Assembly (NCBI GenBank): GCA_947652325.1 | Contig: CANTCQ010000003.1 | Coordinates: 64,890-128,889, forward strand | Length of the DNA: 64,000 nt | Origin: an uncultured Mycoplasmatota bacterium | GTDB lineage: Bacteria > Bacillota_I > Bacilli_A > RF39 > UBA660 | Direction: 5' to 3' | Part shown: positions 1 through 64,000 of the stretch, in pieces | Position numbering within the stretch: the first letter of the stretch is position 1 | How the letters are laid out: each line of letters starts with the position of its first letter | Position numbers and translations under genes: made by a program | The notes under the pieces: generated by a model | What the model saw: the letters and a program-made list of their open reading frames with translations, nothing else | The model's database searches: none | Told to the model about the DNA's origin: nothing

Positions 1-17
1 ACAAAGGTGATTTATTT

Positions 18-890
18 ATGAGTGAAAAGGAAATGTTAAAAATAGTCTCAGAAGTACAAAAAAAAGGATTTCAAAATGTATTGCAAAAACAGAATTGGAA
101 TTTTTATACTTTATTAAATTTGTTGTGGATGGTTTCAAATAATCCAATAGTAGTAAAAGAAGAGCAAAAAAACATTCTAGAGATTATCCAAAAAGAGCTA
201 ATCGGTTATCAGTTTCAAGATAAAAAAATAGGAGTAATAGCAGATACACATATTGGAAGTGTGAATCACAATTGGGAGTATATAAAAAGAACTTATGAAA
301 GATTTTCTAAAGAAGGAATAAAAAATATTTTTCATATGGGGGATTTAGTTGAAGGTTATCCTAGACAATACAAAGAACAAAAAGAAAAAGGAAAAACAAT
401 TTGTGAAGAACAAATGGAAGATATAATAAATAATTATCCTAAAGGGTTTAATAACTTTGTTATAATTGGCAACCATGAAAAAACATTTTCAGAATACGAT
501 GTTGATTTCCAACAAGAATTAAATAATATAAGAAAAGACATACTATATTTAAGTCAAGAAGGTGAAATAAACTGTGTAGATTGGAATAATAGGAAAATCA
601 ATTTAAAACATAAAATTACAAAAGAACCAATACCTCCATTTTTGCAAGATGTCTATTTAACAATTGGAGGGCATTCTCATTATTATGATTACAATCCAAA
701 ATTTCATATATTAAAAGTGCCAACTTGTAGTAACAATCATTCAATTGGTAGAATGAGTAGTAAATATGAACCTGGTTTTATAATTTTAGAAAATAGAGAA
801 AAAGGCATTATTGTACATCGCTATGGTTTTGATGAAAAGGTGACAAAACATATATTAAAGCGGGTAATAAAAGAAGAAAACAAATACTAA
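18..890 (+). CDS. calcineurin-like metallophosphoesterase
   Basis: 290-aa ORF with ordered phosphoesterase motifs DTHIG, GDLVEG, GNHE, GGHSH. SD-like aaaggtga lies upstream. Confidence 0.75.
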   Translation: MSEKEMLKIVSEVQKKGFQNVLQKQNWNFYTLLNLLWMVSNNPIVVKEEQKNILEIIQKELIGYQFQDKKIGVIADTHIGSVNHNWEYIKRTYERFSKEGIKNIFHMGDLVEGYPRQYKEQKEKGKTICEEQMEDIINNYPKGFNNFVIIGNHEKTFSEYDVDFQQELNNIRKDILYLSQEGEINCVDWNNRKINLKHKITKEPIPPFLQDVYLTIGGHSHYYDYNPKFHILKVPTCSNNHSIGRMSSKYEPGFIILENREKGIIVHRYGFDEKVTKHILKRVIKEENKY

Positions 891-906
891 AAAGTATTTG
901 TTTTTT
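877..906 (+). terminator. rho-independent terminator
   Basis: aaaacaaatact / agtatttgtttt perfect 12-bp stem with a 4-nt A loop, then a T run. It overlaps the stop codon of the phosphoesterase gene. Confidence 0.8.
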
Positions 907-907
907 C

Positions 908-937
908 TTGACACAGGTCGAAGAAGGGGGTTATAAT
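908..937 (+). promoter_or_regulatory. sigmaA-type promoter TTGACA-N18-TATAAT with a G5 run in the spacer
   Basis: TTGACA at 908-913, TATAAT at 932-937, GGGGG at 926-930. Confidence 0.6.
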
Positions 938-951
938 ACCAAAAACTTAAA

Positions 952-958
952 GGGGGGG
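952..958 (+). repeat. G7 homopolymer forming the Shine-Dalgarno region of the 970 ORF
   Basis: aaaGGGGGGGaaagatttgatATG. The tract ends 11 nt before the ATG at 970. Confidence 0.9.
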
Positions 959-969
959 AAAGATTTGAT

Positions 970-2175
970 ATGAATAAAGCCATAACAAAATTTATCAACT
1001 ATTTAGAAGAGTCAAAGATGTATGTAAAAAAAATAATAAAAGAATGTCCTGAAGGATGTGAAACGGTATTCATAGATGGAACTTATTTAGAGTTGTGTGG
1101 GATTCAAGATGAAAAAAACAATTTAGAAAAATTAATTATTTTTTTTAAAACAACAGATGATGAAAGTATTTATAAATATTTCTCGTTTATATCTTATTAT
1201 TTAGAAAATAGCCCGCTTAAAATGCGAGAAAAAATGGCTGTTTTATTTTATATAGTGAAAAAAAATCAAATTCAACTTACAAAATATCCAGAAAGAATTT
1301 CTAGAATATTAGATTTAAATATACTTCATAAACTATATGCACCTACTATGAACCTTGAGAAATTTAATCAATTTATTCACCAACAAAACGTAAATGAATT
1401 AATTAATAAAAAAATGGAGATACTTACTCCTAAAGAAATCTTATTAAGACAAAAAATATTAGAAGCAGAAAAGGATACAGAAAACGAGCATAAACTTTTT
1501 ATAAAAGTACATCAATATATAGAAGACCACTATTTCAGAAAAGAAAATAATTATACAAAAAAAGATATTAAATTTATAGAAGTAGCTTTAAAGAAATTAG
1601 GAGTAAGTAAAAAATTAATATCTGCTTTTATCAGTATTTTAACTACGGATTTAGAAAAACGAAAACCAATACAAGAAAGTAGGATAGACGAATCAAAATC
1701 TATGAATAAAGAAAATTTTATGGCATTATCTACAAAAGAATATAACGAAATATTTAAAGAGATAGAAATCTATTACGATATTCAAGAACATAAAATTATC
1801 AAAGCGCTGACTGAGGAAGAAATTATATATTTAGTAAGTTTAATGCTAAAAATCAATATTCCATTAATTGAAATAAAAAAATGCATTCAAAACATTAACT
1901 GGCATGGTTGGAGTGCTTACACAAATCCTATAATGGCTTATAATGATTATTATGGAAAACTAAAAAACAATAGTTCTGTTGTGGAAGTAGAAATAGTAAT
2001 AAAAAGTATAAATGAATTAATTGGAGCACTTTTTATACCAGAAAATGAAGAAGAATATCTTTTTTGGAAACAAGAAATAGCAAATGAATTAAAGAAAGTT
2101 CGTAACATACTAAACCAAGATGATGGATACGAATTAGGAGAAGCTAGAAAACTTATAATAAAAGAAGAAAAATAA
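970..2175 (+). CDS. hypothetical protein (401 aa, Lys/Glu/Ile-rich, no motif recognised)
   Basis: Long ORF with its own promoter and G-rich SD. Confidence 0.6.
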   Translation: MNKAITKFINYLEESKMYVKKIIKECPEGCETVFIDGTYLELCGIQDEKNNLEKLIIFFKTTDDESIYKYFSFISYYLENSPLKMREKMAVLFYIVKKNQIQLTKYPERISRILDLNILHKLYAPTMNLEKFNQFIHQQNVNELINKKMEILTPKEILLRQKILEAEKDTENEHKLFIKVHQYIEDHYFRKENNYTKKDIKFIEVALKKLGVSKKLISAFISILTTDLEKRKPIQESRIDESKSMNKENFMALSTKEYNEIFKEIEIYYDIQEHKIIKALTEEEIIYLVSLMLKINIPLIEIKKCIQNINWHGWSAYTNPIMAYNDYYGKLKNNSSVVEVEIVIKSINELIGALFIPENEEEYLFWKQEIANELKKVRNILNQDDGYELGEARKLIIKEEK

Positions 2176-2308
2176 GAAAGTAGAAAAAAAGATAAACAAT
2201 TTGTCTTTTTTTTAAATATTACATTTTCGAGAGTATCTTTTTATAAATTTTTAAATAGTATTACCCTTATTATATAGCATATAGCTTTGAAAATTTAAAT
2301 ATTATAAA

Positions 2309-2872
2309 CTATACGATTTTTCTTTTTTGTTTGTTAGTTTTTTCATAATCTATAATGTTATTAAAACTATCATAAATTTTTTCTAATACGAAATCGCTAC
2401 TTTTATTTATATTTACATAAAAATCAAATACTAGTTTTATATATTCATAAGAAAAAATTTTAAGCCATTCAATAAATTCTTCTTGCATATACTCATCAAA
2501 ATCTATTCTATTATAGTAATTATATTGTTATGAGATTGGTTTATATGTTCTTTTATAAGTTTTTGTTTGTCCTTCATTTTCATATGTTTCTTGCGATGTT
2601 GAAGTCGAAGTTCTATTTTCACTAGAAATATTGCTTTTCTCTTTTTCGTAAAGAATTTCATCATATAATATTCTTAAATTGGGATTTCTTAAAATACTAT
2701 ATGCTTCATTTATTTTAAACATCATCTTATGGCAAAATTCATTATTGGCATTAGGATTAGTATCTGGATGATATTCCATTGCCTTTCTTCTATATGCTAT
2801 TTTTATTTCTTTTAAAGTTGCATTTTGTGATACATTTTATATTTCATATAAGGTTTGTTCTTTATCTTCCAT
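2309..2872 (-). pseudogene. J-domain (DnaJ-like) protein gene interrupted by two in-frame TAA codons
   Basis: My translation of the minus strand gives MEDKEQTLYEI*NVSQNATLKEIKIAYRRKAMEYHPD..., a J-domain with HPD. The stop at 2837-2839 sits where a conserved Leu (YEIL) is expected. The same frame continues past the TAA at 2528-2530 for 72 more codons, to a TAG at 2309-2311. SD aagaaagga lies before the ATG at 2872. Confidence 0.7.
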
Positions 2873-3042
2873 ATAAAATCCTTTCTTATTCCTATTCTAT
2901 CATAAAATTTCAAATTACAAATAATTTTTAAAAAATTTTGAAGGCTATCTATAGAGTAGTAAATATAGCCTAAATTTCTAAATAGTTATTTATAAAATAG
3001 AACTTATATTAAATAATTAATATTTAAAAAAATTTTATAAAA

Positions 3043-3070
3043 TTAGCAGTCATATATTGACAAGTGCTAA
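3043..3070 (+). promoter_or_regulatory. CIRCE-like HrcA operator (imperfect, 10-nt spacer) overlapping the -35 box
   Basis: TTAGCAGTC-N10-AAGTGCTAA, against the consensus TTAGCACTC-N9-GAGTGCTAA. Confidence 0.6.
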
Positions 3071-3085
3071 GCATACTATTATAAT
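3057..3085 (+). promoter_or_regulatory. sigmaA-type promoter of the hrcA operon
   Basis: TTGACA at 3057-3062, 17-nt spacer, TATAAT at 3080-3085. Confidence 0.8.
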
Positions 3086-3089
3086 GGTA

Positions 3090-3116
3090 TTAGCATTTTA
3101 AAAAAAAGAGTGCTAA
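3090..3116 (+). promoter_or_regulatory. CIRCE HrcA operator
   Basis: TTAGCATTT-N9-GAGTGCTAA between the -10 box and the SD of hrcA. Confidence 0.85.
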
Positions 3117-3128
3117 AGAGGTGATGAA

Positions 3129-4136
3129 ATGGAAGAAAGACAAAACAAATTGCTAAAAGCAATCGTGGAGTCTTATATTAAAACTGTAAAGCCCATAGGT
3201 TCTAAATCTTTATGCAAAAAATTTAATTGCTCAAGTGCTACTATTCGCAATGAAATGGCAGTATTAGAAAACTTAGGTTTTATTGAAAAAAACCATATCT
3301 CCTCTGGAAGAATTCCTAGCGAAGCAGGATATAAATATTATGTAGAACACTTGATGAAACCAAAAGAGTTAACGGGAGAAGATGTTTTAAAACTACAAAC
3401 TATTTTTAAAAACAATGAACTAGAGTTAAGTGATTCCATTAATAAAACGGTAGAAATTATAAGCGAACTTACACATTATACAAGCATTATTTTAGGAAAA
3501 AGTTCTAGTGAAAATACACTAAGTCAAGTAAACATTATTCCTATTGCAGATAAAAAAATCGTAGCGCTCGTTTGTACAGACAAAGGAATTGTAGAAAATA
3601 AACAATTTATGTTAGAAAGTGAAACGGAAATTAAAGAAATTGTAAAAACGAGTGAAATCATCAATAAGATGTTAGTAGGTACACCGATTAATGAAGTTTC
3701 CAAAAGATTAGAGTTTGAAATAAAACCTATCATAAGTAGACAAATTAAGCAGTATGAAACCGTATATAATATTTTTGCTGATGCATTTAACGAATTTTTA
3801 AATAAACGAGAGAATGTTTATTTTGGTGGCAAAACAAAGATATTTAATGAGCCAGAATACAACAATGCCTATGCTATTAAACAATTAGCAAGTAAATTCG
3901 AAGACAAAGATTTTATCAAGCGAATTGAAGAAGAGGAAGAAGGTTCATCTGGCGAAGTAAAAATCTATATTGGAGAAGAAAATGATTTTGACCCGAATGT
4001 CACCATTATCAAAAGTAAATACAAAAGGAATGGGGAAGAAGGAACGATTGCAATTGTAGGCCCTAAAAGAATGGAATACGACCGTGTGGTTGGCCTTTTA
4101 GAATATCTCCAAAAAGAATTAAACGAAGAGGACTAG
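3129..4136 (+). CDS. hrcA: heat-inducible transcription repressor HrcA
   Basis: N-terminal winged-helix sequence LLKAIVESYIKTVKPIGSKSL...SSATIRNEM. It is the first gene of an hrcA-grpE-dnaK cluster and is preceded by CIRCE. Confidence 0.95.
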   Translation: MEERQNKLLKAIVESYIKTVKPIGSKSLCKKFNCSSATIRNEMAVLENLGFIEKNHISSGRIPSEAGYKYYVEHLMKPKELTGEDVLKLQTIFKNNELELSDSINKTVEIISELTHYTSIILGKSSSENTLSQVNIIPIADKKIVALVCTDKGIVENKQFMLESETEIKEIVKTSEIINKMLVGTPINEVSKRLEFEIKPIISRQIKQYETVYNIFADAFNEFLNKRENVYFGGKTKIFNEPEYNNAYAIKQLASKFEDKDFIKRIEEEEEGSSGEVKIYIGEENDFDPNVTIIKSKYKRNGEEGTIAIVGPKRMEYDRVVGLLEYLQKELNEED

Positions 4137-4148
4137 GAAGGAAATTTT

Positions 4149-4715
4149 ATGGAAGAAAAAGAAAAAATCGAAGAAACAAAAGAAACAACTTCTGAAAATA
4201 AAGAAGAAGTAAAAGAAACAATGAAAGAAAATAAAGAAAAGCAAAAAAAATGCAAACATAACAAAGAAATAGAAGCGTTAAAAGAAGAAAATAATTTATT
4301 AAAAGAAAAAATTTTAAGAATAAGTGCCGAATCACAAAATATGCAGCGTAGATTAAATGAAGAAATGATGAAGATTCGAAAATACGAGGGAGAGGATTTT
4401 GCCAAAAAAATACTTCCTATTCTTGATAATTTTGAAAGAGCCATAAAACTGGATGATAATGACTTAACAGATGAATTATCCAAATTCTTAAGTGGATTTA
4501 AAATGATTTATACAGGTCTTTTAACTGTTTTAAATGAAAATGAAATTAAAGAAATAGAATGTATAAATAAGGAATTTGATTCTAATTTCATGGAAGCCGT
4601 TTTAACTGCTAAAGAAGAAGGAATCAACAAAAATCAAGTTTTGGAAGTTTTACAAAAAGGATATATGTATAAAGATAAATTACTAAGACCAGCTATGGTT
4701 AAGGTAAGTGAATAA
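4149..4715 (+). CDS. grpE: nucleotide exchange factor GrpE
   Basis: 188 aa with an acidic/coiled N-terminus and a GrpE core ([15 protein letters not shown] ... [16 protein letters not shown]), located between hrcA and dnaK. Confidence 0.95.
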
Positions 4716-4737
4716 AAAAAGGAAAGAGGAAAGAAAA

Positions 4738-6567
4738 ATGAGTAAAATTATAGGTATCGATTTAGGTACAACCAATTCATGTGTAGCATTTTTAGAAGGA
4801 GGAAAACCAGTTGTAATTGCCAACAAAGAGGGAAATAGAACGACTCCAAGTGTTGTGGCATACACCGATAAGGGGGAAATACTAGTTGGTGAAAATGCCA
4901 AAAGACAAGCTGTAACCAATAAAAATACAGTATCATCTGCCAAAAGAAAAATGGGAACAAGTGAAACATTTGATATTGATGGAAAAAAATATACACCGCA
5001 ACAAATTAGTGCTCAAGTTTTAATGAAATTAAAAGCAGATGCAGAAAGTTTTTTAGGAGAAACGGTAACAAAAGCCGTTATTACGGTTCCTGCTTATTTT
5101 AATGATGCAGAACGTCAAGCTACAAAAGATGCAGGAAAAATAGCAGGACTTGAAGTAGAACGTATTGTAAACGAGCCGACTGCAGCAGCTCTTGCTTATG
5201 GACTAGATAAACAAGATAAATTACAAACGATTTTAGTTTATGATTTAGGTGGAGGTACATTTGATGTTTCCATACTAGAACTTGGAGATGGAATTTTTGA
5301 AGTAAAATCAACAAGCGGAAACAATCGTTTAGGTGGTGATGACTTCGATAATCGTATAATGGATTATTTAGTAGAAGAATTTAAAAAGATGGAAGATATT
5401 GATTTATCAAAAGATAAAATGGCTATGCAAAGACTTAAAGATGCTGCTGAAAAAGCCAAGAAAGATTTATCCGGAATGGCTTCTACCCAAATCAATTTAC
5501 CATTTATTTCTCAAAAAGAAAGTGGACCTGTTCATTTGGATATCAATTTAACCAAAGCCAAATTTGAAGATTTATGTCGCGATTTATTCGATTCTACTCT
5601 TGAGCCAGTTCGTAAAGCGTTAAAAGATGCGAAATTGGATAAGAATAAAATTGACCAAGTTATTTTGGTTGGAGGTTCAACACGTATTCCATATATTCAA
5701 GAATTAGTAGAACGTGAACTTGGAAAGGCTCCAAATAAGGGAGTAAATCCAGATGAAGTCGTAGCAATGGGTGCTGCTATTCAAGGAGGAGTATTATCAG
5801 GGGAAGTAGAAGATTTAGTTCTTTTAGATGTAACACCACTTTCTCTAGGAATTGAAACACTTGGAGGCGTAATGACACCACTAATTCCTAGAAATACAAC
5901 GATACCAACTTCAAAATCACAAGTATTTTCAACTGCTGCCGATAATCAACCAGCTGTAGATATTCATGTATTACAAGGAGAACGTCAAATGGCTGCGGAT
6001 AACAAAACACTTGGCAACTTCCAACTTACCAATATTCCACCAGCACCTCGTGGAGTTCCTCAAATTGAAGTTAAATTTGATATTGATGCCAATGGTATTG
6101 TTAATGTTACTGCAAAAGATTTAGGAACAAATAAAGAACAAAAAATAACCATTCAGTCTTCTACAGGACTTTCTGATGAAGACATTGAACGTATGGTACG
6201 TGAAGCAGAAGAAAACAAAGAAGCAGATGAAAAACGTAAAGAAGAAGTAGAAGTACGAAATAATGCTGATTCTATGATTTTCCAAACAGAAAAAGCTATC
6301 AAAGATTTAGGAGACAAAGTAGATTCTAAAGATAAAAGTGATGCGGAAGAAAAAATAAAGGAATTAAAAGAAGCACTAGGAAAAGAAGATACAGAAGATA
6401 TTAAAAAGAAAACCGAAAGTTTACAAGAAGTAGCCATGAAATTAGCAACTAAAGTTTACGAAGAAGCTGCAAAAGAAAATCAAACTGCAACTGATGCAAA
6501 TAACAATGAAACATCTGAAACTAAAAAAGAGGACAATGTAGAAGAAGCAAATTACGAAGAAAAATAA
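4738..6567 (+). CDS. dnaK: molecular chaperone DnaK (Hsp70)
   Basis: [18 protein letters not shown] and [11 protein letters not shown] motifs. The start is set at the MSKIIGID Met, which has an SD (aggaaagagga). The upstream Met at 4708 is judged a spurious extension. Confidence 0.97.
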
Positions 6568-6613
6568 AGAAAGTTCTAGGAAACTAGAGCTTTTCTAAAA
6601 TTAAGGAGAAAGA

Positions 6614-8398
6614 ATGGAAAAAATAAAAAAAAGAAGTGAGATTCGATGCGAAGACAAATGGGACAGAACGCTTCTTGTAAAAGATGAAGAAGATTATAAA
6701 AAGAAAAAAGAAGAAACGCAAAAGTTTTTACAAAAAATCGTAAGTTTGAAAGGTCATCTTTTAGATACCGCCCAAAATTTACTTACTTATTGTGAGACTT
6801 CTACCAAACTTGAAAAATTGCTTTTAGATATATATGTTTGGAGTAACCTTTATAAATGGGAAGATTTAAATGATGCACTAGCAAATAAATTTTCTTTAGA
6901 AGCAGAAGAATTGAATCATAAAATAACAGAAGCAACTTCTTTTGTAATTCCTGAAATTTTAAAAGGAAATTTAGAACAAATTAAAAATTTTCAAAAAGAA
7001 GAACCCAAGTTACAAGAATTTACTTTCACATTTGAGAGCATTTTTCAAGACAAAGAACATATATTAAATGAAGAGTCTGAGAAATTAATTAGTCAACTTA
7101 CCCGTTCTTATGGAAAATCAAAAGATACGCATGAAATACTAAATGATGCAGAGGGAGATTTAGGCACTGTAAAAATAAAAGGAGAAGATATTCAACTTAC
7201 ACAAAGTAATTACATTTCTTTATTAAAAAATAAAGACCAAAAAACACGCAAAAATGTTTTTAAAACCTATTATCAATTTTATAAGAATCATAAAAATACT
7301 ATAGCCTCTTTATATAACAGTAATGTTTTAGAAGATAATGCCCTTGCTCGTGTTCGAAAGTTTGAAAGTAGTTTAAAAATGGCACTTCATCATGAAAATA
7401 TTGCGGAGGTTGTCTATGAAAATTTACTTTCTTCTGTTCATAAAAATAAAAAAATGATATTTGAATTTCAAAAAATACGTAAAAAATTATTAGGAATAAA
7501 AGAGTATCATATTTACGACAATTATGTAGATTTAGAACTAGAGGAGGAACAAAAATACCCAATTGAAAAATGCAAAAATATTTTAAGAGAAGCTTTAAAA
7601 CCTCTTGGAGAAGATTATTTAAAAAAGTTAGAATTTATGTTTACGAGTTCTTATATAGATTATTATCCAAATAAAGGGAAACGAAGTGGCGCTTTTCAGT
7701 GGCACCGATACGTTTGTCTAAATCATATCAATACATTTGAATCTTTAGAAACAATGGCTCATGAACTTGGACATGCAATGAATACCTTGTATACAGAAGA
7801 AAATCAACCCTTTCATTATCAAAATAATCCCATTTTTTTAGCAGAAATTGCAAGTACTTTAAATGAAGTCTTGTTAAATGAATATTTATATAAAAATGCC
7901 AAAACAAAAGAAGAGCAAGTAAAAGTTTTAACTGATTTTTTATCACGCATTCAGGCAACTATTTATCGCCAAACAATGTTTGCGGAATTTGAATATTTGA
8001 TGCATAAAAAAATAGAAGAAGGTATTTCCTTAACAGAAGAATATATGTCCAATGCATACTATAAATTAGTAGAAGAATATTTTGATAAAGAAGTGATACT
8101 AGATGAGGAAATTAAATATGAATGGATGCGTATTCCCCATTTTTATACCTCTTTTTACGTTTACAAATATGCTATTGGTCTTATTTGTGCTTTAATTTTT
8201 GCAAAAAGAATAATAAATGGTGAAGAAAACGCTATTAAAAATTATCTTTCATTTTTAGCAAGTGGAACAAGCGCTTATCCGTTAGAAATACTAAAAAAAG
8301 CCAATATTGATTTAACCAATATATATGTTTTTGAAGAAGCTTTCTCTTTAATTGATGAAAAAATTACAAAATTGAAAGAAGTGATGCAAAATGAATAA
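6614..8398 (+). CDS. pepF: oligoendopeptidase F-like M3 metallopeptidase
   Basis: 594 aa with the HELGHAM zinc motif and a downstream E (LAEIAS). Length and layout are typical of M3B PepF. Confidence 0.85.
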
Positions 8399-9509
8399 AA
8401 AAGATTATTATGAGGTTCTAGGTGTTTCAAAAACAGCAAGTGATGAAGAAATCAAAAGAGCGTTTCGACGTCTTGCTAAACAATACCACCCTGATGTCAA
8501 TAAAGAAGCGGATGCGGAAGAAAAATTCAAAGAAATTGGAGAAGCATACGCTATTCTTTCTGACCCTGAAAAAAGAAGACAATATGACCAATTTGGGCAT
8601 GCTGCATTTGAAGGAGGAGCAGGAGGCGGTTTCAGCGGATTTAGTACAGATGATATTGATTTAAGTAGCATCTTTGAAGATTTATTTGGCTCTTCTTTTG
8701 GCTTTAATTTTGGTGGTGGAAGCAGAAATCGAAGAAACGGACCAACAAAAGGGCGCGACCGTTTGATAAAAATGAACTTAACTTTTGAAGAAGCTGTTTT
8801 TGGCTGTAAAAAAACACTTGATTTAGATTTAAACGAAACTTGTGAAAAATGTCATGGAGTTGGCGGCTTTGGTGAAAAAACGTGTAATAAGTGTCATGGA
8901 CGTGGAACCATTATTATAGAACAAAAATCAATGTTTGGTATATTTCAAACCCAAACGACCTGTAATGAATGTAATGGTTCAGGGAAAAATTTTGAAACTA
9001 CTTGCAACGAATGCCGTGGTAGTGGGCATATCCGTGCAAAAAAAGAAATAGTAGTTACCATTCCAGAAGGCGTTGATACAGGATATCAACTTCGTATTAG
9101 TGGAAAAGGAGAAGCTGGCGCAAACGGAGGACCTAACGGCGATATTTACATTGAATTTTCAGTAAAAAAACACGATTTCTTTGTAAGAGAAGAAGAAGAT
9201 ATATATTTAGAAGTTCCCCTTACGATTACAGAAGCAGCACTTGGTTGTAAAAAAGAGATTCCAACTTTAGAAAATAACGTTGTCTTAGAAGTAAAAGCAG
9301 GAGCAAGCACAGGAGAGAAATTAAAACTCAAAGGAAAAGGTATTAAAATACCCAATTCTCTTCGTAAAGGCGATATGTATGTTATCTTAAATGTCATAAC
9401 ACCAACAAAACTAAATCGTAAACAAAAAAAATTATTAGAAGAATTAGCACAAACAGGTTTAGAAGAAGAAACGCCTTTTAAAGATTTTCAAAAGTACTTG
9501 AAAAAATAA
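8391..9509 (+). CDS. dnaJ: co-chaperone DnaJ
   Basis: J domain (YYEVLGV...HPD), a G/F-rich linker and four CxxCxGxG repeats. Its start overlaps the pepF stop by 8 nt. Confidence 0.97.
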
Positions 9510-9524
9510 GTACTTTTTATTTTA
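9492..9524 (+). terminator. rho-independent terminator after dnaJ
   Basis: Two copies of the self-complementary AAGTACTT, 8 nt apart, followed by TTTATTTT. Confidence 0.7.
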
Positions 9525-9544
9525 CAAACATAAAAAATCATAAT

Positions 9545-9573
9545 TTGACAACATAGAATAGGATTGTTATACT
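9545..9573 (+). promoter_or_regulatory. sigmaA-type promoter
   Basis: TTGACA-N17-TATACT, 27 nt upstream of the 9600 ORF. Confidence 0.65.
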
Positions 9574-9599
9574 TATATATATAATAAGAGGTTGATTAT

Positions 9600-10871
9600 A
9601 TGGCGAGTAAGTACAAAATAAGCCTTTATTTTATTGGAATATGCTTAATATTTTCATTATTTTTGTTAGCATCTTTTGTTAAATTTAAAAAAGAAGAAAA
9701 AGAAAGAAGTCCTTTGGTAATTGTTAATAATGGTTTATCTATTAATTTTCTACAAGGAAAAAACATTAAAATAGCCAATAATACCAAAAAATATACATTT
9801 TCGATAACCAATAACACAGAAGAAAAGAAATTTTATCACATTTCATTAGAAAATATAAAATGCAATCAAGAAAATATCACTTATGATTTAAAAGAAAAAA
9901 ATAATAAATTAAACATAACTAAAAATAGTTTTTCAGAAGAAAATAAATATTTAGCAAACTTTATTGAAATCAAGGCAAGAGAGACACACTTTTATGAACT
10001 AACAATTTATGAAAAAGAAAAATTAAATCTTAATGCTGAAATTACAATTGGTATGCAAGAAAGTCAAGAAGATTACTTTGCAAATACAATTTTAAAAAAT
10101 AACGAAATAAAAAAATTGCCACTGACAAAAGTTGGAGAAGAAATTGCCGCTACAAATGAAGGCTTAATTGAAACAAAAGATGATTATGGTATCTCTTACT
10201 ATTTTCGAGGAAATATACCAAATAATTACGTTTTATTTGCTAATCTTTTATGGCGGATTGTAAAAATAAATGGGGATGGGACTATTAAACTCGTTTTAAA
10301 TGATTATATAGAGACTCCATCAAATTTTTACAATGGTGAAGAAAAATTAAGTTTAGAAGAAAAATTAAATTTTACAAAAACAAACATAAATAAAAGCTTA
10401 GAAGATTGGTATCAATTAAAATTAAAAGACTATGAAACATATTTGATTTCCCATAAATATTGTGTTACTGATACAATTTTGAATGAATTTGAACAAACAA
10501 AAGAGTATGTAGGAAAAAACAATTTAAAAAATAGTAGCAAATTAGAATTAAAGTGTAGTAGTTTAGGATATCCTGCTCGAATCGGTTTATTATCAGCAGA
10601 AGAAATAGCTTTTGCGGGTGGGTCCCTAAATGAAATCAATACCAATTATTATTTGTATACACCAGAAAAAGAAACTGGTTGGTGGACCATAACACCAAGT
10701 TCTAGTGATGCAACAAATGTTATTTATTTTGAAGTAAACACGAGTGGCAAATTACAAGAAGAAAGTTTAGGAAGCTACTATAGAGGTTTAAAACCAGTTA
10801 TTAATTTAATAAAAAAAACATCGGTAACGGGTAATGGAACAAATATAGACCCCTATATTATAAAAGAATGA
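9600..10871 (+). CDS. membrane-anchored extracytoplasmic protein, unknown function
   Basis: N-terminal TM segment (ISLYFIGICLIFSLFLLASFV). The C-terminal motif block RIGLLSAEE...GWWTITP...GLKPVINL resembles a recurrent extracellular domain pattern, but I did not assign a family. Confidence 0.6.
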   Translation: MASKYKISLYFIGICLIFSLFLLASFVKFKKEEKERSPLVIVNNGLSINFLQGKNIKIANNTKKYTFSITNNTEEKKFYHISLENIKCNQENITYDLKEKNNKLNITKNSFSEENKYLANFIEIKARETHFYELTIYEKEKLNLNAEITIGMQESQEDYFANTILKNNEIKKLPLTKVGEEIAATNEGLIETKDDYGISYYFRGNIPNNYVLFANLLWRIVKINGDGTIKLVLNDYIETPSNFYNGEEKLSLEEKLNFTKTNINKSLEDWYQLKLKDYETYLISHKYCVTDTILNEFEQTKEYVGKNNLKNSSKLELKCSSLGYPARIGLLSAEEIAFAGGSLNEINTNYYLYTPEKETGWWTITPSSSDATNVIYFEVNTSGKLQEESLGSYYRGLKPVINLIKKTSVTGNGTNIDPYIIKE

Positions 10872-10904
10872 TTTACATCTTTTTTTGTAAATCATTTTGT
10901 TTTA
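10869..10904 (+). terminator. rho-independent terminator
   Basis: tgatttaca / tgtaaatca 9-bp stem starting at the TGA stop, followed by a T run. Confidence 0.8.
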
Positions 10905-10945
10905 TTTACTCTTACATGATAGCTATGCTAAAATGTATTTAGGAA

Positions 10946-11458
10946 GTGATGGAAATGAAGCAACTTATAAAAGATATAATCAGTTTTTCTAAAAGTTTAA
11001 CTGCTGTTGATTTACTTTTGTATTTTGCTGTATTGACACTTATTATTTTAATTGTATCGCTTATTTATATTATAAAAACAAGCGATGATGAAGAAGCAGA
11101 AGATTTAATTGAAAATAAAACGACTTTTTTTAATCAAGAAGATGTGGATATAAAAGAAATTATTACAAATATAGAAAATCGAGAAGAGACAGTATCAGAA
11201 TTTACAGATTATGAATCTGAACAAGAAGAAAAAGCCATTATCAGTTATGAAGAACTTTTACAAAAAAGCAAACAAGGAAAGTTAAATTATGAAGAAGAAA
11301 AAGTTGTAAATAATGAAGTAATTGTAAAAAAGGTAAGTTTAGATAACGTAGTAAATAAAGAAGAAAAAGAAGAAACACCTAAAGGAAGTCTATTTCATTA
11401 TGAAAAAGAAGAAGCATTTTTAAAAGCTTTACAATCTTTAAACGAATTATTAAACTAA
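10946..11458 (+). CDS. single-pass membrane protein with acidic cytoplasmic/extracellular tail
   Basis: 170 aa with one TM segment (LLLYFAVLTLIILIVSLIYII) followed by D/E/K-rich sequence. Confidence 0.55.
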   Translation: MMEMKQLIKDIISFSKSLTAVDLLLYFAVLTLIILIVSLIYIIKTSDDEEAEDLIENKTTFFNQEDVDIKEIITNIENREETVSEFTDYESEQEEKAIISYEELLQKSKQGKLNYEEEKVVNNEVIVKKVSLDNVVNKEEKEETPKGSLFHYEKEEAFLKALQSLNELLN

Positions 11459-11480
11459 AAGGCAAAAGCCTTTTTTATCT
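11457..11480 (+). terminator. rho-independent terminator
   Basis: aaaaggc-aaaa-gcctttt stem-loop followed by a T run. Confidence 0.7.
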
Positions 11481-11542
11481 TTTGGATTTAATTGAATAAA
11501 CATACAAAATGCGATATCATAAAACCAAGTAGGTGAAAAAGA

Positions 11543-12502
11543 ATGAAAGATATTAAAATTAAAAATGCAATGGCATTGTGTCATATCTTAGAAAATTATG
11601 AAATTTTTATAAAAGATGTAAAAAGCTTAAGAAATGAAAAAAGTTTCAATTCTTATTTTTTAGAAGATATAAAAAAGATATCTTTATCAAAAAATAGATT
11701 TGTAAGAAAAAATGTAAAAAAGTTTTATGAAAAATACCAACGGATAATTGATACAATTAACAAATATGCAAGAATTGATGTCTTTTTATTTGAAGCTCTT
11801 TATGATAGAGTAGATAAAGAAAGTGCAGAAGATTCTATGTATACTTTATATGAATACCTATTCAAAAATAAAGGAAATATAGAACAAATACTTAATGTAT
11901 TAAATCGTCTTAAGGCTTTAGGGTTCGATTCTATTCATTTGGATGAAACAGCAAATTTTACAAAAGAAGAGTATTGTATTTTTACAAATCCAATAGAAAA
12001 TTATGACAGCAATTTCGCCTATTTAGAAAATCTAGAAAGAATTCCGGCATATGGAATAAGCAAAATAAGATATAAATCCAATGGGTCACACTACAAAATA
12101 AAATTAGGTTTTTCACTTGGAAATTATCAATTTTTAAGAGACAATACAATCTATTTAAATAGTTTACTTTTTGATATATCTTTATTACCACTTCTAGCAT
12201 CTCCTGATAAGCTGTTTACAGAAATAACGATTTTAAAAGAAGAAAAAGAAGAAGCGTGTAAGAAAATAACGAATGCAGTGAATTTAAATATAAAACTTAT
12301 CGAATTAGAAAAAGAATTATATATTATAAAAAAAATGATACATAATTTATCTTTAACTCCAAATACTGAAAATTTAGTAAATAGTCTTTCTTATATAGAA
12401 TTAGAACTTGTAAGAATGAAACAAATTAGCAGCGATTATGATAAAGAATTAATCGAAGGCGACTCTTCTATTACAGAAGAAATACTAAAAAAGAAGAGAT
12501 GA
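11543..12502 (+). CDS. hypothetical protein (319 aa)
   Basis: Long ORF with SD (aggtgaaaaaga). No motif recognised. Confidence 0.55.
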   Translation: MKDIKIKNAMALCHILENYEIFIKDVKSLRNEKSFNSYFLEDIKKISLSKNRFVRKNVKKFYEKYQRIIDTINKYARIDVFLFEALYDRVDKESAEDSMYTLYEYLFKNKGNIEQILNVLNRLKALGFDSIHLDETANFTKEEYCIFTNPIENYDSNFAYLENLERIPAYGISKIRYKSNGSHYKIKLGFSLGNYQFLRDNTIYLNSLLFDISLLPLLASPDKLFTEITILKEEKEEACKKITNAVNLNIKLIELEKELYIIKKMIHNLSLTPNTENLVNSLSYIELELVRMKQISSDYDKELIEGDSSITEEILKKKR

Positions 12503-12526
12503 TTTATAAGAGGGTGAATGTATATG
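12480..12526 (+). repeat. 47-bp direct repeat, copy A (3' end of the 11543 ORF, SD and start of mtaB)
   Basis: aaatactaaaaaagaagagatgatttataagagggtgaatgtatatg matches 13951-13997 at 43 of 47 positions. Confidence 0.9.
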
Positions 12527-13813
12527 AAATTCTACATCATGACACTAGGTTGTAAAGTAAATATTTACGAAAGTGAAGTTATAAAAGAAAATCTTTTAAA
12601 GAATAACTATATTTATGAAAATAGTATGGAAAATGCAGATATTATCATTATAAATACTTGTACTGTAACAAATATGGCAGATGCTAAATCAAAAAAAATG
12701 GTACGTAGAGCAAAGCGATTTGGAAAAATAGTTATCGTTTGTGGATGTAGCAGTGAAAATAACCAAAAAAATTACCAAGAAATGGGAATCGATATTTTAA
12801 TCGGGAATAAAGACAAAAGTAAAATTCATATGTTAATTCAAGAATATATAAAAACTAATAAACCCACTACTAGATTTTATAAAGAAGAAAATTTTGATTT
12901 TGAAGATATGAGTGTTGAAAAATTTCATAGTCATACAAGAGCTTTTATAAAAATTCAAGATGGTTGTAATAATTTTTGTAGTTATTGTATAATACCGCAT
13001 GTGAGAAAAAATATACGAAGTAAAAATTTTAAACAAACCATTCAAGAAGCAAAAATTCTGGTACAAAATGGCCATAAAGAAATCGTTTTAACAGGAATTC
13101 ATACAGGTTCTTACTACACAGAAGATAATCATGATTTAGCAGATGTCATTCATGAAATTAGCAAAATAGAAAATATAAAAAGAATACGTATTTCCTCAAT
13201 TGAAATTACAGAACTTAATAGTAAAATGCTAAATGAAATAAAAAATAATTCAAAAATAGTAAATCACTTTCATATTCCTTTACAAGCAGGAAGCAATGAA
13301 ATATTAAAACGCATGAATCGAAAATATGATTTAGACTATTTTAAAAAGAAAGTGGAGGAAATAAGAGCAATAAAACCAGAAGTAAGTATTACCACTGATG
13401 TAATTGTTGGACATCCCTATGAAACAAAAGAACTTTTTGAAAAAACAATAGAAACTTGTAAGAATATAAATTTTTCAAAAATTCATGTATTCCCTTATTC
13501 AAAAAGAGAAAAAACACCATCAAGTAAAATGCCGATGCAAATAGATGATAAAGAAAAAAAAGAGAGAAGTAAACATTTAAATAAAGTAAGTAAAGAATTA
13601 GAAGAAGCATTTTATAAAAGATTTATTAATAAAGAGGTGGAAGTACTCATCGAGGAAAATAAAAAAGAAGGAAGCTGTGGTTTTACCTCAAATTACCTAA
13701 AAGTTCAAGTAGCAGAAAAATTAAAGAAAAATGAAATTTACAAGATAAAAATTACAGAATATAAAGAAGGAGAACTTATAGGAATAAAAAAAGAACAAAT
13801 TACATGTAAATAG
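12524..13813 (+). CDS. mtaB: tRNA threonylcarbamoyladenosine methylthiotransferase MtaB (MiaB-like radical SAM)
   Basis: N-terminal UPF0004 domain (TLGCKVN), radical-SAM motif CNNFCSYC and a C-terminal TRAM-like region. The position after dnaJ matches B. subtilis yqeV. Confidence 0.85.
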   Translation: MKFYIMTLGCKVNIYESEVIKENLLKNNYIYENSMENADIIIINTCTVTNMADAKSKKMVRRAKRFGKIVIVCGCSSENNQKNYQEMGIDILIGNKDKSKIHMLIQEYIKTNKPTTRFYKEENFDFEDMSVEKFHSHTRAFIKIQDGCNNFCSYCIIPHVRKNIRSKNFKQTIQEAKILVQNGHKEIVLTGIHTGSYYTEDNHDLADVIHEISKIENIKRIRISSIEITELNSKMLNEIKNNSKIVNHFHIPLQAGSNEILKRMNRKYDLDYFKKKVEEIRAIKPEVSITTDVIVGHPYETKELFEKTIETCKNINFSKIHVFPYSKREKTPSSKMPMQIDDKEKKERSKHLNKVSKELEEAFYKRFINKEVEVLIEENKKEGSCGFTSNYLKVQVAEKLKKNEIYKIKITEYKEGELIGIKKEQITCK

Positions 13814-13950
13814 ATGTTTTTTCAAATAAAAAAACTAATTTTATTCGTAAATCTTAAAATAAAAAAAGTTTATTTTGGACTAATAGGTTGTATCCAATAA
13901 CTTTAAGAAAAAATGTCAAGAAAAGAAGAATAAAAGAAGAACAAATTTAC

Positions 13951-13997
13951 AAATACTAAAAAAGAAGATATAATTTATAAGAGGGTGAATGATTATG
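13951..13997 (+). repeat. 47-bp direct repeat, copy B
   Basis: aaatactaaaaaagaagatataatttataagagggtgaatgattatg. It includes the SD and start codons of the next ORF. Confidence 0.9.
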
Positions 13998-14381
13998 TTT
14001 GTGGACGAAGCATTTAAAAAATATAAAATTGCTGAAAATGATGCATCTGTTGGAACATTAGAAGTGAATCATAATCTTTTAGCTAACTCTGTATTTATAA
14101 GACCATTTATTCGCGAAAAAAATTACAAAATGATAACCAAAATAGGAAATCGGGATTATGAAGTCTTAAATAAATATATTATTAGTAGTTTAAATAACTA
14201 CTATATTCGCTTGCAAAAAGCTACAAAATCAGAATATAAAAGAATGTTTAATACCTATAACCGCTTGTATGATATGTGGAAAGATTTACACAATTTTAAA
14301 AAGGAAAATAATTTAGTTGAAATGGATAAAACATATGATTTATTTTCTTACGAATTGTATGTTTTAGGCTATACAAATTAA
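13995..14381 (+). CDS. hypothetical protein (~128 aa)
   Basis: ORF with SD GAGGGTG. ATGs at 13989 and 13995 are both possible starts. Confidence 0.5.
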   Translation: MFVDEAFKKYKIAENDASVGTLEVNHNLLANSVFIRPFIREKNYKMITKIGNRDYEVLNKYIISSLNNYYIRLQKATKSEYKRMFNTYNRLYDMWKDLHNFKKENNLVEMDKTYDLFSYELYVLGYTN

Positions 14382-14382
14382 A

Positions 14383-14410
14383 AAAGTAGAGTTTGTCTTT
14401 ACTTTTTTTA
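14383..14410 (+). terminator. rho-independent terminator
   Basis: aaagtagag / ctttacttt stem (one G-U pair) followed by a T run. Confidence 0.7.
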
Positions 14411-14440
14411 TATGATACAATTGTTTGTAGGTGAAATACG

Positions 14441-16633
14441 ATGAACTATATAAAAGGCAAGATAAGGGCGACTATATTTAAAAATGAAAATGGCTTTTTT
14501 GTAGGGACATTCCGCGTAAAAGAAACAAATGATAATTATATGAAAGAATTTTTAAATAAAACAATTACAATCACAGGAACAGTTTTAGACCCCAATGAAG
14601 AGGAAACTTATATTTTAAATGGAGAATATATAAAACATGAACGATTTGGTTTTCAATATAAAATTATAAGTTATGAAAAAGAAAAACCAACAGGCTCCGA
14701 TGCCGTTATTGAATTTTTAGCAAGTCCTTTAATTAAGGGATGTGGTGAAAAAACAGCACGTAAAATAGTAGAAACGTTAGGGGAACAAGCGATTTCTTTA
14801 ATTAAAGAAAACAAAAATAACTTGTTTTTAGTTCCAGATATGACAGAAAACCGTGCCAACAACATTTATGCCTCTTTGCTAGCACATTCTTCGAGTGATG
14901 ACTTAATTATCGAACTTAAAAAATTTGGTTTTTCGGTTGGAGAAGCTACAAAAATTTTAAAAAAATACAAAGAAAAAACAGGTGAATTTTTACATACAAA
15001 TCTTTATTATTTCAAAAAAATAATAGATTTTAATAAATTAGATGCTATATACATGGCCCATTTTGATAAAGAAGATGAGATTCGTAAAAAAGAATGTATT
15101 CTAGAATCTATGAAAAGAATCAGTGATACAGCAGGAGATATTTATTATGAAAAAGAAGAAATATATACAGCTTTAAAAACTTATTTTAAAATTATAATAG
15201 AAGAGGCAGAATTTGTAGAATTATTAAAAAAACTCACAAGCCTCAACTTAATAAAGTGTGTAGATAAAAAGTATTATTTAATCGAAAATTACCTTCGTGA
15301 GCATGATATTGCAAAAAATTTAGAAAAAATTGGCAATCTTCCCAAAAAAGAAATGATAGAATTTGAAAGTAGCATAAAATCATTAGAAGACAACTTAAAA
15401 GTATCTTATAATATAGACCAGAAAAAAGCGATAAAAAACGCTTTAGAAAACCGAATTTCTATTATTTCAGGAGGACCTGGAACAGGAAAAACAACCATAA
15501 TTAATGCAATTACCAAACTCTATATTGAAATGCATAAACTTTCTCCTATTGACTGTATAACCAATATTGCTCTTTTAGCTCCAACGGGTAGAGCGAGTAA
15601 AAAGCTTGCTGAATCAACACATTTGCCAGCCATGACGATTCATAGATATTTAAAATGGAACAAAGATACCAATGATTTTGCTATTAACGAGTATAATAAA
15701 AACCACCATAAACTAATTATAGTAGATGAGGTAAGTATGATAGATACTTTTTTATTTGATTCTCTTTTAAAAGGATTAGATACGGGTATTCAACTTGTTT
15801 TAGTGGGAGATACTTTTCAACTTCCAAGTGTTGGAGCAGGTCTTATTTTGAACGATTTAGTGGAATCGCATTTGTTTTCTTTTAATCCCCTAGAACATAT
15901 TTATCGTCAAAGTGAAAACTCTTATATTGCCTATTTAGCAAAAGAAATCAAAGACCATAATTTAAGTGAAACTTTTACTGAAAAAAAAGATGATTATAAC
16001 TTTTTTATGACCGATAGCAAAGAAATAACAAAAGTGGTAAAAGAAATATGTAAAAGAAGTATAAAAAAGGGATTAAAAGTAGATGACTTGCAAATCCTTG
16101 CTCCTATGTACAAAGGAGAAAATGGTATTGACAATTTGAACTTAGCTTTACAAGAATTATTTAATCCAAAAAAGGACAATTTGAAAGAAGTAAATTTTGG
16201 AGATATTATATTTCGAGAAAAAGACAAAGTATTACAACTCGTAAATAATCCAGATTGTAACGTATACAATGGAGATATAGGGTATATTGAAAAAATAGAA
16301 ACTAGATACAACCCTAGAAAAAAAGAAATTGTTATTATTGATTTTGACGGCAATTATGTAGAATACCAAAAAGAAGATTTGTATATGATTAAACATGCAT
16401 ACGCTATAACGATTCATAAAAGCCAAGGAAGCGAATTTCCTCATGTAATCATGCCCATTAGTAAAAACTATTATAAGATGCTTTACAATAAACTAATATA
16501 TACGGGTGTATCAAGAGCAAAAAAAAGTTTAGTAATTGTAGGAGAAAAGAATTCTTTTTTAATGGCCATGAATAATGATTATAGTAGTAACCGCAAAACA
16601 ACATTAAAAGAAGTTTTATTGCATAATTTATAA
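14441..16633 (+). CDS. recD2: RecD2-type ATP-dependent DNA helicase (YrrC family)
   Basis: 730 aa with Walker A GGPGTGKTT, Walker B IIVDEVSM, LVLVGDTFQLPSVG and a C-terminal TIHKSQGSEF motif. Confidence 0.9.
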   Translation: MNYIKGKIRATIFKNENGFFVGTFRVKETNDNYMKEFLNKTITITGTVLDPNEEETYILNGEYIKHERFGFQYKIISYEKEKPTGSDAVIEFLASPLIKGCGEKTARKIVETLGEQAISLIKENKNNLFLVPDMTENRANNIYASLLAHSSSDDLIIELKKFGFSVGEATKILKKYKEKTGEFLHTNLYYFKKIIDFNKLDAIYMAHFDKEDEIRKKECILESMKRISDTAGDIYYEKEEIYTALKTYFKIIIEEAEFVELLKKLTSLNLIKCVDKKYYLIENYLREHDIAKNLEKIGNLPKKEMIEFESSIKSLEDNLKVSYNIDQKKAIKNALENRISIISGGPGTGKTTIINAITKLYIEMHKLSPIDCITNIALLAPTGRASKKLAESTHLPAMTIHRYLKWNKDTNDFAINEYNKNHHKLIIVDEVSMIDTFLFDSLLKGLDTGIQLVLVGDTFQLPSVGAGLILNDLVESHLFSFNPLEHIYRQSENSYIAYLAKEIKDHNLSETFTEKKDDYNFFMTDSKEITKVVKEICKRSIKKGLKVDDLQILAPMYKGENGIDNLNLALQELFNPKKDNLKEVNFGDIIFREKDKVLQLVNNPDCNVYNGDIGYIEKIETRYNPRKKEIVIIDFDGNYVEYQKEDLYMIKHAYAITIHKSQGSEFPHVIMPISKNYYKMLYNKLIYTGVSRAKKSLVIVGEKNSFLMAMNNDYSSNRKTTLKEVLLHNL

Positions 16634-16649
16634 AGTTTATTCCATACTA
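16621..16649 (+). promoter_or_regulatory. forespore-type (sigmaG/F-like) promoter candidate
   Basis: GCATA-N17-CATACTA. The -10 box ends 20 nt before the ATG at 16670, and the -35 box lies in the last codons of recD2. Confidence 0.5.
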
Positions 16650-16669
16650 GGAATAAGGAAGTGATTTTT

Positions 16670-16825
16670 ATGAAAAAAATGATGGTCGCAACAACAGTAG
16701 GAATGGCTTGTGGAGCAGGTCTTGCTGCTTACGTATTAACAAACAAAAACACAAAGAAAAATGCAGATAAACTATTAAATACAATGATGGATGAAGCGAA
16801 TCACATGATTAAAGCAAAAAATTAG
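16670..16825 (+). CDS. small YtxH-like membrane protein (51 aa)
   Basis: Not in the ORF track because it is under 60 aa. My translation is MKKMMVATTVGMACGAGLAAYVLTNKNTKKNADKLLNTMMDEANHMIKAKN. It has an SD (aaggaag) and a terminator follows. Confidence 0.55.
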   Translation: MKKMMVATTVGMACGAGLAAYVLTNKNTKKNADKLLNTMMDEANHMIKAKN

Positions 16826-16848
16826 AAGAGTAATATCTTCTTTTTTTT
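16824..16848 (+). terminator. rho-independent terminator
   Basis: agaaga-gtaata-tcttct stem-loop followed by T7. Confidence 0.7.
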
Positions 16849-16876
16849 ATATGAGTAATAAGATAGTAAAAAAGTC

Positions 16877-16905
16877 TTGACAAATGCTCGGGGGGGGGGT
16901 ATATT
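16877..16905 (+). promoter_or_regulatory. sigmaA-type promoter whose 17-nt spacer contains a G10 tract
   Basis: TTGACA at 16877-16882, spacer aatgctcGGGGGGGGGG, TATATT at 16900-16905. Confidence 0.7.
16890..16899 (+). repeat. G10 homopolymer (candidate slipped-strand phase-variation tract)
   Basis: Ten consecutive G between the -35 and -10 hexamers. Confidence 0.95.
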
Positions 16906-16936
16906 AATAGGAAAATTCATAGAAAAGGGGATGAAC

Positions 16937-17869
16937 ATGTTAAATTCTAAAGAAGAAAGGGAAATAAATAAAATATTGGAAAGTTCAGAATTAACAAGAA
17001 ATTTATCTTTTGCTGTACAAAAAGAAGAAATAGTAAACAAGTTTCCAAAATCGTTTTTTTCAGAAGAAAATCAGTCCTTATTTGAGTATGTATTTGATTT
17101 GTTACATAGATTGCCATTTGGGATTATAAAATCGAGATATGTTGAAGAATGTTTAATGTATTTATATGAGCAAGAAAATCCCTATTTAGTAAGCCCAACA
17201 AAAGAATTGTATCCTATAGTTGCCAAAAAACACGCAAAAAAGCAAGAACATATTGAAAGAGGTTTGAGATATCACATAACAAAAAATTTTCTAAATATCA
17301 ATCAAGATATTAGAGAAGAATATTTTACAACACCTGAAGGTAAAATTCCAACCAATTTCTTATTTCTTTCTAATTTAGTAGAATATATAAGGGTGCATTA
17401 CTACAGTTATTCCACACCTACCTTTACAAAAGAGCAAATAGAATATTTTATTGCAAATATGAAAAAAGAAGACAATGCAATGTATATTATAGAACAAGCC
17501 CATCGAAAAAAAGAACTCGAAAAGTTTTTGCAGGAGTACCTAGGACTTTTTCAATATCAAGCAGCAGATTCTCACTTTTTACTTACTGAGTTAATTTTGC
17601 ATTATATAGATAATCCTGTACCTTTATTATTAGACTTTTATAGAGACGAATTTATTTGTAACAGGTGGAAAATTTATACTAAACAAGATTTTCTTCAAAA
17701 AATGGCTTGTATAACTCTTTCTATTGGAAAGGCTTATCCACATATAAACCCAGAAATATACAAAGTAATTTTTGGAGATTGTGAACTTCATAGAGGAACT
17801 GCTGAGTTTATAAGAACAGTTAGTAAATACTTAAAAGAGCAAGAGTTTGTAAGAAGTTTAAAAAGATAG
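16937..17869 (+). CDS. orphan Spo0A C-terminal (DNA-binding) domain protein, two tandem Spo0A_C-like domains, no receiver domain
   Basis: LYPIVAKKHAKKQEHIERGLRYHITKNF ... IPTNFLFLSNLVEYI parallels Spo0A LYPDIAKK..ttasrVERAIRHAIevaW...PTNSEFIamvadkL. A second, weaker copy ends ...GTAEFIRTVSKYL. The start is set at the Met after the SD aaaagggg. The track start at 16877 runs through the promoter. Confidence 0.65.
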   Translation: MLNSKEEREINKILESSELTRNLSFAVQKEEIVNKFPKSFFSEENQSLFEYVFDLLHRLPFGIIKSRYVEECLMYLYEQENPYLVSPTKELYPIVAKKHAKKQEHIERGLRYHITKNFLNINQDIREEYFTTPEGKIPTNFLFLSNLVEYIRVHYYSYSTPTFTKEQIEYFIANMKKEDNAMYIIEQAHRKKELEKFLQEYLGLFQYQAADSHFLLTELILHYIDNPVPLLLDFYRDEFICNRWKIYTKQDFLQKMACITLSIGKAYPHINPEIYKVIFGDCELHRGTAEFIRTVSKYLKEQEFVRSLKR

Positions 17870-17880
17870 GAAAAATTTTT

Positions 17881-17907
17881 GAAGCAACCTGCTTCTTTTT
17901 CTTTTTT
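17881..17907 (+). terminator. rho-independent terminator
   Basis: gaagca-acc-tgcttc stem-loop followed by tttttctttttt. Confidence 0.8.
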
Positions 17908-17940
17908 AAAAATGATATAATACCAAAAGGTGGGTAGTAA

Positions 17941-20484
17941 ATGAAACGCTTAGAAGTAGACAAAGAAAAATTAAGTCCAGGGATGCGACAATATTATGAT
18001 ATAAAAGAAGAATACCAAGAAGAACTTTTATTTTTTCGATTAGGAGATTTTTACGAACTATTTTTCGAAGATGGTGAAACTGCTGCAAGAGAGCTTGAAC
18101 TTACTTTAACAAGCAAAAATGCAGGGCTAGAGGAAAGAATTCCTATGTGCGGAGTTCCTTTTCATTCGGTAAAGCCTTATATAGAGAAACTAGTAAACAA
18201 AGGTTATAAAGTAGCTTTATGCGAACAATTAGAAGACCCAAAAAACACCAAAGGAATGGTAAAAAGAGGAGTCGTCCAAGTTGTATCGAAAGGTACTATT
18301 ATTGATACTGAACTTTTAAATGAACATGACAACAACTATATTGCAAGTATTCTAGACTTTTCTTTTACCTATGTGTTATGTTATGCTGATATTTCTACTG
18401 GAAGCTTAAATATAATGAAGATAGAACACAAAAAAGAAAAATTATTAAATGAACTTTTAAATTTAAAAATAAAAGAAGTTTTATTAAAAGATGGTACAGA
18501 TACCGAACTTATTGGTATTTTAAAAGGAAATTATGGAATTGAAATATCCATATCTAATTATTTTTTAGAAAATGGTTGTGAAGCATTAATAAATGGTGTA
18601 GAAGATATACGATTTAAAGAAGGAGTTAAGCATTTACTTTACTATTTAATAGTTCGTGAACTAAAAGATGTTTCCCATATAAAAGAAGTAAATATCATAA
18701 ACAAAGAAGATTATTTAGAAATGGACACACATACTATCCGTAATTTGGAATTAGTAGAAACATTACGCTTAAAAGAAAGAACGTATTCTTTAATTTGGCT
18801 TTTAGATAAAACCAAAACCAGCATGGGAAGTAGAAAGTTAAAAGACTACTTATTACATCCTTTAAAAAACTTAGAAAAAATAGAAGAACGTTATGATAAA
18901 ATTATTGCTTTGAATAATCATTTTATAACCAAAGATGAAATCCGCGAGTATTTACATGAAATTTATGATATAGAACGATTATGTGGGAAGATTGCTTGTA
19001 ATTCAGTAAATGCTAGAGACCTTTTGCAATTAAAAAATAGCCTAAAAGTTTTACCAAATATTAAAAAAAATGTAGAAGAATTAGATTTTAAATATAAAAT
19101 AAATACGCATCAAGGCATTTATGATTTACTTGAAAATGCGATTTATGAAAATCCACCTGTTACTTTAAAAGAAGGATTTTTAATAAAAGAAGGATTTAAT
19201 CAAGAATTAGATGAATTAAAAGAAATTAGAAGTGGCGGCAAAACGTTTATCGCCGATTTTGAAACAAAATTAAAGGAAAATACAGGAATAAAAACACTAA
19301 AAGTAGGTTATAACCGTGTTTTTGGTTATTACATTGAAGTAAGCAAAGGAGCCGTAAAAGATATACCATTTAATCTAAATTGGGAACGTAGGCAAACCCT
19401 TACAAATTGTGAACGTTTTATTTCACCAGAATTAAAAGAAAAAGAAGCACTTATTTTAAATGCAGAAGAAAAAATAATCAATTTAGAATACAATTTGTTT
19501 ATAGAAATAAAAGAGCAAATAAAAAAAGAATTAATTTCCTTAAAAGATACGGCTGAAATAATTAGTGAATTAGATGCTTTAGCGAGTCTAGCTGTTTGTG
19601 CTGAAGAATACAATTTAGTAAGACCAGTATTAAATAAAGAACATACGATTGAAATAAAAGAAGGATTTCATCCTGTAATAAAAAAAGTAAGCAATAATGC
19701 CTATGTACCTAATGATTGCATAATGAAAAAAGATACAACAACCCTTTTAATAACCGGTCCTAATATGAGCGGCAAGTCAACTTATATGCGACAACTAGCT
19801 ATTACAAGCATTATGGCTCAAATGGGTTCATTTGTACCAGCCTCTAGTGCAACTCTTCCAATCTTAGATAAAATATTTACTCGTATTGGAGCAAGTGATG
19901 ATTTAGTAAGCGGAGAATCAACATTTATGGTGGAAATGAACGAAGCAAGAAACGCTATTCTAAACGCGACAGAAAATTCTTTAATTCTTTTTGATGAATT
20001 AGGAAGAGGGACAGCCACTTATGATGGCATGAGTCTTGCCCAAGCGATTTTAGAATACGTAAATAAAAATATTAAATGCAAAACGTTATTTTCCACTCAT
20101 TACCATGAGCTTACATCCTTAGAAAAAGAAATACCTTGCATTAAAAACATTCATGTTGCAGCACATGAAGAAAATGGAAACATTACTTTTTTACATAAAA
20201 TAAAGGCAGGAGCAGTGGACAAATCTTATGGTATTCATGTAGCAAAACTTGCAGGAATGCCACAAGAACTAATCAAACGAGCAAGTGAAATCTTATCGTT
20301 TTACGAGAGTCATGAAAAGAAAAAGAACAAAGAAGAAAATGTGCAATTAGAAATGGTCTTTGAAGAAAAAAAAGACAAAGATTCTGTAAAAGAATTTTTA
20401 GAAAACATTGACCCAGTCTATATGACACCTATAGAGGCTATCAACAAATTATATGAACTAAAAGAATTAATAAAAAAGAAATAA
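17941..20484 (+). CDS. mutS: DNA mismatch repair protein MutS
   Basis: 847 aa with N-terminal mismatch-binding sequence (TPGMRQYYDIKEEY..FFRLGDFYELF), Walker A GPNMSGKST and FDELGRGT. Confidence 0.97.
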   Translation: MKRLEVDKEKLSPGMRQYYDIKEEYQEELLFFRLGDFYELFFEDGETAARELELTLTSKNAGLEERIPMCGVPFHSVKPYIEKLVNKGYKVALCEQLEDPKNTKGMVKRGVVQVVSKGTIIDTELLNEHDNNYIASILDFSFTYVLCYADISTGSLNIMKIEHKKEKLLNELLNLKIKEVLLKDGTDTELIGILKGNYGIEISISNYFLENGCEALINGVEDIRFKEGVKHLLYYLIVRELKDVSHIKEVNIINKEDYLEMDTHTIRNLELVETLRLKERTYSLIWLLDKTKTSMGSRKLKDYLLHPLKNLEKIEERYDKIIALNNHFITKDEIREYLHEIYDIERLCGKIACNSVNARDLLQLKNSLKVLPNIKKNVEELDFKYKINTHQGIYDLLENAIYENPPVTLKEGFLIKEGFNQELDELKEIRSGGKTFIADFETKLKENTGIKTLKVGYNRVFGYYIEVSKGAVKDIPFNLNWERRQTLTNCERFISPELKEKEALILNAEEKIINLEYNLFIEIKEQIKKELISLKDTAEIISELDALASLAVCAEEYNLVRPVLNKEHTIEIKEGFHPVIKKVSNNAYVPNDCIMKKDTTTLLITGPNMSGKSTYMRQLAITSIMAQMGSFVPASSATLPILDKIFTRIGASDDLVSGESTFMVEMNEARNAILNATENSLILFDELGRGTATYDGMSLAQAILEYVNKNIKCKTLFSTHYHELTSLEKEIPCIKNIHVAAHEENGNITFLHKIKAGAVDKSYGIHVAKLAGMPQELIKRASEILSFYESHEKKKNKEENVQLEMVFEEKKDKDSVKEFLENIDPVYMTPIEAINKLYELKELIKKK

Positions 20485-20499
20485 AGAAAGGAAAATTAA

Positions 20500-21189
20500 A
20501 TGAAACTAGCAGAAGCAATGACAAAAATTTTTACGCCTCAAATTGCAGAGGAAAATAAAAAAATAGAATTTCAGCAAATAAAAATAATTCTTGGATACTT
20601 TTTAGAAAAAAATATAAACAGTATTTTTAAAAGAGTAGAATTTTCACCCTTAGAAATGGAACTGAAACGTGTAGACGAAAATGGAAAAGAGAACGTATAC
20701 ATGCGATTTGGAAATGTAGAATACTATTTATTTTTAGATAACCAAAACCATTTAATTATGAAAAATAACTCTAAAGGAGGTATTTTATTTCGAATTGATT
20801 TTAGTAATAAAATGGCAGAAAATTATTTAGTATCCAAACAAGATGCAGTTATGATAAAAGAATACCAAGAAATAAGTTTAGAAATACCAGTTTTTAGGTA
20901 TCACAAGACAACAGAAGGAATTATGATAGATATATATTCCAAAACGGTAAAAGCAAAACCAAAAACAAACAGGTCTTCAAATAAAACAGAACAATTAGAA
21001 ATTCATTTCATAGAGGAGACAAAGACCAATGTTTTTGAAAATTGGTGGAACAAAATTTTTAGAAAAGATACCATTACTATTCAAAAAGAAAATTCAGAAG
21101 AAAGTTTGTTTTATCACTTACCTGAAATATATGAAGCATTAGAAGAAAAAACTGAAACTTTAACACCGGTAAGAAGAAAATGTAAGTAA
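20500..21189 (+). CDS. hypothetical protein (229 aa) in the position where mutL usually follows mutS
   Basis: ORF with SD (aaggaaaa). No GHKL or MutL motif seen. Confidence 0.5.
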   Translation: MKLAEAMTKIFTPQIAEENKKIEFQQIKIILGYFLEKNINSIFKRVEFSPLEMELKRVDENGKENVYMRFGNVEYYLFLDNQNHLIMKNNSKGGILFRIDFSNKMAENYLVSKQDAVMIKEYQEISLEIPVFRYHKTTEGIMIDIYSKTVKAKPKTNRSSNKTEQLEIHFIEETKTNVFENWWNKIFRKDTITIQKENSEESLFYHLPEIYEALEEKTETLTPVRRKCK

Positions 21190-21193
21190 GAAC

Positions 21194-21224
21194 AAAACCT
21201 AGTTTAAACTAGGTTTTTTCTTTT
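21194..21224 (+). terminator. rho-independent terminator
   Basis: aaaacctagttt / aaactaggtttt perfect palindrome followed by a T run. Confidence 0.85.
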
Positions 21225-21254
21225 GCTTATGATATAATAAACATGGTGATTTTG

Positions 21255-21650
21255 ATGACACTAAAAAGAAGTGAATTAAGAGAAAAATGTATGATAATCC
21301 TTTACCAATACAACTTATTAAAAGAAAACAAAATACAGGTAGATATAGAGGAAATCATCAAAGACAATATAGAAATTGAAAACGAATTTGTAAAAGACAT
21401 TGTATATGGAGTGATTACCCATGAAAGTGAATTGAATACACTTGCTAATCAATATATCAAAGACTGGACTATCGATAGATTAGACAAGACAGGTGCCTCT
21501 ATTTTGCGTATTGCTCTTTTTGAAATAAAATACACAGATACGCCAGAAATTGTCGTAATTAACGAAGCGGTTGAACTATCCAAAAAATACAGTGATGATG
21601 CGGTTCGAAAAATTATTAATGCCGTTTTAGATAAAATGATTAGAGAATAA
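21255..21650 (+). CDS. nusB: transcription antitermination factor NusB
   Basis: ~131 aa containing RSELREKCMIILYQ...DRLDKTGASILRIALFEI...VVINEAVELSKKY. Confidence 0.9.
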   Translation: MTLKRSELREKCMIILYQYNLLKENKIQVDIEEIIKDNIEIENEFVKDIVYGVITHESELNTLANQYIKDWTIDRLDKTGASILRIALFEIKYTDTPEIVVINEAVELSKKYSDDAVRKIINAVLDKMIRE

Positions 21651-21668
21651 AAGAAAGTAGGAAAATGT

Positions 21669-23018
21669 ATGATTGCTACGGAAGAAAAATACTTAAAAAT
21701 AAGTGATTTAAACGAGTATATCAAAACTATGTTTGAGGAAAATACTTTTCTTCGTAGAATCTATTTACGAGGAGAAATCTCAAACTTTAAAAATCACACT
21801 AGAGGACACTTGTATTTTACGTTAAAAGATGAAACTTCAAGAATTAGTGCTATCATGTTTTATAACAATGCTTTATCTTTGCAGTTTAAGCCAGAAGATG
21901 GAATGAACGTTTTAGTAACAGGACGTATTTCTTGCTATCCAGCCCAAGGAACTTACCAAATTTATGTAGAAAAAATGGAAATGGATGGCATAGGAAACTT
22001 ATATATTGAATATGAAAAATTAAAGAAAAAATTAGCAAGTGAAGGTTTGTTTGATAAAAGATATAAAAAACCAATCCCAAAATACCCAAAAAAAATCGGA
22101 ATTATTACCGCATCTACTGGGGCTGCGATAAGAGACATTTTAAGTACTATTAAAAGAAGATATCCAATCTGTGAAACTATTTTGTTTCCATCTCTTGTCC
22201 AAGGAGCATCCGCTGCCCCAGAAATTGTTCACCAAATAAAAAAAGCCAACGAATTTGATTTAGATGTTATTATTTGTGGCCGTGGTGGCGGTTCTATTGA
22301 AGATTTATGGGCCTTTAACGAAGAAATGGTCGCACGTGCTATATTTGCATCGAAAATCCCCATTATTAGCGCAGTAGGACACGAAGTAGATTTTACTATC
22401 GCGGACTTTGTTGCAGACCTAAGAGCTCCAACCCCTACAGGAGCAGCAGAAATGGCAGTTCCGACTAAACTTGATACATTAAACTATATCAATGAAAAGA
22501 AAAGTCGGTTAAAAAACTACATCGGAAATACTATAAATCATAAAAATACAAAACTAGACCACTTAAAAAATAACTTTATTTTAAAAAATCCGATGGCATT
22601 GTATGAACTAAAAGAACAAAAATTAGATAGTTTACTTGAACAAGCAACCAAACACATCAAAAACAAAGTAACAGAAAGCGAAAATTCATTTTTTCTTTTA
22701 AAAAACAACTCTATATGGAAAGACCCCTTACGCATGTATGAAAAAAATAAAGTCAGTTTGGAAACATCTAAAATAAAAGCAACCAACTTAATAAAAAATA
22801 TTTTAGAAAAAAATAAACACAAAGAAGAAATGATGATTAATACCCTAAAACTTGTAAATCCTTTAAATATATTAAACAAAGGGTATAGTTTAGTAACCAA
22901 AGAAGAGAAAATTATAAAAGATAAAGAAGAAATTAATATTGAAGATAAAATAAACATAAAACTAAGTAAAGGCGAACTAATCGCTGTTGTAAAGGAGAAA
23001 AAAGAATGGAAAATTTAA
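21669..23018 (+). CDS. xseA: exodeoxyribonuclease VII large subunit
   Basis: N-terminal OB fold (GEISNFKNHTRGHLYFTLKD), a catalytic core and a coiled C-terminus. It is followed by an overlapping xseB. Confidence 0.93.
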   Translation: MIATEEKYLKISDLNEYIKTMFEENTFLRRIYLRGEISNFKNHTRGHLYFTLKDETSRISAIMFYNNALSLQFKPEDGMNVLVTGRISCYPAQGTYQIYVEKMEMDGIGNLYIEYEKLKKKLASEGLFDKRYKKPIPKYPKKIGIITASTGAAIRDILSTIKRRYPICETILFPSLVQGASAAPEIVHQIKKANEFDLDVIICGRGGGSIEDLWAFNEEMVARAIFASKIPIISAVGHEVDFTIADFVADLRAPTPTGAAEMAVPTKLDTLNYINEKKSRLKNYIGNTINHKNTKLDHLKNNFILKNPMALYELKEQKLDSLLEQATKHIKNKVTESENSFFLLKNNSIWKDPLRMYEKNKVSLETSKIKATNLIKNILEKNKHKEEMMINTLKLVNPLNILNKGYSLVTKEEKIIKDKEEINIEDKINIKLSKGELIAVVKEKKEWKI

Positions 23019-23233
23019 GTTTTGAACAAGCATTAGAAAATTTAGAAAAAATAGTACAAGAATTAGAAAGCGGAAGTACAGAATTAGAACGTGCTATTGA
23101 TAAATATACTGAAGCCATGAAACTAGTAAAATTTTGTAGTGATAAATTGAATACTGCCACCGAAAAAGTAAACAAGATTTTAAAAGAAAATGGGGAATTA
23201 GTTGATTTCTCAATAGAAGAAGAAAATAACTAG
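23006..23233 (+). CDS. xseB: exodeoxyribonuclease VII small subunit
   Basis: 75 aa containing SFEQALENLEKIVQELESG. It overlaps the xseA stop by 13 nt. Confidence 0.93.
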   Translation: MENLSFEQALENLEKIVQELESGSTELERAIDKYTEAMKLVKFCSDKLNTATEKVNKILKENGELVDFSIEEENN

Positions 23234-23242
23234 GAGCGGCTT

Positions 23243-24667
23243 ATGGCAAAATTAGTAAAAGATATTACCAGTCGCGACGAAGATTTTGCTCAGTGGTATA
23301 CCGATATTATAAAAAAAGCCGATTTGGTCGATTATTCTTCCGTAAAAGGAAGTATGATTGTTAGACCTTATGGATATGCAATTTGGGAAAATATTCAAAG
23401 CATTTTAGATAAAGAATTTAAAAAACTAGGACATCTAAACTTGCAAATGCCAATGTTTATTCCTGAAAGTTTGTTAAATGTCGAAAAAGAACATGTTAAA
23501 GGTTTTGCACCCGAAGTTGCTTGGGTAACACATGGTGGTTCTGAATTACTAGAAGAAAGAATGTGTGTGCGCCCTACGAGCGAAGTCTTATTTTGTGACC
23601 ATTTTAAAAAAATTATAAAATCTTATCGTGATTTACCTCTTTTGTATAACCAATGGTGTACCATTGTCCGTTGGGAAAAAACGACTCGCCCTTTTTTAAG
23701 AAGTAGAGAAATACTTTGGCAAGAAGGACATACAATGCATGAAACAGAACGTGAAGCACGAGAAGAAACAAAAAGAATGTTTAAAGTTTATGAAGACTTT
23801 CAAAGAGAATTTTTAGCACTTCCTGTAATTACAGGAAGAAAAACCGAAAAAGAAAAATTTGCTGGAGCAGAAGAAACCTATACCATTGAAGCGATGATGT
23901 ATGATGGAGTAGCTCTCCAAAACGGAACCAGTCATTATTTCGGTCAAGGGTTTGCAAAGGCTTTTGGAATTGAATTTTTAAATAGAGAAAATAAACTAGT
24001 AAACCCTTATCAAACTAGTTGGGGTGTAACAACAAGAATGATTGGAGCAATTATTATGACGCATTCAGACGACCAGGGTCTTGTCTTGCCACCAAAAATT
24101 GCTCCAACAAAAGTAATGCTAATTCCAATCGGAAACGATGAAGAAGTAACAAAGACAGTTTTAGAAATTCAAGAAAAATTAAGTAGAAAAGAAATTGCTT
24201 CTCGAATCGATACAACTGATAAAACGCCAGGATTTAAATTTGCAGAAGCAGAAGTAAAAGGATATCCCATTCGATTAGAAATAGGAAAAAGAGACTTAGA
24301 AGCTGGAAAAGTAACTTTAGTGCGAAGAGATACTTTAGAAAAAGTAGAAGTTGTAATTGAAAAAACTGTAGAAAAAATAGAAAATTTGCTAGAAGAAATT
24401 CAAGAAAATCTTTATAATAGAGCGCTGGAAAGAAGAAATTCTATGCTTTACAATGCAAATACTTACGAAGAATTTAAAATGATTGTCAACAACAAACCAG
24501 GGTTCATAAAAATCAATTGGTGCGGAGAAATGGCTTGTGAAAATAAAATTAAAGAAGAAACGGGCTTAAAATCGCGTTGTATTATAGAAGAAGAACAACC
24601 AGATGGAAAATGTATTGTCTGTGGTAAACCTGGAAAATACAAAATATACTTTGGAAAACAATACTAA
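23243..24667 (+). CDS. proS: proline--tRNA ligase (short archaeal/eukaryote-like type without INS editing domain)
   Basis: 474 aa with class II motifs (FRSREILWQEGHT, GTSHYFGQGF) and a Cys-rich C-terminal domain ending KIYFGKQY. Confidence 0.92.
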   Translation: MAKLVKDITSRDEDFAQWYTDIIKKADLVDYSSVKGSMIVRPYGYAIWENIQSILDKEFKKLGHLNLQMPMFIPESLLNVEKEHVKGFAPEVAWVTHGGSELLEERMCVRPTSEVLFCDHFKKIIKSYRDLPLLYNQWCTIVRWEKTTRPFLRSREILWQEGHTMHETEREAREETKRMFKVYEDFQREFLALPVITGRKTEKEKFAGAEETYTIEAMMYDGVALQNGTSHYFGQGFAKAFGIEFLNRENKLVNPYQTSWGVTTRMIGAIIMTHSDDQGLVLPPKIAPTKVMLIPIGNDEEVTKTVLEIQEKLSRKEIASRIDTTDKTPGFKFAEAEVKGYPIRLEIGKRDLEAGKVTLVRRDTLEKVEVVIEKTVEKIENLLEEIQENLYNRALERRNSMLYNANTYEEFKMIVNNKPGFIKINWCGEMACENKIKEETGLKSRCIIEEEQPDGKCIVCGKPGKYKIYFGKQY

Positions 24668-24802
24668 AATTTTTGAAATAAACTGATTGAAACATGTTTT
24701 TTATAAAATTCTTAAAATAAAAAAATACCTATTTGTTATATCAATCACAAAATTATGTATTAAATTTAAAACTAAAAAGTAGAATGTTGTATAAATATAC
24801 TA

Positions 24803-24836
24803 GCAATATTTGGTAGCAACCAAATATTGTTTTTAT
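24803..24836 (+). terminator. rho-independent terminator
   Basis: caatatttgg-tagcaa-ccaaatattg perfect 10-bp stem followed by TTTTTAT. Confidence 0.85.
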
Positions 24837-24851
24837 GTTCCTATCTTTCCT

Positions 24852-24861
24852 TTCCATACTA
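24852..24861 (+). promoter_or_regulatory. TTCCATACTA motif (-10 of a sigmaG/F-like promoter candidate) upstream of spoIVB
   Basis: CATACTA ends 20 nt before the ATG. B. subtilis spoIVB is forespore-expressed. The -35 box here is weak. Confidence 0.5.
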
Positions 24862-24881
24862 ATTAATGGTAAGGTGATAAA

Positions 24882-25856
24882 ATGAAAAAAATAAAAATAT
24901 GGATGATAACAATTTTAATGTTTATCCCCAATATAGTCCTTGCTTATTCGAGCCAAGTTATAGTAGGAGGGCAAAACATTGGAATTAATATTCAAAGTGA
25001 TGGCGTACTTGTGGTTGGATTTTATAAAGTAAATGGAAAAGAAGTAAAAAGTAATCCACCTATACAAGTAGGAGATTATATTATGAAAGTGGGAAACACA
25101 GAAGTAACAACAATTAATGAACTTACAAATGCCATTGAAACCAATATGAAGGAAAATGAAGTTGTTTTAACTTATAATAGAGAAGGGAAAGAAGAAAAAT
25201 CAACACTTTCTTTAATAGAACAAGATAAAGTATTTAAAACGGGTCTTTACGTAAAAGACAGCATTACAGGAATTGGAACACTTACTTATATTGACCCTGA
25301 AACAAAAATTTTTGGTTCACTTGGTCATGAGATAATTGAAGCAAACTCTAATAAAAGAATCGAAGTGAAAACAGGAACTATTTTTAATAGTGTTATAACA
25401 GGAATTAATAAAAGTACCGATGGAACTCCAGGAGAAAAAAAAGCCAATTTTAAAACAACCGATGTTTATGGGACTATTTCAAAAAATACAAAATACGGTT
25501 TATTTGGAACTTATACTACAAAATTACCGGATAATCGAATACTAGAAGTAGCAAATCCCAATGAAATAAAGGTCGGAAAAGCAACAATCGAAACTGTTTT
25601 AGATGGTAATGAAATAAAAGAATACGAAATAAATATTACAAAAATCAATGAATACAATAAAATTAAAAATATATCATTTGAAATTACGGATAATGAACTT
25701 TTAGATAAAACTGGAGGAGTTGTCCAAGGGATGAGTGGAAGCCCAATTATCCAAAACGGAAAAATTGTGGGGGCTGTAACCCATGTTATAGTAGATAATG
25801 TCAAAACAGGATATGGAATATTTATTACCACAATGTTAGAAGAAGGCGAAAACTAA
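24882..25856 (+). CDS. spoIVB: SpoIVB signalling serine peptidase (S55) with PDZ domain
   Basis: Signal anchor, PDZ domain (GDYIMKVGNTEV) and S55 catalytic region (GSLGHEI ... GMSGSPIIQNGKIVGAVTHV). Confidence 0.9.
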   Translation: MKKIKIWMITILMFIPNIVLAYSSQVIVGGQNIGINIQSDGVLVVGFYKVNGKEVKSNPPIQVGDYIMKVGNTEVTTINELTNAIETNMKENEVVLTYNREGKEEKSTLSLIEQDKVFKTGLYVKDSITGIGTLTYIDPETKIFGSLGHEIIEANSNKRIEVKTGTIFNSVITGINKSTDGTPGEKKANFKTTDVYGTISKNTKYGLFGTYTTKLPDNRILEVANPNEIKVGKATIETVLDGNEIKEYEINITKINEYNKIKNISFEITDNELLDKTGGVVQGMSGSPIIQNGKIVGAVTHVIVDNVKTGYGIFITTMLEEGEN

Positions 25857-25946
25857 GCCTTTTTTCTTTATAAAAATTTGATTTTCACAAATATTCGACA
25901 TTTTTATCGCTTTTTATTTGTTATAAAACCAATAGGTGATTTAAAT

Positions 25947-26372
25947 ATGAAAAAAAATCTAAAAATTGTTTTATTTTCTTGTTCAGTAGGGATTCTTTTA
26001 GCAGGCCTTTTTTTCTTTAATGTAAAAGAAAAAGCAAACGCTCAAATAAAACCAGTTGTATATGCTTACCAAGTAGGCGTTTTTAAAAATTTAGAAAATG
26101 CCAAAAACTTTGCACGAAAGTATGCTTTTTCTCGAATTGTTTATGATAATGGTTATCATCGTATTTTTTTAGGTGTTACTCTAAATAACAAAGAATTACT
26201 CTCAAGCATTTTTGACAAATTGGAATATACTTACTATATAAAAGAAATAGAAATGCCCGAAGAAATCATGGGAAATATAGGAAAGTATGATGAAATACTT
26301 GCTAAAACAGAAGAAAAAAATCAAGAATTAATACTTAGAAATATGTTAGAAAGCTTACCAAATGAATTATAA
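25947..26372 (+). CDS. SPOR-domain membrane protein
   Basis: TM anchor followed by YAYQVGVFKNLENAKNFARKY...YHRIFLGV, a SPOR-like fold pattern. The start is set at the Met after the SD aggtga. Confidence 0.55.
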   Translation: MKKNLKIVLFSCSVGILLAGLFFFNVKEKANAQIKPVVYAYQVGVFKNLENAKNFARKYAFSRIVYDNGYHRIFLGVTLNNKELLSSIFDKLEYTYYIKEIEMPEEIMGNIGKYDEILAKTEEKNQELILRNMLESLPNEL

Positions 26373-27042
26373 AATCAAAGATTTACCTTTGGATGAAAGA
26401 CCTCGTGAAAGATGCAAAGAAAAAGGAATAGAAAGTTTATCAAATGAAGAATTAATTGCCATAATTTTGAGAACGGGAAATAAGGAAGAATCGGTAAAGG
26501 ACTTAGCAATTCGTTTGGTAAAACAATTAAATTCTTTTAAAGACTTACATTCTATTACATATGCCGATTTAATCAAAATAAAAGGAATAAAAGAAGCCAA
26601 AGCAATAGCATTACTGGCATCGATTGAATTGGGAAAAAGACTTGCTCAACCTCATAATACCAAGAAACAAAAAATAACCAAAGCGGAAGAAATATACAAT
26701 TTATTTCGTTTTAAAATAATAGGATTAAAACAAGAAAAACTAATAGCGGTTTTTTTAAATACTAAAAATGAAATTATAGAATACAAAACCATTTTTGTAG
26801 GAACACAAAATAAAAGTATTATTCATCCACGAGAAATATTTAATGCAGCGATTAAGCATAGCGCTATAAAAATGATAATCATACACAATCATCCAACAGG
26901 AGATGTAACACCAAGTCAAGAGGATATAAAATTTACAGAAAATATAAAAGAAATAGGAAACCTTTTACAAATTCCTATCATTGACCATATTATTTTAGGA
27001 GAGAATGCTTTTTTTAGTTTTTTTGATAATCATATGCTTTAA
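26362..27042 (+). CDS. radC: RadC-family JAMM protein
   Basis: N-terminal HhH (PRERCKEKGIESLSNEELIAIILRTG) and the JAMM motif HNHPTGDVTPSQED. Confidence 0.9.
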   Translation: MNYKIKDLPLDERPRERCKEKGIESLSNEELIAIILRTGNKEESVKDLAIRLVKQLNSFKDLHSITYADLIKIKGIKEAKAIALLASIELGKRLAQPHNTKKQKITKAEEIYNLFRFKIIGLKQEKLIAVFLNTKNEIIEYKTIFVGTQNKSIIHPREIFNAAIKHSAIKMIIIHNHPTGDVTPSQEDIKFTENIKEIGNLLQIPIIDHIILGENAFFSFFDNHML

Positions 27043-27055
27043 AATATTAAAAATT

Positions 27056-27065
27056 TTCCATACTA
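27056..27065 (+). promoter_or_regulatory. TTCCATACTA motif upstream of mreC
   Basis: The same 10-mer as at 16640 and 24852. It ends 18 nt before the ATG. Confidence 0.4.
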
Positions 27066-27083
27066 AAAATAGGTGAATGTAGA

Positions 27084-27749
27084 ATGACAAAAAAAGAAAA
27101 AATACTAATTTATATAGTTTTAATCGCTTCTTTTTTATTAAAAGAAGAAGTTTATGGTTTTTTTTTCCAAAGTAAACTTTATAAAGAAACATTTGCTGAG
27201 ATAGAAGAAACGAAAAATAAAATAGTAGAAAAAAAATACCAAGAACTTTTAAATGCCTACGGTTATGAAGAAAAAGTGACGTATCCTTTAGAACACACCA
27301 AAGTTTTATATCGAAATGTATATGATTTGGAAAATCAAATTACAATTTACAAAGGAAAAGAAAACAACATAGAAGAAAAAAATTTGGTTATCAATGAAAA
27401 AGGCTTAGTAGGAATTATCTCTAGAGTGGATAAAAAAAGCAGTGTAGTAGATTTATTATTAAATGACTCTTTGAACTTATCTGTAAAAATAAATAGTGAG
27501 TACGGAATTCTAAAATATCAAAACCAAGAATTAATTATAGAAGGCATTAATAACAAAGGAAAAGTAGAAGTGGGAGATACAATTTTAACAAGTAATTTAT
27601 CTATATATCCTGAAAATATTGTCGTTGGAACCATTAAAGAAATCACACTTGATCATTATGAAATTGAAAAAAAAATCAAAGTAACCCCTGCTGTTGATTT
27701 TGAAAATATAAAATATATAAGTGTAATTACCCATCTTCGAGGTGTCTAA
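27084..27749 (+). CDS. mreC: rod shape-determining protein MreC
   Basis: N-terminal TM segment plus coiled region, and C-terminal beta domains (VINEKGLVGIISRV..., GDTILTS...YPENIVVGTI). It lies after radC, as in B. subtilis. Confidence 0.85.
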   Translation: MTKKEKILIYIVLIASFLLKEEVYGFFFQSKLYKETFAEIEETKNKIVEKKYQELLNAYGYEEKVTYPLEHTKVLYRNVYDLENQITIYKGKENNIEEKNLVINEKGLVGIISRVDKKSSVVDLLLNDSLNLSVKINSEYGILKYQNQELIIEGINNKGKVEVGDTILTSNLSIYPENIVVGTIKEITLDHYEIEKKIKVTPAVDFENIKYISVITHLRGV

Positions 27750-28209
27750 TATGTTACTTCTTTATTTTTTTATGGATGTTTGCTTTTATAATTATACTTC
27801 TTGGAAAACCAATCTTATTTTAGTTTCTCTTATTGAAAGAGAAAAACGTTTTTTTCCTTTTCTTTTCTATTTGACTGGAATAACTTTATTATTGCATGCT
27901 TCCATGAAACTATTTACCCTATTTTTTATTTTGTATATTTTAACTAAAAAAATAAGCATTGCGACACCTAATTTTAGAAGAAGTTTTTTATCCTTTTTTT
28001 TCCTCTATCTTCTATACCAATTCTTATCTTACCTTTTTTTTCAAAAAGTCATTTTTTCTTTTTCAGGTTTTCTTATTAATATTGCTTTTCTCTTTTTTAG
28101 TTATAAATTTTCTACAAAATCATATCATTTTGTAGGTGATGATAATGGACAATGTCATAACAGAAGCACAAAATCGGATAAAAAACAAAAGACTCAACTT
28201 TGTAAATAA
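27742..28209 (+). CDS. mreD: rod shape-determining protein MreD (polytopic membrane protein)
   Basis: Hydrophobic 155-aa ORF overlapping the mreC stop. The start may be GTG 27742 or ATG 27751. The call rests mainly on position. Confidence 0.6.
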   Translation: MSNMLLLYFFMDVCFYNYTSWKTNLILVSLIEREKRFFPFLFYLTGITLLLHASMKLFTLFFILYILTKKISIATPNFRRSFLSFFFLYLLYQFLSYLFFQKVIFSFSGFLINIAFLFFSYKFSTKSYHFVGDDNGQCHNRSTKSDKKQKTQLCK

Positions 28210-28765
28210 TAAAAAAACAATAAAATTAAAACCTTCTAAATATATATCGAATCTTTTTACAAGAACGCTTATTAGTGTTATTTTAGTTTTATTGTGCGCC
28301 ATTTTTATCAATATAAGTGATGCCAATCTTTTAACATTCAAAAACCATTTTTTTAATGAAACCCTTGCTTTTACCACAATCAATAATCTATATACAAAAT
28401 ATTTTGGAGAAATTGTCCCTGAAACGTTAAATAAAACAATTCCTGTTTTTGAAAGTGGCAAATCTTATTCTTCTATTGAACAGGTAGAAAACGCTTATAA
28501 ATTACAATTAAATTCCAATACTTTTTCTTTTTTAGAAAGTGGTGTCGTTGTCTTTTTAGGTGAAAAAGAAAATTTAGGCAAAACAATAATTGTACAAGGA
28601 ATTGATGGGGTAGATATATGGTATTCCAATATAGAAAATCACAATATAACCCTTTACGATTATGTAGAAAAAAATAATATGATTGGAGAATTTAAAGACA
28701 ATAGTGCTATATTAACATTTATGGAAAACGGAAATTATACAGGTTATGAAAAATATCTTTCCTAA
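28145..28765 (+). CDS. spoIVFA: SpoIVFA-like membrane protein with degenerate LytM/M23 domain
   Basis: One TM segment (LISVILVLLCAIFINI) and a C-terminal GVVVFLGEKENLGKTIIVQGIDGVDIWYSNI...MIGEF. It lies directly upstream of spoIVFB. Possible starts are 28136, 28139 and 28145. Confidence 0.6.
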   Translation: MDNVITEAQNRIKNKRLNFVNNKKTIKLKPSKYISNLFTRTLISVILVLLCAIFINISDANLLTFKNHFFNETLAFTTINNLYTKYFGEIVPETLNKTIPVFESGKSYSSIEQVENAYKLQLNSNTFSFLESGVVVFLGEKENLGKTIIVQGIDGVDIWYSNIENHNITLYDYVEKNNMIGEFKDNSAILTFMENGNYTGYEKYLS

Positions 28766-29525
28766 AATAAAAATAAATAGCGCTACTTACATTCTTTTTT
28801 TAAGTTTTTTACTCACTGGATTTATCAAAAACATTTTACTTATTTTTTTAATTGTTATCATTCATGAGATAGGGCATGTTTTCTTTTTAAAATATTTTCA
28901 TTATAAAATTGAAAAAGTAGAGATATTTCCTTTTGGAGGACTAACTACAACTAATAAATATATAAATTCTCCAATAAACAAAGATATTTTAATTTATTTT
29001 GGAGGTATTTTGTTTCAAATTCTTTTGTATTTTCTTTTTGTATTTATAAATCAAAAAGGATTTATAAATCAAAATACTTTTTCTTTATTCTTACGATACA
29101 ACAAAAGTATTTTCTTCTTTAATCTACTACCGATAAGACCTTTAGATGGAGGAGAAATCATTCATTTATTTTTACAAAAATTTTTTTGTTATCAGAAAAC
29201 ATTATTTATCTCTCATTATATTTCTGTTTTCTTTTTAATAGCATTTGTTTTATATAATATAAAGAGTAATTTAAATAATTATGTAATTGTTGCTTTTCTC
29301 CTTTATAGAACAATTGATTTCTTTAAAAAAAGAGTTTTTTTTCAAAATAAATTCTTATTAGAACGATTTATGTATACATTACCTTATAAAAAAATTGAAC
29401 ACAATGCTAAACAAGATATAAATAACCTAAAAAAAGAAACCCTTCATTTTTTTAAAGACCAAAACAAATACATTCATGAAAAAGAAGTTTTAAAGAGAAA
29501 ATTTGACATTCATTCGTTTCTTTGA
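28746..29525 (+). CDS. spoIVFB: SpoIVFB-type M50 site-2 metalloprotease
   Basis: The HEIGHVF (HExxH) motif lies in a TM segment, with NLLPIRPLDGG downstream. The position before rplU matches B. subtilis. Confidence 0.85.
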   Translation: MKNIFPKIKINSATYILFLSFLLTGFIKNILLIFLIVIIHEIGHVFFLKYFHYKIEKVEIFPFGGLTTTNKYINSPINKDILIYFGGILFQILLYFLFVFINQKGFINQNTFSLFLRYNKSIFFFNLLPIRPLDGGEIIHLFLQKFFCYQKTLFISHYISVFFLIAFVLYNIKSNLNNYVIVAFLLYRTIDFFKKRVFFQNKFLLERFMYTLPYKKIEHNAKQDINNLKKETLHFFKDQNKYIHEKEVLKRKFDIHSFL

Positions 29526-29634
29526 TAGAATTTAGGATGTTTGAAAGGGCTTTCCTTTCTAAACCGCATAGAAAAGGTAAAAACTAGAAATAGTGCCTTA
29601 ATAGCGTGTCTTAAAATAATAAAGGAGGTAGGAA
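29526..29634 (+). promoter_or_regulatory. possible L21 (rplU) operon leader RNA
   Basis: A 109-nt untranslated region with the hairpin gaaagg-gcttt-cctttc, in the position of the Firmicute L21 leader. The family assignment was not verified. Confidence 0.3.
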
Positions 29635-29937
29635 ATGAAAGCTATATTTACAACCGGCGGAAAACAATACTATGTACAAGAAGGCGACACTATCTACGTT
29701 GAAAAGTTAAATAATGAAGCAGGAAGTGAAGTTGTATTTACGAATGTTTTATTTGTAGACGGAAAAGCAGGAACTCCATATGTAAATGGTGCCAAAATAA
29801 CATGTACAGTCGAAAAACATGGAAGACAAAAAAAGATTGTTGTTTTCAAATACAAACCAAAGAAAAAATATCGTAATAAACAAGGCCATAGACAACCTTA
29901 TACAAAATTAGTTGTGAAAAAAATAGAAGCAAAATAA
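29635..29937 (+). CDS. rplU: 50S ribosomal protein L21
   Basis: 100 aa starting [25 protein letters not shown], with a strong SD (aaggaggt). Confidence 0.97.
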
Positions 29938-29939
29938 GT

Positions 29940-30251
29940 ATGATAAAAGTAAATATCTCAAAAAATAAGCAAGAAATAGAACAAATTAAGATATCAGGGC
30001 ATGCAGGATATGCAGACTATGGTCATGATATTGTTTGTAGTGCTGTATCAAGTATCATTACAACCAGTGTAAACGGTATTTTGTCTTTTAAAAAAACAAT
30101 TCAAGTAATAGATGATTTAAAAATACTTACAATAACGGTTTTAGAACATGATAAAATTACCGATACGTTGCTTAAAAATATGCTAAATTTATTAAAAGAG
30201 ATAGAAAAGCAATACAAAAAGAATATAACAATAAGAACGGAAGGTGAATAA
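29940..30251 (+). CDS. prp: ribosomal-processing cysteine protease Prp (YsxB)
   Basis: Contains GHAGYADYGHDIVCSAVS and lies between rplU and rpmA. Confidence 0.9.
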   Translation: MIKVNISKNKQEIEQIKISGHAGYADYGHDIVCSAVSSIITTSVNGILSFKKTIQVIDDLKILTITVLEHDKITDTLLKNMLNLLKEIEKQYKKNITIRTEGE

Positions 30252-30254
30252 CGA

Positions 30255-30539
30255 ATGCTTAAATTAATGTTAAATCTTCAACGTTTTGCCCATAAAAAGG
30301 GACAATCATCTACAGATAACGGAAGAGACTCTCGTGGTCGTAGATTAGGTGCAAAGGCAAGTGATGGAGAATTTGTTACGGCAGGTTCTATCCTTTATCG
30401 CCAAAGAGGAACAAAAATTTATCCTGGTACAAACGTTGGAATAGGAAAAGACCACACTTTATTTGCAAAAATAGATGGTGTTGTAAAATTTGAAAGATTA
30501 GGAAGAGACAAAAAGAAAGCAAGCGTTTACGAAAAGTAA
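30255..30539 (+). CDS. rpmA: 50S ribosomal protein L27 with cleavable N-terminal extension
   Basis: The sequence [11 protein letters not shown]|AHKKGQSS carries an N-terminal extension ahead of the AHKKG core, consistent with Prp processing. Confidence 0.97.
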
Positions 30540-30601
30540 TCGCTTTTTTTAAGAAATAAAATATGGTATAGTAAAATAAAAAAAGACAAGGAGGATGAAA
30601 A

Positions 30602-31729
30602 ATGCAATCCCAAAGAAAAGAAGAATTAAAACAAAAAATACTTTTTTCAACAGAAGCAAGTCTTATAAGTAAATATACAAACCAGAATATAGACACTGAT
30701 GAGGAAACAAGAAATTGTACAAATGTATTTTATTTTGATTCTGTTATTCAAAAAATAAATGCTGCTGAAATTGCTTTAATAAATGGAGAAACTAAATTTT
30801 TTACTTGTCTAGATTGGATAAACTTTAAAGAATACATAAATATTTTAAAAAATAAATACAATGAAGCATTAACACCACTTTCCGAAGCACAAGAAAAAGA
30901 AAATTATTTTCGAATTCTGCATCATTATAAATTTTTAACGTTATGTAGAAAAGTGATACACAAAGCAGAGCAAAAATATGGCGCAAACATAAAACTGTCT
31001 GAAATAATTCCAATTGGTAAAAATTTGCAAATATGTGTAAAATATAATTACATTATAGATAAATTAGCGGAGATAAAAAGTAAAAAAGATGTTACCATGC
31101 AAGAACAAAAATGGTATGAAAAATTGCAAAAAAGTAAAGAAGAAGTCGATAAAGAAGTATGGCAAGCATATGCATACTTATTTGGAAAGAAGAAATATAG
31201 TGAATGGTTGTCTTATTTAGAAAAAATGCTTAATAATATAAAAAAACTAGAAGAAATTATGGTTTTTGAAAAAATAATTTTTGCAACTTTCAATGAATGG
31301 AACATTTGGAAAGAAAATATCTACGTTTTAAAAGAAAAATATAACGAAACTCTAAATATGCTAGAAAATAACCAAATAAAAATAAAGATAGGCACACAAG
31401 AACAGGAATTTCTATATAGTTTAATAGAAAATATTGCTGTAATTGAAAATCGTTATCATGGTGGAATACCAGATGAAGAGATTGCAGAAATTATGAAATA
31501 TTTACAAATTATTTGTAAATATAATTATTATGTAAAAAAAGGATATATTAAAAATGAAAAAAGAGATGAAAATAATAGCACAATTATAATCAATATACAA
31601 AAAATTAAAGATGAAAAAGAAATAGATTACAAACAAGTGTTACAAGAAGCAAAAGAACTAATTTCAAATTATGAAAAAGCAATAGATTTTTTGTTTGGAA
31701 AGGAAAAAGAAGAAAAAAAAGCAATATAA
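30602..31729 (+). CDS. hypothetical protein with internal tandem duplication, occupying the spo0B slot
   Basis: 375 aa with two ~150-aa repeats that share FxTxxxWxxxKExIxxLKxKYNExL, LQIxxKYNY and LFGKxK. Confidence 0.55.
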   Translation: MQSQRKEELKQKILFSTEASLISKYTNQNIDTDEETRNCTNVFYFDSVIQKINAAEIALINGETKFFTCLDWINFKEYINILKNKYNEALTPLSEAQEKENYFRILHHYKFLTLCRKVIHKAEQKYGANIKLSEIIPIGKNLQICVKYNYIIDKLAEIKSKKDVTMQEQKWYEKLQKSKEEVDKEVWQAYAYLFGKKKYSEWLSYLEKMLNNIKKLEEIMVFEKIIFATFNEWNIWKENIYVLKEKYNETLNMLENNQIKIKIGTQEQEFLYSLIENIAVIENRYHGGIPDEEIAEIMKYLQIICKYNYYVKKGYIKNEKRDENNSTIIINIQKIKDEKEIDYKQVLQEAKELISNYEKAIDFLFGKEKEEKKAI

Positions 31730-31864
31730 AAATAAGATTAAATGAAGTTTTTATGATAGGGAAGCAAAAAAGTAACAGTATGATATAATAAATAGGTTAT
31801 GATAAATACAACTTTTAATATAAAAAAATTTATTATCTTAGCAGTTTCATGAGGAGAATAGAAA

Positions 31865-32695
31865 ATGAGCAACTATCAATATTGTATATTAAAACTTATA
31901 ATAGATTATATCCGCCAGAATAAAGCAATAGATTTGAAGTTCATTGATAAAATAATTGAAATTGTAGTAAATGAAAAAGGCCTACATGATTATGTGAAAA
32001 AATTTCAACCCTATCAAGATGATTTTGTAATAAGTTATAATGTAATAACTAAAATAATAAGTGGAAATATAGAAAATATTATAAAAGACATCCCGCAAGA
32101 ATTTTTTTATTTAAATTATGATGATAGAATGTTAAATAATTTCTCTCATGTGGCGTGGTGTACGATACATGAACTTTACCATGCAAGAGATTATAAAAAA
32201 TGCATTATTAATCAAAAAGATATAGAAACTAAAATATTACGCGAATCTTATTATAAACCGTTAATAAAAAATTATATATTTTTAAGGGATAGGCCAAGAT
32301 TTCCTTTTGTAAGAAAAAGAATATGCAAGATACAAGAAAATCGATATCAATTATATAAAAGTTTATGGCATTTTGCTCCATTCGAAAGAATTGCGAACAT
32401 AGATGCGATTCAGGATATAGTTTCAATTGCTGAAGAATTGCGTTCCTATATTTTATGGAATTATATGACTTGTAGGCAACAAAATTTTTATTTAAATGCT
32501 TATAATTTATTAAAAGCAAATAATATAACTTGTAGTCCAACAAAGTTTTATTTAGAAAAGTATGATAAGAAACGGCAAGGAGAGTTTATAGAAAAAATGG
32601 GTAAAAATTTACCTTTTATAGACCGTTTGCGTTTAGGATTAGAAATAAAAGAGACTGCATCAGAAACTTTACTTCTTAATTTAATTAAAAAGTAG
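31865..32695 (+). CDS. hypothetical protein with HExxH motif (possible zincin-like)
   Basis: 276 aa containing WCTIHELYHARDY. No other motif recognised. Confidence 0.45.
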   Translation: MSNYQYCILKLIIDYIRQNKAIDLKFIDKIIEIVVNEKGLHDYVKKFQPYQDDFVISYNVITKIISGNIENIIKDIPQEFFYLNYDDRMLNNFSHVAWCTIHELYHARDYKKCIINQKDIETKILRESYYKPLIKNYIFLRDRPRFPFVRKRICKIQENRYQLYKSLWHFAPFERIANIDAIQDIVSIAEELRSYILWNYMTCRQQNFYLNAYNLLKANNITCSPTKFYLEKYDKKRQGEFIEKMGKNLPFIDRLRLGLEIKETASETLLLNLIKK

Positions 32696-32816
32696 ACAAA
32701 AAAGAAAAAAATTTATATAATAAGTGCTAATTGTTTTAAAAAATAATCAAAAAGAATTAACAAAAGAAAGAAAAAATTTCTGAATTTATAAAACAAACTT
32801 AAATAAAATGAATAGC

Positions 32817-32844
32817 AATTCTATATTCTAATCAATATAGAATT
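32817..32844 (+). terminator. stem-loop (perfect 10-bp arms), probable terminator upstream of the obg promoter
   Basis: aattctatat-tctaatca-atatagaatt. The T-rich stretch starts 8 nt downstream, so the terminator call is tentative. Confidence 0.45.
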
Positions 32845-32872
32845 AGAAGATATTTTCTTTTTTATATAATAA

Positions 32873-34486
<1,614 letters not shown>

Positions 34487-34886
34487 CTAATAAATCATAT
34501 CATATAAAAAATAAAAAAATGAGCGAAAAAGCCAAAATATGCTACCTTATTTGACAATAAATATGTAATACTAAAAAAACTTTGAGTCTGGTTTGTTAAA
34601 TAAATCAAATATTATGGTATTGAAATAGTCGAAAAATCAAAACTGAGAAAAAAGGCTAGAAATTATTGAAAAAAAGAATATTTAATTTATCGGAAATAAC
34701 CAAATTGTTATTTAAAAAAAATGAAATATGTATTACAACCTAAAATAATTATAATAAACAAAAGCATTTTCTAGTAATAACAGTATTCTAAAAATTAGAA
34801 ATGAAACAGAAAATTTTTTGTACAAGAATTTAAAATAACAAGTACTTATTGGAGTGCTTTTTTTCATGCAAAATGATTTCCTATAT

Positions 34887-34915
34887 TTGACTTTACTATG
34901 AAATTAGTTTATATT
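34887..34915 (+). promoter_or_regulatory. sigmaA-type promoter of the tad operon
   Basis: TTGACT-N17-TATATT, 22 nt upstream of the flp ATG. Confidence 0.65.
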
Positions 34916-34937
34916 TATTATGATAGTAGGTGGAGAT

Positions 34938-35147
34938 ATGAAAAGTTTGAATACGAAAGGGCAAGCTTTAGTAGAATATGTACTCATTGTGACTATAATT
35001 AGTGTCATTACTATTGCAATTGTAAACTATTTTGGCGGTTATGTGAAAGATTCTATCACAAAAACTTCTTGTTCTTTAGTAGACCAAGAGTATGTTCCAG
35101 GCAGTAAACCAGGAGAAGGGGAATGTAAAGAAAAAAAGAATGAATAA
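34938..35147 (+). CDS. flp: Flp-family type IVb pilin
   Basis: 69 aa. MKSLNTKG|QALVEYVLIVTIISVITIAIV fits the Flp G/xxxxEY processing motif followed by a hydrophobic helix. The start is set at the Met after the SD aggtggag. Confidence 0.8.
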   Translation: MKSLNTKGQALVEYVLIVTIISVITIAIVNYFGGYVKDSITKTSCSLVDQEYVPGSKPGEGECKEKKNE

Positions 35148-35160
35148 ATGAGGTGATAAT

Positions 35161-35511
35161 ATGCAATTATCCAAGAAAGGGCAAGCTTTGGTTGAATTTG
35201 TAATAATATTACCTATATTTGTTTTTATGATATTTGGAGTCATAGATTTAGGGAAAATACTTTATATGAAAAATAATTTAGAAAGCCAAATGGATGACAT
35301 TATTACTGCTTACAAAGAGGGAGAAACAAAAAACGAAATAATCGAAAAATTAAAATTAAAAAAAGAAAACATTATCCTTTCTATTACAGAAGAACAAAAA
35401 TATTTAAACTTCCAAATAGAAAAAGAAACAGACCTTATTACTCCTGGTTTAAATAGCTTATTAGGAAATCCTTATAAAGTATCGGCGAATCGAGTGATTT
35501 ACGATGAATAA
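35161..35511 (+). CDS. tadE: TadE-like pseudopilin
   Basis: MQLSKKGQALVEFVIILPIFVFMIFGVIDLG matches the TadE N-terminal domain pattern. Confidence 0.75.
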   Translation: MQLSKKGQALVEFVIILPIFVFMIFGVIDLGKILYMKNNLESQMDDIITAYKEGETKNEIIEKLKLKKENIILSITEEQKYLNFQIEKETDLITPGLNSLLGNPYKVSANRVIYDE

Positions 35512-35884
35512 AAAAGGGCAAACTTTAATTGCATTTGTCATTCTTTTACCAGTGTTACTTCTTCTTTTAGCATTTGTAGTCGATACTGGTTTATTGTTAC
35601 AAGAAAATACGAAACTCACAAATACTACAAAGACAATTTTAAAAACAATGTATGATAAAAAAGGAGAAGTCCATTTTGAGAAAGATATAAAAAATCTTTA
35701 TCAAAAAAACAATATACCTACAGAAAATATAAAACTAACAGTACATGCGCAAGAAGTAATAGTAGAAAACCAATATAGTATAGAAAGTATTTTTGGCAAA
35801 ATAATAGGGATAAAGAATTATCCTTTAAAAATAAAAATGCGAGCATTTAAAAATACAGACAAAATAATTATCAGTAAAGAATAG
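35504..35884 (+). CDS. TadE/TadG-like pseudopilin
   Basis: MNKKGQTLIAFVILLPVLLLLLAFVVDTG. Its start overlaps the stop of the previous gene. Confidence 0.7.
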   Translation: MNKKGQTLIAFVILLPVLLLLLAFVVDTGLLLQENTKLTNTTKTILKTMYDKKGEVHFEKDIKNLYQKNNIPTENIKLTVHAQEVIVENQYSIESIFGKIIGIKNYPLKIKMRAFKNTDKIIISKE

Positions 35885-35895
35885 AGGGAACTTTT

Positions 35896-36696
35896 ATGTC
35901 AAAAACAAAAGGAAAATCAATATGTATTTTTTCAGCAAAAGGAGGAGTAGGAAAAACAATAACCACCATCAATATGGCGGGAATATTTGAACATTTAGAA
36001 AAAAAAGTGTTAATCGTTGATTTAGATTTATCAAGTGGAGGAATTAGTGTTGCTTTAAATCGTCCATTTGAAAAAACAATCTATAATTTTGTAGATGACT
36101 ACAATAACAATCGATATAAAGACTTTAAAAGCTATATTACAAAATACGATGAATATATTGATATATTGCCAAGCCCAAAAGACCCAAGGCAAGCCAATAA
36201 GATTGATTCCAAATACATCGATATATTAATTGATAAAGCAGAATCAAACTATGATATTGTTTTGCTTGATACAAATCATATTTTAAATGAAATAAACATT
36301 GTAACATTAGATAAAGTAGACAACATTTTATTTGTGATGACAAACGACCCATTAGACATAAAAAATATGAAATCTTTGCTTAGTATTTTTCATGATTCCA
36401 ATATTACAAATTTTAAAATTCTTTTAAACAATAGCACCAATCCATTTAAAGATTATTTTTCTATATTTGATATTAGAAATATTATTAAAGCCAATATTGA
36501 TTATACTATTACTTCTAGTTTTTATTTAAAAAATATGGATTCTTATGTAATGGATGGACAAATCATTACATTATTAAAAAATATGCCTTCTACCTTTAAT
36601 AAAGATTATGAAACCTTTATGATGATTGCCTTAGATACAATAGGACACACTGAAAAAGAAAGAAATAAACTAGAAGAAGGGGAAACAAATGAATAA
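35896..36696 (+). CDS. tadZ: TadZ/CpaE-like ParA/MinD-family ATPase
   Basis: Deviant Walker A SAKGGVGKT and the VLLDTN motif. It sits before the secretion ATPase. Confidence 0.75.
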   Translation: MSKTKGKSICIFSAKGGVGKTITTINMAGIFEHLEKKVLIVDLDLSSGGISVALNRPFEKTIYNFVDDYNNNRYKDFKSYITKYDEYIDILPSPKDPRQANKIDSKYIDILIDKAESNYDIVLLDTNHILNEINIVTLDKVDNILFVMTNDPLDIKNMKSLLSIFHDSNITNFKILLNNSTNPFKDYFSIFDIRNIIKANIDYTITSSFYLKNMDSYVMDGQIITLLKNMPSTFNKDYETFMMIALDTIGHTEKERNKLEEGETNE

Positions 36697-38029
36697 AACA
36701 AGTTTAATAGATGCCTTTAATATTGAAAGAAAAACCACGAAAATAGAGGCAGTTACAGATTATGAAATTTTCTCTGATAAAAAATTATTAGATGAATTAA
36801 GAACACAAATTATCGAAAATATTATCGACAAAGAAATTCCAGAAGATAAAATATTAAATGAATTTATAAATGATGAAATAGATGCTACTATTGAAGGATA
36901 CGATTTAACAAACTTAGAAAGAAGCCATTTATTCAATTTAATAGACAATGAAATAAATGGCTATGGACCAATAACAGAACTTTTAAAAGATAAAAATATT
37001 ACGGAAATTATGGTAAATAGTCCTAATGAAATTTATATTGAAATTGATGGACAATTGATTAAAGATGAAAGTATTTCCTTTATTAACGAAGAACACATTG
37101 TAAGAACCATACAAAGACTTATTGAACCACTGGGAAGAACAATAGATGCTGCAAATCCTATGGTGGATTCTAGACTGCAAGATGGCTCTCGTATTAATGC
37201 TGTAATTCCGCCTCTTTCAACAAGAGGCCCAATCATTACAATTCGTAAATTTAAAGAAACAATGAAAAATATCGAAGATTTAATTCGCATAGGTTCTTTA
37301 ACTCCATATATGGCAAGATTTTTAGATGCATCAGTCCGCGGAAAATTAAACATTATTGTTTGTGGAGGAACAGGGAGTGGAAAAACATCTCTTTTAAATG
37401 TATTAAGTGGCTTTATTAGTAGTCAAGAAAGAATTATAACCATTGAGGATGCTGCAGAACTTCATTTGCACCAAGAACATGTAATTTCTTTGGAAACAAG
37501 AGTAACGAATTATGATAGTACAGGAGAAGTGACCATCCGAGATTTAGTCAAAAATTCGCTTCGTATGCGACCAGATAGAATCATTGTAGGAGAAGTGAGA
37601 GGAAAAGAAGCATTTGATATGTTGCAAGCCATGAACACTGGTCATGATGGGTCACTCACAACTTTACATGCAAATGGACCTTTAGATGCCCTAAATCGTT
37701 TAGAAACGATGGTATTAATGAGTGGCTTAGATATTCCAATAAAAGCAATTCGGGAATACATAATAAACGCGATTGATTTAATAGTGAATATTGAAAGAAT
37801 GAGTGATGGAAAACGAAAAATTACATCCATCTCTGAAATTGAAGGTTTTCAAGAGGACCGTATAAAACTAAGAGAAATATTTAAGTTTACTCCTAAAGGT
37901 TTAACAGACAATGGTGAAGTGGATGGAGAATTTATGTTATACAAAACAACTCCTCGAGTATACAAGAAAATAGTGGCCCGAGGAATAAATGATTTAGAAG
38001 ATATGTTTGGAAAAACAAATAAAAATTAA
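36689..38029 (+). CDS. tadA: TadA/CpaF type II/IV secretion ATPase
   Basis: Walker [10 protein letters not shown], Asp box ITIEDAAEL, Walker [13 protein letters not shown] and His box [13 protein letters not shown]. Confidence 0.93.
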
Positions 38030-38048
38030 AAGAAAGGAGTAATCTAAT

Positions 38049-39053
38049 ATGAAAAGTGCACTTTTAAGTACTTTCTTAATTCCTATTATTTTAATTTGCC
38101 TTGTCTTAGGAATTATATATTCTATTCTAAAACAAATGCATTTTACGAAACTAGAAAAAAGATTTGAAGCATTTAGTTTACAATCCGATAAAGAACAAAT
38201 AATTTCTATTTTTGATGAGATGTCAATTTTGTTTTGGAAAACCATCCATAAACTTTCTTTTCTATTTGAAAAATCACAAGTTTTAACAAAATATGCAAAA
38301 AAATATGAACGATTTATTCCCTTTGAAGAAAAAGAAAGAAAAGAAAGCATAGATTATATAGCTATTAAGGTAATTATAGGAATTGTTTTCGTTCTATTAA
38401 ATATAGCAAGTATATTTATACATAAAAAGACAAATTTCATAACCTTATTCTGTTCCTTTTTAGTTGGTTTCTTTCTTCCAGATATTACGTTAATGACAAA
38501 ATTTAAAAGCAAAAGAAAACAAATTGAAGAAGAATTACTAAAAGCTATTATTATTATGAACAACAGTTTTAAATCGGGTCGCAACATTATGCAAGCAATT
38601 CAAATAGTAAAAACTGAACTAGAAGGTCCTATTGCAGATGAATTTAAAAAAATTTATTTAGACATCACTTATGGATTAAGTTTAGAAGTAGTATTCAATC
38701 GTTTTTATGAAAGAGTAAAATTAGAAGATGCCAAATACATCGCTTCTTCTCTTACTTTATTAAGTAAGACTGGAGGAAATATAGTGAGCGTTTTTGAAAG
38801 CATCGAAAAATCTTTTTTTGATAAGAAAAAACTTCAAAATGAAATGAAAAGTTTAACGGCAGCAAGTGTTTTTGTCTTTCGGGTCCTAGTTGCTTTACCT
38901 CTCTTTTTTTCTTTCATCATATTTATTTTAAATCCCACTTATTTTAATCCACTATTCTCATCAGGATTCGGAATATTACTTTTACTAGCCATTGTATTTT
39001 TATATATAAACTACATTTTGATAATTAGAAAAGCAATGAAGGTGAAAATGTAA
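38049..39053 (+). CDS. tadB: TadB (type II secretion system F-domain) inner-membrane platform protein
   Basis: 334 aa with N- and C-terminal TM segments flanking a T2SSF-like cytoplasmic domain (MNNSFKSGRNIMQAIQ). Confidence 0.8.
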   Translation: MKSALLSTFLIPIILICLVLGIIYSILKQMHFTKLEKRFEAFSLQSDKEQIISIFDEMSILFWKTIHKLSFLFEKSQVLTKYAKKYERFIPFEEKERKESIDYIAIKVIIGIVFVLLNIASIFIHKKTNFITLFCSFLVGFFLPDITLMTKFKSKRKQIEEELLKAIIIMNNSFKSGRNIMQAIQIVKTELEGPIADEFKKIYLDITYGLSLEVVFNRFYERVKLEDAKYIASSLTLLSKTGGNIVSVFESIEKSFFDKKKLQNEMKSLTAASVFVFRVLVALPLFFSFIIFILNPTYFNPLFSSGFGILLLLAIVFLYINYILIIRKAMKVKM

Positions 39054-39757
39054 TGAAAAAAAATAAGCATTTAATGTATAGAATATATAGAAAAAAAAAT
39101 ATAATACGCATTCAAAACAAAATGAGGCTTTTAGGAACGAATTTAAAATATGATGAAGCTACATTTTTAAATACTCGAATGATTTTGACGATTATTTTAT
39201 TTCTTTTACTATTATTATTTTCTAACCATGGTTATATTTTAGCACCTATATTTGCCATTGTCTTTTATTTAATTTGTGAATATATTGTTTTAGATATTCC
39301 TATAAAAAAAAGAGGCATAGCATTAGAAGAGGAGGCAATATTCTTTTTTGAAGTATTACTATTAACCTTAGACTCTAGCAAAAATTTAAAAAGTGCATTG
39401 GAACTAACCACACAGAATATAAAGAGTGAACTATCAAGCGAATTTCAAAAAATGTTAGAGGAAATAAAACTTGGGAAAAGTTTTACAGAAAGTTTAGAAG
39501 CCATGAAAGCACGAATACCGAGTGACACAATTAAGAATATTATTTTAAATTTAACCGAATCAAGTATATTTGGAAATAGTATTACAGAATCATTAAACAA
39601 TCAACTTGATTATTTGCGGGACAAAAAAATGTTCGAAATAAAAGCTGAGATATCAAAACTTCCTACTAAAATAAGCATATTATCTGTTATCTTTTTCATT
39701 CCCATTATGTTGTTGATTATTCTTGCCCCCGTTTTAGTAGAATTTTTAATTGGATAG
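39053..39757 (+). CDS. tadC: TadC platform protein
   Basis: 234 aa. It is a T2SSF-like paralogue, and its start overlaps the tadB stop (ATGTAATG). Confidence 0.75.
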   Translation: MKKNKHLMYRIYRKKNIIRIQNKMRLLGTNLKYDEATFLNTRMILTIILFLLLLLFSNHGYILAPIFAIVFYLICEYIVLDIPIKKRGIALEEEAIFFFEVLLLTLDSSKNLKSALELTTQNIKSELSSEFQKMLEEIKLGKSFTESLEAMKARIPSDTIKNIILNLTESSIFGNSITESLNNQLDYLRDKKMFEIKAEISKLPTKISILSVIFFIPIMLLIILAPVLVEFLIG

Positions 39758-39782
39758 CATCTAAAAAGATGTTATTTTTTTG
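39756..39782 (+). terminator. rho-independent terminator after tadC
   Basis: agcatct-aaaa-agatgtt stem (one G-U pair) followed by a T run. Confidence 0.7.
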
Positions 39783-39840
39783 TAATTTTATAAAAAATTA
39801 TGATAGAATAAAAGGAAAAGTTTTATAGAGGTGAAATGCG

Positions 39841-42123
39841 ATGTATAAAAAAATTTATGTTGATAAAATAAACGATTTACCAGAGCCATACGATGCAAAA
39901 CTAAATAAGGAAGCATTTGAAAAAATGGCGAATGGCGATACTTCGATTAAAAAGGATATTATTGACCATAATTTAAGATTTGTTTTAAATCAAATTTATA
40001 ACTATTTTTCCAAAACTTCTTATGAAACAAATGAATTATTTAGTATAGGAACAATAGGATTAATAAAAGCTATAGATTCATTTGATATTAAAAAAGGAAA
40101 TGCATTTGCCACGTATGCCACGAGATGTATTCATAATGAAATTTTAATGTTTATGCGTCACGAGAAAAAATTTTCAAAAGAAGAAAGTATGAATAAATCT
40201 TTATATCATGATAAAGATGGAAAGGAAATAATTTTAGAAGAAATTATTGCTGATAATAATATAAATATTCTAGATGATTATATCGTAACCGAAGAAATTG
40301 AAAATAACGAAAAATTAATAGAAAAAATGAAAGAAATTTTAAATTTTTTAAAAGAACGTGATAAACAAATAATTTTATATTTATACGGATTGACAGATGG
40401 AAAAAAACATTCTCAATCTGAAGCAGCAAATAAATTTAATTTGTCGCAAAGCATAATTTCTCGAATCGAAAGAAAGTGTTTGAAACTTTTAAAAGAAATA
40501 TTATATAATGAAATGAACACCACAATAGAATATAGCGATTTTGATACGACTGAAATAGATCCATTATTAAATTCAAAATTATTTATAGAATTTATAAATT
40601 TATTTCCAGAAGAAATGCACAAATCGTATTGTATTGAAAAAGGGATAAGAATAAAAAATAAAAAAGTATCGAAAATTATTAATTCTAAACTAACTAATAA
40701 TAGTAAACAAGAGATAAAAACTATGGAATCTCATTTAAAATTTATGATAGATGAATATTTTAATGGAATAAAACAAAACAAAAATAAAAAAGAAATTTTG
40801 GAAAGTTTAATATCTAAAATGAAAAATAGAAGTTTATTATTTCGTTTTTCTGAATATTCAAATATGGAAATAATATATGCTTTAAGATATTTAACAGAGG
40901 AAGAGCAGCAAATTATTATAAAAAGACATGGACAGAATTTAAACAATTTTTTCTCATTTTCAAAAAAGAAATATCAAAAACAATTTAGAAAATATACACT
41001 TGCAGTACAAAACTTAGAAATAATTCTTTTCTTAATAAAAAATAAAGAACGTTTTAAAAAAGATTTAGAAATATCCGAAGATAAAAGTCTTATCGATAAT
41101 CTAAAATATTTAACAATAAAAGAAAAAAACATTTTGTGTTCGGGGGGGGGGTATACTAAGGAAACAAAAACATATTATGACATACTTGCAATCATAAAAA
41201 GAAAAAAAGAAGGAAAAATATGTAAAGTATCTCCTTTATTTCAAAAATATGCAAAAGAAGAAATAAGAATGGCATTACCTATACTAAGTAAAGAAGAGCT
41301 AATACTATTTCTAAGTCGTCATGGAGAGAATTTAGAACAAAAAAATCCTTGGCCAACAGATCAAAAATCTAGTTATTATTATAGGCGTTATGCAAAAATT
41401 GTAAAAAAAATAATAAAGCATATTGAAAGTAAAAAAGAAGTATTAGTTACTGAATTTTGTCTAAAATATGGATTTAATTCAGTGAGCGAAGCAAAGGAAA
41501 CCATAGCCTTATTAGCAAAATCGGAACAAGATATTATTTACCTAAAATGGGGTGAAGACTTAAATTTTGTAAAATCATTTCCAAGAAATAATATAAAAAA
41601 ATCATTTGCTGAGTATTCATGGGAGTATGAAGAAGCCATTTATCATTTAAAACAAATACAAAAAAAACAAAATGCAAATAGAAAAGAAGAGCAAATAGTC
41701 ATTATTGACCAACCATCAAAAAAAATAAAAAATGATTTACTAGAAGAAAAACTATCTTTAAAAAAAGCTGAAATCTTTAATAATTTATTTGAAGTATATC
41801 AAACACTTATTGATAAAAAAATCATAATAGAACTAATTAATAAAACAGTAGTAAATTTACGCATTTCAAATAATGAATATTTTCATATCATCGAAAATGA
41901 AATATTTATGAATTTAGCAAATCAATACAAAGAAAATATAGATAATGAAAAAGGACACATGCTAATAAACCACATAAAAGAAATGTTTTTGATAAAGATT
42001 AAAGCAAAAAATCCCCTATATACAAAAGAAAAAATTGCATATGCGATAGAAGAAGTTTTTAAAAATTATACGGGAACGAGTAATTTTGAATTCGAAATAA
42101 CTCTTTATTTAAAAAATAGGTAA
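39841..42123 (+). CDS. sigmaE/sigmaK-like sporulation-type sigma-70 factor fused to a ~530-aa C-terminal extension of degenerate region-4-like repeats
   Basis: Residues 1-225 align by eye with B. subtilis SigE/SigK: LPEPYD, MANGD, HNLRFV, SIGTIGLIKAIDSF, ATYATRCIHNEILMFMR, and region 4 LKERDKQIILYLYGL...SQSIISRIERKCL. Four further modules follow (ALRYLTEEEQQIIIKRHGQNL, NLKYLTIKEKNILCSGGGY, ALPILSKEELILFLSRHGENL, ALLAKSEQDIIYLKWGEDL). Confidence 0.8.
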   Translation: MYKKIYVDKINDLPEPYDAKLNKEAFEKMANGDTSIKKDIIDHNLRFVLNQIYNYFSKTSYETNELFSIGTIGLIKAIDSFDIKKGNAFATYATRCIHNEILMFMRHEKKFSKEESMNKSLYHDKDGKEIILEEIIADNNINILDDYIVTEEIENNEKLIEKMKEILNFLKERDKQIILYLYGLTDGKKHSQSEAANKFNLSQSIISRIERKCLKLLKEILYNEMNTTIEYSDFDTTEIDPLLNSKLFIEFINLFPEEMHKSYCIEKGIRIKNKKVSKIINSKLTNNSKQEIKTMESHLKFMIDEYFNGIKQNKNKKEILESLISKMKNRSLLFRFSEYSNMEIIYALRYLTEEEQQIIIKRHGQNLNNFFSFSKKKYQKQFRKYTLAVQNLEIILFLIKNKERFKKDLEISEDKSLIDNLKYLTIKEKNILCSGGGYTKETKTYYDILAIIKRKKEGKICKVSPLFQKYAKEEIRMALPILSKEELILFLSRHGENLEQKNPWPTDQKSSYYYRRYAKIVKKIIKHIESKKEVLVTEFCLKYGFNSVSEAKETIALLAKSEQDIIYLKWGEDLNFVKSFPRNNIKKSFAEYSWEYEEAIYHLKQIQKKQNANRKEEQIVIIDQPSKKIKNDLLEEKLSLKKAEIFNNLFEVYQTLIDKKIIIELINKTVVNLRISNNEYFHIIENEIFMNLANQYKENIDNEKGHMLINHIKEMFLIKIKAKNPLYTKEKIAYAIEEVFKNYTGTSNFEFEITLYLKNR
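41142..41151 (+). repeat. G10 homopolymer inside the sigma gene (codons S-G-G-G)
   Basis: tcGGGGGGGGGGtat. With G9 or G11 the frame reaches a stop within 16 or 3 codons respectively (my translation). Confidence 0.95.
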
Positions 42124-42155
42124 AAAGGTAAACACAATAAATGAACTTATGCAAT

Positions 42156-42183
42156 TTGACAAAAAAGAAATATATGGTAAAAT
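42156..42183 (+). promoter_or_regulatory. sigmaA-type promoter candidate with extended -10
   Basis: TTGACA-N16-TAAAAT, preceded by TGg. Confidence 0.5.
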
Positions 42184-42216
42184 AAAACCCACATTTTTGA
42201 AAAAAGGGGTTTTTTT
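42184..42216 (+). terminator. terminator-like hairpin whose 3' arm contains the SD of the second sigma gene
   Basis: AAAACCC...GGGGTTTTTTT. GGGG at 42206-42209 is the only SD-like element before the ATG at 42220. Confidence 0.6.
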
Positions 42217-42219
42217 AAT

Positions 42220-43863
42220 ATGGATTTAGAAGAAATATTAGCATTTTTAAATAATATTGATAAAAAAAAAGAAGGAGACTTTGAAAAAAAATGGCATTCA
42301 TTTGAAAATATTTATTTAAGTGAAGAACAAATAAATATTTTAATAAAAGATCCAATATGCCAAAGAGTATCAAAGTATATATTTGAATCTATAGAAGAAA
42401 TTTCAGAAAATTCCTATGAAAAATATATAAAAAATAATAATTTATTAAGAATTTTAAACAATATCTACATAGAAGAAAATAGTAAAAAAATGCAAAAATC
42501 ACTTTCTCAAGAGGAAGAGTTAGAATTATTAAAACAAATGGCAAATGGTGATAAACAAGCAAGAGCGAAGTTAATTGAAAAGAATTTGGGTTTAGTCAAA
42601 TTTTGTATCAATAATCTTGCAAAGTATTATAATTTGTCAAATATTTCTCTTGCTAATTTATATGATGATTTATTTCAAGAAGGAGTAGAAGCTCTTATAA
42701 AAAGTTTAGATAAATTTGATTATACAAAAGGATACAGAATAGCAACTTATACAATTTGGAGTATTAAAGCGGCCATTAATCAATATTTAGAAAAACAAAG
42801 ATTTCAATTAAAAGTTAGTAGAAATAAAATGGTTGAAATTAAAAAAATGCATAAAATCATCGGAGAATTATCTTTAGAGGGATATAATAATTTTTCATCC
42901 CAAACACTAACTGAAAAATTAGAAGTTGCAAAGGAACAACTAGCTGAAAATATACAATTATGTCAAAGAACAATATATTTAGATTCTTTTTTAGAAGAAA
43001 CAAATTTACATGAAGTGTTAAAAAATGATGGAATAGAAATTGAAAAAGATTATGAAAAAAAAGAATTTTATCAAACATTCAGAGAGATAATTAAAAATTG
43101 TGTTACAAATAAAATTATAAAAGAGCAAGAATTCCTAGTAATTTCTTTGCGTTATGGGCTAGAAGATGGAGAGCCAAAAAAATACAAGGAAATTGGAAAA
43201 ATAATAGGTAAAACTTGGCAAAGAGCACAACAAATTCATGATGAAGGTATAAAAAAATTGAAAAAATATAATAAAATAAAAGAATTTGGTCAAGAAAATA
43301 ATTTATATATGAATAGAAAAAGAAAACCAAAGATTATACATTCAATTGCAGAGTTAAAAGAGAAATATCCACCTGTAACCGATGAACAAATACAAGAAGG
43401 ATTGTCCTATTTAACAAAAAAACAACAAGAAGTAATATATAATTGTTTAAAAGAACAACAAGAAATTAAATCCTCATCAAAGGAATACCAAAGTTTAATA
43501 AATGGAATAAGAAAACTAGAGGAGTACATAGTAAATAAATTAAAAATAACTCCCCAATTAGAAACGGAAATATTGGGGAATCTAAAACTTTTAACAATAA
43601 CAACTTGGCAAGAAGAATTAAAAGAACAACAAAAAAGTCTAATTCATAGAAAATACCAAACTGTATATGGAGATATAATTCAATCACAAGAATTAGAAAA
43701 CAGTATAAATCAAGCTTTTGAAAATCAAAAGTTAGAAAGTTCATTTAGAAGTAAAAAATTACAAATAGAAGAAGCATTTTTTATTATATTAATAGAAAGA
43801 TTAAAAAAAACAACAGAGGAATTTGAATATAAAAATTTACTTCTTATATTTTTAGAATATTAG
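42220..43863 (+). CDS. RpoD-like sigma-70 family protein with ~110-aa N-terminal and ~180-aa C-terminal extensions
   Basis: Region 2 (LIEKNLGLVKFC...DLFQEGVEALIKSLDKFD...YRIATYTIWSIKAAINQYL), a region 3-like segment and region 4 (EQEFLVISLRYGLEDGEPKKYKEIGKIIGKTWQRAQQIHDEGIKKL). Confidence 0.8.
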   Translation: MDLEEILAFLNNIDKKKEGDFEKKWHSFENIYLSEEQINILIKDPICQRVSKYIFESIEEISENSYEKYIKNNNLLRILNNIYIEENSKKMQKSLSQEEELELLKQMANGDKQARAKLIEKNLGLVKFCINNLAKYYNLSNISLANLYDDLFQEGVEALIKSLDKFDYTKGYRIATYTIWSIKAAINQYLEKQRFQLKVSRNKMVEIKKMHKIIGELSLEGYNNFSSQTLTEKLEVAKEQLAENIQLCQRTIYLDSFLEETNLHEVLKNDGIEIEKDYEKKEFYQTFREIIKNCVTNKIIKEQEFLVISLRYGLEDGEPKKYKEIGKIIGKTWQRAQQIHDEGIKKLKKYNKIKEFGQENNLYMNRKRKPKIIHSIAELKEKYPPVTDEQIQEGLSYLTKKQQEVIYNCLKEQQEIKSSSKEYQSLINGIRKLEEYIVNKLKITPQLETEILGNLKLLTITTWQEELKEQQKSLIHRKYQTVYGDIIQSQELENSINQAFENQKLESSFRSKKLQIEEAFFIILIERLKKTTEEFEYKNLLLIFLEY

Positions 43864-44006
43864 AAAAAAGAGTAAAAGAAACATATCCAGGAATATCAAA
43901 AAAACAAACGCAAGAAATACGAAATAGAGTAATAGAAAATTATAGTGGGCAACCGCAATTAATTATAAAACTTGCGCTTCATTCTAAACAGTAATAAAGG
44001 AAAAAA

Positions 44007-44036
44007 GTCTTAAAAAGAAGTTTTAAGGCTTTTTGT
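44007..44036 (+). terminator. rho-independent terminator
   Basis: gtcttaaaa-agaag-ttttaaggc stem (one G-U pair) followed by a T run. Confidence 0.75.
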
Positions 44037-44074
44037 TTGAATAAGCGTATGGTAAAATAAAGAAGGTGGTACTT

Positions 44075-44626
44075 ATGTTTAGTTTTATAACAGGAAAAGT
44101 AAGAGAAACAGAGAAAAACTATATAACTTTAGAAAATAATGGAATTGGATATCAAATTTTTGTTGCAAATCCATTTAGTTTTGAGTTAGAGACAGATAAA
44201 ACCGTTTATATTTATACTCATATTCGAGAAGATGAACTTTCTTTTTACGGCTTTAATACGAAAGAAGAAAAAGAACTTTTTTTAAGACTCATAAATGTAA
44301 AAGGATTAGGTCCTAAAATGGCCCTTCCTATGTTTGCTTTAGGTAGTGTATCTGGAATTATGGATGCAATAGATAGAGAAAATGTTCTATATTTAACAAA
44401 ATTCCCAAAAATTGGCGAAAAAATTGCTCGTCAAATTATTTTAGACTTAAAAGGAAAACTTACTCAAAATGGAAATGCTTCTTTTGTTGGTTTCGATGAA
44501 GTAATAGAAGTCTTAGAAGGTTTAGGGTATAAAACAGGAGACATTAAAAAAATACTACCCAAACTTTCAAAAGATTTAAAAATAGAAGAACAAGTAAAAG
44601 AAGCACTAAAACTTTTATTAAAATAG
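44075..44626 (+). CDS. ruvA: Holliday junction helicase subunit RuvA
   Basis: FSFITGKV...GIGYQIF, HhH region ([13 protein letters not shown]) and a C-terminal domain III. The start is at the Met after the SD aaggtgg. Confidence 0.93.
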
Positions 44627-44637
44627 AAAGGATTATT

Positions 44638-45642
44638 ATGGAAGACAGAATCATAGATGCAGAAGAAAAAAAAGAAGATGTTTTTGAAAAAAATATTCGT
44701 CCTCAAGAATTAGATGAATATATTGGGCAAAATGAAATTAAGGAAAATTTGCGAGTATTTATAAAAGCAGCTTTAATGCGAGGAGAACCACTTGACCATG
44801 TGCTTTTATATGGACCACCTGGCCTTGGAAAAACAACCCTTGCTCATATTATTGCAAACGAGCTTGGTAGCAATATCAAAACAGCGAGTGGTCCTTCCAT
44901 TGAAAAAACAGGGGATTTAGCTGCCATATTATCAACTCTTGAACCTGGAGATGTATTATTTATTGATGAAATCCATCGAATGCCAAAATTTATTGAAGAA
45001 GTTTTATATCCGGCTATGGAAGACTTTGAAATTGATTTAGTAATCGGTACAGAAGGAAAATCAAGAAATATCAAAATTGATTTGCCACCATTTACGCTTG
45101 TAGGGGCAACTACCCGTGCAGGGGATATTTCTTCTCCCTTACGTGACCGCTTTGGCATTATTTCAAAATTAGAATATTACAAAAAAGAAGAATTAAAAAG
45201 CATTATAAAAAGAACCAGTAGAGTACTCGAAATGCCAATAGAAGATGATGCAGCAGGAGAATTAAGTGGAAGATGTAGAAAAACTCCTCGTATTGCTAAT
45301 CGTTTATTTAAACGAGTTCGAGATTTTGCACTAGTAGAAGGTGAAAGTACAATTACAAAAGAATTAGCAAAAAAATCACTGCATCGATTGAAAGTAGACC
45401 AATATGGCCTTGATGCGATAGATATTGAATATTTAATGAGTTTAATTACAAAATTTAATGGTGGACCTGTTGGGATAGAAACAATTGCTACCTCTATTGG
45501 AGAAGAAGTATCAACGATTGAAGATGTTGTAGAACCTTTCTTATTACAAGAGGGTTTTATTAAACGCACCCAAAGAGGAAGAATAGCAACGGAAAAAGCA
45601 TACGACCATTTAAAAATAGACCATAATGCAACTATATTTTAA
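44638..45642 (+). CDS. ruvB: Holliday junction helicase RuvB
   Basis: Walker [10 protein letters not shown], Walker B LFIDEIHR and sensor TTRAG..SPLRDRF. Confidence 0.97.
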
Positions 45643-45666
45643 ATGTAAAAAAGTAAAGGTGATAAT

Positions 45667-46425
45667 TTGGAAGCAAAAGATTGTATTTTACTTTCTCCAG
45701 AAAATGAAAGAATAAAGTGTAAATTTTATGAATTGGAAGAAAAATGCAAAGAAATAATTTATGAAAAAACGAAAATAGATTTTATAAGAAAAGAAGAATT
45801 TGATAAATTTAAAACAAAATATACTTATTTTAAACCCTATTTTGATTTTGTTTTAATAAAGTTAGGTTATAGAATTCAAAATCCTTACGAGTTAGAAAAT
45901 GCTTCTATGTATGAAAAAGATGGATATATACATTTGTTTTCTTTAAACACTGAATTGGAATTATTTCCACCTTGTGATGATGAACACATAGGATTATATC
46001 ATGTAACAGAAGATGAATTGACTTTATCTATGGTAGATGAAAATTTAATAGGGATTAAACCAAAAGGATATGGGCATACATTTATTTCGCGCTTAATTCT
46101 TAATCAATTATTTTTAAATGACCGAAGTCTTTATCAAAAATTTTTAGAAGAATGTAAAGTAAGAAACCGTAATTTTAATTTTTTTAATTTTACTGATTTC
46201 TTAATTTATCAGAAACCATTTTTAAGAGTAGAAAAAAATGTCAAAAATGAAAAAAACAAACAATTTGCTGTATTTAAAAATTGTAGTTTTTATTATGAAA
46301 TACAAGGATATCATGATAATATATCAGAAAAACAAAAAAGATTTTTAGAAACGCTTATAATAAAAAATATAATAAAAAACGAAAACTTACATATTCCTGA
46401 AAAAGAAAATAGGAGGATATTTTAA
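45667..46425 (+). CDS. hypothetical protein (252 aa, TTG start)
   Basis: ORF with SD aaaggtga. No motif recognised. Confidence 0.45.
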   Translation: MEAKDCILLSPENERIKCKFYELEEKCKEIIYEKTKIDFIRKEEFDKFKTKYTYFKPYFDFVLIKLGYRIQNPYELENASMYEKDGYIHLFSLNTELELFPPCDDEHIGLYHVTEDELTLSMVDENLIGIKPKGYGHTFISRLILNQLFLNDRSLYQKFLEECKVRNRNFNFFNFTDFLIYQKPFLRVEKNVKNEKNKQFAVFKNCSFYYEIQGYHDNISEKQKRFLETLIIKNIIKNENLHIPEKENRRIF

Positions 46426-47451
46426 ATGACTACAGAAGAATTTAACTATGATTTACCAGAAGAATTAATTGCACAAACACCTTTAAAAAAAAGAAGTGCA
46501 TCAAAACTCTTAATTATGGATAAAAAAACAGGAGCATTAGAACATAAACAATTTGTTAATATTATTGATTATTTATTTCCTGGAAATGTTTTAGTTTTAA
46601 ATAATACAAAAGTTATTCCAGCTAGACTAATAGGGGAAAAAGAACAAACTCATGCATCCATTGAACTATTACTTTTGAAAAACAAAGTAGAAGATACATG
46701 GGAATGTTTAGCAAAACCATTTAAAAGATTACATATTGGGACTAAAATATCATTTGGAAATGGAATTTTAATAGCAGAAGTTATAGAAAAAAAAGAAAGT
46801 GGTATGGTAATTGTAACTTTTAAATATAATGGTATTTTTCTAAACATTTTAGATACCTTAGGGCAAATGCCTCTTCCCCCCTACATACATAAAAAATTAG
46901 AAGAAAAAGACCGTTATCAAACAGTGTATGCCAAAAATATAGGAAGTGCTGCAGCTCCAACCGCTGGACTTCACTTCACAGAAGAATTACTAAAGAAAAT
47001 AAAAGAAAAAGGAATTATTATCGTAGAAATAACATTACATGTAGGACTCGGCACATTTCGACCAGTTGAAGTAAGTGATATAAAAAAACATGTCATGCAC
47101 AGTGAATTTTACCAAATGACCAAAGAAACAGCCAGTATTTTAAATAAAGCCAAAAAGGAGAATCGAAAAATTATTGCGGTTGGAACCACTTCTACGAGAA
47201 CTTTAGAAACAATCATGGAAAAATACAATACATTTAAAGAATGTGAAGGAAATACGGATATTTTTATTTATCCAGGATATGAATTTAAAGCAATAGATGG
47301 TTTAATTACCAATTTTCATCTTCCCAAGAGTACACTTTTAATGCTCATTAGTGCTTTTTCAAAAAAAGAATTGATTTTAAAAGCCTATGAAGAAGCTATT
47401 CAAAAAAAATATCGTTTTTTCTCTTTTGGAGATGCCATGTTTATTAAGTAG
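46426..47451 (+). CDS. queA: S-adenosylmethionine:tRNA ribosyltransferase-isomerase
   Basis: Contains [32 protein letters not shown] and GTTSTRTLE. Confidence 0.96.
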
Positions 47452-47463
47452 AAGGAGAATTTT

Positions 47464-48030
47464 ATGGAAAAAAATAGATTAATTATAGTAGAAGGACCAC
47501 AAGGTACAGGCAAAACTACACTTACTAATTATTTAAGAGATAACATACCCAGTTCGAATTTGCTTCGTTTATCAGGCTCAAAAGACAAAACAAAAACAGG
47601 CAAAGAAATAAGCAGAAACATGTATTATGCCTTGCAAGACTATTTAAAAAAGATGGAAAATATTCCAATGGATTTCATTTTTGACCGAACATTTTTTACA
47701 GAGGAAGTCTATGCTCGTTTAGGTTATAAAGAATATAATTATACAGATTTATACCAAGAATTAGTAGATGAATTAAATCAATTAAATTATGAAATATATT
47801 TCCTTATATTATATTTAGAAGATGTAAATCTTTATGAAAAACGTTTAGATAGAAAGGAACACCATAAATACCAAGCCTTTAGTATAGAAAATAGCAAAAA
47901 TCAGCAAAAAGAGTATTTAAATATTGGCAATGAAGTTGCAAAAAAGCACAAAATAAAAGTATATCCAGTCGCTATGGATAACTTTGATGAAGCCTACAAA
48001 AAAATAAAAGAATTAATAGGAATAAAATAA
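47464..48030 (+). CDS. P-loop kinase (thymidylate/deoxynucleoside-kinase-like fold)
   Basis: 188 aa with Walker A EGPQGTGKTT and a DR-like FDRTF motif. Specificity is unknown. Confidence 0.5.
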   Translation: MEKNRLIIVEGPQGTGKTTLTNYLRDNIPSSNLLRLSGSKDKTKTGKEISRNMYYALQDYLKKMENIPMDFIFDRTFFTEEVYARLGYKEYNYTDLYQELVDELNQLNYEIYFLILYLEDVNLYEKRLDRKEHHKYQAFSIENSKNQQKEYLNIGNEVAKKHKIKVYPVAMDNFDEAYKKIKELIGIK

Positions 48031-48170
48031 TATTATAATTTAGAAGAAAATTCAGAAGTAATCTTTTTTCATGAAATATCTCCATTCTTATTTATTTTAT
48101 CAAAAATAGTAGAAAAAATAAATATTCTAGATGAAAGTTAAAAAAAGCATGCTATACTAAAAAATATGAG

Positions 48171-48479
48171 GTGACAAAATTGGAAAAATATATAGAATTG
48201 CGAAAGGAAAAATATCCTAAAGTAGAGACTTGGATAACAAAAACTGAAAATATATTTCATTACATAGATAAAATACAAATAGGAAATTTAGAGGTTTTTA
48301 TCGATTTTGCTTGTAATAAAAACGGAAACCCAATTGGATATATTACAAATTCTTATTTTGAACAAAAAGATATACCAACAAAAGAACGCTTTTGGTTGCA
48401 AAAATACAAAAAGGAATTAATAAATCGAATAAGAGAAGATTTACTAACAAAAAAAAAGGAAATAAATATTTCTCGTTAA
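48171..48479 (+). CDS. hypothetical small protein
   Basis: 102-aa ORF. The start is uncertain (GTG 48171 or TTG 48180). Confidence 0.4.
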   Translation: MTKLEKYIELRKEKYPKVETWITKTENIFHYIDKIQIGNLEVFIDFACNKNGNPIGYITNSYFEQKDIPTKERFWLQKYKKELINRIREDLLTKKKEINISR

Positions 48480-49914
<1,435 letters not shown>

Positions 49915-50098
49915 AGGAAACAAGGACCTAATATTGAAAATAGATTGCTCAAGAAGAACAATTGGAGCCTGGAAAAATATATAATATATCAAGCTTTTTT
50001 TGATGGAGCAAAACACACAATATAGAAAAAATCAAAAAAAGTGTATACAAAGAATCTTTATTAAAAAACACCAAAATTATAAAAGATAAGCTACTAAC

Positions 50099-50461
50099 TT
50101 ATTCTTTTTTTGTATTAATTCCAAGCATGGACCCAAAAACGGAAGAAAGTAACAAAATGCCATAATAAAGAAAAGTAAAAAAATGGATTTCAAATCGATT
50201 TAAAAAAAGAGAAAGAAGAAACAAAAGAAACAAAAACAAACTACCTATTTTTAAGCCAGCAAGAAACCCTTTAGCTTCTGTTTGCTTGCCAGCTTTAAAA
50301 CCAAATAGTAAAAACAAAAGAAGCATGTAAATGATACTTATCACTTTGACCACTTTGGTTGGCATTAAAAAATAATACAATACACTAACAAATAAACTTC
50401 CTCCTATTAAAAAACCTAAAAATTTTAAAAGTAAAATTCCATATTCTTTTATATATTTCAT
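50099..50461 (-). CDS. small polytopic membrane protein
   Basis: 120 aa with four hydrophobic segments. Confidence 0.55.
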   Translation of the reverse strand: MKYIKEYGILLLKFLGFLIGGSLFVSVLYYFLMPTKVVKVISIIYMLLLFLLFGFKAGKQTEAKGFLAGLKIGSLFLFLLFLLSLFLNRFEIHFFTFLYYGILLLSSVFGSMLGINTKKE

Positions 50462-50537
50462 ATAATCACCTACAAAATTATATGTTATTGATTAAAAAGT
50501 TATGAAAAGAATCATAATAAAATTGGAAGGTGAAAAC

Positions 50538-51182
50538 ATGGAATTAGTTACAATTATTTTAAGAACAACTTTTTTTTACTTTTTTATTGTTCTTGCTTAT
50601 CGCATTATGGGAAAAAGAGAAATTGGGCAGTTGGGAATTATTGATTTAATTGTTTCTATTTTAATTGCAGAACTTGTTGCTATTAGTATTGAAAATATAG
50701 ATGACTCTATCTTTTTTACTATTATTCCCATCATTTTATTAGTAGTATTAGAATTAACCTTAGCTTTCATTAGCATAAAATCAAGAACATTTCGAACACT
50801 TTTTGGAGGAAAGCCTTCATTAATTATCGTAAATGGAAATGTAAACTATAAAGAGATGGTACGTCAACGGTACAGTATGGACGATTTGCTTCTAAGTCTT
50901 CGTCAAAACTCTATTAAAAGCATTGATGAAATTGAATATGCATTTTTAGAACCAAATGGTAAGCTTTCTATCTTTAAATATAATCCTTTCCATACCAAAA
51001 GTAATTATCCTATGCCGATTATTGTAGATGGAGAAATTCAAGAAAAAGCCTTAAATTATATAAAAAAGGACAAACAATGGTTAGAAGAAAATTTAAGAAA
51101 AAAACATTTAAAAGTGGAAGATGTTTTCTATGCATTTCATAAAAAAAGTAAAATTTTTCTAATTAAGAAAAGTAATTTATAA
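50538..51182 (+). CDS. DUF421 (YetF-like) membrane protein
   Basis: Contains RIMGKREIGQLGIIDLIVSILIAELVA and a C-terminal soluble domain. The start is set after the SD ggaaggtga. Confidence 0.7.
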   Translation: MELVTIILRTTFFYFFIVLAYRIMGKREIGQLGIIDLIVSILIAELVAISIENIDDSIFFTIIPIILLVVLELTLAFISIKSRTFRTLFGGKPSLIIVNGNVNYKEMVRQRYSMDDLLLSLRQNSIKSIDEIEYAFLEPNGKLSIFKYNPFHTKSNYPMPIIVDGEIQEKALNYIKKDKQWLEENLRKKHLKVEDVFYAFHKKSKIFLIKKSNL

Positions 51183-51228
51183 CGAGGAGCTTTTATTATG
51201 TTATAATAAACAAAATAAGGTGATTCTT

Positions 51229-51690
51229 ATGAATAAAATAAAAATGAAAAAAAGTATTTTACTCTTTTCTTTAATACTTGGATTTTCAATAATACTACTT
51301 CTTGTTTTTCTCTTGTTATTATTTCATTTAAATCAAATAAGAAATAAGCATATTTTCTCAAACTTACAAAAAGATAGTTCTTACGAAATAATAGTAAATA
51401 AAAAGAGCAATTGTGAAAATACAAAATATAATTTAGGAAAAACAAAAACTCAAGAATACTTTGGATATTGCATTTCGAACGTTTATGTTTTTTATAAAGG
51501 AAGTAAAATAACATTACAAGAATCATTACAAAAGAAATATATAACTTTAGAAGATATTATAATGAAAATGACAAAATTAGAAAAAAAGAATGGATTTTTG
51601 TTTTATTCCCATGCTGATGAGATGTTTTCTATGACAATTATTCCAACCTATGGTGAACAAAAGGAAATTATATTTAGCCCATTGAATTAA
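51229..51690 (+). CDS. membrane-anchored hypothetical protein
   Basis: Signal anchor (ILLFSLILGFSIILLLVFLLL). The start is at the ATG after the SD aaggtga. Confidence 0.5.
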   Translation: MNKIKMKKSILLFSLILGFSIILLLVFLLLLFHLNQIRNKHIFSNLQKDSSYEIIVNKKSNCENTKYNLGKTKTQEYFGYCISNVYVFYKGSKITLQESLQKKYITLEDIIMKMTKLEKKNGFLFYSHADEMFSMTIIPTYGEQKEIIFSPLN

Positions 51691-51753
51691 AATTTTTCTT
51701 TCCTTTTCAAAAGAAATTTGCTACTATATCTAAAAACGAAAAGGAAAAAAGAG

Positions 51754-52404
51754 ATGTCAAAAAGTTTATATGAATTATTACTATTAATAGATGCTTCTGA
51801 AGAAGCTAGAGAATTGGCAAATGTTTCTAGAAGACAAGAAAGAAAAAAATATTATTTAAATTTACAAAAAGAGATTTTAGATTTGATACAATGTGCCACT
51901 TTGCATATTGATATTTCAATTGGAAATCCAGTTGAGTTTTATAATAATATAGCCAGTTATTTTAAAAAAAAGAAAAAAGAGGAAATAATACCTTTAGAAA
52001 AATTAATATTGAATGAAGATTTTGCCGAAAAAATAATAAAAAAATGTCAAGATTTTGATGAGTTACTTAGTAATAACACAGAAAAGAAAAATTATGCCAA
52101 AGAAGTATTAAAAAATCCTTTATTTATAAGAATTGTAGGAGAAAGAGCAGAAGAAGACAAAGAAGAACTTGAAAGAAAGATAGAAGCAAAAATAAATATT
52201 AAAACAGTTGGAAAAGACGTTTATGACCTTACAAATACTTCTGATGATTGGAAAAATAAAATAGAACTTTTACGAAAAAAAGAAAAAATTACGGAGGCAA
52301 AATATAATAAATATATGATACAAATAAACTATTTAATAAGTTACTATTTTAGTTGTAAAAAAGGTGAACAAGAAAAGTTAGTCAAAAGAATTAAAGAAAA
52401 ATAG
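51754..52404 (+). CDS. hypothetical protein
   Basis: ~216-aa K/E-rich ORF. The start is set at the Met after aaaaggaaaaaagag. Confidence 0.45.
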   Translation: MSKSLYELLLLIDASEEARELANVSRRQERKKYYLNLQKEILDLIQCATLHIDISIGNPVEFYNNIASYFKKKKKEEIIPLEKLILNEDFAEKIIKKCQDFDELLSNNTEKKNYAKEVLKNPLFIRIVGERAEEDKEELERKIEAKINIKTVGKDVYDLTNTSDDWKNKIELLRKKEKITEAKYNKYMIQINYLISYYFSCKKGEQEKLVKRIKEK

Positions 52405-52423
52405 GAAGCAAAAGTAATGTTTT

Positions 52424-53716
52424 TTATGAAGACATTACCTTTTTTATTTTGTATAAATTAGTACCAACCACAAAAATAATATTAACAATCTCTGAAATAA
52501 TAAGTCCATAAATACCAATTTGTAAAAAAGAAAAAACAGCTAAAACAATATTTTTAATGATGACCCCAATAAAAGTTATTTTCATTGTATATTTGGCAAG
52601 ACCAAGTCCTTGCAAAGTACTTATTAAAGGACTTTCTAAATAAAAAAGAACAAAAAAAGGAGATAGAACTTTAATATAATCAGCACCATTTACTGTCTTA
52701 TAAAGGGTCCACAACAATGGCTTACGAAAGAAAAAAATGGGGAAAGTAAAAAAAACGCCCAAAAGAAAAGAAAAAAGAAAAGCTTGCTTAAATCGTCTTC
52801 TTACCATTTCCATATTTCTTTTTTGAAAAAATTTACTGATTTCTGGAATCAAAGCATTAGATATGGCACCAACAAAAAAAGAAGGCATAGTAAGAAGAGC
52901 AATCGAATAGGCATTATAGGCTCCATACTCCATTAAAATAAATTCACTGGAATATCCAACATAAAGTAAAATATTTGTGAGAAGAATCGGTTCAAGAAAA
53001 AAACCAATATTTCCAATAAAACGAGAGGAAACAGTGGGAATACTTACCCCTAATACTTCTCGAATGGTTTTCATGTCTGGTCTTATATCATTTTTACAAA
53101 TCATTACTTTTTTAGGAAGAAAAAATAAAAACACAACTACAGAAAATAACTCCGATACAATATTAAATAAAATAAAAGCTGTGACCCCAACTAAAACTCC
53201 CTTTTCCATAAAATGAGGCAAGAAAAAAAGAATTAATAACAGACGAAGTACTTGTTCAAGTGCATTAGATAACGCATAGGGAAAACTTCTTTGTTTACCA
53301 AAAAAATACCCCTTTACAATAGAAGAAATACTAATAAAAGGCAAGGTAAGCGTACAAGCAAGCAATAAAATAGTAACATTTTTATTTTTTAGTAAATGCG
53401 TAGCAAGAAAAGAACTTGAAATAAACATAATTCCCATCAAAATTACATTCACTAAAATAATAATCACTATGGAAGAAAAAATAATTTTTAAACTTGGATA
53501 TTTTTCTTCTGCTACCAATTTAGAAATAGCAAGAGGAAGAGCAAGAGTGGCAATGGTAATAAGCAAAGAATATGTAGGCATAATTAAAGAGTGCAAACTA
53601 ACGCCTTCTTCTAAAATAATACGTGTATATACAATTTTAATGATAAAACCTAAAAATTTGGTGACAAATCCTCCCAAAATAAGTACAAGCGTCGAAGTAA
53701 CAAATTTATTTTTCAT
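52424..53716 (-). CDS. spoVB: SpoVB / MOP-superfamily polysaccharide-lipid II flippase
   Basis: Polytopic, ~430 aa, starting MKNKFVTSTLVLILGGFVTKFLGFIIKIVYTRI. The minus-strand position near comN and relA matches B. subtilis. The track's 62-codon upstream extension is rejected. Confidence 0.75.
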   Translation of the reverse strand: MKNKFVTSTLVLILGGFVTKFLGFIIKIVYTRIILEEGVSLHSLIMPTYSLLITIATLALPLAISKLVAEEKYPSLKIIFSSIVIIILVNVILMGIMFISSSFLATHLLKNKNVTILLLACTLTLPFISISSIVKGYFFGKQRSFPYALSNALEQVLRLLLILFFLPHFMEKGVLVGVTAFILFNIVSELFSVVVFLFFLPKKVMICKNDIRPDMKTIREVLGVSIPTVSSRFIGNIGFFLEPILLTNILLYVGYSSEFILMEYGAYNAYSIALLTMPSFFVGAISNALIPEISKFFQKRNMEMVRRRFKQAFLFSFLLGVFFTFPIFFFRKPLLWTLYKTVNGADYIKVLSPFFVLFYLESPLISTLQGLGLAKYTMKITFIGVIIKNIVLAVFSFLQIGIYGLIISEIVNIIFVVGTNLYKIKKVMSS

Positions 53717-53783
53717 TCTATCCACACCTTTAAAAATATAAAAAAATGCTTTATAATAAATATATGAAAATGGAGGAAGATTT

Positions 53784-54032
53784 ATGGTAGAAGAAAATAT
53801 TAATACAATGGCAGATTTATACAAAAGAGTTCTTCCCGCCTTGCGTTCCAAAAAAAAGGAGCTCCATTTAAAAAATATTTTTTCTGCAAATGAAAAAAAC
53901 ATATGGAATTGTTTGCGAAAAAAGAAATGGAATAAAACAGGAGATTTGACTCTTTTTGATATTGTAAGTGATATTTTAAATTTAAAAGAAGAAGATTTTT
54001 TAATTTTTATAAAACAAGAAGAAAGAAGATAA
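53784..54032 (+). CDS. comN: ComN/YrzD-like post-transcriptional regulator
   Basis: 82 aa. The IWNCLRKKKWNK...LFDIVSDILNL pattern and the position next to spoVB match B. subtilis comN. Confidence 0.55.
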   Translation: MVEENINTMADLYKRVLPALRSKKKELHLKNIFSANEKNIWNCLRKKKWNKTGDLTLFDIVSDILNLKEEDFLIFIKQEERR

Positions 54033-54035
54033 GAA

Positions 54036-56171
54036 ATGAATCAGTTAGAAATAATAGAAAAAATAAGTAAAAATTTTACTGAAGATGAACAAAACGAAAT
54101 ACAAAAAGCATACAAGTTTGCTTATGAAAAACATAAAGGCAAAGTAAGACTAACAAACGAAGAATATATTATGCATCCTTTACATGTTGCTTTAATATTA
54201 AGCGATTTAAATGTAGATAAAGCGACAATTATAGGTGCCTTATTACATGAAACAATAAACAATGGAGATACCTTAGAAAATGAATTAGAAGAAAACTTTG
54301 GTACAGAAATAGCGCATATTGTGAGAAGTATTAGTACAATTAATAAATTAGAACTGCCAGACAACAAAGAATCTTCTGCTATCTATTTACGAAAAGTCTT
54401 AGTTGGACTTGCCGAAGATGTACGTGTACTTTTTATAAAATTAGCAGACCGCTTGCATAACATGCGTACCATTTGGGCAGTTAATCCTGAAAAACAAAAA
54501 AGAAAAGCCAATGAAACCATGACTGTTCTAATTCCAATTGCTCACCGTCTAGGGATATATTCCATTAAAAGCGAACTAGAAGACCTTTGTTTAAGATATA
54601 CAAAACCAGAAGTATATGAAGATATTTTAAGACAATTAAATGCCTCAATAGATGAACTAGAAGATGTTTTAGAAACCATGCAAGACAGTATTTCCAACAT
54701 GTTAGTAGAAAATGACTTAAAGTTTCACATCAAAAGTCGTGTCAAAAGTGTTTATAGCATTTATAAGAAATTATCCAAAGGAAAAAAATGGAGCGAAATT
54801 TATGATATTCTTGCCTTACGCCTTATCATGGAAAAAGAAAGTGATTGTTACTTAGCTATTGGTTTAATTCACTCCAAATTTCATCCATTGCCTAAACGCT
54901 TTAAAGACTATATCGCCATGCCTAAAGAAAATATGTACCAATCTTTACATACGGGAGTATTTGGAATCGATGGCAATATCTTTGAAGTACAAGTAAGAAC
55001 CAATGAAATGGATGAAATTGCTGAAAAAGGAATTGCTTCTCACTGGTCATACAAAGAAAAAGGAACCAAAAAAATTCAAAGTATGATGGAACAAAAACTA
55101 GAAATTTTTAGAAATATGATTGAAACCTATAAAGAAAGTGATAATGCTCTTGATTTTGCAGCCAATATTAATGATGATATTTTAGGAGATTTAATTTATG
55201 TATTTACGCCAAAAGGTGATGTTGTAGAACTTCCAAAAGATGCAACTCCAATTGACTTTGCTTATCGCATTCACTCAAAAGTAGGTGATACAACCATTGG
55301 AGCCATTGTAAACGAAGAAATTGTTCCCCTTTCTTACAAACTACAAGACGGCGATGTTATAAAAATCAATACCAACAAAAATTCAACCCCATCAGAAGAA
55401 TGGTTAAATTTTGTAAAAACAACCGGAGCCAAAAGTAAAATAAAGGCATATTTTAACAAACAAGACCGTGCTGATTACATCGAGAATGGAAAAAATATTT
55501 TAGAAAAAGAATTACGAAAGCAAAAATTAAGTTTTGCAGAAATCTTTTCTCCCGAAAAAATAGAAAAAATATGCAACGATTTAAAACTAAACGATTTAGA
55601 AGAAATATACCTAGCCATCGGTTCATTTAGATATACCGCTGGATTCATTATAAAGCTAACAACAGAAGAAAAACACGATGTTACAGATGCCTTAATTGAA
55701 AAAGTCCGAAATAAAAATAAGAACATTCCTAAATTAGACAATAAAAATGATATTGTAGTAGGAGAACACAATGATATATTAGTCACTTTAGCCAAATGCT
55801 GTAAACCAGTAAAAGGAGATAATATCATCGGCTATATCACCAAAGGTGAAGGAATAACCGTCCATAAAACAGACTGTCCCAATATAAAAGAGAAAGAAGA
55901 GCGATTAATTGGAGTTACTTGGAGTGAAAATGTAGACAATGACTACTACACAGACATCTATATTGAAGCATTAAACGATAAAAATTATGTAACAGACATC
56001 ATTAATAAAGCAAGTACCAAAAATATTAGTGTTGTATCGCTAACAACAAATGAATCTGCAGAGTATACAACTTACAATTTAACAATCAAAGTAAAGAATG
56101 CCACAGAATTAAATGATTTTCTAAACAGTTTATATAGCCTTTCCTTTATCAAGAAAGCAGGGAAAAAATAA
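54036..56171 (+). CDS. relA: bifunctional (p)ppGpp synthetase/hydrolase RelA/SpoT homologue
   Basis: 711 aa with an HD hydrolase domain (HPLHVALIL...DRLHNMRT), a synthetase domain (YKSLHT-like QSLHTGV, EVQVRT), a TGS domain and a C-terminal ACT domain. Confidence 0.96.
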
Positions 56172-56614
56172 TGCGTGTTGTAATACAAAGAGTAAAAAAA
56201 GCAAGTGTTAGTATAGAAAACAAAGAAGTAGGAAAGATAACCAAAGGAATGTGTATTTTAGTGGGTTTTACAGAAGAAGATAACGAAAATGATATTGACT
56301 ATATAGTAAAAAAGGTAATTAATCTTCGCATATTTGATGATGAAAAAGGGATTATGAATCAAAGTATTTTGGATACAAAAGGAAATATTTTATCCGTTAG
56401 TCAATTTACCCTTTATGCAGACACAAAAAAAGGGAACAGACCTTCCTATATAAAAGCGATGAAAGGAGATAAAGCTAGCAAATTATATGAGTTATTCAAC
56501 CAAAAATTAAAAGAACATCTAAAAGTACAAAATGGCATTTTTGGAGCTAATATGCTGGTATCTATAGAAAACGATGGACCTGTTACTATAATAATAGATT
56601 CAAAGGAGAAATGA
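56171..56614 (+). CDS. dtd: D-aminoacyl-tRNA deacylase
   Basis: Contains [24 protein letters not shown] and NDGPVT. Its start overlaps the relA stop. Confidence 0.95.
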
Positions 56615-56905
56615 ACAAATGGAAACAAAAATGCTATGAATAATCCCTAAGATAGATAATTAATAGTCCTTACCATGAAAATCCCTCTTATATCTACACG
56701 TGTTACAAAGAAGGAAAAATAAATTTCTTAAGTATGCAACAAATCCAGAAAAAGGAGAACTGACATTATCTAGAAGAACATATTATTAAAGTTAACTAGT
56801 AAAACATTATCATAAATTAATCAGATAGAAATGAAAACGCGTTATAGTTTTGTTGACAATAATTGTAAAATATTGTATAACATATTGTCATGAAAGAGGT
56901 TTATT

Positions 56906-57730
56906 ATGAAATCAAATTATTTAAGAAGAAAACAATTATTCTTTACTGCACTAGCTAGTACAACTATGCTTTCCCTATTTGGATGTAGTAATAAAGAGTT
57001 AAGTAGCAGTAACAACAGCAATATTGATATTCTTGATACAACTTTGTCTAACGAAGATATGAATGGAAGCTTAACTCTTTCACAAGAGGAAGAAGTTAAT
57101 GAAGAAAGTTTTAAACTCTTAATTGATTATAGTAGTGAAAATGGAAAAGATTGGCGGGTTACTGATACAAAATATCTTTATATAAGCATTAAAACAAAAG
57201 ATTTGCCCGAAAATAAAGAGGTTTACATTGATAACATTCATACTGATACTTTTATTGTTTCAACCAATGCTCATTTTGATGGAATTATTCAAGATACTAT
57301 GGATGATAGAGTTCACAATGCAATGATGTTAGGATTTCCAATCTCAAATGACAATAGTTATTATGGCTGTAATATAATAGAAGGACAAAACTCCGAATTT
57401 ATGGAAGGATGGAGTTATGGAATAAACGGAAATAATAATGGTTCATTTGCCACCAAAAGACATTTAGAATCAGACTTTTTAAGTAGTGGTGTTTATGCTA
57501 ATCGTATTGCAAGTGTTATTGATTTGATTATAGTAAATAAAGATACTAATGAGATGAGACCAGTTAGTGTCCCTACTGAAATATTGGTTCGTGTAAATAA
57601 TAGAATTACTTTTCTAGAAGAAAGAGATAAGGAAGAAGTATATGTTACATACGAATATGATATGTATGGTAATAAAATGGAAATTGAAGTAATGCCAAAA
57701 GGAATAGAGAGAAAAAGAGAATTAGATTAA
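56906..57730 (+). CDS. lipoprotein, unknown function
   Basis: Signal peptide with the lipobox LSLFGC, and its own TTGACA-N17-TATAAC promoter. Confidence 0.65.
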   Translation: MKSNYLRRKQLFFTALASTTMLSLFGCSNKELSSSNNSNIDILDTTLSNEDMNGSLTLSQEEEVNEESFKLLIDYSSENGKDWRVTDTKYLYISIKTKDLPENKEVYIDNIHTDTFIVSTNAHFDGIIQDTMDDRVHNAMMLGFPISNDNSYYGCNIIEGQNSEFMEGWSYGINGNNNGSFATKRHLESDFLSSGVYANRIASVIDLIIVNKDTNEMRPVSVPTEILVRVNNRITFLEERDKEEVYVTYEYDMYGNKMEIEVMPKGIERKRELD

Positions 57731-57870
57731 AAACTTTGAAAAATATATGTTAAAATGCACTTTTAATACAATTATGAATTTATTCGTGTTATTAAAATAG
57801 AGAATACAAATCTATTTTTTCACGAATTTTTTTATCTATGCTATAATACTAGTAAAGGTTGTGATGTATA

Positions 57871-59232
57871 ATGATAAATTTGAAAACAGATTCTAGAAAG
57901 GTAGAAAAAGGAGATACATTTATAGCCATCCGAAACGTAAACCGAGATGGACATAATTATATAGAGGAAGCTATTAAAAATGGTGCTACAAAAATTATTT
58001 GTGAAGAGGGAACCTATCCTGTAGAAATCGAAATTGTTAAAGATACAAGAGCCTATTTAGACGAATACCTATATACCCATTATTATTCGGAAATTAAAGA
58101 GATGAATTTAATCGGCGTAACGGGAACAAATGGAAAAACAACGACTTGTTTTCTAATTTACCAAATGTTAAAAAAACTAGGAAAAAATCCAGCTTATATT
58201 GGAACAATAGGTTTTTATTACCAAGACACGAAAAAAGAATTAAACAATACTACTCCTGATACAGATTTATTATACGAAATGCTTTTAGAAGCTAAAGATG
58301 CTGGCTGCGATACTGTTGTAATGGAAGTTAGTAGTCACGCCCTAGATAAAAATCGAATTTATGGACTTTCTTTTGATGAAGTGGGCTTTACCAATTTAAC
58401 GCAAGACCACTTGGATTATCATGAAACAATGGACAACTATTGTGAAGCCAAGAAAAAATTATTTACACTTACTAGAAATAATAAGATTGCTGTAATTAAT
58501 AGTGATGATGATTATGCTAAAAACTTTATCCTACCAGAAAATGAAAATATCACCCTTTCTATTGATAATGGCAATGTAATTATTACAAATATGGATTTTT
58601 CGCATACAAATACCAAAATAAAATTTACTTACGAAGATAAAGAATATACGACTTTTATAAATATGGTAGGAAGATACAATATTTACAATTTCCTAACAGC
58701 TGTATTTTTAGTATATAAACTTGGTTTTTCTTTAGAAGAAATTTTAAATATAACTGATACTCTAAATGCTCCAGCAGGAAGAATGGAGAGTATTGCTTAT
58801 AAAACAAACAACATATTTATTGATTATGCTCATACGCCAGATGCAGTCATAAATGTACTAAAAAGTGCAGAAGAATACAAAAAAGGAAAAGTTATTACGA
58901 TTATTGGCTGTGGGGGAGACCGAGACCGTAAAAAACGGCCAATAATGGGGCGTGCTGCAGAAGAAAATTCAGATTACGTGATTTTCACAAATGATAATCC
59001 AAGAACAGAAGATGAACAACAAATTATGAACGACATAATAAAAGGGATAAACAAAAACAATCACGAAATCATTTTTGACCGAAAAGAAGCGATTAAAAAA
59101 GGAATTTCTTTACTAAAGGAAAATGATATACTCATGATTTTAGGAAAAGGTCATGAAGATTATCAAATTATTGGGAAAGAAAAACAACATTTCAGTGATA
59201 AAGAAATAGTGCTAGAAACCATTAGCATTTAA
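57871..59232 (+). CDS. murE: UDP-N-acetylmuramoyl-tripeptide synthetase MurE
   Basis: Contains GVTGTNGKTT. The DNPR motif (TNDNPRTED) is typical of meso-DAP-adding enzymes. Confidence 0.93.
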   Translation: MINLKTDSRKVEKGDTFIAIRNVNRDGHNYIEEAIKNGATKIICEEGTYPVEIEIVKDTRAYLDEYLYTHYYSEIKEMNLIGVTGTNGKTTTCFLIYQMLKKLGKNPAYIGTIGFYYQDTKKELNNTTPDTDLLYEMLLEAKDAGCDTVVMEVSSHALDKNRIYGLSFDEVGFTNLTQDHLDYHETMDNYCEAKKKLFTLTRNNKIAVINSDDDYAKNFILPENENITLSIDNGNVIITNMDFSHTNTKIKFTYEDKEYTTFINMVGRYNIYNFLTAVFLVYKLGFSLEEILNITDTLNAPAGRMESIAYKTNNIFIDYAHTPDAVINVLKSAEEYKKGKVITIIGCGGDRDRKKRPIMGRAAEENSDYVIFTNDNPRTEDEQQIMNDIIKGINKNNHEIIFDRKEAIKKGISLLKENDILMILGKGHEDYQIIGKEKQHFSDKEIVLETISI

Positions 59233-59268
59233 AAATATCTACTTATTTAGAGTAGATATTTTCTTTTT
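59232..59268 (+). terminator. rho-independent terminator
   Basis: aaatatctac / gtagatattt perfect 10-bp stem followed by a T-rich run. Confidence 0.85.
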
Positions 59269-59311
59269 TCTAAAAGAGAAAAATGATACAATAAAAACAA
59301 GGAGAAAACTT

Positions 59312-61213
59312 ATGAAATACACTATAAAAAACGCAGCAATTTCTTTAAATGGAGAACCTATTCTTACAGATATCAATTTTGAAATAACAGATACATCTCA
59401 CATCGCTATTGTGGGGCGTAATGGTGCAGGAAAAACCACTCTTTTAAATGCATTGATTCATAATGAAATGTTAGAAGAAGGGTTTTTGGAGGAAAAATTT
59501 GAAATCCATAAAATAGGCACATGTACGATTGGATACTTAGAGCAAATTACATTTAACGATGAAAAAAGAACACTTATAGAGGAAATCAAAAAATGCTATC
59601 CAGAACTTTTAGAGTTAGAACAAAAGTTAGAAAAATTAGTAAAAAAATTAGAAGAAAATTCTTCTGAAAAAACAATTGGTGAATACACAACTGCTTTAGA
59701 TAGATTTGAACTTTTAGGAGGATATTCTTATCAAAAAGAATACGAAATTATGCTTAAAAAATTTGGATTTAGTGAAAGTGATAAGGAAAAAAGTATTTCT
59801 TCTTTTTCAGGTGGAGAGCGTACTAAAATTGCCTTTTTAAAACTACTTTTAGGTAAACAAGATATTTTATTATTGGATGAACCAACTAACCACTTGGACA
59901 TTAAAGCGATTGAATGGTTGGAAAATTATTTAAAAGACTATAAAAAAGCTTTCATTATTGTCTCACATGACCGCATGTTTTTAAATAATACCGTAAATAC
60001 TATATATGATATTTCCTATAAAAAAGTAACAAAATATATAGGAAATTATGAAGTATATGAAAAACAAAAGAAAGAAAATTATGAAAAAACTTTAAAAGAT
60101 TACGAACGACAACAAAAAGAAATAGAAAGATTAAATGCTTTATATGAAAAGTTTAGAGCAAAACCAACCAAAGCAAAAATGGCATTAGCAAAGCTTCATA
60201 TGATAGAACGAATGGATAAAATAGAGCGGCCCTTAAAAACAAATGAAAAAACATTTAAAACAAATCTTAACAAAATGCAACCAAGTGGAAAAAATGTACT
60301 TTCTTTAAAAGACTTAGAAGTGGGATACGACCATACCTTAGCTAAATTTTCTTTAGAAATAATGCAAGGTCAAAAAATTGGGGTTATCGGCGCAAATGGC
60401 ACTGGAAAATCGACTCTTTTAAAAACATTAGCAGGTCTAATAAAACCAATCAAAGGACATATCTCTTTTGGATACCATGTACATATTGGATATTTTGACC
60501 AAAACTTAGAAATGATAAACAATGAACACACACTTTTAGAAGAATTTAAAGCATCTTTTCCCGAATGTTTAGAAAGTGATGCTAGAAGTGCACTGGGCGC
60601 ATTTTTATTTAGTGGAAATGATGTTGCTAAAAAAATAAATGTTTTATCTGGTGGGGAAAAAGTACGTTTGCAATTATGTAAAATTCTTTACCAAAAACCA
60701 AATTTTCTAATTTTAGATGAACCTACCAATCATTTAGATTTAATAGGAAAGCAACAACTTGAATCCATTCTTACGGATTATAAAGGAACCATTCTTTTTG
60801 TTTCTCATGATAGATACTTTGTAAAAAAAATTGCTTCTGCTTTAATCGTATTTGATGATTTTGGAGCTAAATTCTATCCGTATGACTATGAAACTTATAA
60901 AGAAAAAGAAAAATCTTTAGAAAAACAAAGCCACATAGAATTACAAATTATTCCAACAAAACAAAAGAAAAATATAACAAACCATACAAGCGATTATAAA
61001 AAAGAACTTGCAAAAATAGATAAAGAAATAACAAAATTAGAAGGTGAAAAAAAGAAATGGGAGAAAGAATTATACAAAGAAGAAAATTATACCGATTACC
61101 AAAAGATAAATGATTTACAACAACATATCGAAGAAGTTGAGAAAAAACTATCTTCTTTGGAAAAAAAATGGGAAGAAACTGCAAAAAAATTAGAAGAAAA
61201 GAATATGCTATAA
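59312..61213 (+). CDS. ABC-F family ATPase (Uup/YdiF-like, two ABC domains, coiled C-terminal tail)
   Basis: Two Walker A sites (GRNGAGKTT, GANGTGKST), two LSGGE signatures and no TM domain. Confidence 0.92.
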   Translation: MKYTIKNAAISLNGEPILTDINFEITDTSHIAIVGRNGAGKTTLLNALIHNEMLEEGFLEEKFEIHKIGTCTIGYLEQITFNDEKRTLIEEIKKCYPELLELEQKLEKLVKKLEENSSEKTIGEYTTALDRFELLGGYSYQKEYEIMLKKFGFSESDKEKSISSFSGGERTKIAFLKLLLGKQDILLLDEPTNHLDIKAIEWLENYLKDYKKAFIIVSHDRMFLNNTVNTIYDISYKKVTKYIGNYEVYEKQKKENYEKTLKDYERQQKEIERLNALYEKFRAKPTKAKMALAKLHMIERMDKIERPLKTNEKTFKTNLNKMQPSGKNVLSLKDLEVGYDHTLAKFSLEIMQGQKIGVIGANGTGKSTLLKTLAGLIKPIKGHISFGYHVHIGYFDQNLEMINNEHTLLEEFKASFPECLESDARSALGAFLFSGNDVAKKINVLSGGEKVRLQLCKILYQKPNFLILDEPTNHLDLIGKQQLESILTDYKGTILFVSHDRYFVKKIASALIVFDDFGAKFYPYDYETYKEKEKSLEKQSHIELQIIPTKQKKNITNHTSDYKKELAKIDKEITKLEGEKKKWEKELYKEENYTDYQKINDLQQHIEEVEKKLSSLEKKWEETAKKLEEKNML

Positions 61214-61327
61214 TCAAGTTAAAAAGAAGGCATAATAATTGATAAGAAAACATTTTTTGAAAAATCTAATAATCTTTTACAAAATAAATGATATACATTA
61301 TTTAAAAAAGTGGATGTACGTTAATTC

Positions 61328-61342
61328 AACCAACGGTTGGTT
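61328..61342. promoter_or_regulatory. GC-rich palindrome AACCAAC-G-GTTGGTT, candidate operator
   Basis: Perfect 7-bp arms, abutting a -35-like TTTACT about 50 nt upstream of the XRE-family gene. Confidence 0.4.
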
Positions 61343-61392
61343 TACTTTAAGGAAAAAGTGTAATCATAATAAATTTAGAAGGAGTAAAAGAA

Positions 61393-62250
61393 ATGAAAAA
61401 TCAAAAAATGGGAGAATTTATAGCTAATTTGAGAAAAGAAAAAGAAATGACACAAAAAACTTTAGCAGAAAAATTATACGTAACAGACCGCGCTGTAAGC
61501 AAATGGGAAAGAGGATTAAATTATCCAGATATAACACTTTTAGAAAAACTAAGTGAAATATTAGAAATAAGTGTAAACGAATTATTAAATGGTGAAAAAA
61601 TAAACGATTTAACACGAGAAAAAGCTGATGATGTTTTAAAAACAGGAATAAAAGCTTATAAAAAACAAACAGAAAAAAAATTACATAAAAAAATTGGATT
61701 AGGCATAGGTATTTTTCTTATTTTAAGCACAATTTTTTTAGTAGTTGTAAGTGAATTAAATTATGGAGAAGTTTCTTTAGGTATCATAAAATTTACTTTT
61801 CCCAATATAAGTATGCATGCTACAAGAAAAAAAACAGATAAATTCATGAAGGCACTAAAAGAACAAGATTATGAAACATTAGAAAAAATAGTAAGTCCTC
61901 AAAAAGGAACATATAAGATGCTTTTAAAAAATACTTCAAACGAAGAATCCAGAAAATTATATCAAGAATTAATCGAGAAAAGTTATCATGAATTATTAGA
62001 AGAATTTTATGAAGAAGTAGAAATTATAAATTATAAACGAGAAATGGTTTATTATAATGGAAATAACTATGCCGTTAGTTATAACATAAAAATTAAAATA
62101 GAAAACGAAGAATTAATAATTCTTCCTACTTTAATAGGACACCAAGAAAATATAACACTTAGTTCCTTTGGTTGGAAAGATACTTGCAATGATTTTATAA
62201 ACAAAAATCCAGAAACTTGGAATACAATCAAAAAGATTTTTATGTACTAA
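61393..62250 (+). CDS. XRE-family HTH regulator with transmembrane segment and extracytoplasmic domain
   Basis: HTH_3 pattern (MTQKTLAEKLYVTDRAVSKWERGLNYPDITLLEKLSEIL) followed by the TM segment IGLGIGIFLILSTIFLVVV. Confidence 0.85.
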   Translation: MKNQKMGEFIANLRKEKEMTQKTLAEKLYVTDRAVSKWERGLNYPDITLLEKLSEILEISVNELLNGEKINDLTREKADDVLKTGIKAYKKQTEKKLHKKIGLGIGIFLILSTIFLVVVSELNYGEVSLGIIKFTFPNISMHATRKKTDKFMKALKEQDYETLEKIVSPQKGTYKMLLKNTSNEESRKLYQELIEKSYHELLEEFYEEVEIINYKREMVYYNGNNYAVSYNIKIKIENEELIILPTLIGHQENITLSSFGWKDTCNDFINKNPETWNTIKKIFMY

Positions 62251-62355
62251 ATACAATAAAAAAATAAAAAGTTCATCATTGACTTTGTTTCATTTTCTCA
62301 CTTAAAATAAGTTTCAAAAAATTTTAATTAAAATAATAAAAATAAAGGAGACAAT

Positions 62356-62808
62356 ATGAACAAAACGACTTGTTATTCAGAATTTGTAATACAAAGTAAC
62401 GGAAAAATGACCAAAAACGGATTTAAGACAAATAAAAATAGTGAATTTAATCCAGATGAAATAACGAAATTACTAAATATCACTCCATATCATACAACTA
62501 TTATGAATGCTCCAAGAACAAATGGAGTAGGAAACTATCCTTTCTCTACTTGGGTTGGCTGTAAAACAAAAGAGCCTATATTAGATGCCGAAAAGCAAGT
62601 AAAAAAGATTGTAGAAAAATTGAAAGACAAAATCCCAACACTATTACAAATTAAAAAAAGTTATGATGTTCGTTTCTTTATCACCATAGTTCCCTTTATA
62701 TACAACGAAGAAGCCCCAATAATTGGCTTTAATAAAGATATTATTAATTTCTGCTATAAAACAGGAACCGAAATAGGAGTACATCTCTATGTATTTGATA
62801 AAGAATAA
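62356..62808 (+). CDS. DUF4279-like protein
   Basis: 150 aa with the pattern FNPDEITKLLNITP. The family call comes from memory of the motif only. Confidence 0.4.
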   Translation: MNKTTCYSEFVIQSNGKMTKNGFKTNKNSEFNPDEITKLLNITPYHTTIMNAPRTNGVGNYPFSTWVGCKTKEPILDAEKQVKKIVEKLKDKIPTLLQIKKSYDVRFFITIVPFIYNEEAPIIGFNKDIINFCYKTGTEIGVHLYVFDKE

Positions 62809-63062
62809 AAAAGAGGCAATGAAAATATTTATAGAGATGAAAAAAGCAAGATAAAAAGAGCAACTAATTATTACCACATAGGTTTTGAAAAAATAGTAAA
62901 AATAATTGTTGAGAGGTTTAAAAAGAAAGAAAATAAAATCTTGGCAACCTGGATAGACTTATATAGTAGAATAACTATTTAAGTCTTTTATTTTTAAAAA
63001 GTGTCGACTAAAGATTGCAAAAAACAAAAAAATTGACTTGTTAAAAATTTATACTATAATAA

Positions 63063-63533
63063 GATACTGTTATCAAAAGCATCTCCCTTACAAATTTTAA
63101 AGGAACTGAAATCACGTATGATGAAACGGGTCCACACGGGACAGTTTCTTACTCAAATTTAGAAGCAGGACATTTGCAAATTGTTATAATAGAATATAAT
63201 GGAAAAATTTTAGAGCCGAAATTAATGGCCATCTCCACTTTAAGCCATGGTGGTATGTGAGGTCCACATTGGAGAACAAAAGAATATATAGATTTAAAAA
63301 CAGGACTGACTCCAATCTCTTATATTGATGATAATATCACTCTAGGAGAAAATTTTACCATTGTAGAAGAAATATCCCTTTTTGATTTTATAATCGAAGA
63401 AAATTGGCTGCAAGAGGAATATAAAATAAATGAACTTATCAAGTTTTATGAAGAGAAAGTAAAAAACAAATTAGAAGAACAAGAAGAGATAGAAGAAAGT
63501 AAACTTTCTCGTATAAAATGTCAAAATATTTAA
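63063..63533 (+). pseudogene. gene remnant: 156-codon open frame without start codon and with one in-frame TGA
   Basis: My translation is DTVIKSISLTNFKGTEITYDETGPHGTV...HGGM*GPHWRTKEY...EESKLSRIKCQNI. The TGA is at 63258-63260, and the region is locally richer in G+C than its surroundings. Confidence 0.4.
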
Positions 63534-63562
63534 TTGACTAAACTCATTTTTAGTAATAAAAT
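63534..63562 (+). promoter_or_regulatory. sigmaA-type promoter of the hisS leader
   Basis: TTGACT-N17-TAAAAT. Confidence 0.65.
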
Positions 63563-63569
63563 AAATTTA

Positions 63570-63780
63570 TATAAATTTTCTATGGAAAAGAAAAGTAAGA
63601 AAACAGGATTTTTTTAAAAGAGAAGGCTAGATTGCTGGAAATGCCAAAAGAAATCTTTTTCTGAAAGACAACTTTTTAAAACATAGAAACGCAAATTTTG
63701 CGATAAAAAGTGAAGAGTACCTAGTAAAGTAAGGTGGCACCGCGGAAATTCTTTCGTCCTTACATTTATTAGGTTTTTTT
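63570..63780 (+). promoter_or_regulatory. T-box riboswitch leader
   Basis: Conserved T-box sequence GGTGGCACCGCG at 63733-63744 and AGAGA-like box at 63619. A terminator helix pairs 63721-63734 with 63758-63773 (14 bp, one bulge), followed by T7. The 5' boundary is approximate. Confidence 0.85.
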
Positions 63781-63800
63781 ACGTTTAAGGAGGAGAAATA

Positions 63801-64000
63801 ATGATAACAAAACCAAAAGGAACTTATGATGTAATCGAAAGCGATGCATTAAAACTACAAAAAATCAATCGAGTTATAGAATATTATTGCGAATTTTACA
63901 ACTACGATTTTATTAGAACCCCTATTTTTGAATCGCGTGACTTATTTCATAGAACAGTAGGAGAAGAAACTGATATTGTTTCAAAAGAAACCTATGACTT
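63801..64000 (+). CDS. hisS: histidine--tRNA ligase (5' part, continues beyond window)
   Basis: MITKPKGTYDV...RTPIFESRDLFHRTVGEETDIVSKETYD matches the HisRS N-terminal motifs, with a strong SD (aaggaggag). Confidence 0.9.
   Translation, partial: MITKPKGTYDVIESDALKLQKINRVIEYYCEFYNYDFIRTPIFESRDLFHRTVGEETDIVSKETYD

Follow-up and report, generated by a model that had tools for sequence, protein, structure and literature searches.

A length-variable poly-G tract in the promoter spacer of a receiver-less Spo0A-like gene from an uncultured gut Bacilli lineage: a candidate contingency locus

A run of ten guanines lies between the -35 and -10 hexamers of a gene for a Spo0A-like DNA-binding protein in an uncultured bacterium, and the locus raises the question of whether the length of this tract could set the level of the regulator. 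The DNA analyzed here is a stretch of 64,000 nucleotides, hereafter called the window. Its GC content is 27.4%, and two runs of at least ten G were observed in it, versus 4.7e-4 expected by chance. The gene content of the window, including hrcA-grpE-dnaK-dnaJ, spoIVB, radC, mreC, and SigK/SigE-like sigma factors, indicates a low-GC member of the Bacillota. A type II/IV secretion-like ATPase and two platform proteins are also encoded. The closest species representative is the mouse-gut MAG 'uncultured Bacilli bacterium MGBC128534', with a ProRS that is 92% identical, and the next representatives, at 69-77%, are mostly labeled as uncultured Bacilli, Tenericutes, or Mollicutes, together with Clostridium sp. 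CAG:609. The window gave no matches in Rfam and tRNA scans, and a tandem-repeat scan of it returned A-rich low-complexity sequence only.

The promoter is located on the + strand. Its -35 hexamer TTGACA (16877-16882) matches the consensus at 6/6 positions, and its -10 hexamer TATATT (16900-16905) at 5/6. The spacer between them (16883-16899) is composed of a fixed part, AATGCTC (16883-16889), and the G10 tract (16890-16899), giving 17 nt, of which 10 are G. The preliminary description had placed both hexamers, the tract, and the 17-nt spacing at these positions, and every coordinate was exact. With 11/12 consensus matches, this promoter was the top site within 16000-18500 in a consensus scan, and no other good promoter was found by that scan in 16826-16936. 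In the whole window, the sites with at least 11/12 matches numbered 12 on the + strand versus 4.0 +/- 1.9 in shuffles, a three-fold enrichment, with 1 on the - strand; other genes on the + strand are preceded by promoters built in this way. Most of these sites were 25-60 nt 5' of an RBS and ATG, which indicates that the organism uses canonical sigma-A-type promoters. Transcription of the Spo0A-like gene would start at approximately 16912, about 7 nt after TATATT, a prediction that accords with the terminator-like hairpin upstream and with the lack of a second good promoter in 16826-16936. A sigma-E/K-type promoter, with TATATT as the -35 element and CATAGAAA as the -10 element, was rejected, because the CATA spacing, judged by eye, is unconserved in the homologous loci L102 and L004. 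Elsewhere in the window, a perfect 12/12 promoter (908-972; TTGACA, 18 nt, TATAAT) has a G5 run adjoining its -10 hexamer, and the 401-aa gene of unknown function 3' of it has a G7 run (952-958) as its RBS.

The ribosome-binding site AAAAGGGG (16923-16930, + strand) belongs to a GGGG(G) block that aligns in all homologues. Two candidate start codons follow it, ATG 16931, which abuts it directly, and ATG 16937, which is 6 nt away and 31 nt 3' of the promoter. This distance favors 16937 as the start. The N-termini of the closest homologues, ML(S/N), also align to 16937, and the gene is thus taken as 16937-17869 on the + strand, encoding 310 aa.

The gene order in the window is recD2, a 51-aa ORF, the Spo0A_C gene, and mutS. 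After the 51-aa ORF there is an intrinsic-terminator-like hairpin with an A-run, stems, and a U-run (16817-16849, + strand), in which the stem AGAAGA (16824-29), a loop, and the stem UCUUCU (16836-41) are followed by U8. Its folding energy is -9 kcal/mol (z = -2.9; 1 of 200 shuffles was as good), it falls below the 3-GC-pair rule of the terminator scan, and a hairpin with a T-run occurs at the equivalent place in the homologous loci L103 and L104. The terminator that the preliminary description had placed upstream of the promoter is thus real but modest. In the gap between the gene and mutS, a second terminator-like hairpin, GAAGCA/UGCUUC with a T-run, was found (17881-17905, + strand; -6.2 kcal/mol, z = -2.5). 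Terminator-like hairpins on both sides indicate a single-gene unit. In Bacillota, mutL is the usual partner gene of mutS. In the window, the gene after mutS (17941-21189) is not mutL but encodes a 229-aa protein without a family match; the state of mismatch repair bears on the slippage rates of homopolymers.

The encoded protein contains a Spo0A_C-type helix-turn-helix region (residues ~48-152) and a C-terminal half that is conserved but has no assigned function. The Pfam model Spo0A_C (PF08769) matched residues 67-151 with E = 5.8e-12 and 46 bits, versus a cut-off of 25, and a receiver domain (Response_reg) had no Pfam match in the 310-aa protein. The family profile matched the Spo0A effector-domain structures PDB 1LQ1/1FC3 with E ~ 1e-6, and the motif T-K-x-L-Y-P-x-I-A-K-K and the recognition-helix motif E-R-x-x-R were conserved in this comparison. 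The Spo0A equivalog TIGR02875 gave 26 bits versus a cut-off of 200 and was matched at model positions 143-257 only. By these matches, we regard the product as a Spo0A_C-domain protein and not as Spo0A. The gene had previously been called an orphan Spo0A-C-domain gene; the presence of the domain and the absence of the receiver agree with this name, but the protein is not a bare domain, since ~65 residues precede the domain and ~155 follow it. The C-terminal half (~157-310) is conserved within the family and has a weak collinear match to the Spo0A_C half of the same protein (hhalign probability 40%, E = 3e-4, 100 columns), so it may be a degenerate second copy of the DNA-binding domain. An AlphaFold model built from a 3-sequence alignment had a mean pLDDT of 54.6, too poor for use. 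The full-length family is tiny, with ~7 clusters (50% identity) in a set of 1.84 billion representatives, and a search with the family alignment found no homologues in the GTDB species representatives or in a first scan of JGI metagenomes. Spo0A_C also occurs commonly as a stand-alone protein of 110-190 aa.

Like Spo0A, the protein has a homologous helix-turn-helix effector domain that keeps E-R-x-x-R. Unlike Spo0A, it carries the additional C-terminal half of ~155 residues, and its lack of a receiver domain means that there is no phosphorelay input. The location of the gene is also different. In endospore formers, spo0A is usually immediately downstream of spoIVB. In the window, spoIVB (Peptidase_S55; 24882-25856) is followed by a gene for a 164-aa protein that had no Spo0A_C or receiver match and a weak SPOR match (E = 0.004), while the gene studied here lies between recD2 and mutS. 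The sequence TTCGACA, the complement of a 0A-box, occurs at 25894-25900, and the counts of the 0A-box (TGTCGAA) in the window were too few for interpretation.

[quoted passage not shown] G9 was found in at least five assemblies (SRR25706285, -372, -393, -400, and SRR26138759) and G10 in at least five, including the window (the others being SRR25706258, SRR25706262, SRR26138733, and ERZ14425201); these were the two lengths seen at the promoter tract. With AATGCTC unchanged in every same-strain assembly, G9 gives a spacer of 16 nt. Four G9 loci of 6.7-8 kb were aligned with the window, and the alignments contained 0 mismatches and a single gap, which was the missing G. The preliminary description had expected single guanines to be gained or lost, and this expectation is supported by G9 and G10 in otherwise identical stretches of 6.7-8 kb; an invariant tract, which it had named as evidence against the switch, was not observed among these assemblies. 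Both lengths were present within each of two run-accession series: in the first, the low run numbers (258, 262) had G10 and the higher ones (285, 372, 393, 400) had G9, and in the second, SRR26138733 had G10 and SRR26138759 had G9. The absence of other mutations in 8 kb indicates that the mutation rate at the tract is far above that elsewhere. The locus therefore shows two features that define a contingency locus of this type, a homopolymer of at least ~7 nt between the -35 and -10 hexamers (here G10) and a tract length that differs within an otherwise clonal population, as compared by consensus assemblies.

The tract length also left a trace in the public annotation. On 5 contigs, a 330-aa ORF was called that begins with the TTG of the -35 box; only the G10 frame keeps it open. 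A 312-aa protein was called on 3 contigs, all with G9, and the 310-aa protein on 6 contigs. The annotated length (330/312/310 aa) thus partly tracks the tract length, an artefact of annotation. When the tract is G10, callers read the ORF through the promoter and report 330 aa instead of 310.

We believe it likely that the G tract is a contingency locus that switches the spacer between 17 and 16 bp and hence the level of the Spo0A-like regulator. In this model, the tract would be a hypermutable homopolymer occupying the -10-proximal end of the spacer in a strong sigma-A-type promoter. No other promoter is evident for the gene, which forms a unit by itself with a terminator-like hairpin on either side. 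At replication, one G would be gained or lost through slipped-strand mispairing. The G10 form, with 17 bp, would be optimal and give high expression, and the G9 form, with 16 bp, would be sub-optimal and give lower expression, because RNA polymerase would meet the hexamers in a different alignment and initiate at a different rate. The population would then contain sub-lineages that differ heritably, and probably interconvertibly, in the amount of the regulator and presumably in the expression of its target genes. The anatomy of the promoter and the polymorphism in one background are observed; the direction and size of the change in expression, its reversibility, and the regulon are what the model predicts from them, with the effect on promoter strength derived from the spacing rule of 17 +/- 1 bp. 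A several-fold change between 16 and 17 bp is more likely than an on/off change. Because the -35 box is perfect, the 16-bp form is probably weaker and not silent, and the switch would work as a volume control.

A more far-reaching reading is that in this lineage a Spo0A-like effector, constitutively active once made because it has lost its receiver domain, is governed by a conserved mutational switch and not by phosphorylation, as a form of genetic bet-hedging. The tract would then set, stochastically and heritably, which cells express the effector, so that a developmental programme, such as sporulation or a similar differentiation process, would be hedged genetically and not controlled by a phosphorelay. 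That spoIVB does not precede a spo0A gene in the window, that the tract is kept down to 47% protein identity, and that SigK/SigE-like genes and spoIVB are present are all compatible with this reading, which we nevertheless consider improbable.

The upstream regions of seven homologous genes were fetched and aligned with that of the window, giving eight regions, in which TA.A.T of the -10 hexamer was invariant; the identical -35 hexamer aligned in L102, L003, L103, and L104. In L102 (47% protein identity; contig with 24.8% GC), TTGACA and TATATT are separated by 18 nt composed of AAACCATC and G10, and the chance expectation of a run of at least ten G in this locus is 8e-6. A 17-nt spacer without a G tract follows TTGACA in L003 (51%; TATAGT), in L103 (37%; TATAAT), where the order recD2, 51-aa ORF, gene, and mutS is the same as in the window, and in L104-107 (35%; TAAAGT). 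In all of these, at 35-51% identity, the hexamers, the GGGG RBS, and the ATG are collinear with the window. The preservation of the hexamers and of a spacing of 17-18 nt across distant homologues indicates that the promoter assignment is sound. The comparison across related genomes that had been proposed as a check of the locus thus agreed with the assignment, with TTGACA, a spacer of 17-18 nt, TAnAnT, the RBS, and the ATG in register and G10 recurring in the L102 spacer. In L102, G9 would give 17 nt, so there too the optimum is one slippage step away. L101 (39%) reads CTC-G7-A-TTATAAT. L004 (72%) reads GCGGGGCGG-TATATTAA and then continues as A/C-only junk, and its contig breaks down exactly at the G-rich stretch abutting TATATTAA; this resembles a read failing at a long homopolymer and is suggestive only. 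The tract is absent in four homologues (L003, L103, L104-107, and L108), which shows that it is not essential to the gene family. On the protein tree, tract-bearing and tract-less genes are interspersed, which indicates repeated gain or repeated loss. A G10 tract would not persist or recur neutrally at one spot in AT-rich genomes, and mutability itself appears to be favored at this site.

The strongest competing explanation is that G9 and G10 are a stable neutral polymorphism of two very close sub-clones, in which the length has no selected regulatory consequence. Just two alleles were observed, the division of the first run series into low run numbers with G10 and higher ones with G9 could mirror host or cage groups, spacers of 16 and 17 bp can both be active, and four homologues manage without the tract, all of which would fit such sub-clones. 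However, a neutral G10 should decay at 25-27% GC, yet the same spacer holds G10 in the 47%-identical homologue, and G-rich tracts recur in two further homologues (L101 and L004). Moreover, both alleles recur in the second run series, and the lack of any other mutation in 8 kb implies a far higher rate at the tract. We therefore consider this explanation unlikely, and the contingency locus is the preferred reading.

It is also conceivable that the tract acts in another way, as an operator for a G-tract regulator, as the leader of a transcript started upstream, or as part of a translated N-terminal extension. The 330-aa ORF (TTG 16877, G10 frame), called on 5 contigs, would fit the extension, and the flanks shared with the second G10 tract of the window (described below) hint at a common sequence context. 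Against this, no RBS precedes TTG 16877, while AAAAGGGG precedes ATG 16937, and the closest homologues all start with ML(S/N) in alignment with 16937. The hairpin at 16824-49 leaves ~27 nt for any upstream promoter, the likeness of the two flanks is limited to ~9 nt, and the second tract lacks a -35 box at 16-18 nt. We consider such actions very unlikely. Translational phase variation through the 330-aa ORF in particular was rejected, on the ground of the TTG without an RBS and of the homologue N-termini aligned at ATG 16937.

The second G10 tract of the window (41142-41151) served as a control. It lies in a coding sequence, inside an ORF of 760 aa (39841-42123), where it encodes GGG. In the 4/4 other contigs that span it (L008, L011, L013, and L014) the tract is G10, and the exact in-frame 760-aa protein is encoded by 13 contigs. 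Among 22 contigs around the upstream neighbour, the sole split gene shown is that of L009, which has 4x coverage, reads GGGGTGGGG, and is split into 451 + 328 aa. The other homopolymers in the compared 8 kb, including all A/T runs of 8-9, were invariant. The reproducible calling of the coding G10 tract indicates that the difference at the promoter tract is biological and not an artefact of sequencing or assembly. Its near invariance also indicates that the intrinsic rate of slippage is too low to make consensus sequences vary everywhere; to account for the stability of this tract, one has to assume in addition that the reading frame is under purifying selection. Least likely of all is therefore the explanation that the true length is single and that sequencing or assembly erred at a long G homopolymer. 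Illumina two-colour chemistry is prone to errors in long G runs, and two low-coverage ENA contigs, L009 (GGGGTGGGG) and L004, have obvious G-tract errors, but the coding G10 tract was read as G10 from the same kinds of data, the promoter tract splits approximately evenly into two clean lengths on contigs of up to 100 kb, and the split appears in independent gene calls as well (330 aa on 5 contigs, 312 aa on 3).

The coding tract has features of its own. Both G10 tracts share the immediate flanks TG.TC-G10-TATA.TAA, and the likeness ends beyond ~9 nt. The tract at 41142 was also considered as an internal promoter, and this was rejected because a -35 box is missing at 16-18 nt and the ATG that follows lies in another frame. 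The coding tract may be a frameshift contingency site that is held in frame. It uses the rarest glycine codon, with GGG accounting for 26 of the 292 Gly codons sampled. The 760-aa protein has a SigK/SigE-like N-terminus and a long C-terminal extension with repeated modules of the form 'L(T/S)xxEx(x)I...(H/W)G(E/Q)(D/N)L', and the tract lies inside one of these modules.

The type of mechanism proposed here, a homopolymer switch in a promoter spacer, is already known; the new elements are the host lineage and the receiver-less Spo0A-like target. For example, a poly-G tract in the promoter spacer of Neisseria meningitidis porA was reportedly described by van der Ende in 1995 as stepping the expression level through slippage. 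In meningococcal opc, a poly-C tract between the hexamers sets transcription in steps through single-nucleotide slippage (PMC3447861, citing Sarkari 1994), which agrees with the parallel with Neisseria opc that the preliminary description had drawn. The present locus is like porA and opc in that a homopolymer of similar length (9-13) lies between the -35 and -10 hexamers and one-nucleotide changes alter the spacing. It is unlike them in that they concern outer-membrane proteins of Gram-negative pathogens, whereas here a cytoplasmic DNA-binding protein of low-GC gut Bacilli is concerned, and the case is made from sequence. In Treponema pallidum, the promoters of tprE/G/J, tp0126, and tprL contain poly-G tracts of 7-12 that vary within and between isolates and set promoter activity (PMC7864442 and its references 15 and 16). 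For the tpr genes, tracts of 8 G or fewer are permissive and longer ones are off. These systems likewise have a poly-G tract of variable length in the promoter, but its position relative to the hexamers differs between the genes, and the targets are putative outer-membrane proteins.

In the Mollicutes, a poly-A tract (vlp of Mycoplasma hyorhinis) or TA repeats (Vmm of M. mycoides and Vmc of M. capricolum) are located in sigma-70-type spacers, and 17 bp is the ON state. Here too, a simple repeat builds the promoter spacer. In contrast to the present locus, these repeats consist of A or TA, which costs little in an AT-rich genome, and they serve surface lipoproteins, whereas the tract studied here is made of G in a genome of 27% GC and serves a regulator. 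The taxonomic labels of the GTDB relatives suggest that the Mollicutes are the nearest hosts among the systems compared. Hypermutable repeats that control a regulatory protein, as here, are known from the poly-C tract of Bordetella bvgS, from the homopolymers of Campylobacter flgR/flgS, from Klebsiella rmpA, and from phasevarions, and where a repeat controls a regulator, a single slip could change the state of many genes together. In bvgS, flgR/flgS, and rmpA, however, the repeats are in coding sequence and act on/off by frameshift, whereas here the repeat is in the promoter and the proposed output is graded. Klebsiella rmpA, with its poly-G tract, has been described as a phase-variable regulator (bioRxiv 10.1101/2025.09.12.675794).

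Most documented cases of repeat-mediated phase variation come from pathogens and concern surface molecules. Here, a repeat of this kind would act on a transcription factor of uncultured commensal gut Bacilli, and the G tract has been retained in deeply diverged homologues despite a strong AT bias. If the expression of the G9 and G10 forms truly differs, one slip could reprogramme a whole set of target genes, and consensus sequences from metagenomes would hide such heterogeneity.

Two further observations concern other genes. In L003 (3778-6379), the gene is tandemly duplicated; the two 311-aa paralogues are 64% identical and are followed by a 229-aa sigma-70 family gene. This locus sits after rpmF and not between recD2 and mutS, and its promoter is the one without a G tract described above. 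The 229-aa protein encoded after mutS in the window had no similarity to the sigma factor encoded after the L003 paralogues. At 43842 (ORF 42220-43863), the window has one C fewer than L013 and L014 (CTT-CTT vs CTTCCTT). The deletion shortens a second sigma-like gene, with an RpoD/SigA-like core and a C-terminal extension, from 591 to 547 aa, and reflects either a genuine frameshift allele or a mistake in the record of the window.

JGI metagenome contigs were scanned for the pattern TTGACA-N6-10-G9-TATA. The scan returned at least 120 loci (L109-L228) with promoters of the form TTGACA-N-G(9-12)-TATAAT, whereas a uniform composition would give an expectation on the order of tens. Many of the loci listed have an RBS and an ATG within 30-70 nt downstream, and the spacers were mostly of 18-19 nt (87 of 123 among the matches listed). 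There was no Spo0A_C homologue 3' of such a promoter among the matches listed. Several families of near-identical loci differ only in tract length, one of 9 members with G9/10/11 and others of 5, 4, and 3 members with G9/G10. This suggests that the variable G-tract promoter architecture is widespread in gut bacteria, which makes the mechanism more credible and the present instance less unique. On contigs of 25-31% GC, the downstream genes include one that is type-IV-pilin-like (MKKKGFTLIELL...), one for a glycine-rich peptide, and others whose products appear to be membrane or secreted proteins.

Follow-up and report, generated by a model that had tools for sequence, protein, structure and literature searches.

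What is the role of a Spo0A DNA-binding domain in a protein that carries no receiver domain? Entry into endospore formation depends universally on Spo0A, a switch whose activity is regarded as under the control of phosphorylation. The question is raised by a 310-residue open reading frame on the plus strand of a genome from an uncultured, low-GC gut member of the Bacilli, whose assembly comprises 1.27 Mb in 16 contigs (27.6% GC, about 90% complete); the 64-kb stretch of this genome that was analysed is called the window below. An earlier note, made from the DNA sequence alone, had described the product as two tandem Spo0A_C-like domains and had proposed that it could act as a stochastic, phosphorelay-independent switch on 0A-box-like targets, gated by a poly-G promoter. 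Our analysis suggests that the protein is probably a lineage-restricted accessory transcription regulator that arose by internal duplication. The features on which this reading draws are listed here, with positions numbered within the window:

16877-16905, plus strand: predicted sigma-A-type promoter, with -35 TTGACA at 16877-16882, a 17-nt spacer at 16883-16899 and -10 TATATT at 16900-16905 (consensus scan)
16890-16899, plus strand: G10 homopolymer, length-variable, at the 3' end of the promoter spacer (comparison of assemblies)
16925-16930, plus strand: ribosome-binding site AAGGGG, 6 nt 5' of ATG 16937 (direct reading of the sequence)
16937-17869, plus strand: coding sequence of the receiver-less tandem Spo0A_C-like protein, stop included (identical protein on three independent metagenome contigs)
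16937-17068, plus strand: N-terminal leader, residues 1-44, helical and family-specific (family alignment)
17069-17410, plus strand: domain 1, residues 45-158, an intact Spo0A_C DNA-binding domain by homology (Pfam, family profile)
17246-17287, plus strand: recognition helix of domain 1, HIERGLRYHITKNF, residues 104-117, with E107, R108 and R111 (aligned to VERAIRHAIEVAW of Spo0A in 1lq1/1fc3)
17411-17503, plus strand: acidic inter-domain linker, residues 159-189 (family alignment, charge table)
17504-17854, plus strand: domain 2, residues 190-306 (profile match about 185-306), a predicted degenerate Spo0A_C fold that ends in a conserved long helix ...YLKEQEFVRSLK (AlphaFold2, Foldseek, hhalign, HMM of the C-terminal halves)
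17881-17905, plus strand: predicted intrinsic terminator ahead of mutS, with a 6-bp stem GAAGCA/TGCTTC and a T run (terminator scan)

The open reading frame is intact and extends from ATG 16937 to the TAG at 17867-17869. The promoter scores 11 of 12 consensus matches at a spacer of 17 nt, and both hexamers are kept in the homologous loci of the metagenome contig L005 and the genomes G012 and G010 (the -35 element is TTGACA in L005 and in G012, and the -10 element is TATAGT and TATACT, respectively). An alternative in-frame ATG at 16931 directly adjoins the AAGGGG ribosome-binding site. Translation is likely to start at ATG 16937, because all homologues begin with ML(S/N) at the equivalent methionine and because this codon stands 6 nt from the ribosome-binding site. 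With a promoter and a terminator of its own, the gene appears to form a monocistronic unit. It is located between recD2 (690 bits to TIGR01448) and a gene for a 54-residue, YtxH-like membrane protein on one side, and mutS (1006 bits to TIGR01070) on the other. Contigs from a metatranscriptome run cover the body of the gene, a weak sign of transcription given that DNA carry-over is possible.

The N-terminal half of the protein can be assigned with standard methods. The Pfam family Spo0A_C (PF08769) matches residues 67-151 with 46 bits, where the gathering cut-off is 25 (E 5.8e-12), and the sole matches of the single sequence in the PDB are the Spo0A-C crystal structures 1fc3 and 1lq1 (E 2e-3). 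A profile of 14 family sequences matches the same structures with an E-value of 1.6e-9 over residues 45-149; this match covers residues 3-111 of the 120-residue crystallised fragment, that is, the whole crystallised domain. The segments LYPIVAKK, IERGLRYHI and PTNFLFLSNLVEYI, which the earlier note had singled out as Spo0A-like, do align with the helix-turn-helix, the recognition helix and the KPTNSEFIA helix of Spo0A. In the recognition helix, HIERGLRYHI of domain 1 stands against VERAIRHAI of Spo0A, and the E-R-x-x-R motif is kept; no family member departs from E107 or R111, and R108 is found in 11 of 14, the other three having glycine or histidine. We take E213, R214 and R217 to be the base-contacting residues in 1LQ1, contacts that Zhao and colleagues reportedly described in their 2002 paper on that structure. 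The DNA specificity of domain 1 may differ from the 0A box, in view of the variation at R108 and of an identity to Spo0A-C of about 30%. Its fold rests on homology, because a full-length AlphaFold2 model built with four sequences has low confidence in this region (pLDDT below 50). By these matches, domain 1 is a bona fide Spo0A_C domain that keeps the E-R-x-x-R motif, and it looks able to read DNA.

The C-terminal half is far more divergent. BLASTP of the N-terminal half against the C-terminal half shows no similarity (E 3.9), HMMER with the Pfam model finds no Spo0A_C domain in 16 C-terminal halves at E-values up to 10, and a comparison of these halves with PDB sequences returns nothing relevant. 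Structure and profile-profile methods were needed for the second domain, because BLASTP and HMMER are blind to it. AlphaFold2 models residues 159-310 alone, from a 16-sequence alignment, with a pLDDT of 88.1 and a pTM of 0.80. When the model of domain 2 is compared with 350,542 PDB chains using Foldseek, the top seven matches are exactly the seven chains of 1lq1 and 1fc3 (probability 0.94-1.00, TMt 0.68-0.73, r.m.s.d. 3.0-3.5 A over 113-121 columns, 15-17% identity), and the eighth match falls to a probability of 0.12 and a TM-score of 0.25. The Foldseek E-values are 0.13-0.9, and support comes instead from the probability, the TM-score and the exclusivity of the matches. A profile of the C-terminal halves also aligns with a 127-domain Spo0A_C alignment in hhalign (95% probability, E 3.1e-8, 112 columns), and an HMM built from the C-terminal halves alone matches, in register, the genuine Spo0A_C domains of many orphan proteins, one example in the 117-sequence set being P0038 (E 3e-7). 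Clean column slices were used for the alignment of the C-terminal halves, and the fragment P0008, which carries the last helix of domain 1, was left out of it. The weaker second copy, which the earlier note had pointed out, is thus recovered by three independent approaches. Two checks suggested in the same note divide between the domains: the Pfam search detects domain 1 and misses domain 2, and structure prediction returns Spo0A-C for domain 2 and a poor model for domain 1.

Although the fold appears to be retained, the residues that read DNA are not. At the positions of the E-R-x-x-R motif, domain 2 has lysine or methionine, a variable residue, and isoleucine, serine or threonine, and the KPTNSEFI motif has become HRGxxxYI; overall identity to Spo0A-C is about 16%. 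Domain 2 is unlikely to read DNA, because both the E-R-x-x-R and the KPTN motifs are lost. The predicted model and the profiles agree that it is a homologous domain in which the Spo0A-C fold is kept and the DNA-reading motif is gone. Net charge shows no consistent difference between domains 1 and 2 across the family. When the profiles of the two halves are aligned with each other in hhalign, they are collinear over 134 columns (P 0.0045), and this stretch includes a weak alignment of the leader with the inter-domain linker. Such collinearity suggests the duplication of a whole module of about 150 residues, consisting of a short helical leader and a Spo0A_C domain.

A receiver domain is absent, as judged by the lack of any Response_reg match in Pfam. 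The Spo0A equivalog model TIGR02875 stays at 26.2 bits, below its cut-off of 200, and the match is limited to model positions 143-257, its C-terminal part. Pfam, TIGR02875, Foldseek and hhalign therefore agree with the initial description of two tandem Spo0A_C-like domains without a receiver. The search for a canonical spo0A that had been advised was successful: contig C10 of the same genome encodes a 254-residue Spo0A with a receiver domain and the sequence VERAIRHAIEVSW...KPTNSEFIA, and the same model gives it 244 bits, above the cut-off of 200. The 310-residue protein is distinct from the Spo0A of its host, which is encoded elsewhere in the genome.

The isolated DNA-binding domain of Spo0A binds its legitimate targets unphosphorylated, the inhibitory contacts of the receiver being absent (PMC3485338), and it is therefore reasonable to infer that the present protein would be active whenever it is made. 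A search for its likely targets was based on the 0A box TGTCGAA (PMC3485338). The heptamer is not enriched, with 2 occurrences in the window against 3.8 expected and 72 in the genome against 114 expected, and the regions upstream of this gene and of spo0A contain no 0A box, even when one mismatch is allowed. These counts are uninformative about targets and do not discriminate between the readings discussed here. The constitutive and stochastic action on 0A-box-like sites that the earlier note envisaged is a plausible prediction.

The family defined by the two-domain architecture is small. Searching 5.8 billion proteins through a word index gave three relatives, and an exhaustive phmmer search of 1.84 billion cluster representatives found about six full-length clusters and some fragments. 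The gene is present in four of the 31 species of the genus (G000, G010, G012 and G030), the other matches in the genus being canonical Spo0A. A pattern search of genome contigs based on a six-sequence alignment recovered G012, G010 and one weak match in Clostridiales only; an earlier pattern set had given no match on these contigs. The sequence occurs in sequencing runs of mouse and rat gut metagenomes.

The reading that we favour, with moderate confidence, connects these observations as follows. The protein would bind DNA whenever it is made, since it has neither an inhibitory nor a dimerising receiver. Domain 1 would read Spo0A-box-like sites (TGTCGAA-like), the likely targets, and domain 2 would probably serve as a non-reading partner, which could imitate the second protomer within a Spo0A dimer or offer a contact surface to RNA polymerase or to Spo0A itself. 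Slipped-strand changes in the G tract would alter the length of the promoter spacer, hence the strength of the promoter and the amount of protein in each cell lineage. The outcome would be a phosphorylation-independent input into Spo0A-type targets that is heritable yet reversible. The sequence is compatible both with an activator and with an antagonist at Spo0A-controlled promoters.

An antagonist would have the same architecture as in the favoured reading and differ from it only in the sign of the effect. It would compete with Spo0A, either by occupying 0A boxes or by pairing with the Spo0A effector domain through domain 2, in both cases without activating transcription, so that in the ON state it would weaken or postpone sporulation along with other programmes that depend on Spo0A. 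Genetic work in Bacillus subtilis implicates two regions of Spo0A in activating RNA polymerase, namely the helix after the recognition helix and the last helix. Our alignments show these regions poorly conserved in domain 1, although conservation of an activation surface cannot be judged at 30% identity. The DNA-reading motif is confined to domain 1, the gene co-exists with a canonical Spo0A, and its accessory, patchy distribution in 4 of 31 species is as expected of a modulator rather than of a core factor. Against this, nothing detectable in domain 2 predicts that it binds Spo0A, and we consider a competitive antagonist unlikely.

The promoter spacer consists of AATGCTC followed by G10, 17 nt in all. 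A G9 tract, and hence a 16-nt spacer, is found in L003 and L004, two Logan contigs from other samples that encode an identical protein within identical flanks; these come from two runs with neighbouring accession numbers, and the tract is G10 everywhere else, including the tract-spanning contigs of seven further runs (X1, X2, X4, X6, X8, X10 and X11). Contigs break at the tract in the runs X3, X5 and X7, which fits heterogeneity and equally fits low coverage, and several low-coverage assemblies end at or near it. The poly-G promoter of the earlier note is thus confirmed as a G10 tract that fills the 3' part of the spacer of a near-consensus promoter, with G9 in two assemblies. The syntenic promoter of G012 has GGG at this place and that of L005 has no tract. 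Across the genome there are 14 runs of G or C of at least 8 nt, against 0.29 expected at 27.6% GC; the tract of this gene is one of them and has counterparts across the genome, where other G10 tracts likewise adjoin -10-like hexamers. The length-variable G tract could turn the gene up or down. The difference between G9 and G10 may also be a fixed, strain-level one, because the lengths are known from assembled contigs alone.

A bolder interpretation of the tract, which we regard as doubtful, makes the protein a phase-variable surrogate or antagonist of Spo0A that is independent of the phosphorelay. Slippage in the G tract would then, stochastically, commit sub-lineages of this small-genome gut bacterium to a Spo0A-type developmental programme such as sporulation or colonisation, or exclude them from it. 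The promoter would be one of about a dozen poly-G 'phasevarion' promoters in the genome, and domain 2 would be a covalent pseudo-protomer that replaces dimerisation driven by phosphorylation.

Receiver-less Spo0A_C proteins are by no means restricted to this family. The receiver domain is missing in 106 of 117 distant representative matches, and 13 of these 117 representatives have two to five recognisable tandem copies of the domain (two in P0013 and P0022, four in P0012 and at least five in P0032, for instance); the single-domain receiver-less proteins have a median length of 163 residues. Two PHROG phage families (phrog_24603, for example) and two BFVD phage proteins (such as A0A8S5U7U3) share the Spo0A_C domain, and PF08769 has been reported as enriched on the mobile elements of gut Firmicutes (PMC6907783). 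In the literature that we searched on orphan, truncated and paralogous Spo0A_C proteins there is no experimental study of receiver-less ones; it reports full-length spo0A paralogues and the enrichment of PF08769 on mobile elements only (PMC6907783). Judged from these sequences, the receiver-less and tandem architecture is not rare; gut Firmicutes, their mobile elements and phages commonly have it. What appears to be new here is a narrowly distributed family that combines an intact domain, a degenerate one, a leader, linker and tail peculiar to the family, and a homopolymer-bearing promoter.

The wider occurrence of the domain could point to another origin for the gene, as a domesticated regulator from a mobile element or phage, which would control accessory genes (surface or colonisation genes, for example) with a specificity diverged from the 0A box. 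In a tree of Spo0A_C domains, the N-terminal domains of the family form one clade (SH-aLRT 95) whose sister group (87) consists of the receiver-less proteins P0018, P0045, P0028 and P0035 and not of the genus's Spo0A, though the tree is based on 159 rows and 117 columns and many of its forks are unresolved. In these four proteins, too, one or two intact domains are followed by a C-terminal region that is degenerate. The location of the gene varies as well. There is one copy between recD2 and mutS in G000, one at the end of a contig, following recD2, in G012, and one upstream of mutS, with one gene in between, in G030; G010 has three tandem copies adjoining thrS and large surface proteins, and the metagenome contig L005 has two tandem copies ahead of a SigK/E-like sigma factor gene. 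Among the genus genomes with a readable upstream flank, at least six (G003, G005, G008, G017, G018 and G020) have no gene in the slot that separates the small membrane protein gene from mutS, and several others have unrelated genes there; in most members of the genus the slot is empty or otherwise filled. However, no integrase, repeats or phage genes flank the gene within the window, a search of 50,697 phage records yields a single weak match (29% identity), and the recognition-helix motif is that of Spo0A. PADLOC likewise gives no match and thus no sign of membership in a defence system. A mobile origin with diverged specificity seems to us quite improbable as an account of the protein.

Several measures indicate that the family is under selection. 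Full-length, intact open reading frames are found at nine loci in at least six genomes or metagenomes. In the closer pairs, dN/dS (Nei-Gojobori) lies between 0.19 and 0.31 in domain 1 and between 0.26 and 0.68 in domain 2, the value of 0.68 being that of the closest pair, and it is below 1 in both domains in all pairs. These values argue that both domains are constrained, domain 2 less so, and that the family evolves fast under purifying selection. The integrity of the reading frames and the dN/dS values lead us to reject a pseudogene. It is hardly credible that the protein is a non-functional relic or does not bind DNA, as a decaying duplicate or a pure protein-binding adaptor: the strong degeneracy of domain 2 and its dN/dS in the closest pair, the patchy distribution and the copy in G012, which stops about 13 residues early, would fit such a fate, but the core and motif residues are invariant, the promoter, ribosome-binding site and terminator are intact, and the identical protein recurs in three independent samples, in addition to the constraint and the full-length frames just described.

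The locus is a compact test case, in which an intact and a degenerate effector domain occur in one chain, alongside a normal Spo0A, in a genome of 1.27 Mb, and in which the G tract is the sole variable feature of the gene's promoter. This combination offers a tractable route to the function of orphan Spo0A_C proteins, though the architecture itself is not rare. If the protein acts on Spo0A targets, inherited stochastic switching and horizontally moving genes could, besides signalling, bias developmental decisions in spore-formers of the gut. If it does not, the family would still document how the output domain of a response regulator is recycled into a new family of regulators, and how a DNA-binding domain may decay into a partner domain after internal duplication.

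Compared with known systems, the protein is closest to the C-terminal domain of Spo0A (1FC3, 1LQ1, PF08769). Domain 1 shares with it the helix-turn-helix, the E-R-x-x-R recognition helix and the PTN-containing last helix, and domain 2 shares the six-helix fold (TM-score about 0.7, in a predicted model) and homology at the level of profiles. Unlike Spo0A, the 310-residue protein has no receiver, and so would be free of phosphorylation control and of receiver-mediated dimerisation; it has two effector copies per chain, the second of which lacks the DNA-reading and KPTN motifs. The lack of a receiver is shared with the other receiver-less and tandem Spo0A_C proteins, some of which likewise fit two domains into about 310 residues. 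The clear tandem proteins, however, keep VER-x-IR in each copy, whereas here it is kept in the first copy only. The leader, the linker and the C-terminal YLKEQE helix are the family's own marks, and, unlike the wider Spo0A_C class, the family does not extend beyond about six clusters and a few species in a single genus.

The promoter resembles phase-variable promoters that have a homopolymer in the spacer, such as the poly-G of porA and the poly-C of opc in Neisseria meningitidis and the poly-A of vlp in Mycoplasma hyorhinis. Shared features are the position of the homopolymer between the -35 and -10 elements, the optimal 17-nt spacing at one tract length, and a one-base difference in length between otherwise identical assemblies. 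Those promoters control surface antigens, whereas the gene controlled here encodes a predicted cytoplasmic regulator; the host, moreover, is a low-GC, uncultured gut member of the Bacilli in which the variation is known from assemblies alone. Finally, the protein shares with the laboratory truncations of Spo0A to its DNA-binding domain (PMC3485338) a DNA-binding domain freed of its receiver, and these provide the precedent for activity as soon as the protein is made. The truncations are artificial single-domain fragments of Spo0A, whereas the proteins described here appear to form a natural and diverged family of two-domain paralogues.

The G10 tract in the spacer between the -35 and -10 elements of the promoter of the orphan gene, which encodes a receiver-less protein with two tandem Spo0A_C-like domains, belongs to a larger group of homopolymers in the host genome. 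This 1.27-Mb genome (27.6% GC) contains 14 G/C homopolymers of at least 8 nt, against 0.29 expected under an iid model, and in 11 of them the run is exactly G10. For most, the surrounding sequence is tc-G10-TATAxT, in which the tract directly abuts a -10-like hexamer, and TTGACA lies 4-7 nt upstream of several. Three of the tracts lie within the window or just upstream of it:

Window 16890-16899: G10 tract at the orphan promoter
Window about 41142-41151 (C3:106031-106040): second G/C tract within the window
C3:54884: G/C tract just upstream of the window

Genes downstream of the tracts include those for an ABC ATPase, a 749-aa repeat protein, a 550-aa coiled-coil/membrane protein, an HTH-metallophosphatase-like protein and a 284-aa protein of unknown function. 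Some of the tracts may lie inside open reading frames. Taken as a whole, they look like a genome-wide set of candidate poly-G contingency promoters.

Possible homopolymers also appear upstream of two orphan homologues elsewhere. In G030, another species of the genus, the contig end is a 48-nt poly-C run (L029, G030:C37, 4458-4505) when read on the homologue's sense strand. The run occupies the expected promoter position, about 41 nt before the ATG of the homologue; it may be an artefact of two-colour chemistry or of assembly at a homopolymer, or it may be a genuine long tract. In the homologous locus L006, low-complexity A/C-rich sequence precedes a tract remnant, as if reads had degraded across a G tract.

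The interval occupied by the orphan gene, from recD2 and a small ytxH-like gene to mutS (window 16634-17940), varies across the genus (loci L036-L061). At least six species have an empty interval (about 140 nt), whereas in others it contains the orphan gene, an unrelated gene of 243-254 aa or an ORF of 93 aa; in G030, a 251-aa unannotated protein is encoded between the orphan gene and mutS. At locus L027 of another species, G010 (G010:C39, 8223-11776), three tandem orphan copies adjoin genes for two large proteins, of 391 and 793 aa, that are secreted or anchored and have repeated modules of about 80 residues and C-terminal membrane anchors.

In G031, which belongs to the same family but to another genus, two full-length spo0A paralogues are adjacent (L030, G031:C31), each encoding 256 aa with both a receiver and a Spo0A_C domain:

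5711-6481: first spo0A paralogue
6596-7366: second spo0A paralogue

Of the two, the first matches the orphan-family profile somewhat better (56 bits versus 38 for the second). On the metagenome contig L005, a 229-aa SigK/SigE-like sigma factor (5690-6379) is encoded immediately downstream of two tandem orphan copies, an arrangement in which orphan Spo0A_C genes and divergent sporulation-type sigma factors may be functionally linked. This sigma factor scores well under the equivalog cut-offs, at 164 bits versus 252 for SigK.

Follow-up and report, generated by a model that had tools for sequence, protein, structure and literature searches.

Organization of the locus

Analysis of the window, i.e. 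the whole 64,000-nucleotide stretch of DNA under study, revealed two consecutive sigma factor genes located between a Tad/Flp pilus operon and ruvA. The first of them codes for an unusually long protein, hereafter the giant sigma factor, and the second for a divergent RpoD-like sigma factor belonging to the same family. The host has a GC content of about 27% and carries sporulation genes, including a SpoIVB equivalog within the window. The features of the locus are as follows.

34920..39757, + strand: Tad/Flp pilus operon, directly 5' of the giant sigma factor gene (ORFs and Pfam TadE; T2SSE/T2SSF in the precomputed annotation)
39780..39809, + strand: candidate promoter-like site TTGTAA-18-TAGAAT with TG, 5' of the giant sigma factor gene (consensus scan)
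39841..42123, + strand: giant sigma factor, whole gene, 760 aa plus stop (ORF listing)
42220..43863, + strand: second family member, with a divergent RpoD-like sigma domain at aa 86-358 (Pfam, NCBIfam)
44004..44039, + strand: terminator-like hairpin and T-run, after the second sigma factor gene and before ruvA (RNAfold, -12.1 kcal/mol, 14-bp stem)

The pilus operon comprises genes coding for a Flp pilin, two TadE-like proteins, a CpaE-like ATPase, TadA, TadB and TadC. The terminator-like hairpin was seen only after the second sigma factor gene and not between the pilus genes and the sigma factor genes; since, in addition, the giant sigma factor gene occupies a distal position in the Tad/Flp cluster, it is, to judge from gene position, probably expressed together with the pilus machinery. 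The hairpin at 44004..44039 was missed by the consensus scan because its stem is AT-rich, and the numbers of promoter and terminator sites returned by that scan were not above those expected from shuffled sequence.

The Tad-sigma order was kept in L004, L008, L010, L012 and L013. Family genes were located directly after tadC in six of the nine contexts examined, with different flanking genes in L012, while the three other family members showed no linkage to Tad genes. Five of the six Tad-linked contexts represent one syntenic locus (Tad-sigma-ruvAB) and are phylogenetically non-independent.

The giant sigma factor ORF is preceded by the ribosome-binding site GAGGTG, 7 nt 5' of its start, and inspection of the upstream sequence indicated that a further in-frame start is impossible. 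Thirteen contigs of independent assemblies carry the identical 760-aa protein, always within the same gene context, and the ORF is a real gene, not an assembly artefact.

The sigma domain

39841..40515, + strand: complete SigK/SigE-clade sigma domain without a pro-sequence, aa 1-225 (NCBIfam SigK/SigE alignments)
39961..40170, + strand: sigma region 2, aa 41-110 (Pfam PF04542, Sigma70_r2, 48 bits against a cut-off of 24)
40339..40497, + strand: true sigma region 4 with a helix-turn-helix (HTH), aa 167-219 (Pfam PF04545, Sigma70_r4, 44.5 bits against a cut-off of 24.1)

Regions 2 and 4 of the 760-aa protein both exceeded the Pfam gathering scores, which places the protein in the sigma-70 family. 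Comparison with the NCBIfam models showed that the best match was SigK (180 bits; protein residues 6-224 against profile positions 22-231), followed by SigE (150 bits; residues 5-219 against positions 29-235). The scores stayed below the equivalog cut-offs of SigK (TIGR02846, 170.4 against 298.65; NF004471, 180.1 against 252), of SigE (NF006158, 150 against 339; TIGR02835, 144.5 against 348.6) and of SigI (NF006176, 49 against 260), and the superfamily model TIGR02937 was the only NCBIfam model whose cut-off was passed by the sigma domain. The domain does not correspond to the minimal sigma2-sigma4 core of ECF type, the best models being SigK, SigE, SigG and SigF, which match over 210 aa with region 3 included. 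The shorter proteins closest to it are annotated as SigK and are at most 44% identical, and the genome-contig search returned solely an unrelated SigK-like gene in Ca. Fimenecus, 37% identical.

An N-terminal pro-sequence of about 20-29 aa was not found: residues 5-6 of the protein align to position 22 of the SigK profile and to position 29 of the SigE profile, and because the alignments begin there the giant sigma factor starts at the mature SigK/SigE N-terminus. These alignments, together with the Pfam regions and the lack of an upstream in-frame start, bear out the initial annotation, in which residues 1-225 had been read as a complete SigE/SigK-type sigma factor devoid of a pro-sequence.

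An array of modules derived from region 4

40855..41025, + strand: module M1, aa 339-395, a three-helix unit derived from sigma4 (50.7 bits over aa 339-393 with the HMM lacking its own cluster; 54.2 bits with the family HMM)
41071..41220, + strand: module M2, about aa 411-460, an eroded relic of which only fragments score (1.1 bits)
41248..41421, + strand: module M3, aa 470-527 (55.2 bits over aa 470-524; AF2 pLDDT 93.2, three helices; Foldseek)
41479..41658, + strand: module M4, aa 547-606, a distinct tail-proximal subtype (35.7 bits over aa 550-604)

The HMM used for scoring was built from 309 modules of other proteins, the cluster of the protein itself being left out. Among 999 scored shuffles of the extension the top score was 11.4 bits, against 35.7-55.2 bits for M1, M3 and M4. 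Since these three modules score in that range and M2 yields 1.1 bits, the array consists of three robust modules and one relic; of the four repeats initially proposed three are intact and the second is eroded. The module consensus is YSKEEIdeAIskLseeekeIIYlRYGedLd...yykfYkkiikKlKk, with a length of ~57 aa and a period of ~77 aa. The M4-like subtype is present, near-identical, in other family members, and the colinear 789-aa protein of L010 carries four intact modules.

The modules descend from region 4. The module HMM also matched the true region 4 of the giant sigma factor (aa 161-184), and when an HMM was made from modules with the sigma domains masked, true region 4 was its top match inside the sigma domains, at 1e-7 for P0013 and at 7e-4 for the giant sigma factor. 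Pfam assigned 13 of 108 single modules to Sigma70_r4_2 and 12 of 108 to Sigma70_r4, and any other Pfam family to two modules at most. A PDB profile search with the modules returned almost exclusively sigma region 4, and hhalign aligned the modules with the true region 4 of the family at 94.9% probability (P=4.5e-8), over the region-4.1 half only, the second half being unaligned.

AF2 models cover one module and the tail. In the single-module model (pLDDT 93.2) helices span residues 7-16, 19-29 and 45-67, with a loop at 30-44, and nearly all of its top 50 Foldseek matches in the PDB are sigma domain 4, with query-normalised TM-scores of 0.55-0.70; sigma4 bound to the phage proteins G1 ORF67 and gp39 is among these structural neighbours. 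The resemblance to region 4 noticed in the initial annotation was thereby upheld by both the HMM-HMM and the structural comparisons, and so was the loss of the HTH from the modules, its first helix being a loop in the AF2 model.

The modules retain the helices of region 4.1 and an R-[Y/H]-G motif, and the loop that replaces the first HTH helix contains Pro and Trp. The R-[Y/H]-G motif aligns with R562-F563-G564 of E. coli sigma-70. A complete HTH with -35-reading residues was absent from the modules, as judged from the AF2 loop and from the Tyr or Lys found at the aligned recognition positions. Because Tyr or Lys occupy the positions with which sigma-70 reads the -35 element, the alignment makes it unlikely that the modules read promoter DNA as sigma4 does.

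DNA-level tandem repeats were not found in the array, which is consequently regarded as old; a recent expansion or slippage was rejected on the same ground. Comparison of the extension with NCBIfam, PADLOC and PHROGs gave no match. Rigid packing of the module array is only an assumption.

The linker and the C-terminal tail

40516..40851, + strand: linker domain, conserved and probably representing a cryptic 'module 0', aa 226-337 (phmmer; hhalign against the module profile)
41674..42120, + strand: conserved C-terminal tail of six helices, aa 612-760 (AF2 pLDDT 89.4; located close to or at the C-terminal end of about 20 family members)

In 12 further family members phmmer placed the linker immediately behind region 4, and hhalign aligned it in register with the module profile (P=1.3e-3); from this alignment the linker is probably a fifth, more divergent module. 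The distinct tail that had been noted after the modules proved to be a conserved region of about 150 aa; its identity with the tail of P0009 is 57%, and 20 further tails can be aligned with it. The tail is also attached directly to a module-less sigma factor, and a 339-aa protein of L010 consists of two tails only.

The fold of the tail gave nothing significant in the PDB profile search or in Foldseek searches against the PDB and BFVD, and hhalign comparisons of the tail with the sigma domains, with region 4 and with the modules were non-significant. The BFVD list was headed by two phage sigma factors, at a non-significant E of about 1-2, and the end of the tail resembles the start of a module over 15 residues. 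A hint from jackhmmer that some C-termini resemble regions 3-4 was discarded as probable profile drift through the region-4-like modules. Module and tail represent two new domains, each folded confidently by AF2.

The second sigma factor of the locus, to which one extra module had been attributed, does carry it in eroded form (aa 387-434, 14.6 bits), together with a copy of the tail. This tail is truncated by a 1-nt deletion near 43842, which is the sole difference between the window and L001 across 7.8 kb, and in a 591-aa allele of the protein the tail scores 39 bits.

The extension of the giant sigma factor is basic, with a pI of 9.3 and a net charge of +22, and the last, C-terminal helix of the modules averages +2.6. 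One explanation of these values is an array that binds upstream DNA, in which the basic last helices would contact AT-rich DNA 5' of the -35 element, as alpha-CTD does on UP elements, and, the genome having ~27% GC, would provide extra affinity or specificity. The origin of the modules in a DNA-binding domain, with the counterpart of the recognition helix kept, argues in the same direction, and the C-terminus of sigma4 exits at the -35 element in holoenzyme structures, which supports the geometry. However, the first HTH helix is gone, the -35-contact positions either lie in the loop or are occupied by Tyr or Lys (according to the alignment and E. coli numbering), K-rich basic proteins are normal in AT-rich genomes, and DNA binding leaves the tail, the tail-only proteins and the sigma-plus-tail proteins unexplained. 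We consider this explanation unlikely.

Distribution and conservation of the giant sigma factors

The survey for long sigma factors carrying the repeat, an exhaustive HMMER search, indicated that the extension is common to sixty clusters defined at 50% identity, with 1-17 modules; the number is 0-17 when the proteins with a tail directly on the sigma factor are counted, and the tail also occurs alone. Family members are 760 to about 1,600 residues long. One and the same appendage of linker, modules and tail follows SigK-like sigma factors, RpoD-like sigma factors (regions 1.2-4) and sigma factors of at least one further type. The protein described here has all three hallmarks of the family, i.e. 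the modules, the C-terminal tail and the linker after region 4, and the domain order is kept in its colinear homologues (the 789-aa protein of L010, P0013, P0020, P0023 and P0045).

Among the SigK-like members identity was 17-38% for the modules, 24-42% for the tail and 33-40% for the sigma domain. Since the conservation of modules and tail is similar to that of the sigma domain, the appendage is under constraint. Several family genes were nevertheless disrupted: a stop interrupts the frame in L004, genes are split in L010 and L016, and the second sigma factor gene of the present locus has the 1-nt deletion. These disruptions suggest that constraint is relaxed on some copies. In the related genome L010 SigK-like giant paralogues lie in tandem, so the giants are lineage-specific paralogues and not necessarily the sporulation sigma-K.

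A non-functional extension, produced by the fusion of separate genes during assembly or by drift of a repeat tail, would agree with the stops and frameshifts of some members and with the fact that several members come from low-coverage metagenome assemblies. Against it, the ORF is identical in 13 contigs, the architecture is kept at about 35-40% identity with an appendage as conserved as the sigma domain, the AF2 folds of module and tail are confident, and the extension recurs in sixty clusters. The possibility of a fusion artefact, raised at the outset, is largely refuted by the 13 contigs and the colinear homologues, and an artefactual or drifting extension is now barely credible.

A word-filter homologue search with the extension recovered only the protein itself and one fragment, as K/E/N-rich sequence swamps the filter of 8,000 candidates, and the same type of search with the module alignment scored nothing. 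Relatives were not confirmed in metagenome contigs with the tail and module alignments, nor in viral contigs, and a literature search for giant sigma factors or C-terminal region-4 repeats yielded nothing relevant. The giant sigma factor family is lineage-specific and apparently undescribed.

Possible roles of the appendage

The protein is very probably a member of the giant sigma factor family that combines a complete SigK/SigE-clade sigma factor, free of a pro-sequence, with a C-terminal modular appendage. Its N-terminal 225 aa would act as an ordinary sigma factor, with core binding and SigK/SigE-like promoter recognition. The appendage may be a device for protein-protein interaction, in which the module array would form a scaffold or spacer whose length varies, and the tail would be the end that binds partners and might self-associate or join other tails. 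By tethering, sequestering or oligomerising the sigma factor the appendage could set its availability post-translationally. Such control of availability by a scaffold or tether is possible, although we would not rely on it, and the basic character of the extension (pI 9.3, +22) speaks against an interaction device inasmuch as it fits nucleic-acid binding equally well. The explanation as a whole, comprising the architecture, the family and the appendage as an interaction device, is the best that we can offer and is put forward tentatively, as plausible but somewhat short of probable.

In a further proposal the arrays are multivalent mimics of sigma4, each module keeping the protein-binding face of region 4, with the tail transducing or anchoring. 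The ligands captured would be those that ordinarily dock on sigma4, for example anti-sigma factors, activators, phage sigma-appropriators and, on other core enzymes, the beta-flap tip. If so, a new control of sigma factors would have arisen from their own domain, acting as an integrated decoy or RNA-polymerase sponge and coupled, within a clade of gut Firmicutes that form spores, to the machinery of the Tad pilus. We regard this proposal as decidedly doubtful.

The initial annotation proposed that the control normally exerted by a pro-sequence may have been relocated to an autoinhibitory or decoy array at the C-terminus. The modules would, for instance, keep the true sigma4 from the beta-flap tip by competition, or mask sigma2 or sigma4. 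Region 4.1 contacts the beta-flap, and its helices are kept in the modules along with the R-[Y/H]-G motif. The sigma domain does lack a pro-sequence, and C-terminal regulatory extensions are known in ECF sigma factors (PMC7671368, PMC7730460). However, RpoD-like sigma factors, which have no pro-sequence to replace, bear the same appendage; SigK proteins without a pro-sequence are common; and a copy number of 0-17 modules, together with tail-only and tail-on-sigma proteins, is a poor fit to a one-to-one decoy of the single flap of each core enzyme. The tandem paralogues of L010, being lineage-specific and not necessarily sporulation sigma-K, also disagree with the claim. The SpoIVFB homologue reported upstream corresponds to an M50 peptidase at 28746-29525, preceded by the gene of an M23 protein; the peptidase is there, but neither protein reaches an NCBIfam equivalog, and, given the M50/M23 pair and the SpoIVB equivalog, the genome may have a conventional pro-sigma-K pathway at another location. 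Autoinhibition by the appendage is possible; its relocation from a pro-sequence was not sustained by these comparisons, and the decoy acting in cis is improbable.

The array could alternatively be an integrated trap that mimics sigma4 and captures phage sigma-appropriators, anti-sigma factors or activators, thereby protecting the housekeeping sigma factor or coupling the captured factors to the activity of the giant one. Birth-and-death dynamics, seen as paralogues in tandem, a copy number that varies and genes that are often disrupted, would be consistent with a trap, and the G1 ORF67 and gp39 complexes among the structural neighbours show that the sigma4 surface is targeted. On the contrary, PADLOC and PHROGs had no match to the extension, the locus is core-chromosomal between tad and ruvAB and not a defence island, and the viral contigs yielded no relatives, which leaves the trap highly improbable.

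Few bacterial regulators have been studied as thoroughly as sigma factors, whose domain plan (sigma1.1-2-3-4) is viewed as practically invariant; the known accessory regions comprise pro-sequences at the N-terminus, inserts that are not conserved and, in some ECF sigma factors, sensor domains at the C-terminus. The family departs from this plan in its size, in a domain 4 copied up to 17 times without the HTH and capped by a new domain, and in an appendage common to several cores. Binding of the array to the beta-flap or to sigma4-targeting proteins would represent a new principle of sigma competition or sequestration, and binding to DNA a new way to extend promoter recognition in very AT-rich genomes. 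The linkage to the Tad pilus offers a concrete candidate regulon for the giant sigma factors, and the module and the tail are suitable as new entries in domain databases.

Comparison with known systems

Residues 1-225 of the giant sigma factor resemble SigK and SigE, of sigma-70 group 3, in the end-to-end alignment with their models and in the SigK annotation of the short relatives; unlike them, the protein scores below the equivalog cut-offs, has no pro-sequence and bears a C-terminal appendage of 535 aa. To our knowledge no described SigK or SigE carries such an appendage. The sigma-K of C. difficile is described as devoid of an inhibitory N-terminal pro-sequence (PMC5025042). It shares this property with the giant sigma factor, but is of ordinary length, lacks a repeat array and is timed by excision of the skin element.

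SigI has a C-terminal non-sigma domain that regulates it or binds a partner. C-terminal regulatory or partner-binding extensions are also reported for SnoaL-type ECF56 and other ECF sigma factors (PMC7730460, PMC7671368). A C-terminal non-sigma region is thus shared by these proteins and the giant sigma factor, but theirs are SnoaL, TPR, Zn-finger or SigI_C domains and not arrays derived from sigma4, and the core of the giant sigma factor is SigK-like, not ECF.

The gp33 protein of phage T4 is a sigma4-like co-activator without DNA binding that has a protein-protein role at the beta-flap. It would be a precedent for modules that have given up promoter reading, although no gp33 match in sequence or fold came up here; in contrast to the appendage in cis, gp33 is one small phage protein and acts in trans.

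In B. subtilis sigD, of the sigma-28 class, is located at the 3' end of the fla/che operon. A sigma factor gene distal in a surface-appendage operon recalls the giant sigma factors after tadC, and the likeness would be one of working and not of family: SigD is FliA-type, of ordinary length and controlled by a separate anti-sigma factor, FlgM.

A SigK-like sigma domain without a pro-sequence

Analysis of the open reading frame at 39841-42123 (+), the exact coordinates of the initial annotation, indicated a product of 760 aa, here called the giant sigma, in which an intact sigma core (aa 1-225) is followed by a long C-terminal extension (aa 226-760). The ATG is the earliest start codon past the previous in-frame stop and a GAGGTG ribosome-binding site lies 7 nt 5' of it, so that an N-terminal extension cannot be encoded. 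Two Pfam domains scored above gathering score in the giant sigma and residues 226-760 gave no Pfam match.

aa 41-110: Sigma70_r2
aa 167-219: Sigma70_r4

The top NCBIfam models were those of SigK (NF004471, 180 bits; TIGR02846, 170 bits); the SigE models gave 150 and 144 bits and the SigG/SigF models about 70-83 bits, far below SigK/SigE, and the protein was under the equivalog cut-off for every one of these models. In the alignments residue 5-6 corresponds to profile position 22 (SigK) or 29 (SigE), which by alignment is the start of the mature SigK/SigE proteins. The best models and this alignment start thus bear out the earlier reading of the N-terminal 225 residues as a sporulation-type sigma factor lacking a pro-sequence. 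Judged from its sequence, the giant sigma is a sigma-70 family member with a core nearest to SigK. Assignment as a SigK or SigE equivalog was rejected since the protein is below both thresholds and has no pro-sequence, and ECF and SigI-type sigmas were likewise rejected, the protein being of neither type.

A family of giant sigma factors

An exhaustive HMMER search with the extension only, against 1.84 billion cluster representatives, retrieved 60 clusters at E<1e-3, a narrow distribution; many of these hits are 900-1,600 aa long, with up to 12 matched stretches. Thirteen contigs, each from an independent assembly, carry the identical 760-aa protein, in every case between tadC and a second sigma gene. 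All full-length members carry a sigma domain at the N-terminus, the type of which varies.

Sigma cores in the family
SigK-like group-3 cores: the giant sigma, P0013, P0020, P0023 and P0045
RpoD-like cores, comprising regions 1.2, 2, 3 and 4: P0024 among others (RpoD_Cterm model, 286 bits)
More divergent cores: for example P0027

Identities among the SigK-like members were 33-40% in the sigma domain, 17-38% in the modules and 24-42% in the tail, and the appendage is conserved about as well as the sigma domain. A fusion artefact, considered in the initial annotation, is excluded by the 13 contigs, the 60 hits and the conserved appendage.

Two other arrangements were observed among related loci. 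At L016 (4367-9303) an RpoD-like sigma ORF of 549 aa shares 16 nt with a 1,100-aa ORF that is read in a different frame and consists of 11 modules without a sigma domain; the locus may encode sigma and array as two polypeptides, or a frameshift may join them. At L004 (5736-5738), and likewise at L006 and L007, a single TAA separates a 193-aa ORF carrying region 1.2 from an in-frame 1,405-aa giant sigma (...GKRIVEGDE*AAKILAEANLRLV...); this stop was seen in several independent assemblies and could mean that the gene is split or a pseudogene, or that the codon is recoded.

The module array

A module HMM, seeded with three repeats from the initial annotation and iterated locally over the proteins from the exhaustive search, yielded a module of 57 positions with about 310 occurrences in 54 proteins; the family hits have 1-17 modules each, and the median period is 77 aa. 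The giant sigma was scored with an HMM rebuilt without its own cluster, and 999 scored shuffles of the extension served as control (maximum 11.4 bits).

Modules of the giant sigma
M1, aa 339-393: 50.7 bits
M2, about aa 411-460 (second repeat of the initial annotation): 1.1 bits
M3, aa 470-524: 55.2 bits
M4, aa 550-604: 35.7 bits

Of the four repeats originally claimed, M1, M3 and M4 therefore stand (35.7-55.2 bits) while M2 does not and is a relic; the 789-aa protein of locus L010, colinear with the giant sigma, has four intact modules. The linker (aa 226-337) is conserved, immediately follows region 4 in 12 further members of the family and can be aligned to the module profile in register (hhalign, P=1.3e-3); it probably represents one more module, the fifth, of more divergent sequence. 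No DNA-level repetition was found in the array-coding sequence, which rules out recent expansion and indicates that the array is ancient.

Five independent tests were concordant in showing that the modules are derivatives of sigma region 4. When every sigma domain was masked before the module HMM was built, its best match within sigma domains was still genuine region 4: that of P0013 was found at 1e-7 with the whole module covered, and that of the giant sigma at aa 159-212. Pfam scans of single modules matched Sigma70_r4_2 in 13 and Sigma70_r4 in 12 of 108, every other family matching two or fewer. A sequence profile search of the PDB with the modules retrieved almost exclusively sigma factors, at region 4 (best FliA, E=0.025). 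The HMM-HMM and structural comparisons suggested in the initial annotation gave the same match. Alignment to the family's true region 4 reached 94.9% probability (hhalign, P=4.5e-8), over the region-4.1 half only. The AlphaFold2 model of M3, from a 108-sequence alignment, had a pLDDT of 93.2, and in it an ordered loop (30-44) separates the first two helices (7-16 and 19-29) from the third (45-67); sigma domain 4 accounted for nearly all of its top 50 Foldseek matches in the PDB, at TM-scores of 0.55-0.70 (normalised to the query) and with E-values that are weak, as expected at a query length of 68 residues.

Both region-4.1 helices are retained in the module and its R-[Y/H]-G motif aligns to RFG of sigma-70. 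The first HTH helix is gone, with an N-P-[W/F]-P loop in its place, and modules aligned to FliA carry Tyr or Lys at the positions of the sigma-70 recognition helix that contact the -35 element (E. coli numbering). These constrained, region-4-derived units without an HTH are therefore unlikely to read the -35 element. The main rival to the scaffold reading given below is that their basic last helices bind upstream AT-rich DNA; the pI (9.3) and net charge (+22) of the extension speak for it, and we consider it unlikely. The cis-decoy or autoinhibitory role advanced in the initial annotation, by which control would have moved from a pro-sequence to the C-terminal array, is possible but weakened, and now quite improbable: RpoD-like cores bear the same appendage, module copy number spans 0 to 17, and SigK without a pro-sequence is common and is known in C. 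difficile (PMC5025042), so that the rationale of pro-sequence replacement fails.

The tail domain

The tail (aa 612-760) aligned to the very C-terminal end of about 20 other proteins, with 57% identity to that of P0009, and is an independent conserved terminal domain of the family. Its AlphaFold2 model consists of six helices (pLDDT 89.4). Nothing significant was found by profile search of the PDB, by Foldseek against the PDB or BFVD, or by hhalign against sigma domains; two phage sigma factors headed the BFVD list at a non-significant E of about 1-2, and the final 35 residues faintly resemble the beginning of the module. The tail was treated as a new domain.

Genomic context

The window is a stretch of ordinary Firmicute chromosome, with hrcA, dnaK, dnaJ, mtaB, recD2, xseA, proS, radC, mreC, obg, ruvA, ruvB and queA among the genes identified.

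Features around the sigma genes
24882-25856: SpoIVB peptidase, NCBIfam equivalog passed (308.6, cut-off 305.25)
28136-29525: M23-like and M50 peptidase pair downstream of mreC/mreD
34887-34915: promoter-like site TTGACT-17-TATATT just 5' of the pilin gene
34920-35147: Flp-type pilin gene, 75 aa, KGQALVEY motif
Directly upstream of the giant sigma gene: Tad/Flp pilus cluster (flp, two tadE-like, cpaE-like, tadA, tadB, tadC)
42220-43863: second sigma gene, 547 aa, divergent RpoD-like
44004-44039: terminator-like AT-rich hairpin, 14-bp stem, -12.1 kcal/mol, then a T-run, between the second sigma gene and ruvA

The peptidase pair has the same position as spoIVFA/spoIVFB in Bacillus. The SpoIVFB homologue claimed upstream is the M50 peptidase of this pair, and neither peptidase matched an NCBIfam equivalog. 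The host is apparently a spore-former or descends from one. ORFs 30602-31729 (375 aa) and 31865-32695 (276 aa), between the M50 peptidase and obg, and 45667-46425 (252 aa), between ruvB and queA, had no match in Pfam, NCBIfam, PADLOC or PHROGs.

The second sigma carries the one extra module that the initial annotation had noted, in an eroded form (aa 387-434). Its commoner allele (18 contigs) is 591 aa long with a complete tail (39 bits), and both sigma genes of the window accordingly belong to the family. The sole difference from locus L001 over 7.8 kb is a 1-nt deletion (CC to C, 43842-43843), which shifts the frame and removes the last third of the tail domain; a frameshift at strain level and an error of sequencing are both conceivable.

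The tad-sigma gene cluster probably starts with the promoter-like site and the Flp pilin gene. The hairpin at 44004-44039, missed by a consensus terminator scan, is a likely intrinsic terminator, and since no terminator-like structure was detected ahead of it in the tad-sigma region, the sigma genes may be transcribed as the distal part of the tad unit. A candidate sigma-A-type promoter precedes each of them.

Contexts retrieved for eight other family members revealed that placement after the pilus-machinery operon is frequent. Giant sigma genes occupy the same tadC-ruvA slot in L004, L008, L010 and L013; in L012 two (1,607 and 1,090 aa) follow tadC with different flanking genes (ftsW/spoVE, spoIIP), and no Tad linkage was found in the L011, L014 and L015 contexts. 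The 1,225-aa member at L015 (7001-10678), with an RpoD-like core, lies inside the dcw cell-wall/division cluster between ftsW/spoVE and murG. The slot is dynamic, with one gene in L008 and L013, two in the window and six ORFs in L010 (7532-17659): two giants of SigK type, of 789 and 927 aa, a split RpoD-like gene (pieces of 267 and 345 aa), a 628-aa sigma fused straight to a tail with zero modules, and a 339-aa protein of two tails and nothing else.

Possible role and comparison with known systems

The favoured reading, a tentative one, is that the appendage acts as a protein-protein scaffold or tether; taken whole, architecture included, this statement is somewhat less likely than not to be right. 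The array would then serve as a variable-length scaffold or spacer and the tail as the end that binds a partner, perhaps self-associating, as suggested by the two-tail and sigma-plus-tail proteins of L010. Array and tail would jointly control the availability or localisation of a sigma produced together with the Tad machinery. That the array is a trap for factors targeting sigma region 4 is improbable, and PADLOC, PHROGs and viral contigs lend it no support.

Neither the module nor the tail is covered by any model of NCBIfam, Pfam, PHROGs or PADLOC, and full-text searches of the literature gave no description of sigma factors carrying arrays of region-4-derived modules. The known C-terminal extensions of ECF-group sigmas are domains unrelated to the modules of the giant sigma, and the same holds for the C-terminal extension of SigI.

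Follow-up and report, generated by a model that had tools for sequence, protein, structure and literature searches.

In the 64,000-nt stretch of DNA analysed here (the window; G+C content 27.4%), a plus-strand gene (39841-42123) encodes a sigma-70-family protein of 760 aa, in which a short core resembling SigE/K is followed by a long extension at the C-terminus; the exact protein is present on 14 contigs. Sigma region 2 (aa 41-110; 39961-40170; Pfam PF04542 Sigma70_r2, E 1e-12) and region 4 (aa 167-219; 40339-40497; PF04545 Sigma70_r4, E 1e-11) both exceed the gathering score and place the protein in the sigma-70 family, and the Pfam scan returned no match to region 3 or region 1.2. The extension contains three region-4-like repeat modules detected by a module HMM: module 1 (aa 343-403, ...IIIKRHGQNL...; 40867-41049; E 1e-13), a second at aa 472-532 (...FLSRHGENL...PWP...YYY; 41254-41436; E 7e-21) and a third at aa 549-611 (...IYLKWGEDL...; 41485-41673; E 6e-13). 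It ends in a conserved C-terminal domain of six helices (aa 616-760; 41686-42120; predicted structure, pLDDT 89.8), with which a PDB fold search gave no match at E <1. Between the first and second of these modules lies a degenerate, shortened one (aa ~415-460; 41083-41220; columns 490-504 of alignment A3), which the module HMM does not detect and which carries a run of ten G. All these features lie on the plus strand.

Directly upstream of the sigma gene are tadA (T2SSE ATPase), tadB and tadC (T2SSF) (36689-39757, plus strand), and TadE and a CpaE-like ParA lie further upstream, with Flp too in L186. The first-pass annotation had placed the gene beside a pilus operon, and the Pfam assignments (one T2SSE ATPase and two T2SSF proteins) identify this operon as Tad. 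The order tadC-sigma-ruvA is kept in L100, L101 and L186. The possible link between sigma factor and pilus is one of synteny only, which holds in four genomes and fails for the orthologues in L105 and L187. A second extended sigma gene (42220-43863, plus strand) follows with its own promoter (42156-42183); in the window, the loss of 1 nt at 43842 shortens it. Elsewhere, mutS is present (17941-20484) and no mutL was found within the 64-kb window; given mutS, mismatch repair may damp slippage.

An exhaustive phmmer search found 60 relatives of the protein. The resulting extended sigma family combines a core with 2-17 region-4-like modules of ~61 aa (pattern ..L..Q..IIYLRHG.NL..WP....YY..Y) and a C-terminal domain of ~130 aa, is covered by Pfam models in regions 2 and 4 only, and includes the window protein by virtue of its three HMM-detected modules and C-terminal domain. 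Other searches were less productive. A word-indexed search returned only the protein's own cluster and one core-only match, was probably swamped by low-complexity words, and did no better in its profile version; one alignment of the C-terminal domain (A1) was too divergent for profile searching. A scan of GTDB with another (A2) matched 600 stretches, none of them a relative; the GTDB representatives therefore do not include the source species or those most closely related to it. In a metagenome scan, the family alignment recovered sigma factors of the ordinary sporulation type and no others, all of which lacked the extension and a G10.

The G10 tract (41142-41151, plus strand) starts at the third base of codon 434 in the codon string TCG GGG GGG GGG TAT, and encodes S434, G435, G436 and G437. 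In alignment A3 this SGGG stands in place of the (L/S)R(H/Y)G of other modules, facing LRYG, LRYG, LRHS and IRNG in homologues and SRHG and KWG in the protein's own modules, in agreement with its earlier placement at the conserved HG/WG position. The improbability of such a run in an AT-rich genome, also pointed out at first pass, is borne out: G runs of at least 10 are expected 0.0005 (zero-order) to 0.001 (first-order model) times per 64 kb, and two are observed. The full set of G/C runs of at least 6 in the window is G7 at 952, G10 at 16890, G10 at 41142 and C6 at 46876; four A9 and one T9 are also listed. In the long ORFs of the window, TCG makes up 4% of Ser codons and GGG 9.9% of Gly codons, giving the observed codon string a probability of ~3e-5 given SGGG.

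Both in its length, beyond the 7-8 G/C that suffice for slippage, and in its placement inside an ORF, the tract corresponds to such a locus, as it does in frame behaviour, the gain or loss of a single G leading to a premature stop. Re-translation agrees with the first-pass annotation that the 760-codon frame is open with G10 and that G11 ends in SGGGVY-stop; the predicted products are 438 aa for G8, 451 for G9, 439 for G11 and 452 for G12. The G9 frame ends in ...SGGGILRKQKHIMTYLQS*, its stop falling 15 codons after the last Gly rather than 16 as first counted. Two short forms had been correctly foreseen, and their quoted range of ~437-449 aa was slightly off (451 aa for G9 and 439 aa for G11). 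Because Pfam places regions 2 and 4 at aa 41-110 and 167-219, truncated forms retain the sigma core, as claimed, and lose the distal extension: the modules at aa 472-532 and 549-611 and the C-terminal domain are absent from the OFF forms.

Homologous genes carry the same feature. In-frame G10 tracts occur in four sigma genes of three other genomes, L100 (GCA_964430695.1; positions 3388 and 5941), L105 (ERZ12802742; 2904) and L187 (ERZ14425208; 4773), and in each of them a change of one G leads to a stop within 15 codons. The mixed Gly codons in orthologues that had been named at first pass as evidence against a switch are thus not what is found at these positions. The four tracts share alignment columns, yet they start at codon phases 2, 2, 1 and 3 and are flanked by different residues (R/W/S/S before, S/C/V/S after); likewise, the syntenic orthologues P0021 and P0074 (L105 and L187), which are 62% identical, agree in where the tract falls in the protein but differ in its codon phase, and the residues next to it are unconserved. 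Since the columns are shared while codon phase and flanking residues differ, selection at these tracts appears to act on the DNA and not on the peptide. Runs of at least 8 G/C number 5 in 19.3 kb of these sigma genes, against a single one in 387 kb of further low-GC DNA from this lineage, an enrichment of ~100-fold (Poisson P 2e-9). Composition, codon probability, family enrichment and retention in orthologues together indicate that the tract is over-represented and maintained. A tri-glycine in the family member P0024 was rejected as a further tract, since its position is not homologous to that of the tracts and its codons are GGC GGT GGA.

Across more than 20 public assemblies the window species is nearly SNP-free at the DNA level. 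The tract lengths compared among assemblies, as had been proposed at first pass, are mostly G10 (at least 17 of ~20 informative contigs), and the full-length (ON) form clearly predominates. The exceptions centre on the tract itself. L189, a 22.6-kb contig that starts 19 nt upstream of the tract, carries G9, and its remaining 6.3 kb are identical to the window save for the window's own deletion; L001, a 4x contig, reads GGGGTGGGG (a disrupted 9-nt tract) and has split ORFs of 451 and 328 aa; and the contig L003 ends 9 nt past the tract. The G9 of L189, on a contig starting at the tract, and the L001 variant, at 4x, could reflect difficulty in sequencing or assembling poly-G. From a multi-sequence alignment of the sigma region, which the short contig L006 had distorted, only unambiguous differences were counted. 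By exact look-up, none of the truncated proteins predicted for G8, G9, G11 and G12 is on record as a called gene. In each of the five genes with a tract, the assembled majority sequence reads in frame, which means that any OFF cells must form a minority or be short-lived.

The second G10 of the window (16890-16899, plus strand) fills most of the 17-nt spacer of a promoter, TTGACA(16877)-TATATT(16905), upstream of a gene with a Spo0A_C domain (16931-17869). This sister tract is G9 in 2 of 9 assemblies, with no other varying site in 6.6 kb, and it follows that G10 tracts mutate far faster here than single sites do. G9 or G11 changes the promoter spacing to 16 or 18 nt. Control of mutS by this G10 promoter was considered and ruled out, since a hairpin resembling a terminator and a further promoter, TGATATAAT, separate the Spo0A_C gene from mutS.

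We conclude that the G10 within the sigma gene is probably a slipped-strand contingency tract maintained by selection. This homopolymer phase-switch reading, already advanced in the first-pass annotation, is supported by the G10 tracts of homologues, the G9 allele, the contig breaks centred on the tract and the G9/G10 alternation of the sister tract. In the proposed mechanism, slipped-strand mispairing during replication would add or drop one G. With G10 (or G7 or G13), read-through would yield the 760-aa sigma factor with core, region-4-like modules and C-terminal domain; with G9 or G11, a stop 2-15 codons later would yield a protein of 439-451 aa that keeps sigma regions 2 and 4 without the distal modules and C-terminal domain. 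Because the change sits in the DNA, the switch would be heritable and reversible, and a minority of cells would always hold the other form. The truncated protein may be inactive, deregulated or interfering, and a whole regulon might become phase-variable, as suggested at first pass.

The best-surviving alternative, although an improbable one, is recoding during expression: the DNA would stay G10, RNA-polymerase slippage or ribosomal -1/+1 frameshifting would produce a fixed minor isoform of 439/451 aa, as for dnaX tau/gamma, and a need for both isoforms would keep the tract conserved. This would fit the predominance of the G10 allele, seen in nearly every assembly and in each of the five genes, as well as the rapid termination of shifted frames in every homologue, which would define the short isoform. 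A G run would also let tRNA-Gly re-pair in any frame, recalling the established slippery-site pattern X XXY YYZ. However, despite this slippery run, the site does not qualify as a programmed ribosomal frameshift site, since no stimulatory RNA structure is found downstream: the fold of the following 109 nt (MFE -7.9 kcal/mol) is no better than that of shuffled sequence (z -0.46). Length variation at the DNA level further argues against recoding, both in the sister tract, which lies in a non-transcribed promoter spacer, and at 41142 itself with the G9 of L189; moreover, a G10 is inherently unstable in replication, so that DNA switching is to be expected anyway. Recoding and DNA slippage are not mutually exclusive.

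It is very unlikely that the tract, instead of switching the frame, serves as a DNA-level signal, for instance as a binding site or within an internal promoter. The tracts at 41142 and 16890 do share a 23-nt motif (TGYTC-G10-TATAYTAA), their flanks being identical at 11 of 13 positions (empirical P ~2e-4); a -10-box-like TATACT lies just 3' of the intragenic tract, and L105 also reads TCC-G10-TATCTAA. Nevertheless, an internal sigma-70 promoter was rejected, since a promoter scan calls nothing of the sigma-70 type at 41142 and a -35 element is missing at 16-18 nt. In L100 and L187 the tracts are followed by TTCTTA, TTGCTC and TCTAAT and not by TATA, and the second sigma gene already has a strong promoter of its own.

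Also disfavoured, with a very slim chance of being correct, is a neutral or structural tri-glycine hinge that merely falls on G-rich codons, with no switching of consequence. Gly-Gly-Gly is a plausible flexible linker, and nearly all assemblies are in frame; but the codon choice is highly improbable in this AT-rich genome, and the run always exceeds three Gly codons, being exactly 10 G in differing codon phases. A hinge also sits poorly with retention of the run across the 62%-identity orthologues amid unconserved neighbours, and with the mixed codons of the control tri-glycine in P0024. That the tract is an artefact of sequencing or assembly is hardly credible and for the tract itself refuted, although poly-G from two-colour chemistry is a known artefact of read and contig ends and contigs do break here: independent assemblies (NCBI, ENA, Logan), made by several projects, contain the same in-frame 10-mer, other species carry it at homologous positions, and artefactual poly-G would not preserve a 760-codon frame; for the single G9 and GGGGTGGGG variants an artefact is possible.

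In a few pathogens, homopolymer phase variation of surface genes is textbook knowledge. In these AT-rich, uncultured commensals of the gut, such a device lies within sigma genes; it is shared between species, at the point where the sigma core gives way to a repeat extension not described before, and it flags a large unannotated sigma family found beside Tad pilus operons. If switching occurs as proposed, a one-base slip would reprogramme the promoter set in a subpopulation, a form of bet-hedging that acts through the specificity of RNA polymerase. The species being nearly SNP-free, variation in tract length stands out, and the hypothesis is testable with public reads. A broader idea, which we offer tentatively and with more doubt than conviction, is that this lineage of uncultured gut Bacilli has built mutational switches into its transcription machinery: the conserved G10 would split core from modules and C-terminal domain, slippage would turn a tethered or auto-regulated sigma factor into a free core sigma, or into a dominant-negative one, instead of merely switching it off, and together with the G10 of the Spo0A-like promoter this would form a regulator-only contingency network, possibly serving Tad-pilus expression or differentiation.

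Among known systems, ECF41 and ECF42 are ECF sigma factors with regulatory C-terminal extensions, and they share with the window protein the fusion of a sigma core to such an extension; by analogy, truncation may be expected to alter activity rather than just destroy the protein. Unlike them, the window core is not of ECF type, its extension consists of region-4-like repeats and a domain without PDB fold match, and no homology to ECF extensions was found. Promoter-spacer homopolymers are known from porA and opc of Neisseria meningitidis (poly-G/C) and from Bordetella fim (poly-C). They resemble the sister tract at 16890, with its TTGACA-17-TATATT spacer and G9 and G10 alleles, and the likeness concerns that locus and its Spo0A_C-domain regulator, not the sigma tract.

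Translational phase variation by slipped-strand mispairing in poly-G or poly-C contingency loci is well established in Campylobacter jejuni, Helicobacter pylori, Neisseria and Haemophilus, and regulators themselves can be phase-variable, as in the Mod methyltransferase phasevarions. Homopolymer examples from C. jejuni are summarised in PMC7677240. The window tract is like the pathogen loci in being an intragenic run of at least 8 G, over-long for its composition, in which ±1 G brings an early stop, and, if its shorter variants are real, in differing in length between otherwise identical genomes. In contrast to them, it is found in a gut bacterium of low G+C content, an uncultured member of the Bacilli that possesses mutS; its target is a sigma factor and not a surface or glycosylation gene, its OFF product keeps a complete core, several species share it within a single gene family, and in nearly all assemblies the ON state prevails. 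Among regulators, homopolymer switching of FlgS/FlgR governs the sigma-54 flagellar regulon of C. jejuni (PMC7677240), and sigma-H of S. aureus shows phase-variation-like expression by rearrangement, with no repeat (PMC7911514); no sigma gene with a homopolymer switch turned up in our literature search. As with Mod, FlgS/FlgR and sigma-H, the switching of one regulator would make many genes heterogeneous, whereas here the repeat lies inside the sigma factor gene itself, and a regulator-only network in a commensal, if true, would amount to a sigma-factor-based phasevarion.

Ten consecutive G occupy positions 41142-41151 of the window, inside a forward-strand ORF of 760 aa (39841-42123), and inspection of the sequence thus bears out the run that the first-pass annotation had claimed within a sigma gene. 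At a G+C content of 27.4%, the complete set of G/C runs of at least six in the window consists of a G7 at 952, a G10 at 16890 (the sister tract), the G10 at 41142 (the sigma tract) and a C6 at 46876; under zero-order and first-order models of composition, 64 kb should contain 0.0005-0.001 G runs of at least ten. The sigma tract begins with the last base of codon 434 (TCG GGG GGG GGG TAT); since GGG makes up 9.9% of Gly codons and TCG 4% of Ser codons in the long ORFs of the window, the probability of this spelling of S-G-G-G is ~3e-5. Translation of other tract lengths gives 451 aa (G9), 439 aa (G11), 438 aa (G8) and 452 aa (G12), so that the truncations annotated for G9 and G11 proved essentially right. 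In its length, its effect on the frame and its over-representation, the tract has the properties of a contingency locus.

Pfam identifies Sigma70_r2 (aa 41-110) and Sigma70_r4 (aa 167-219) in the 760-aa protein, and no further domain. With the extension (aa 226-760) as query, an exhaustive phmmer search retrieved 60 relatives, most of them 900-1450 aa long and built of a sigma core, many ~61-aa modules and a conserved ~130-aa C-terminal domain; literature searches found no description of this extended sigma family. The module HMM finds 324 copies in 55 proteins and also matches region 4 of the window protein itself (E 0.005), hence the modules are region-4-like. Across the family, the core is either RpoD-like or SigE/K-like, with 2-17 such modules. 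The C-terminal domain has a confident predicted fold of six helices (pLDDT 89.8), for which a PDB fold search returned no match. In the window protein the HMM places modules at aa 343-403, 472-532 and 549-611, and the sigma tract falls between the first two, within a module that is shortened and degenerate; the SGGG of the tract aligns with LRYG, LRHS or IRNG of homologues, in agreement with its proposed placement where other modules carry HG/WG.

Upstream of the gene lies a Tad pilus operon encoding a T2SSE ATPase and two T2SSF proteins, with TadE and a ParA-like protein farther upstream (and Flp farther upstream in the operon of one relative); downstream come a second extended sigma gene (42220-43863) that has a promoter of its own, then ruvA and ruvB. 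Extended sigma genes usually sit between tadC and ruvA (39841-43863 in the window; 2547-12662 in locus L100; also loci L047, L020, L101 and L186), with five sigma ORFs in a row in L100, where an in-frame TAA splits the conserved WWIRQ motif (TGG TGG ATT AGA TAA) of an RpoD-type paralogue (7872-9707); this member of a rapidly evolving sigma array is likely a pseudogene. The second extended sigma gene of the window carries a 1-nt deletion (CC to C) at 43842 that leaves 547 aa, the 591-aa form being present on 18-19 other contigs; this deletion is either a real variant or an error in the assemblies of the window's own sample (3 contigs).

A short SigE/K-like core is common to the window protein and homologues P0011, P0018, P0021 and P0043, to which P0069 and P0074 were added later, and the DNA of all six was compared for the tract. 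This orthologue comparison, named as decisive in the first-pass annotation, came out in favour of a conserved tract, with an in-frame G10 in four homologous genes from three genomes. Two are in L100 (NCBI GCA_964430695.1; TadC 69% identical to that of the window), in sigma genes after tadC, at 3388 and 5941, and one each is in the sigma genes of L105 (ENA, at 2904) and L187 (ENA, at 4773); the DNA of P0011 and P0043 has no G10 tract. The four homologue tracts share alignment columns in the linker directly after the sigma core, start in codon phases 2, 2, 1 and 3 and have different flanking residues. P0021 (L105) and P0074 (L187) are syntenic orthologues of 62% identity whose residues beside the tract are unconserved; that ten identical bases should survive such divergence in so AT-rich a genome points to selection acting on the homopolymer as DNA. 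The sigma genes compared contain 5 runs of at least eight in 19.3 kb, versus a single one in 387 kb of low-GC sequence from elsewhere in the lineage, a ~100-fold enrichment (Poisson P 2e-9) that includes paralogues and orthologues, which are not independent origins. In every tract-bearing gene, gain or loss of one G brings a stop within 15 codons and leaves the sigma core complete. The majority allele is exactly 10 G in all six tracts (both window tracts included), and all six are poly-G on the sense strand, none poly-C. P0074 has a second frameshift ~950 nt downstream of its tract (L187, ~5700-5770), with modules continuing in the next ORF, which may be an error, the contig having only 4x coverage.

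Within the window species, the 760-aa protein (G10) is found on 14 contigs, with more G10 copies in P0003, P0004, L003 and L193; as G10 predominates, the gut populations sampled evidently favour the full-length protein. G9 occurs in L189, a 22.6-kb Logan contig from SRR25706250 with just 19 nt ahead of the tract; its other 6.3 kb equal the window sequence save for the window's own 1-nt deletion. L003 (from SRR25706393) ends 9 nt past the tract. In L001 (ENA, 4x coverage) the tract reads GGGGTGGGG and the gene is split into 451 + 328 aa. Contig ends within one k-mer of the tract would be expected from a mixed G9/G10 population in a de Bruijn graph, and poor read quality across poly-G could yield them too. 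The species is extremely clonal, with no SNPs in 6.6 kb across nine assemblies and only scattered single differences in 8 kb around the sigma gene; over 20 public assemblies, produced by several projects, show it to be nearly SNP-free (loci L001-L019 and L188-L195). It is not among GTDB r232 representatives; the closest relatives are 'uncultured Bacilli' MAGs from rabbit and mouse gut, with RuvB identities of 86-89% (89% for the rabbit-gut MAGs, 87% for a mouse-gut MAG).

The sister tract (16890-16899) lies in a near-consensus promoter (TTGACA/TATATT, 16877-16905; 11/12 matches) and takes up the greater part of its 17-nt spacer. The gene that follows encodes a Spo0A_C-domain protein (16931-17869), and the arrangement resembles a phase switch by promoter spacing, as in porA. 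This tract is G10 in seven of nine assemblies, including the window, and G9 in two (among them a 100-kb contig); four contigs terminate within ~40 nt of it. Being the sole variable site in those 6.6 kb, it implies that G10 tracts change length before point mutations accumulate in this organism. The mutS gene (17941-21650 region) is preceded by a terminator-like hairpin, is served by an extended -10 promoter of its own and is followed by a 229-aa ORF of no assigned family and, by eye, 135-aa nusB-like and 449-aa xseA-like ORFs. The genes after mutS do not include mutL, and the entire window lacks a MutL motif, so the mismatch-repair status is uncertain.

The sigma tract is probably a classical slipped-strand contingency tract that toggles between the 760-aa protein and a form of ~440-450 aa. 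The short form would keep regions 2 and 4 and lose the distal modules and the C-terminal domain, while in relatives the OFF state would cost the entire extension. The analysis shows the tract, its improbability, the frame outcomes, its conservation and allele differences between assemblies, and we infer from these that it switches, reversibly and with a phenotype, at a rate to match; a regulon might then be phase-variable, possibly in connection with the pilus. Slippage at the level of expression, yielding two isoforms out of G10, is unlikely, as no stimulatory RNA structure was found at the sigma tract, but it is compatible with DNA slippage. A DNA signal common to the sigma and promoter tracts could draw on their shared flanks (TGYTC-G10-TATAYTAA, 11/13 positions, P ~2e-4), which might reflect common descent, one mutational mechanism or a binding site present in both; however, a promoter scan calls none at the sigma tract and the TATA flank is missing from other species' tracts, which makes such a signal quite improbable. 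Both window tracts have GGAAA after a 2-nt gap beyond the shared flank (16885-16912 and 41137-41164), and L105 has TCC-G10-TATCTAA. Shorter runs also occur: in the window at 909-972, a G5 precedes a TATAAT box by one base (TTGACA-18-TATAAT) and the G7 at 952-958 is the Shine-Dalgarno of ORF 970-2175, and in L100 G6 runs act as Shine-Dalgarno sequences of sigma genes (7854, 9776). A neutral hinge would suit the three encoded glycines, but is very improbable, tri-glycine being spelled GGC GGT GGA elsewhere in a family member. An artefact as the source of the tract is scarcely credible. Taken as a whole, the phase-switch interpretation is supported and a strong candidate.

Poly-G contingency loci are known in Campylobacter, Helicobacter, Neisseria and Haemophilus, and promoter-spacer tracts in porA, opc and fim. 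The sister tract would work like the latter. The sigma tract would work like the poly-G contingency loci of these four genera, of which C. jejuni examples are reviewed in PMC7677240. Phase-variable regulators already include Mod phasevarions and C. jejuni FlgS/FlgR (PMC7677240), and S. aureus sigma-H switches by rearrangement (PMC7911514). Literature searches returned no homopolymer switch within a sigma factor gene, and a conserved switch of this kind in uncultured gut Bacilli, placed where core and extension meet in an undescribed family of extended sigma factors, is a candidate addition to these systems.
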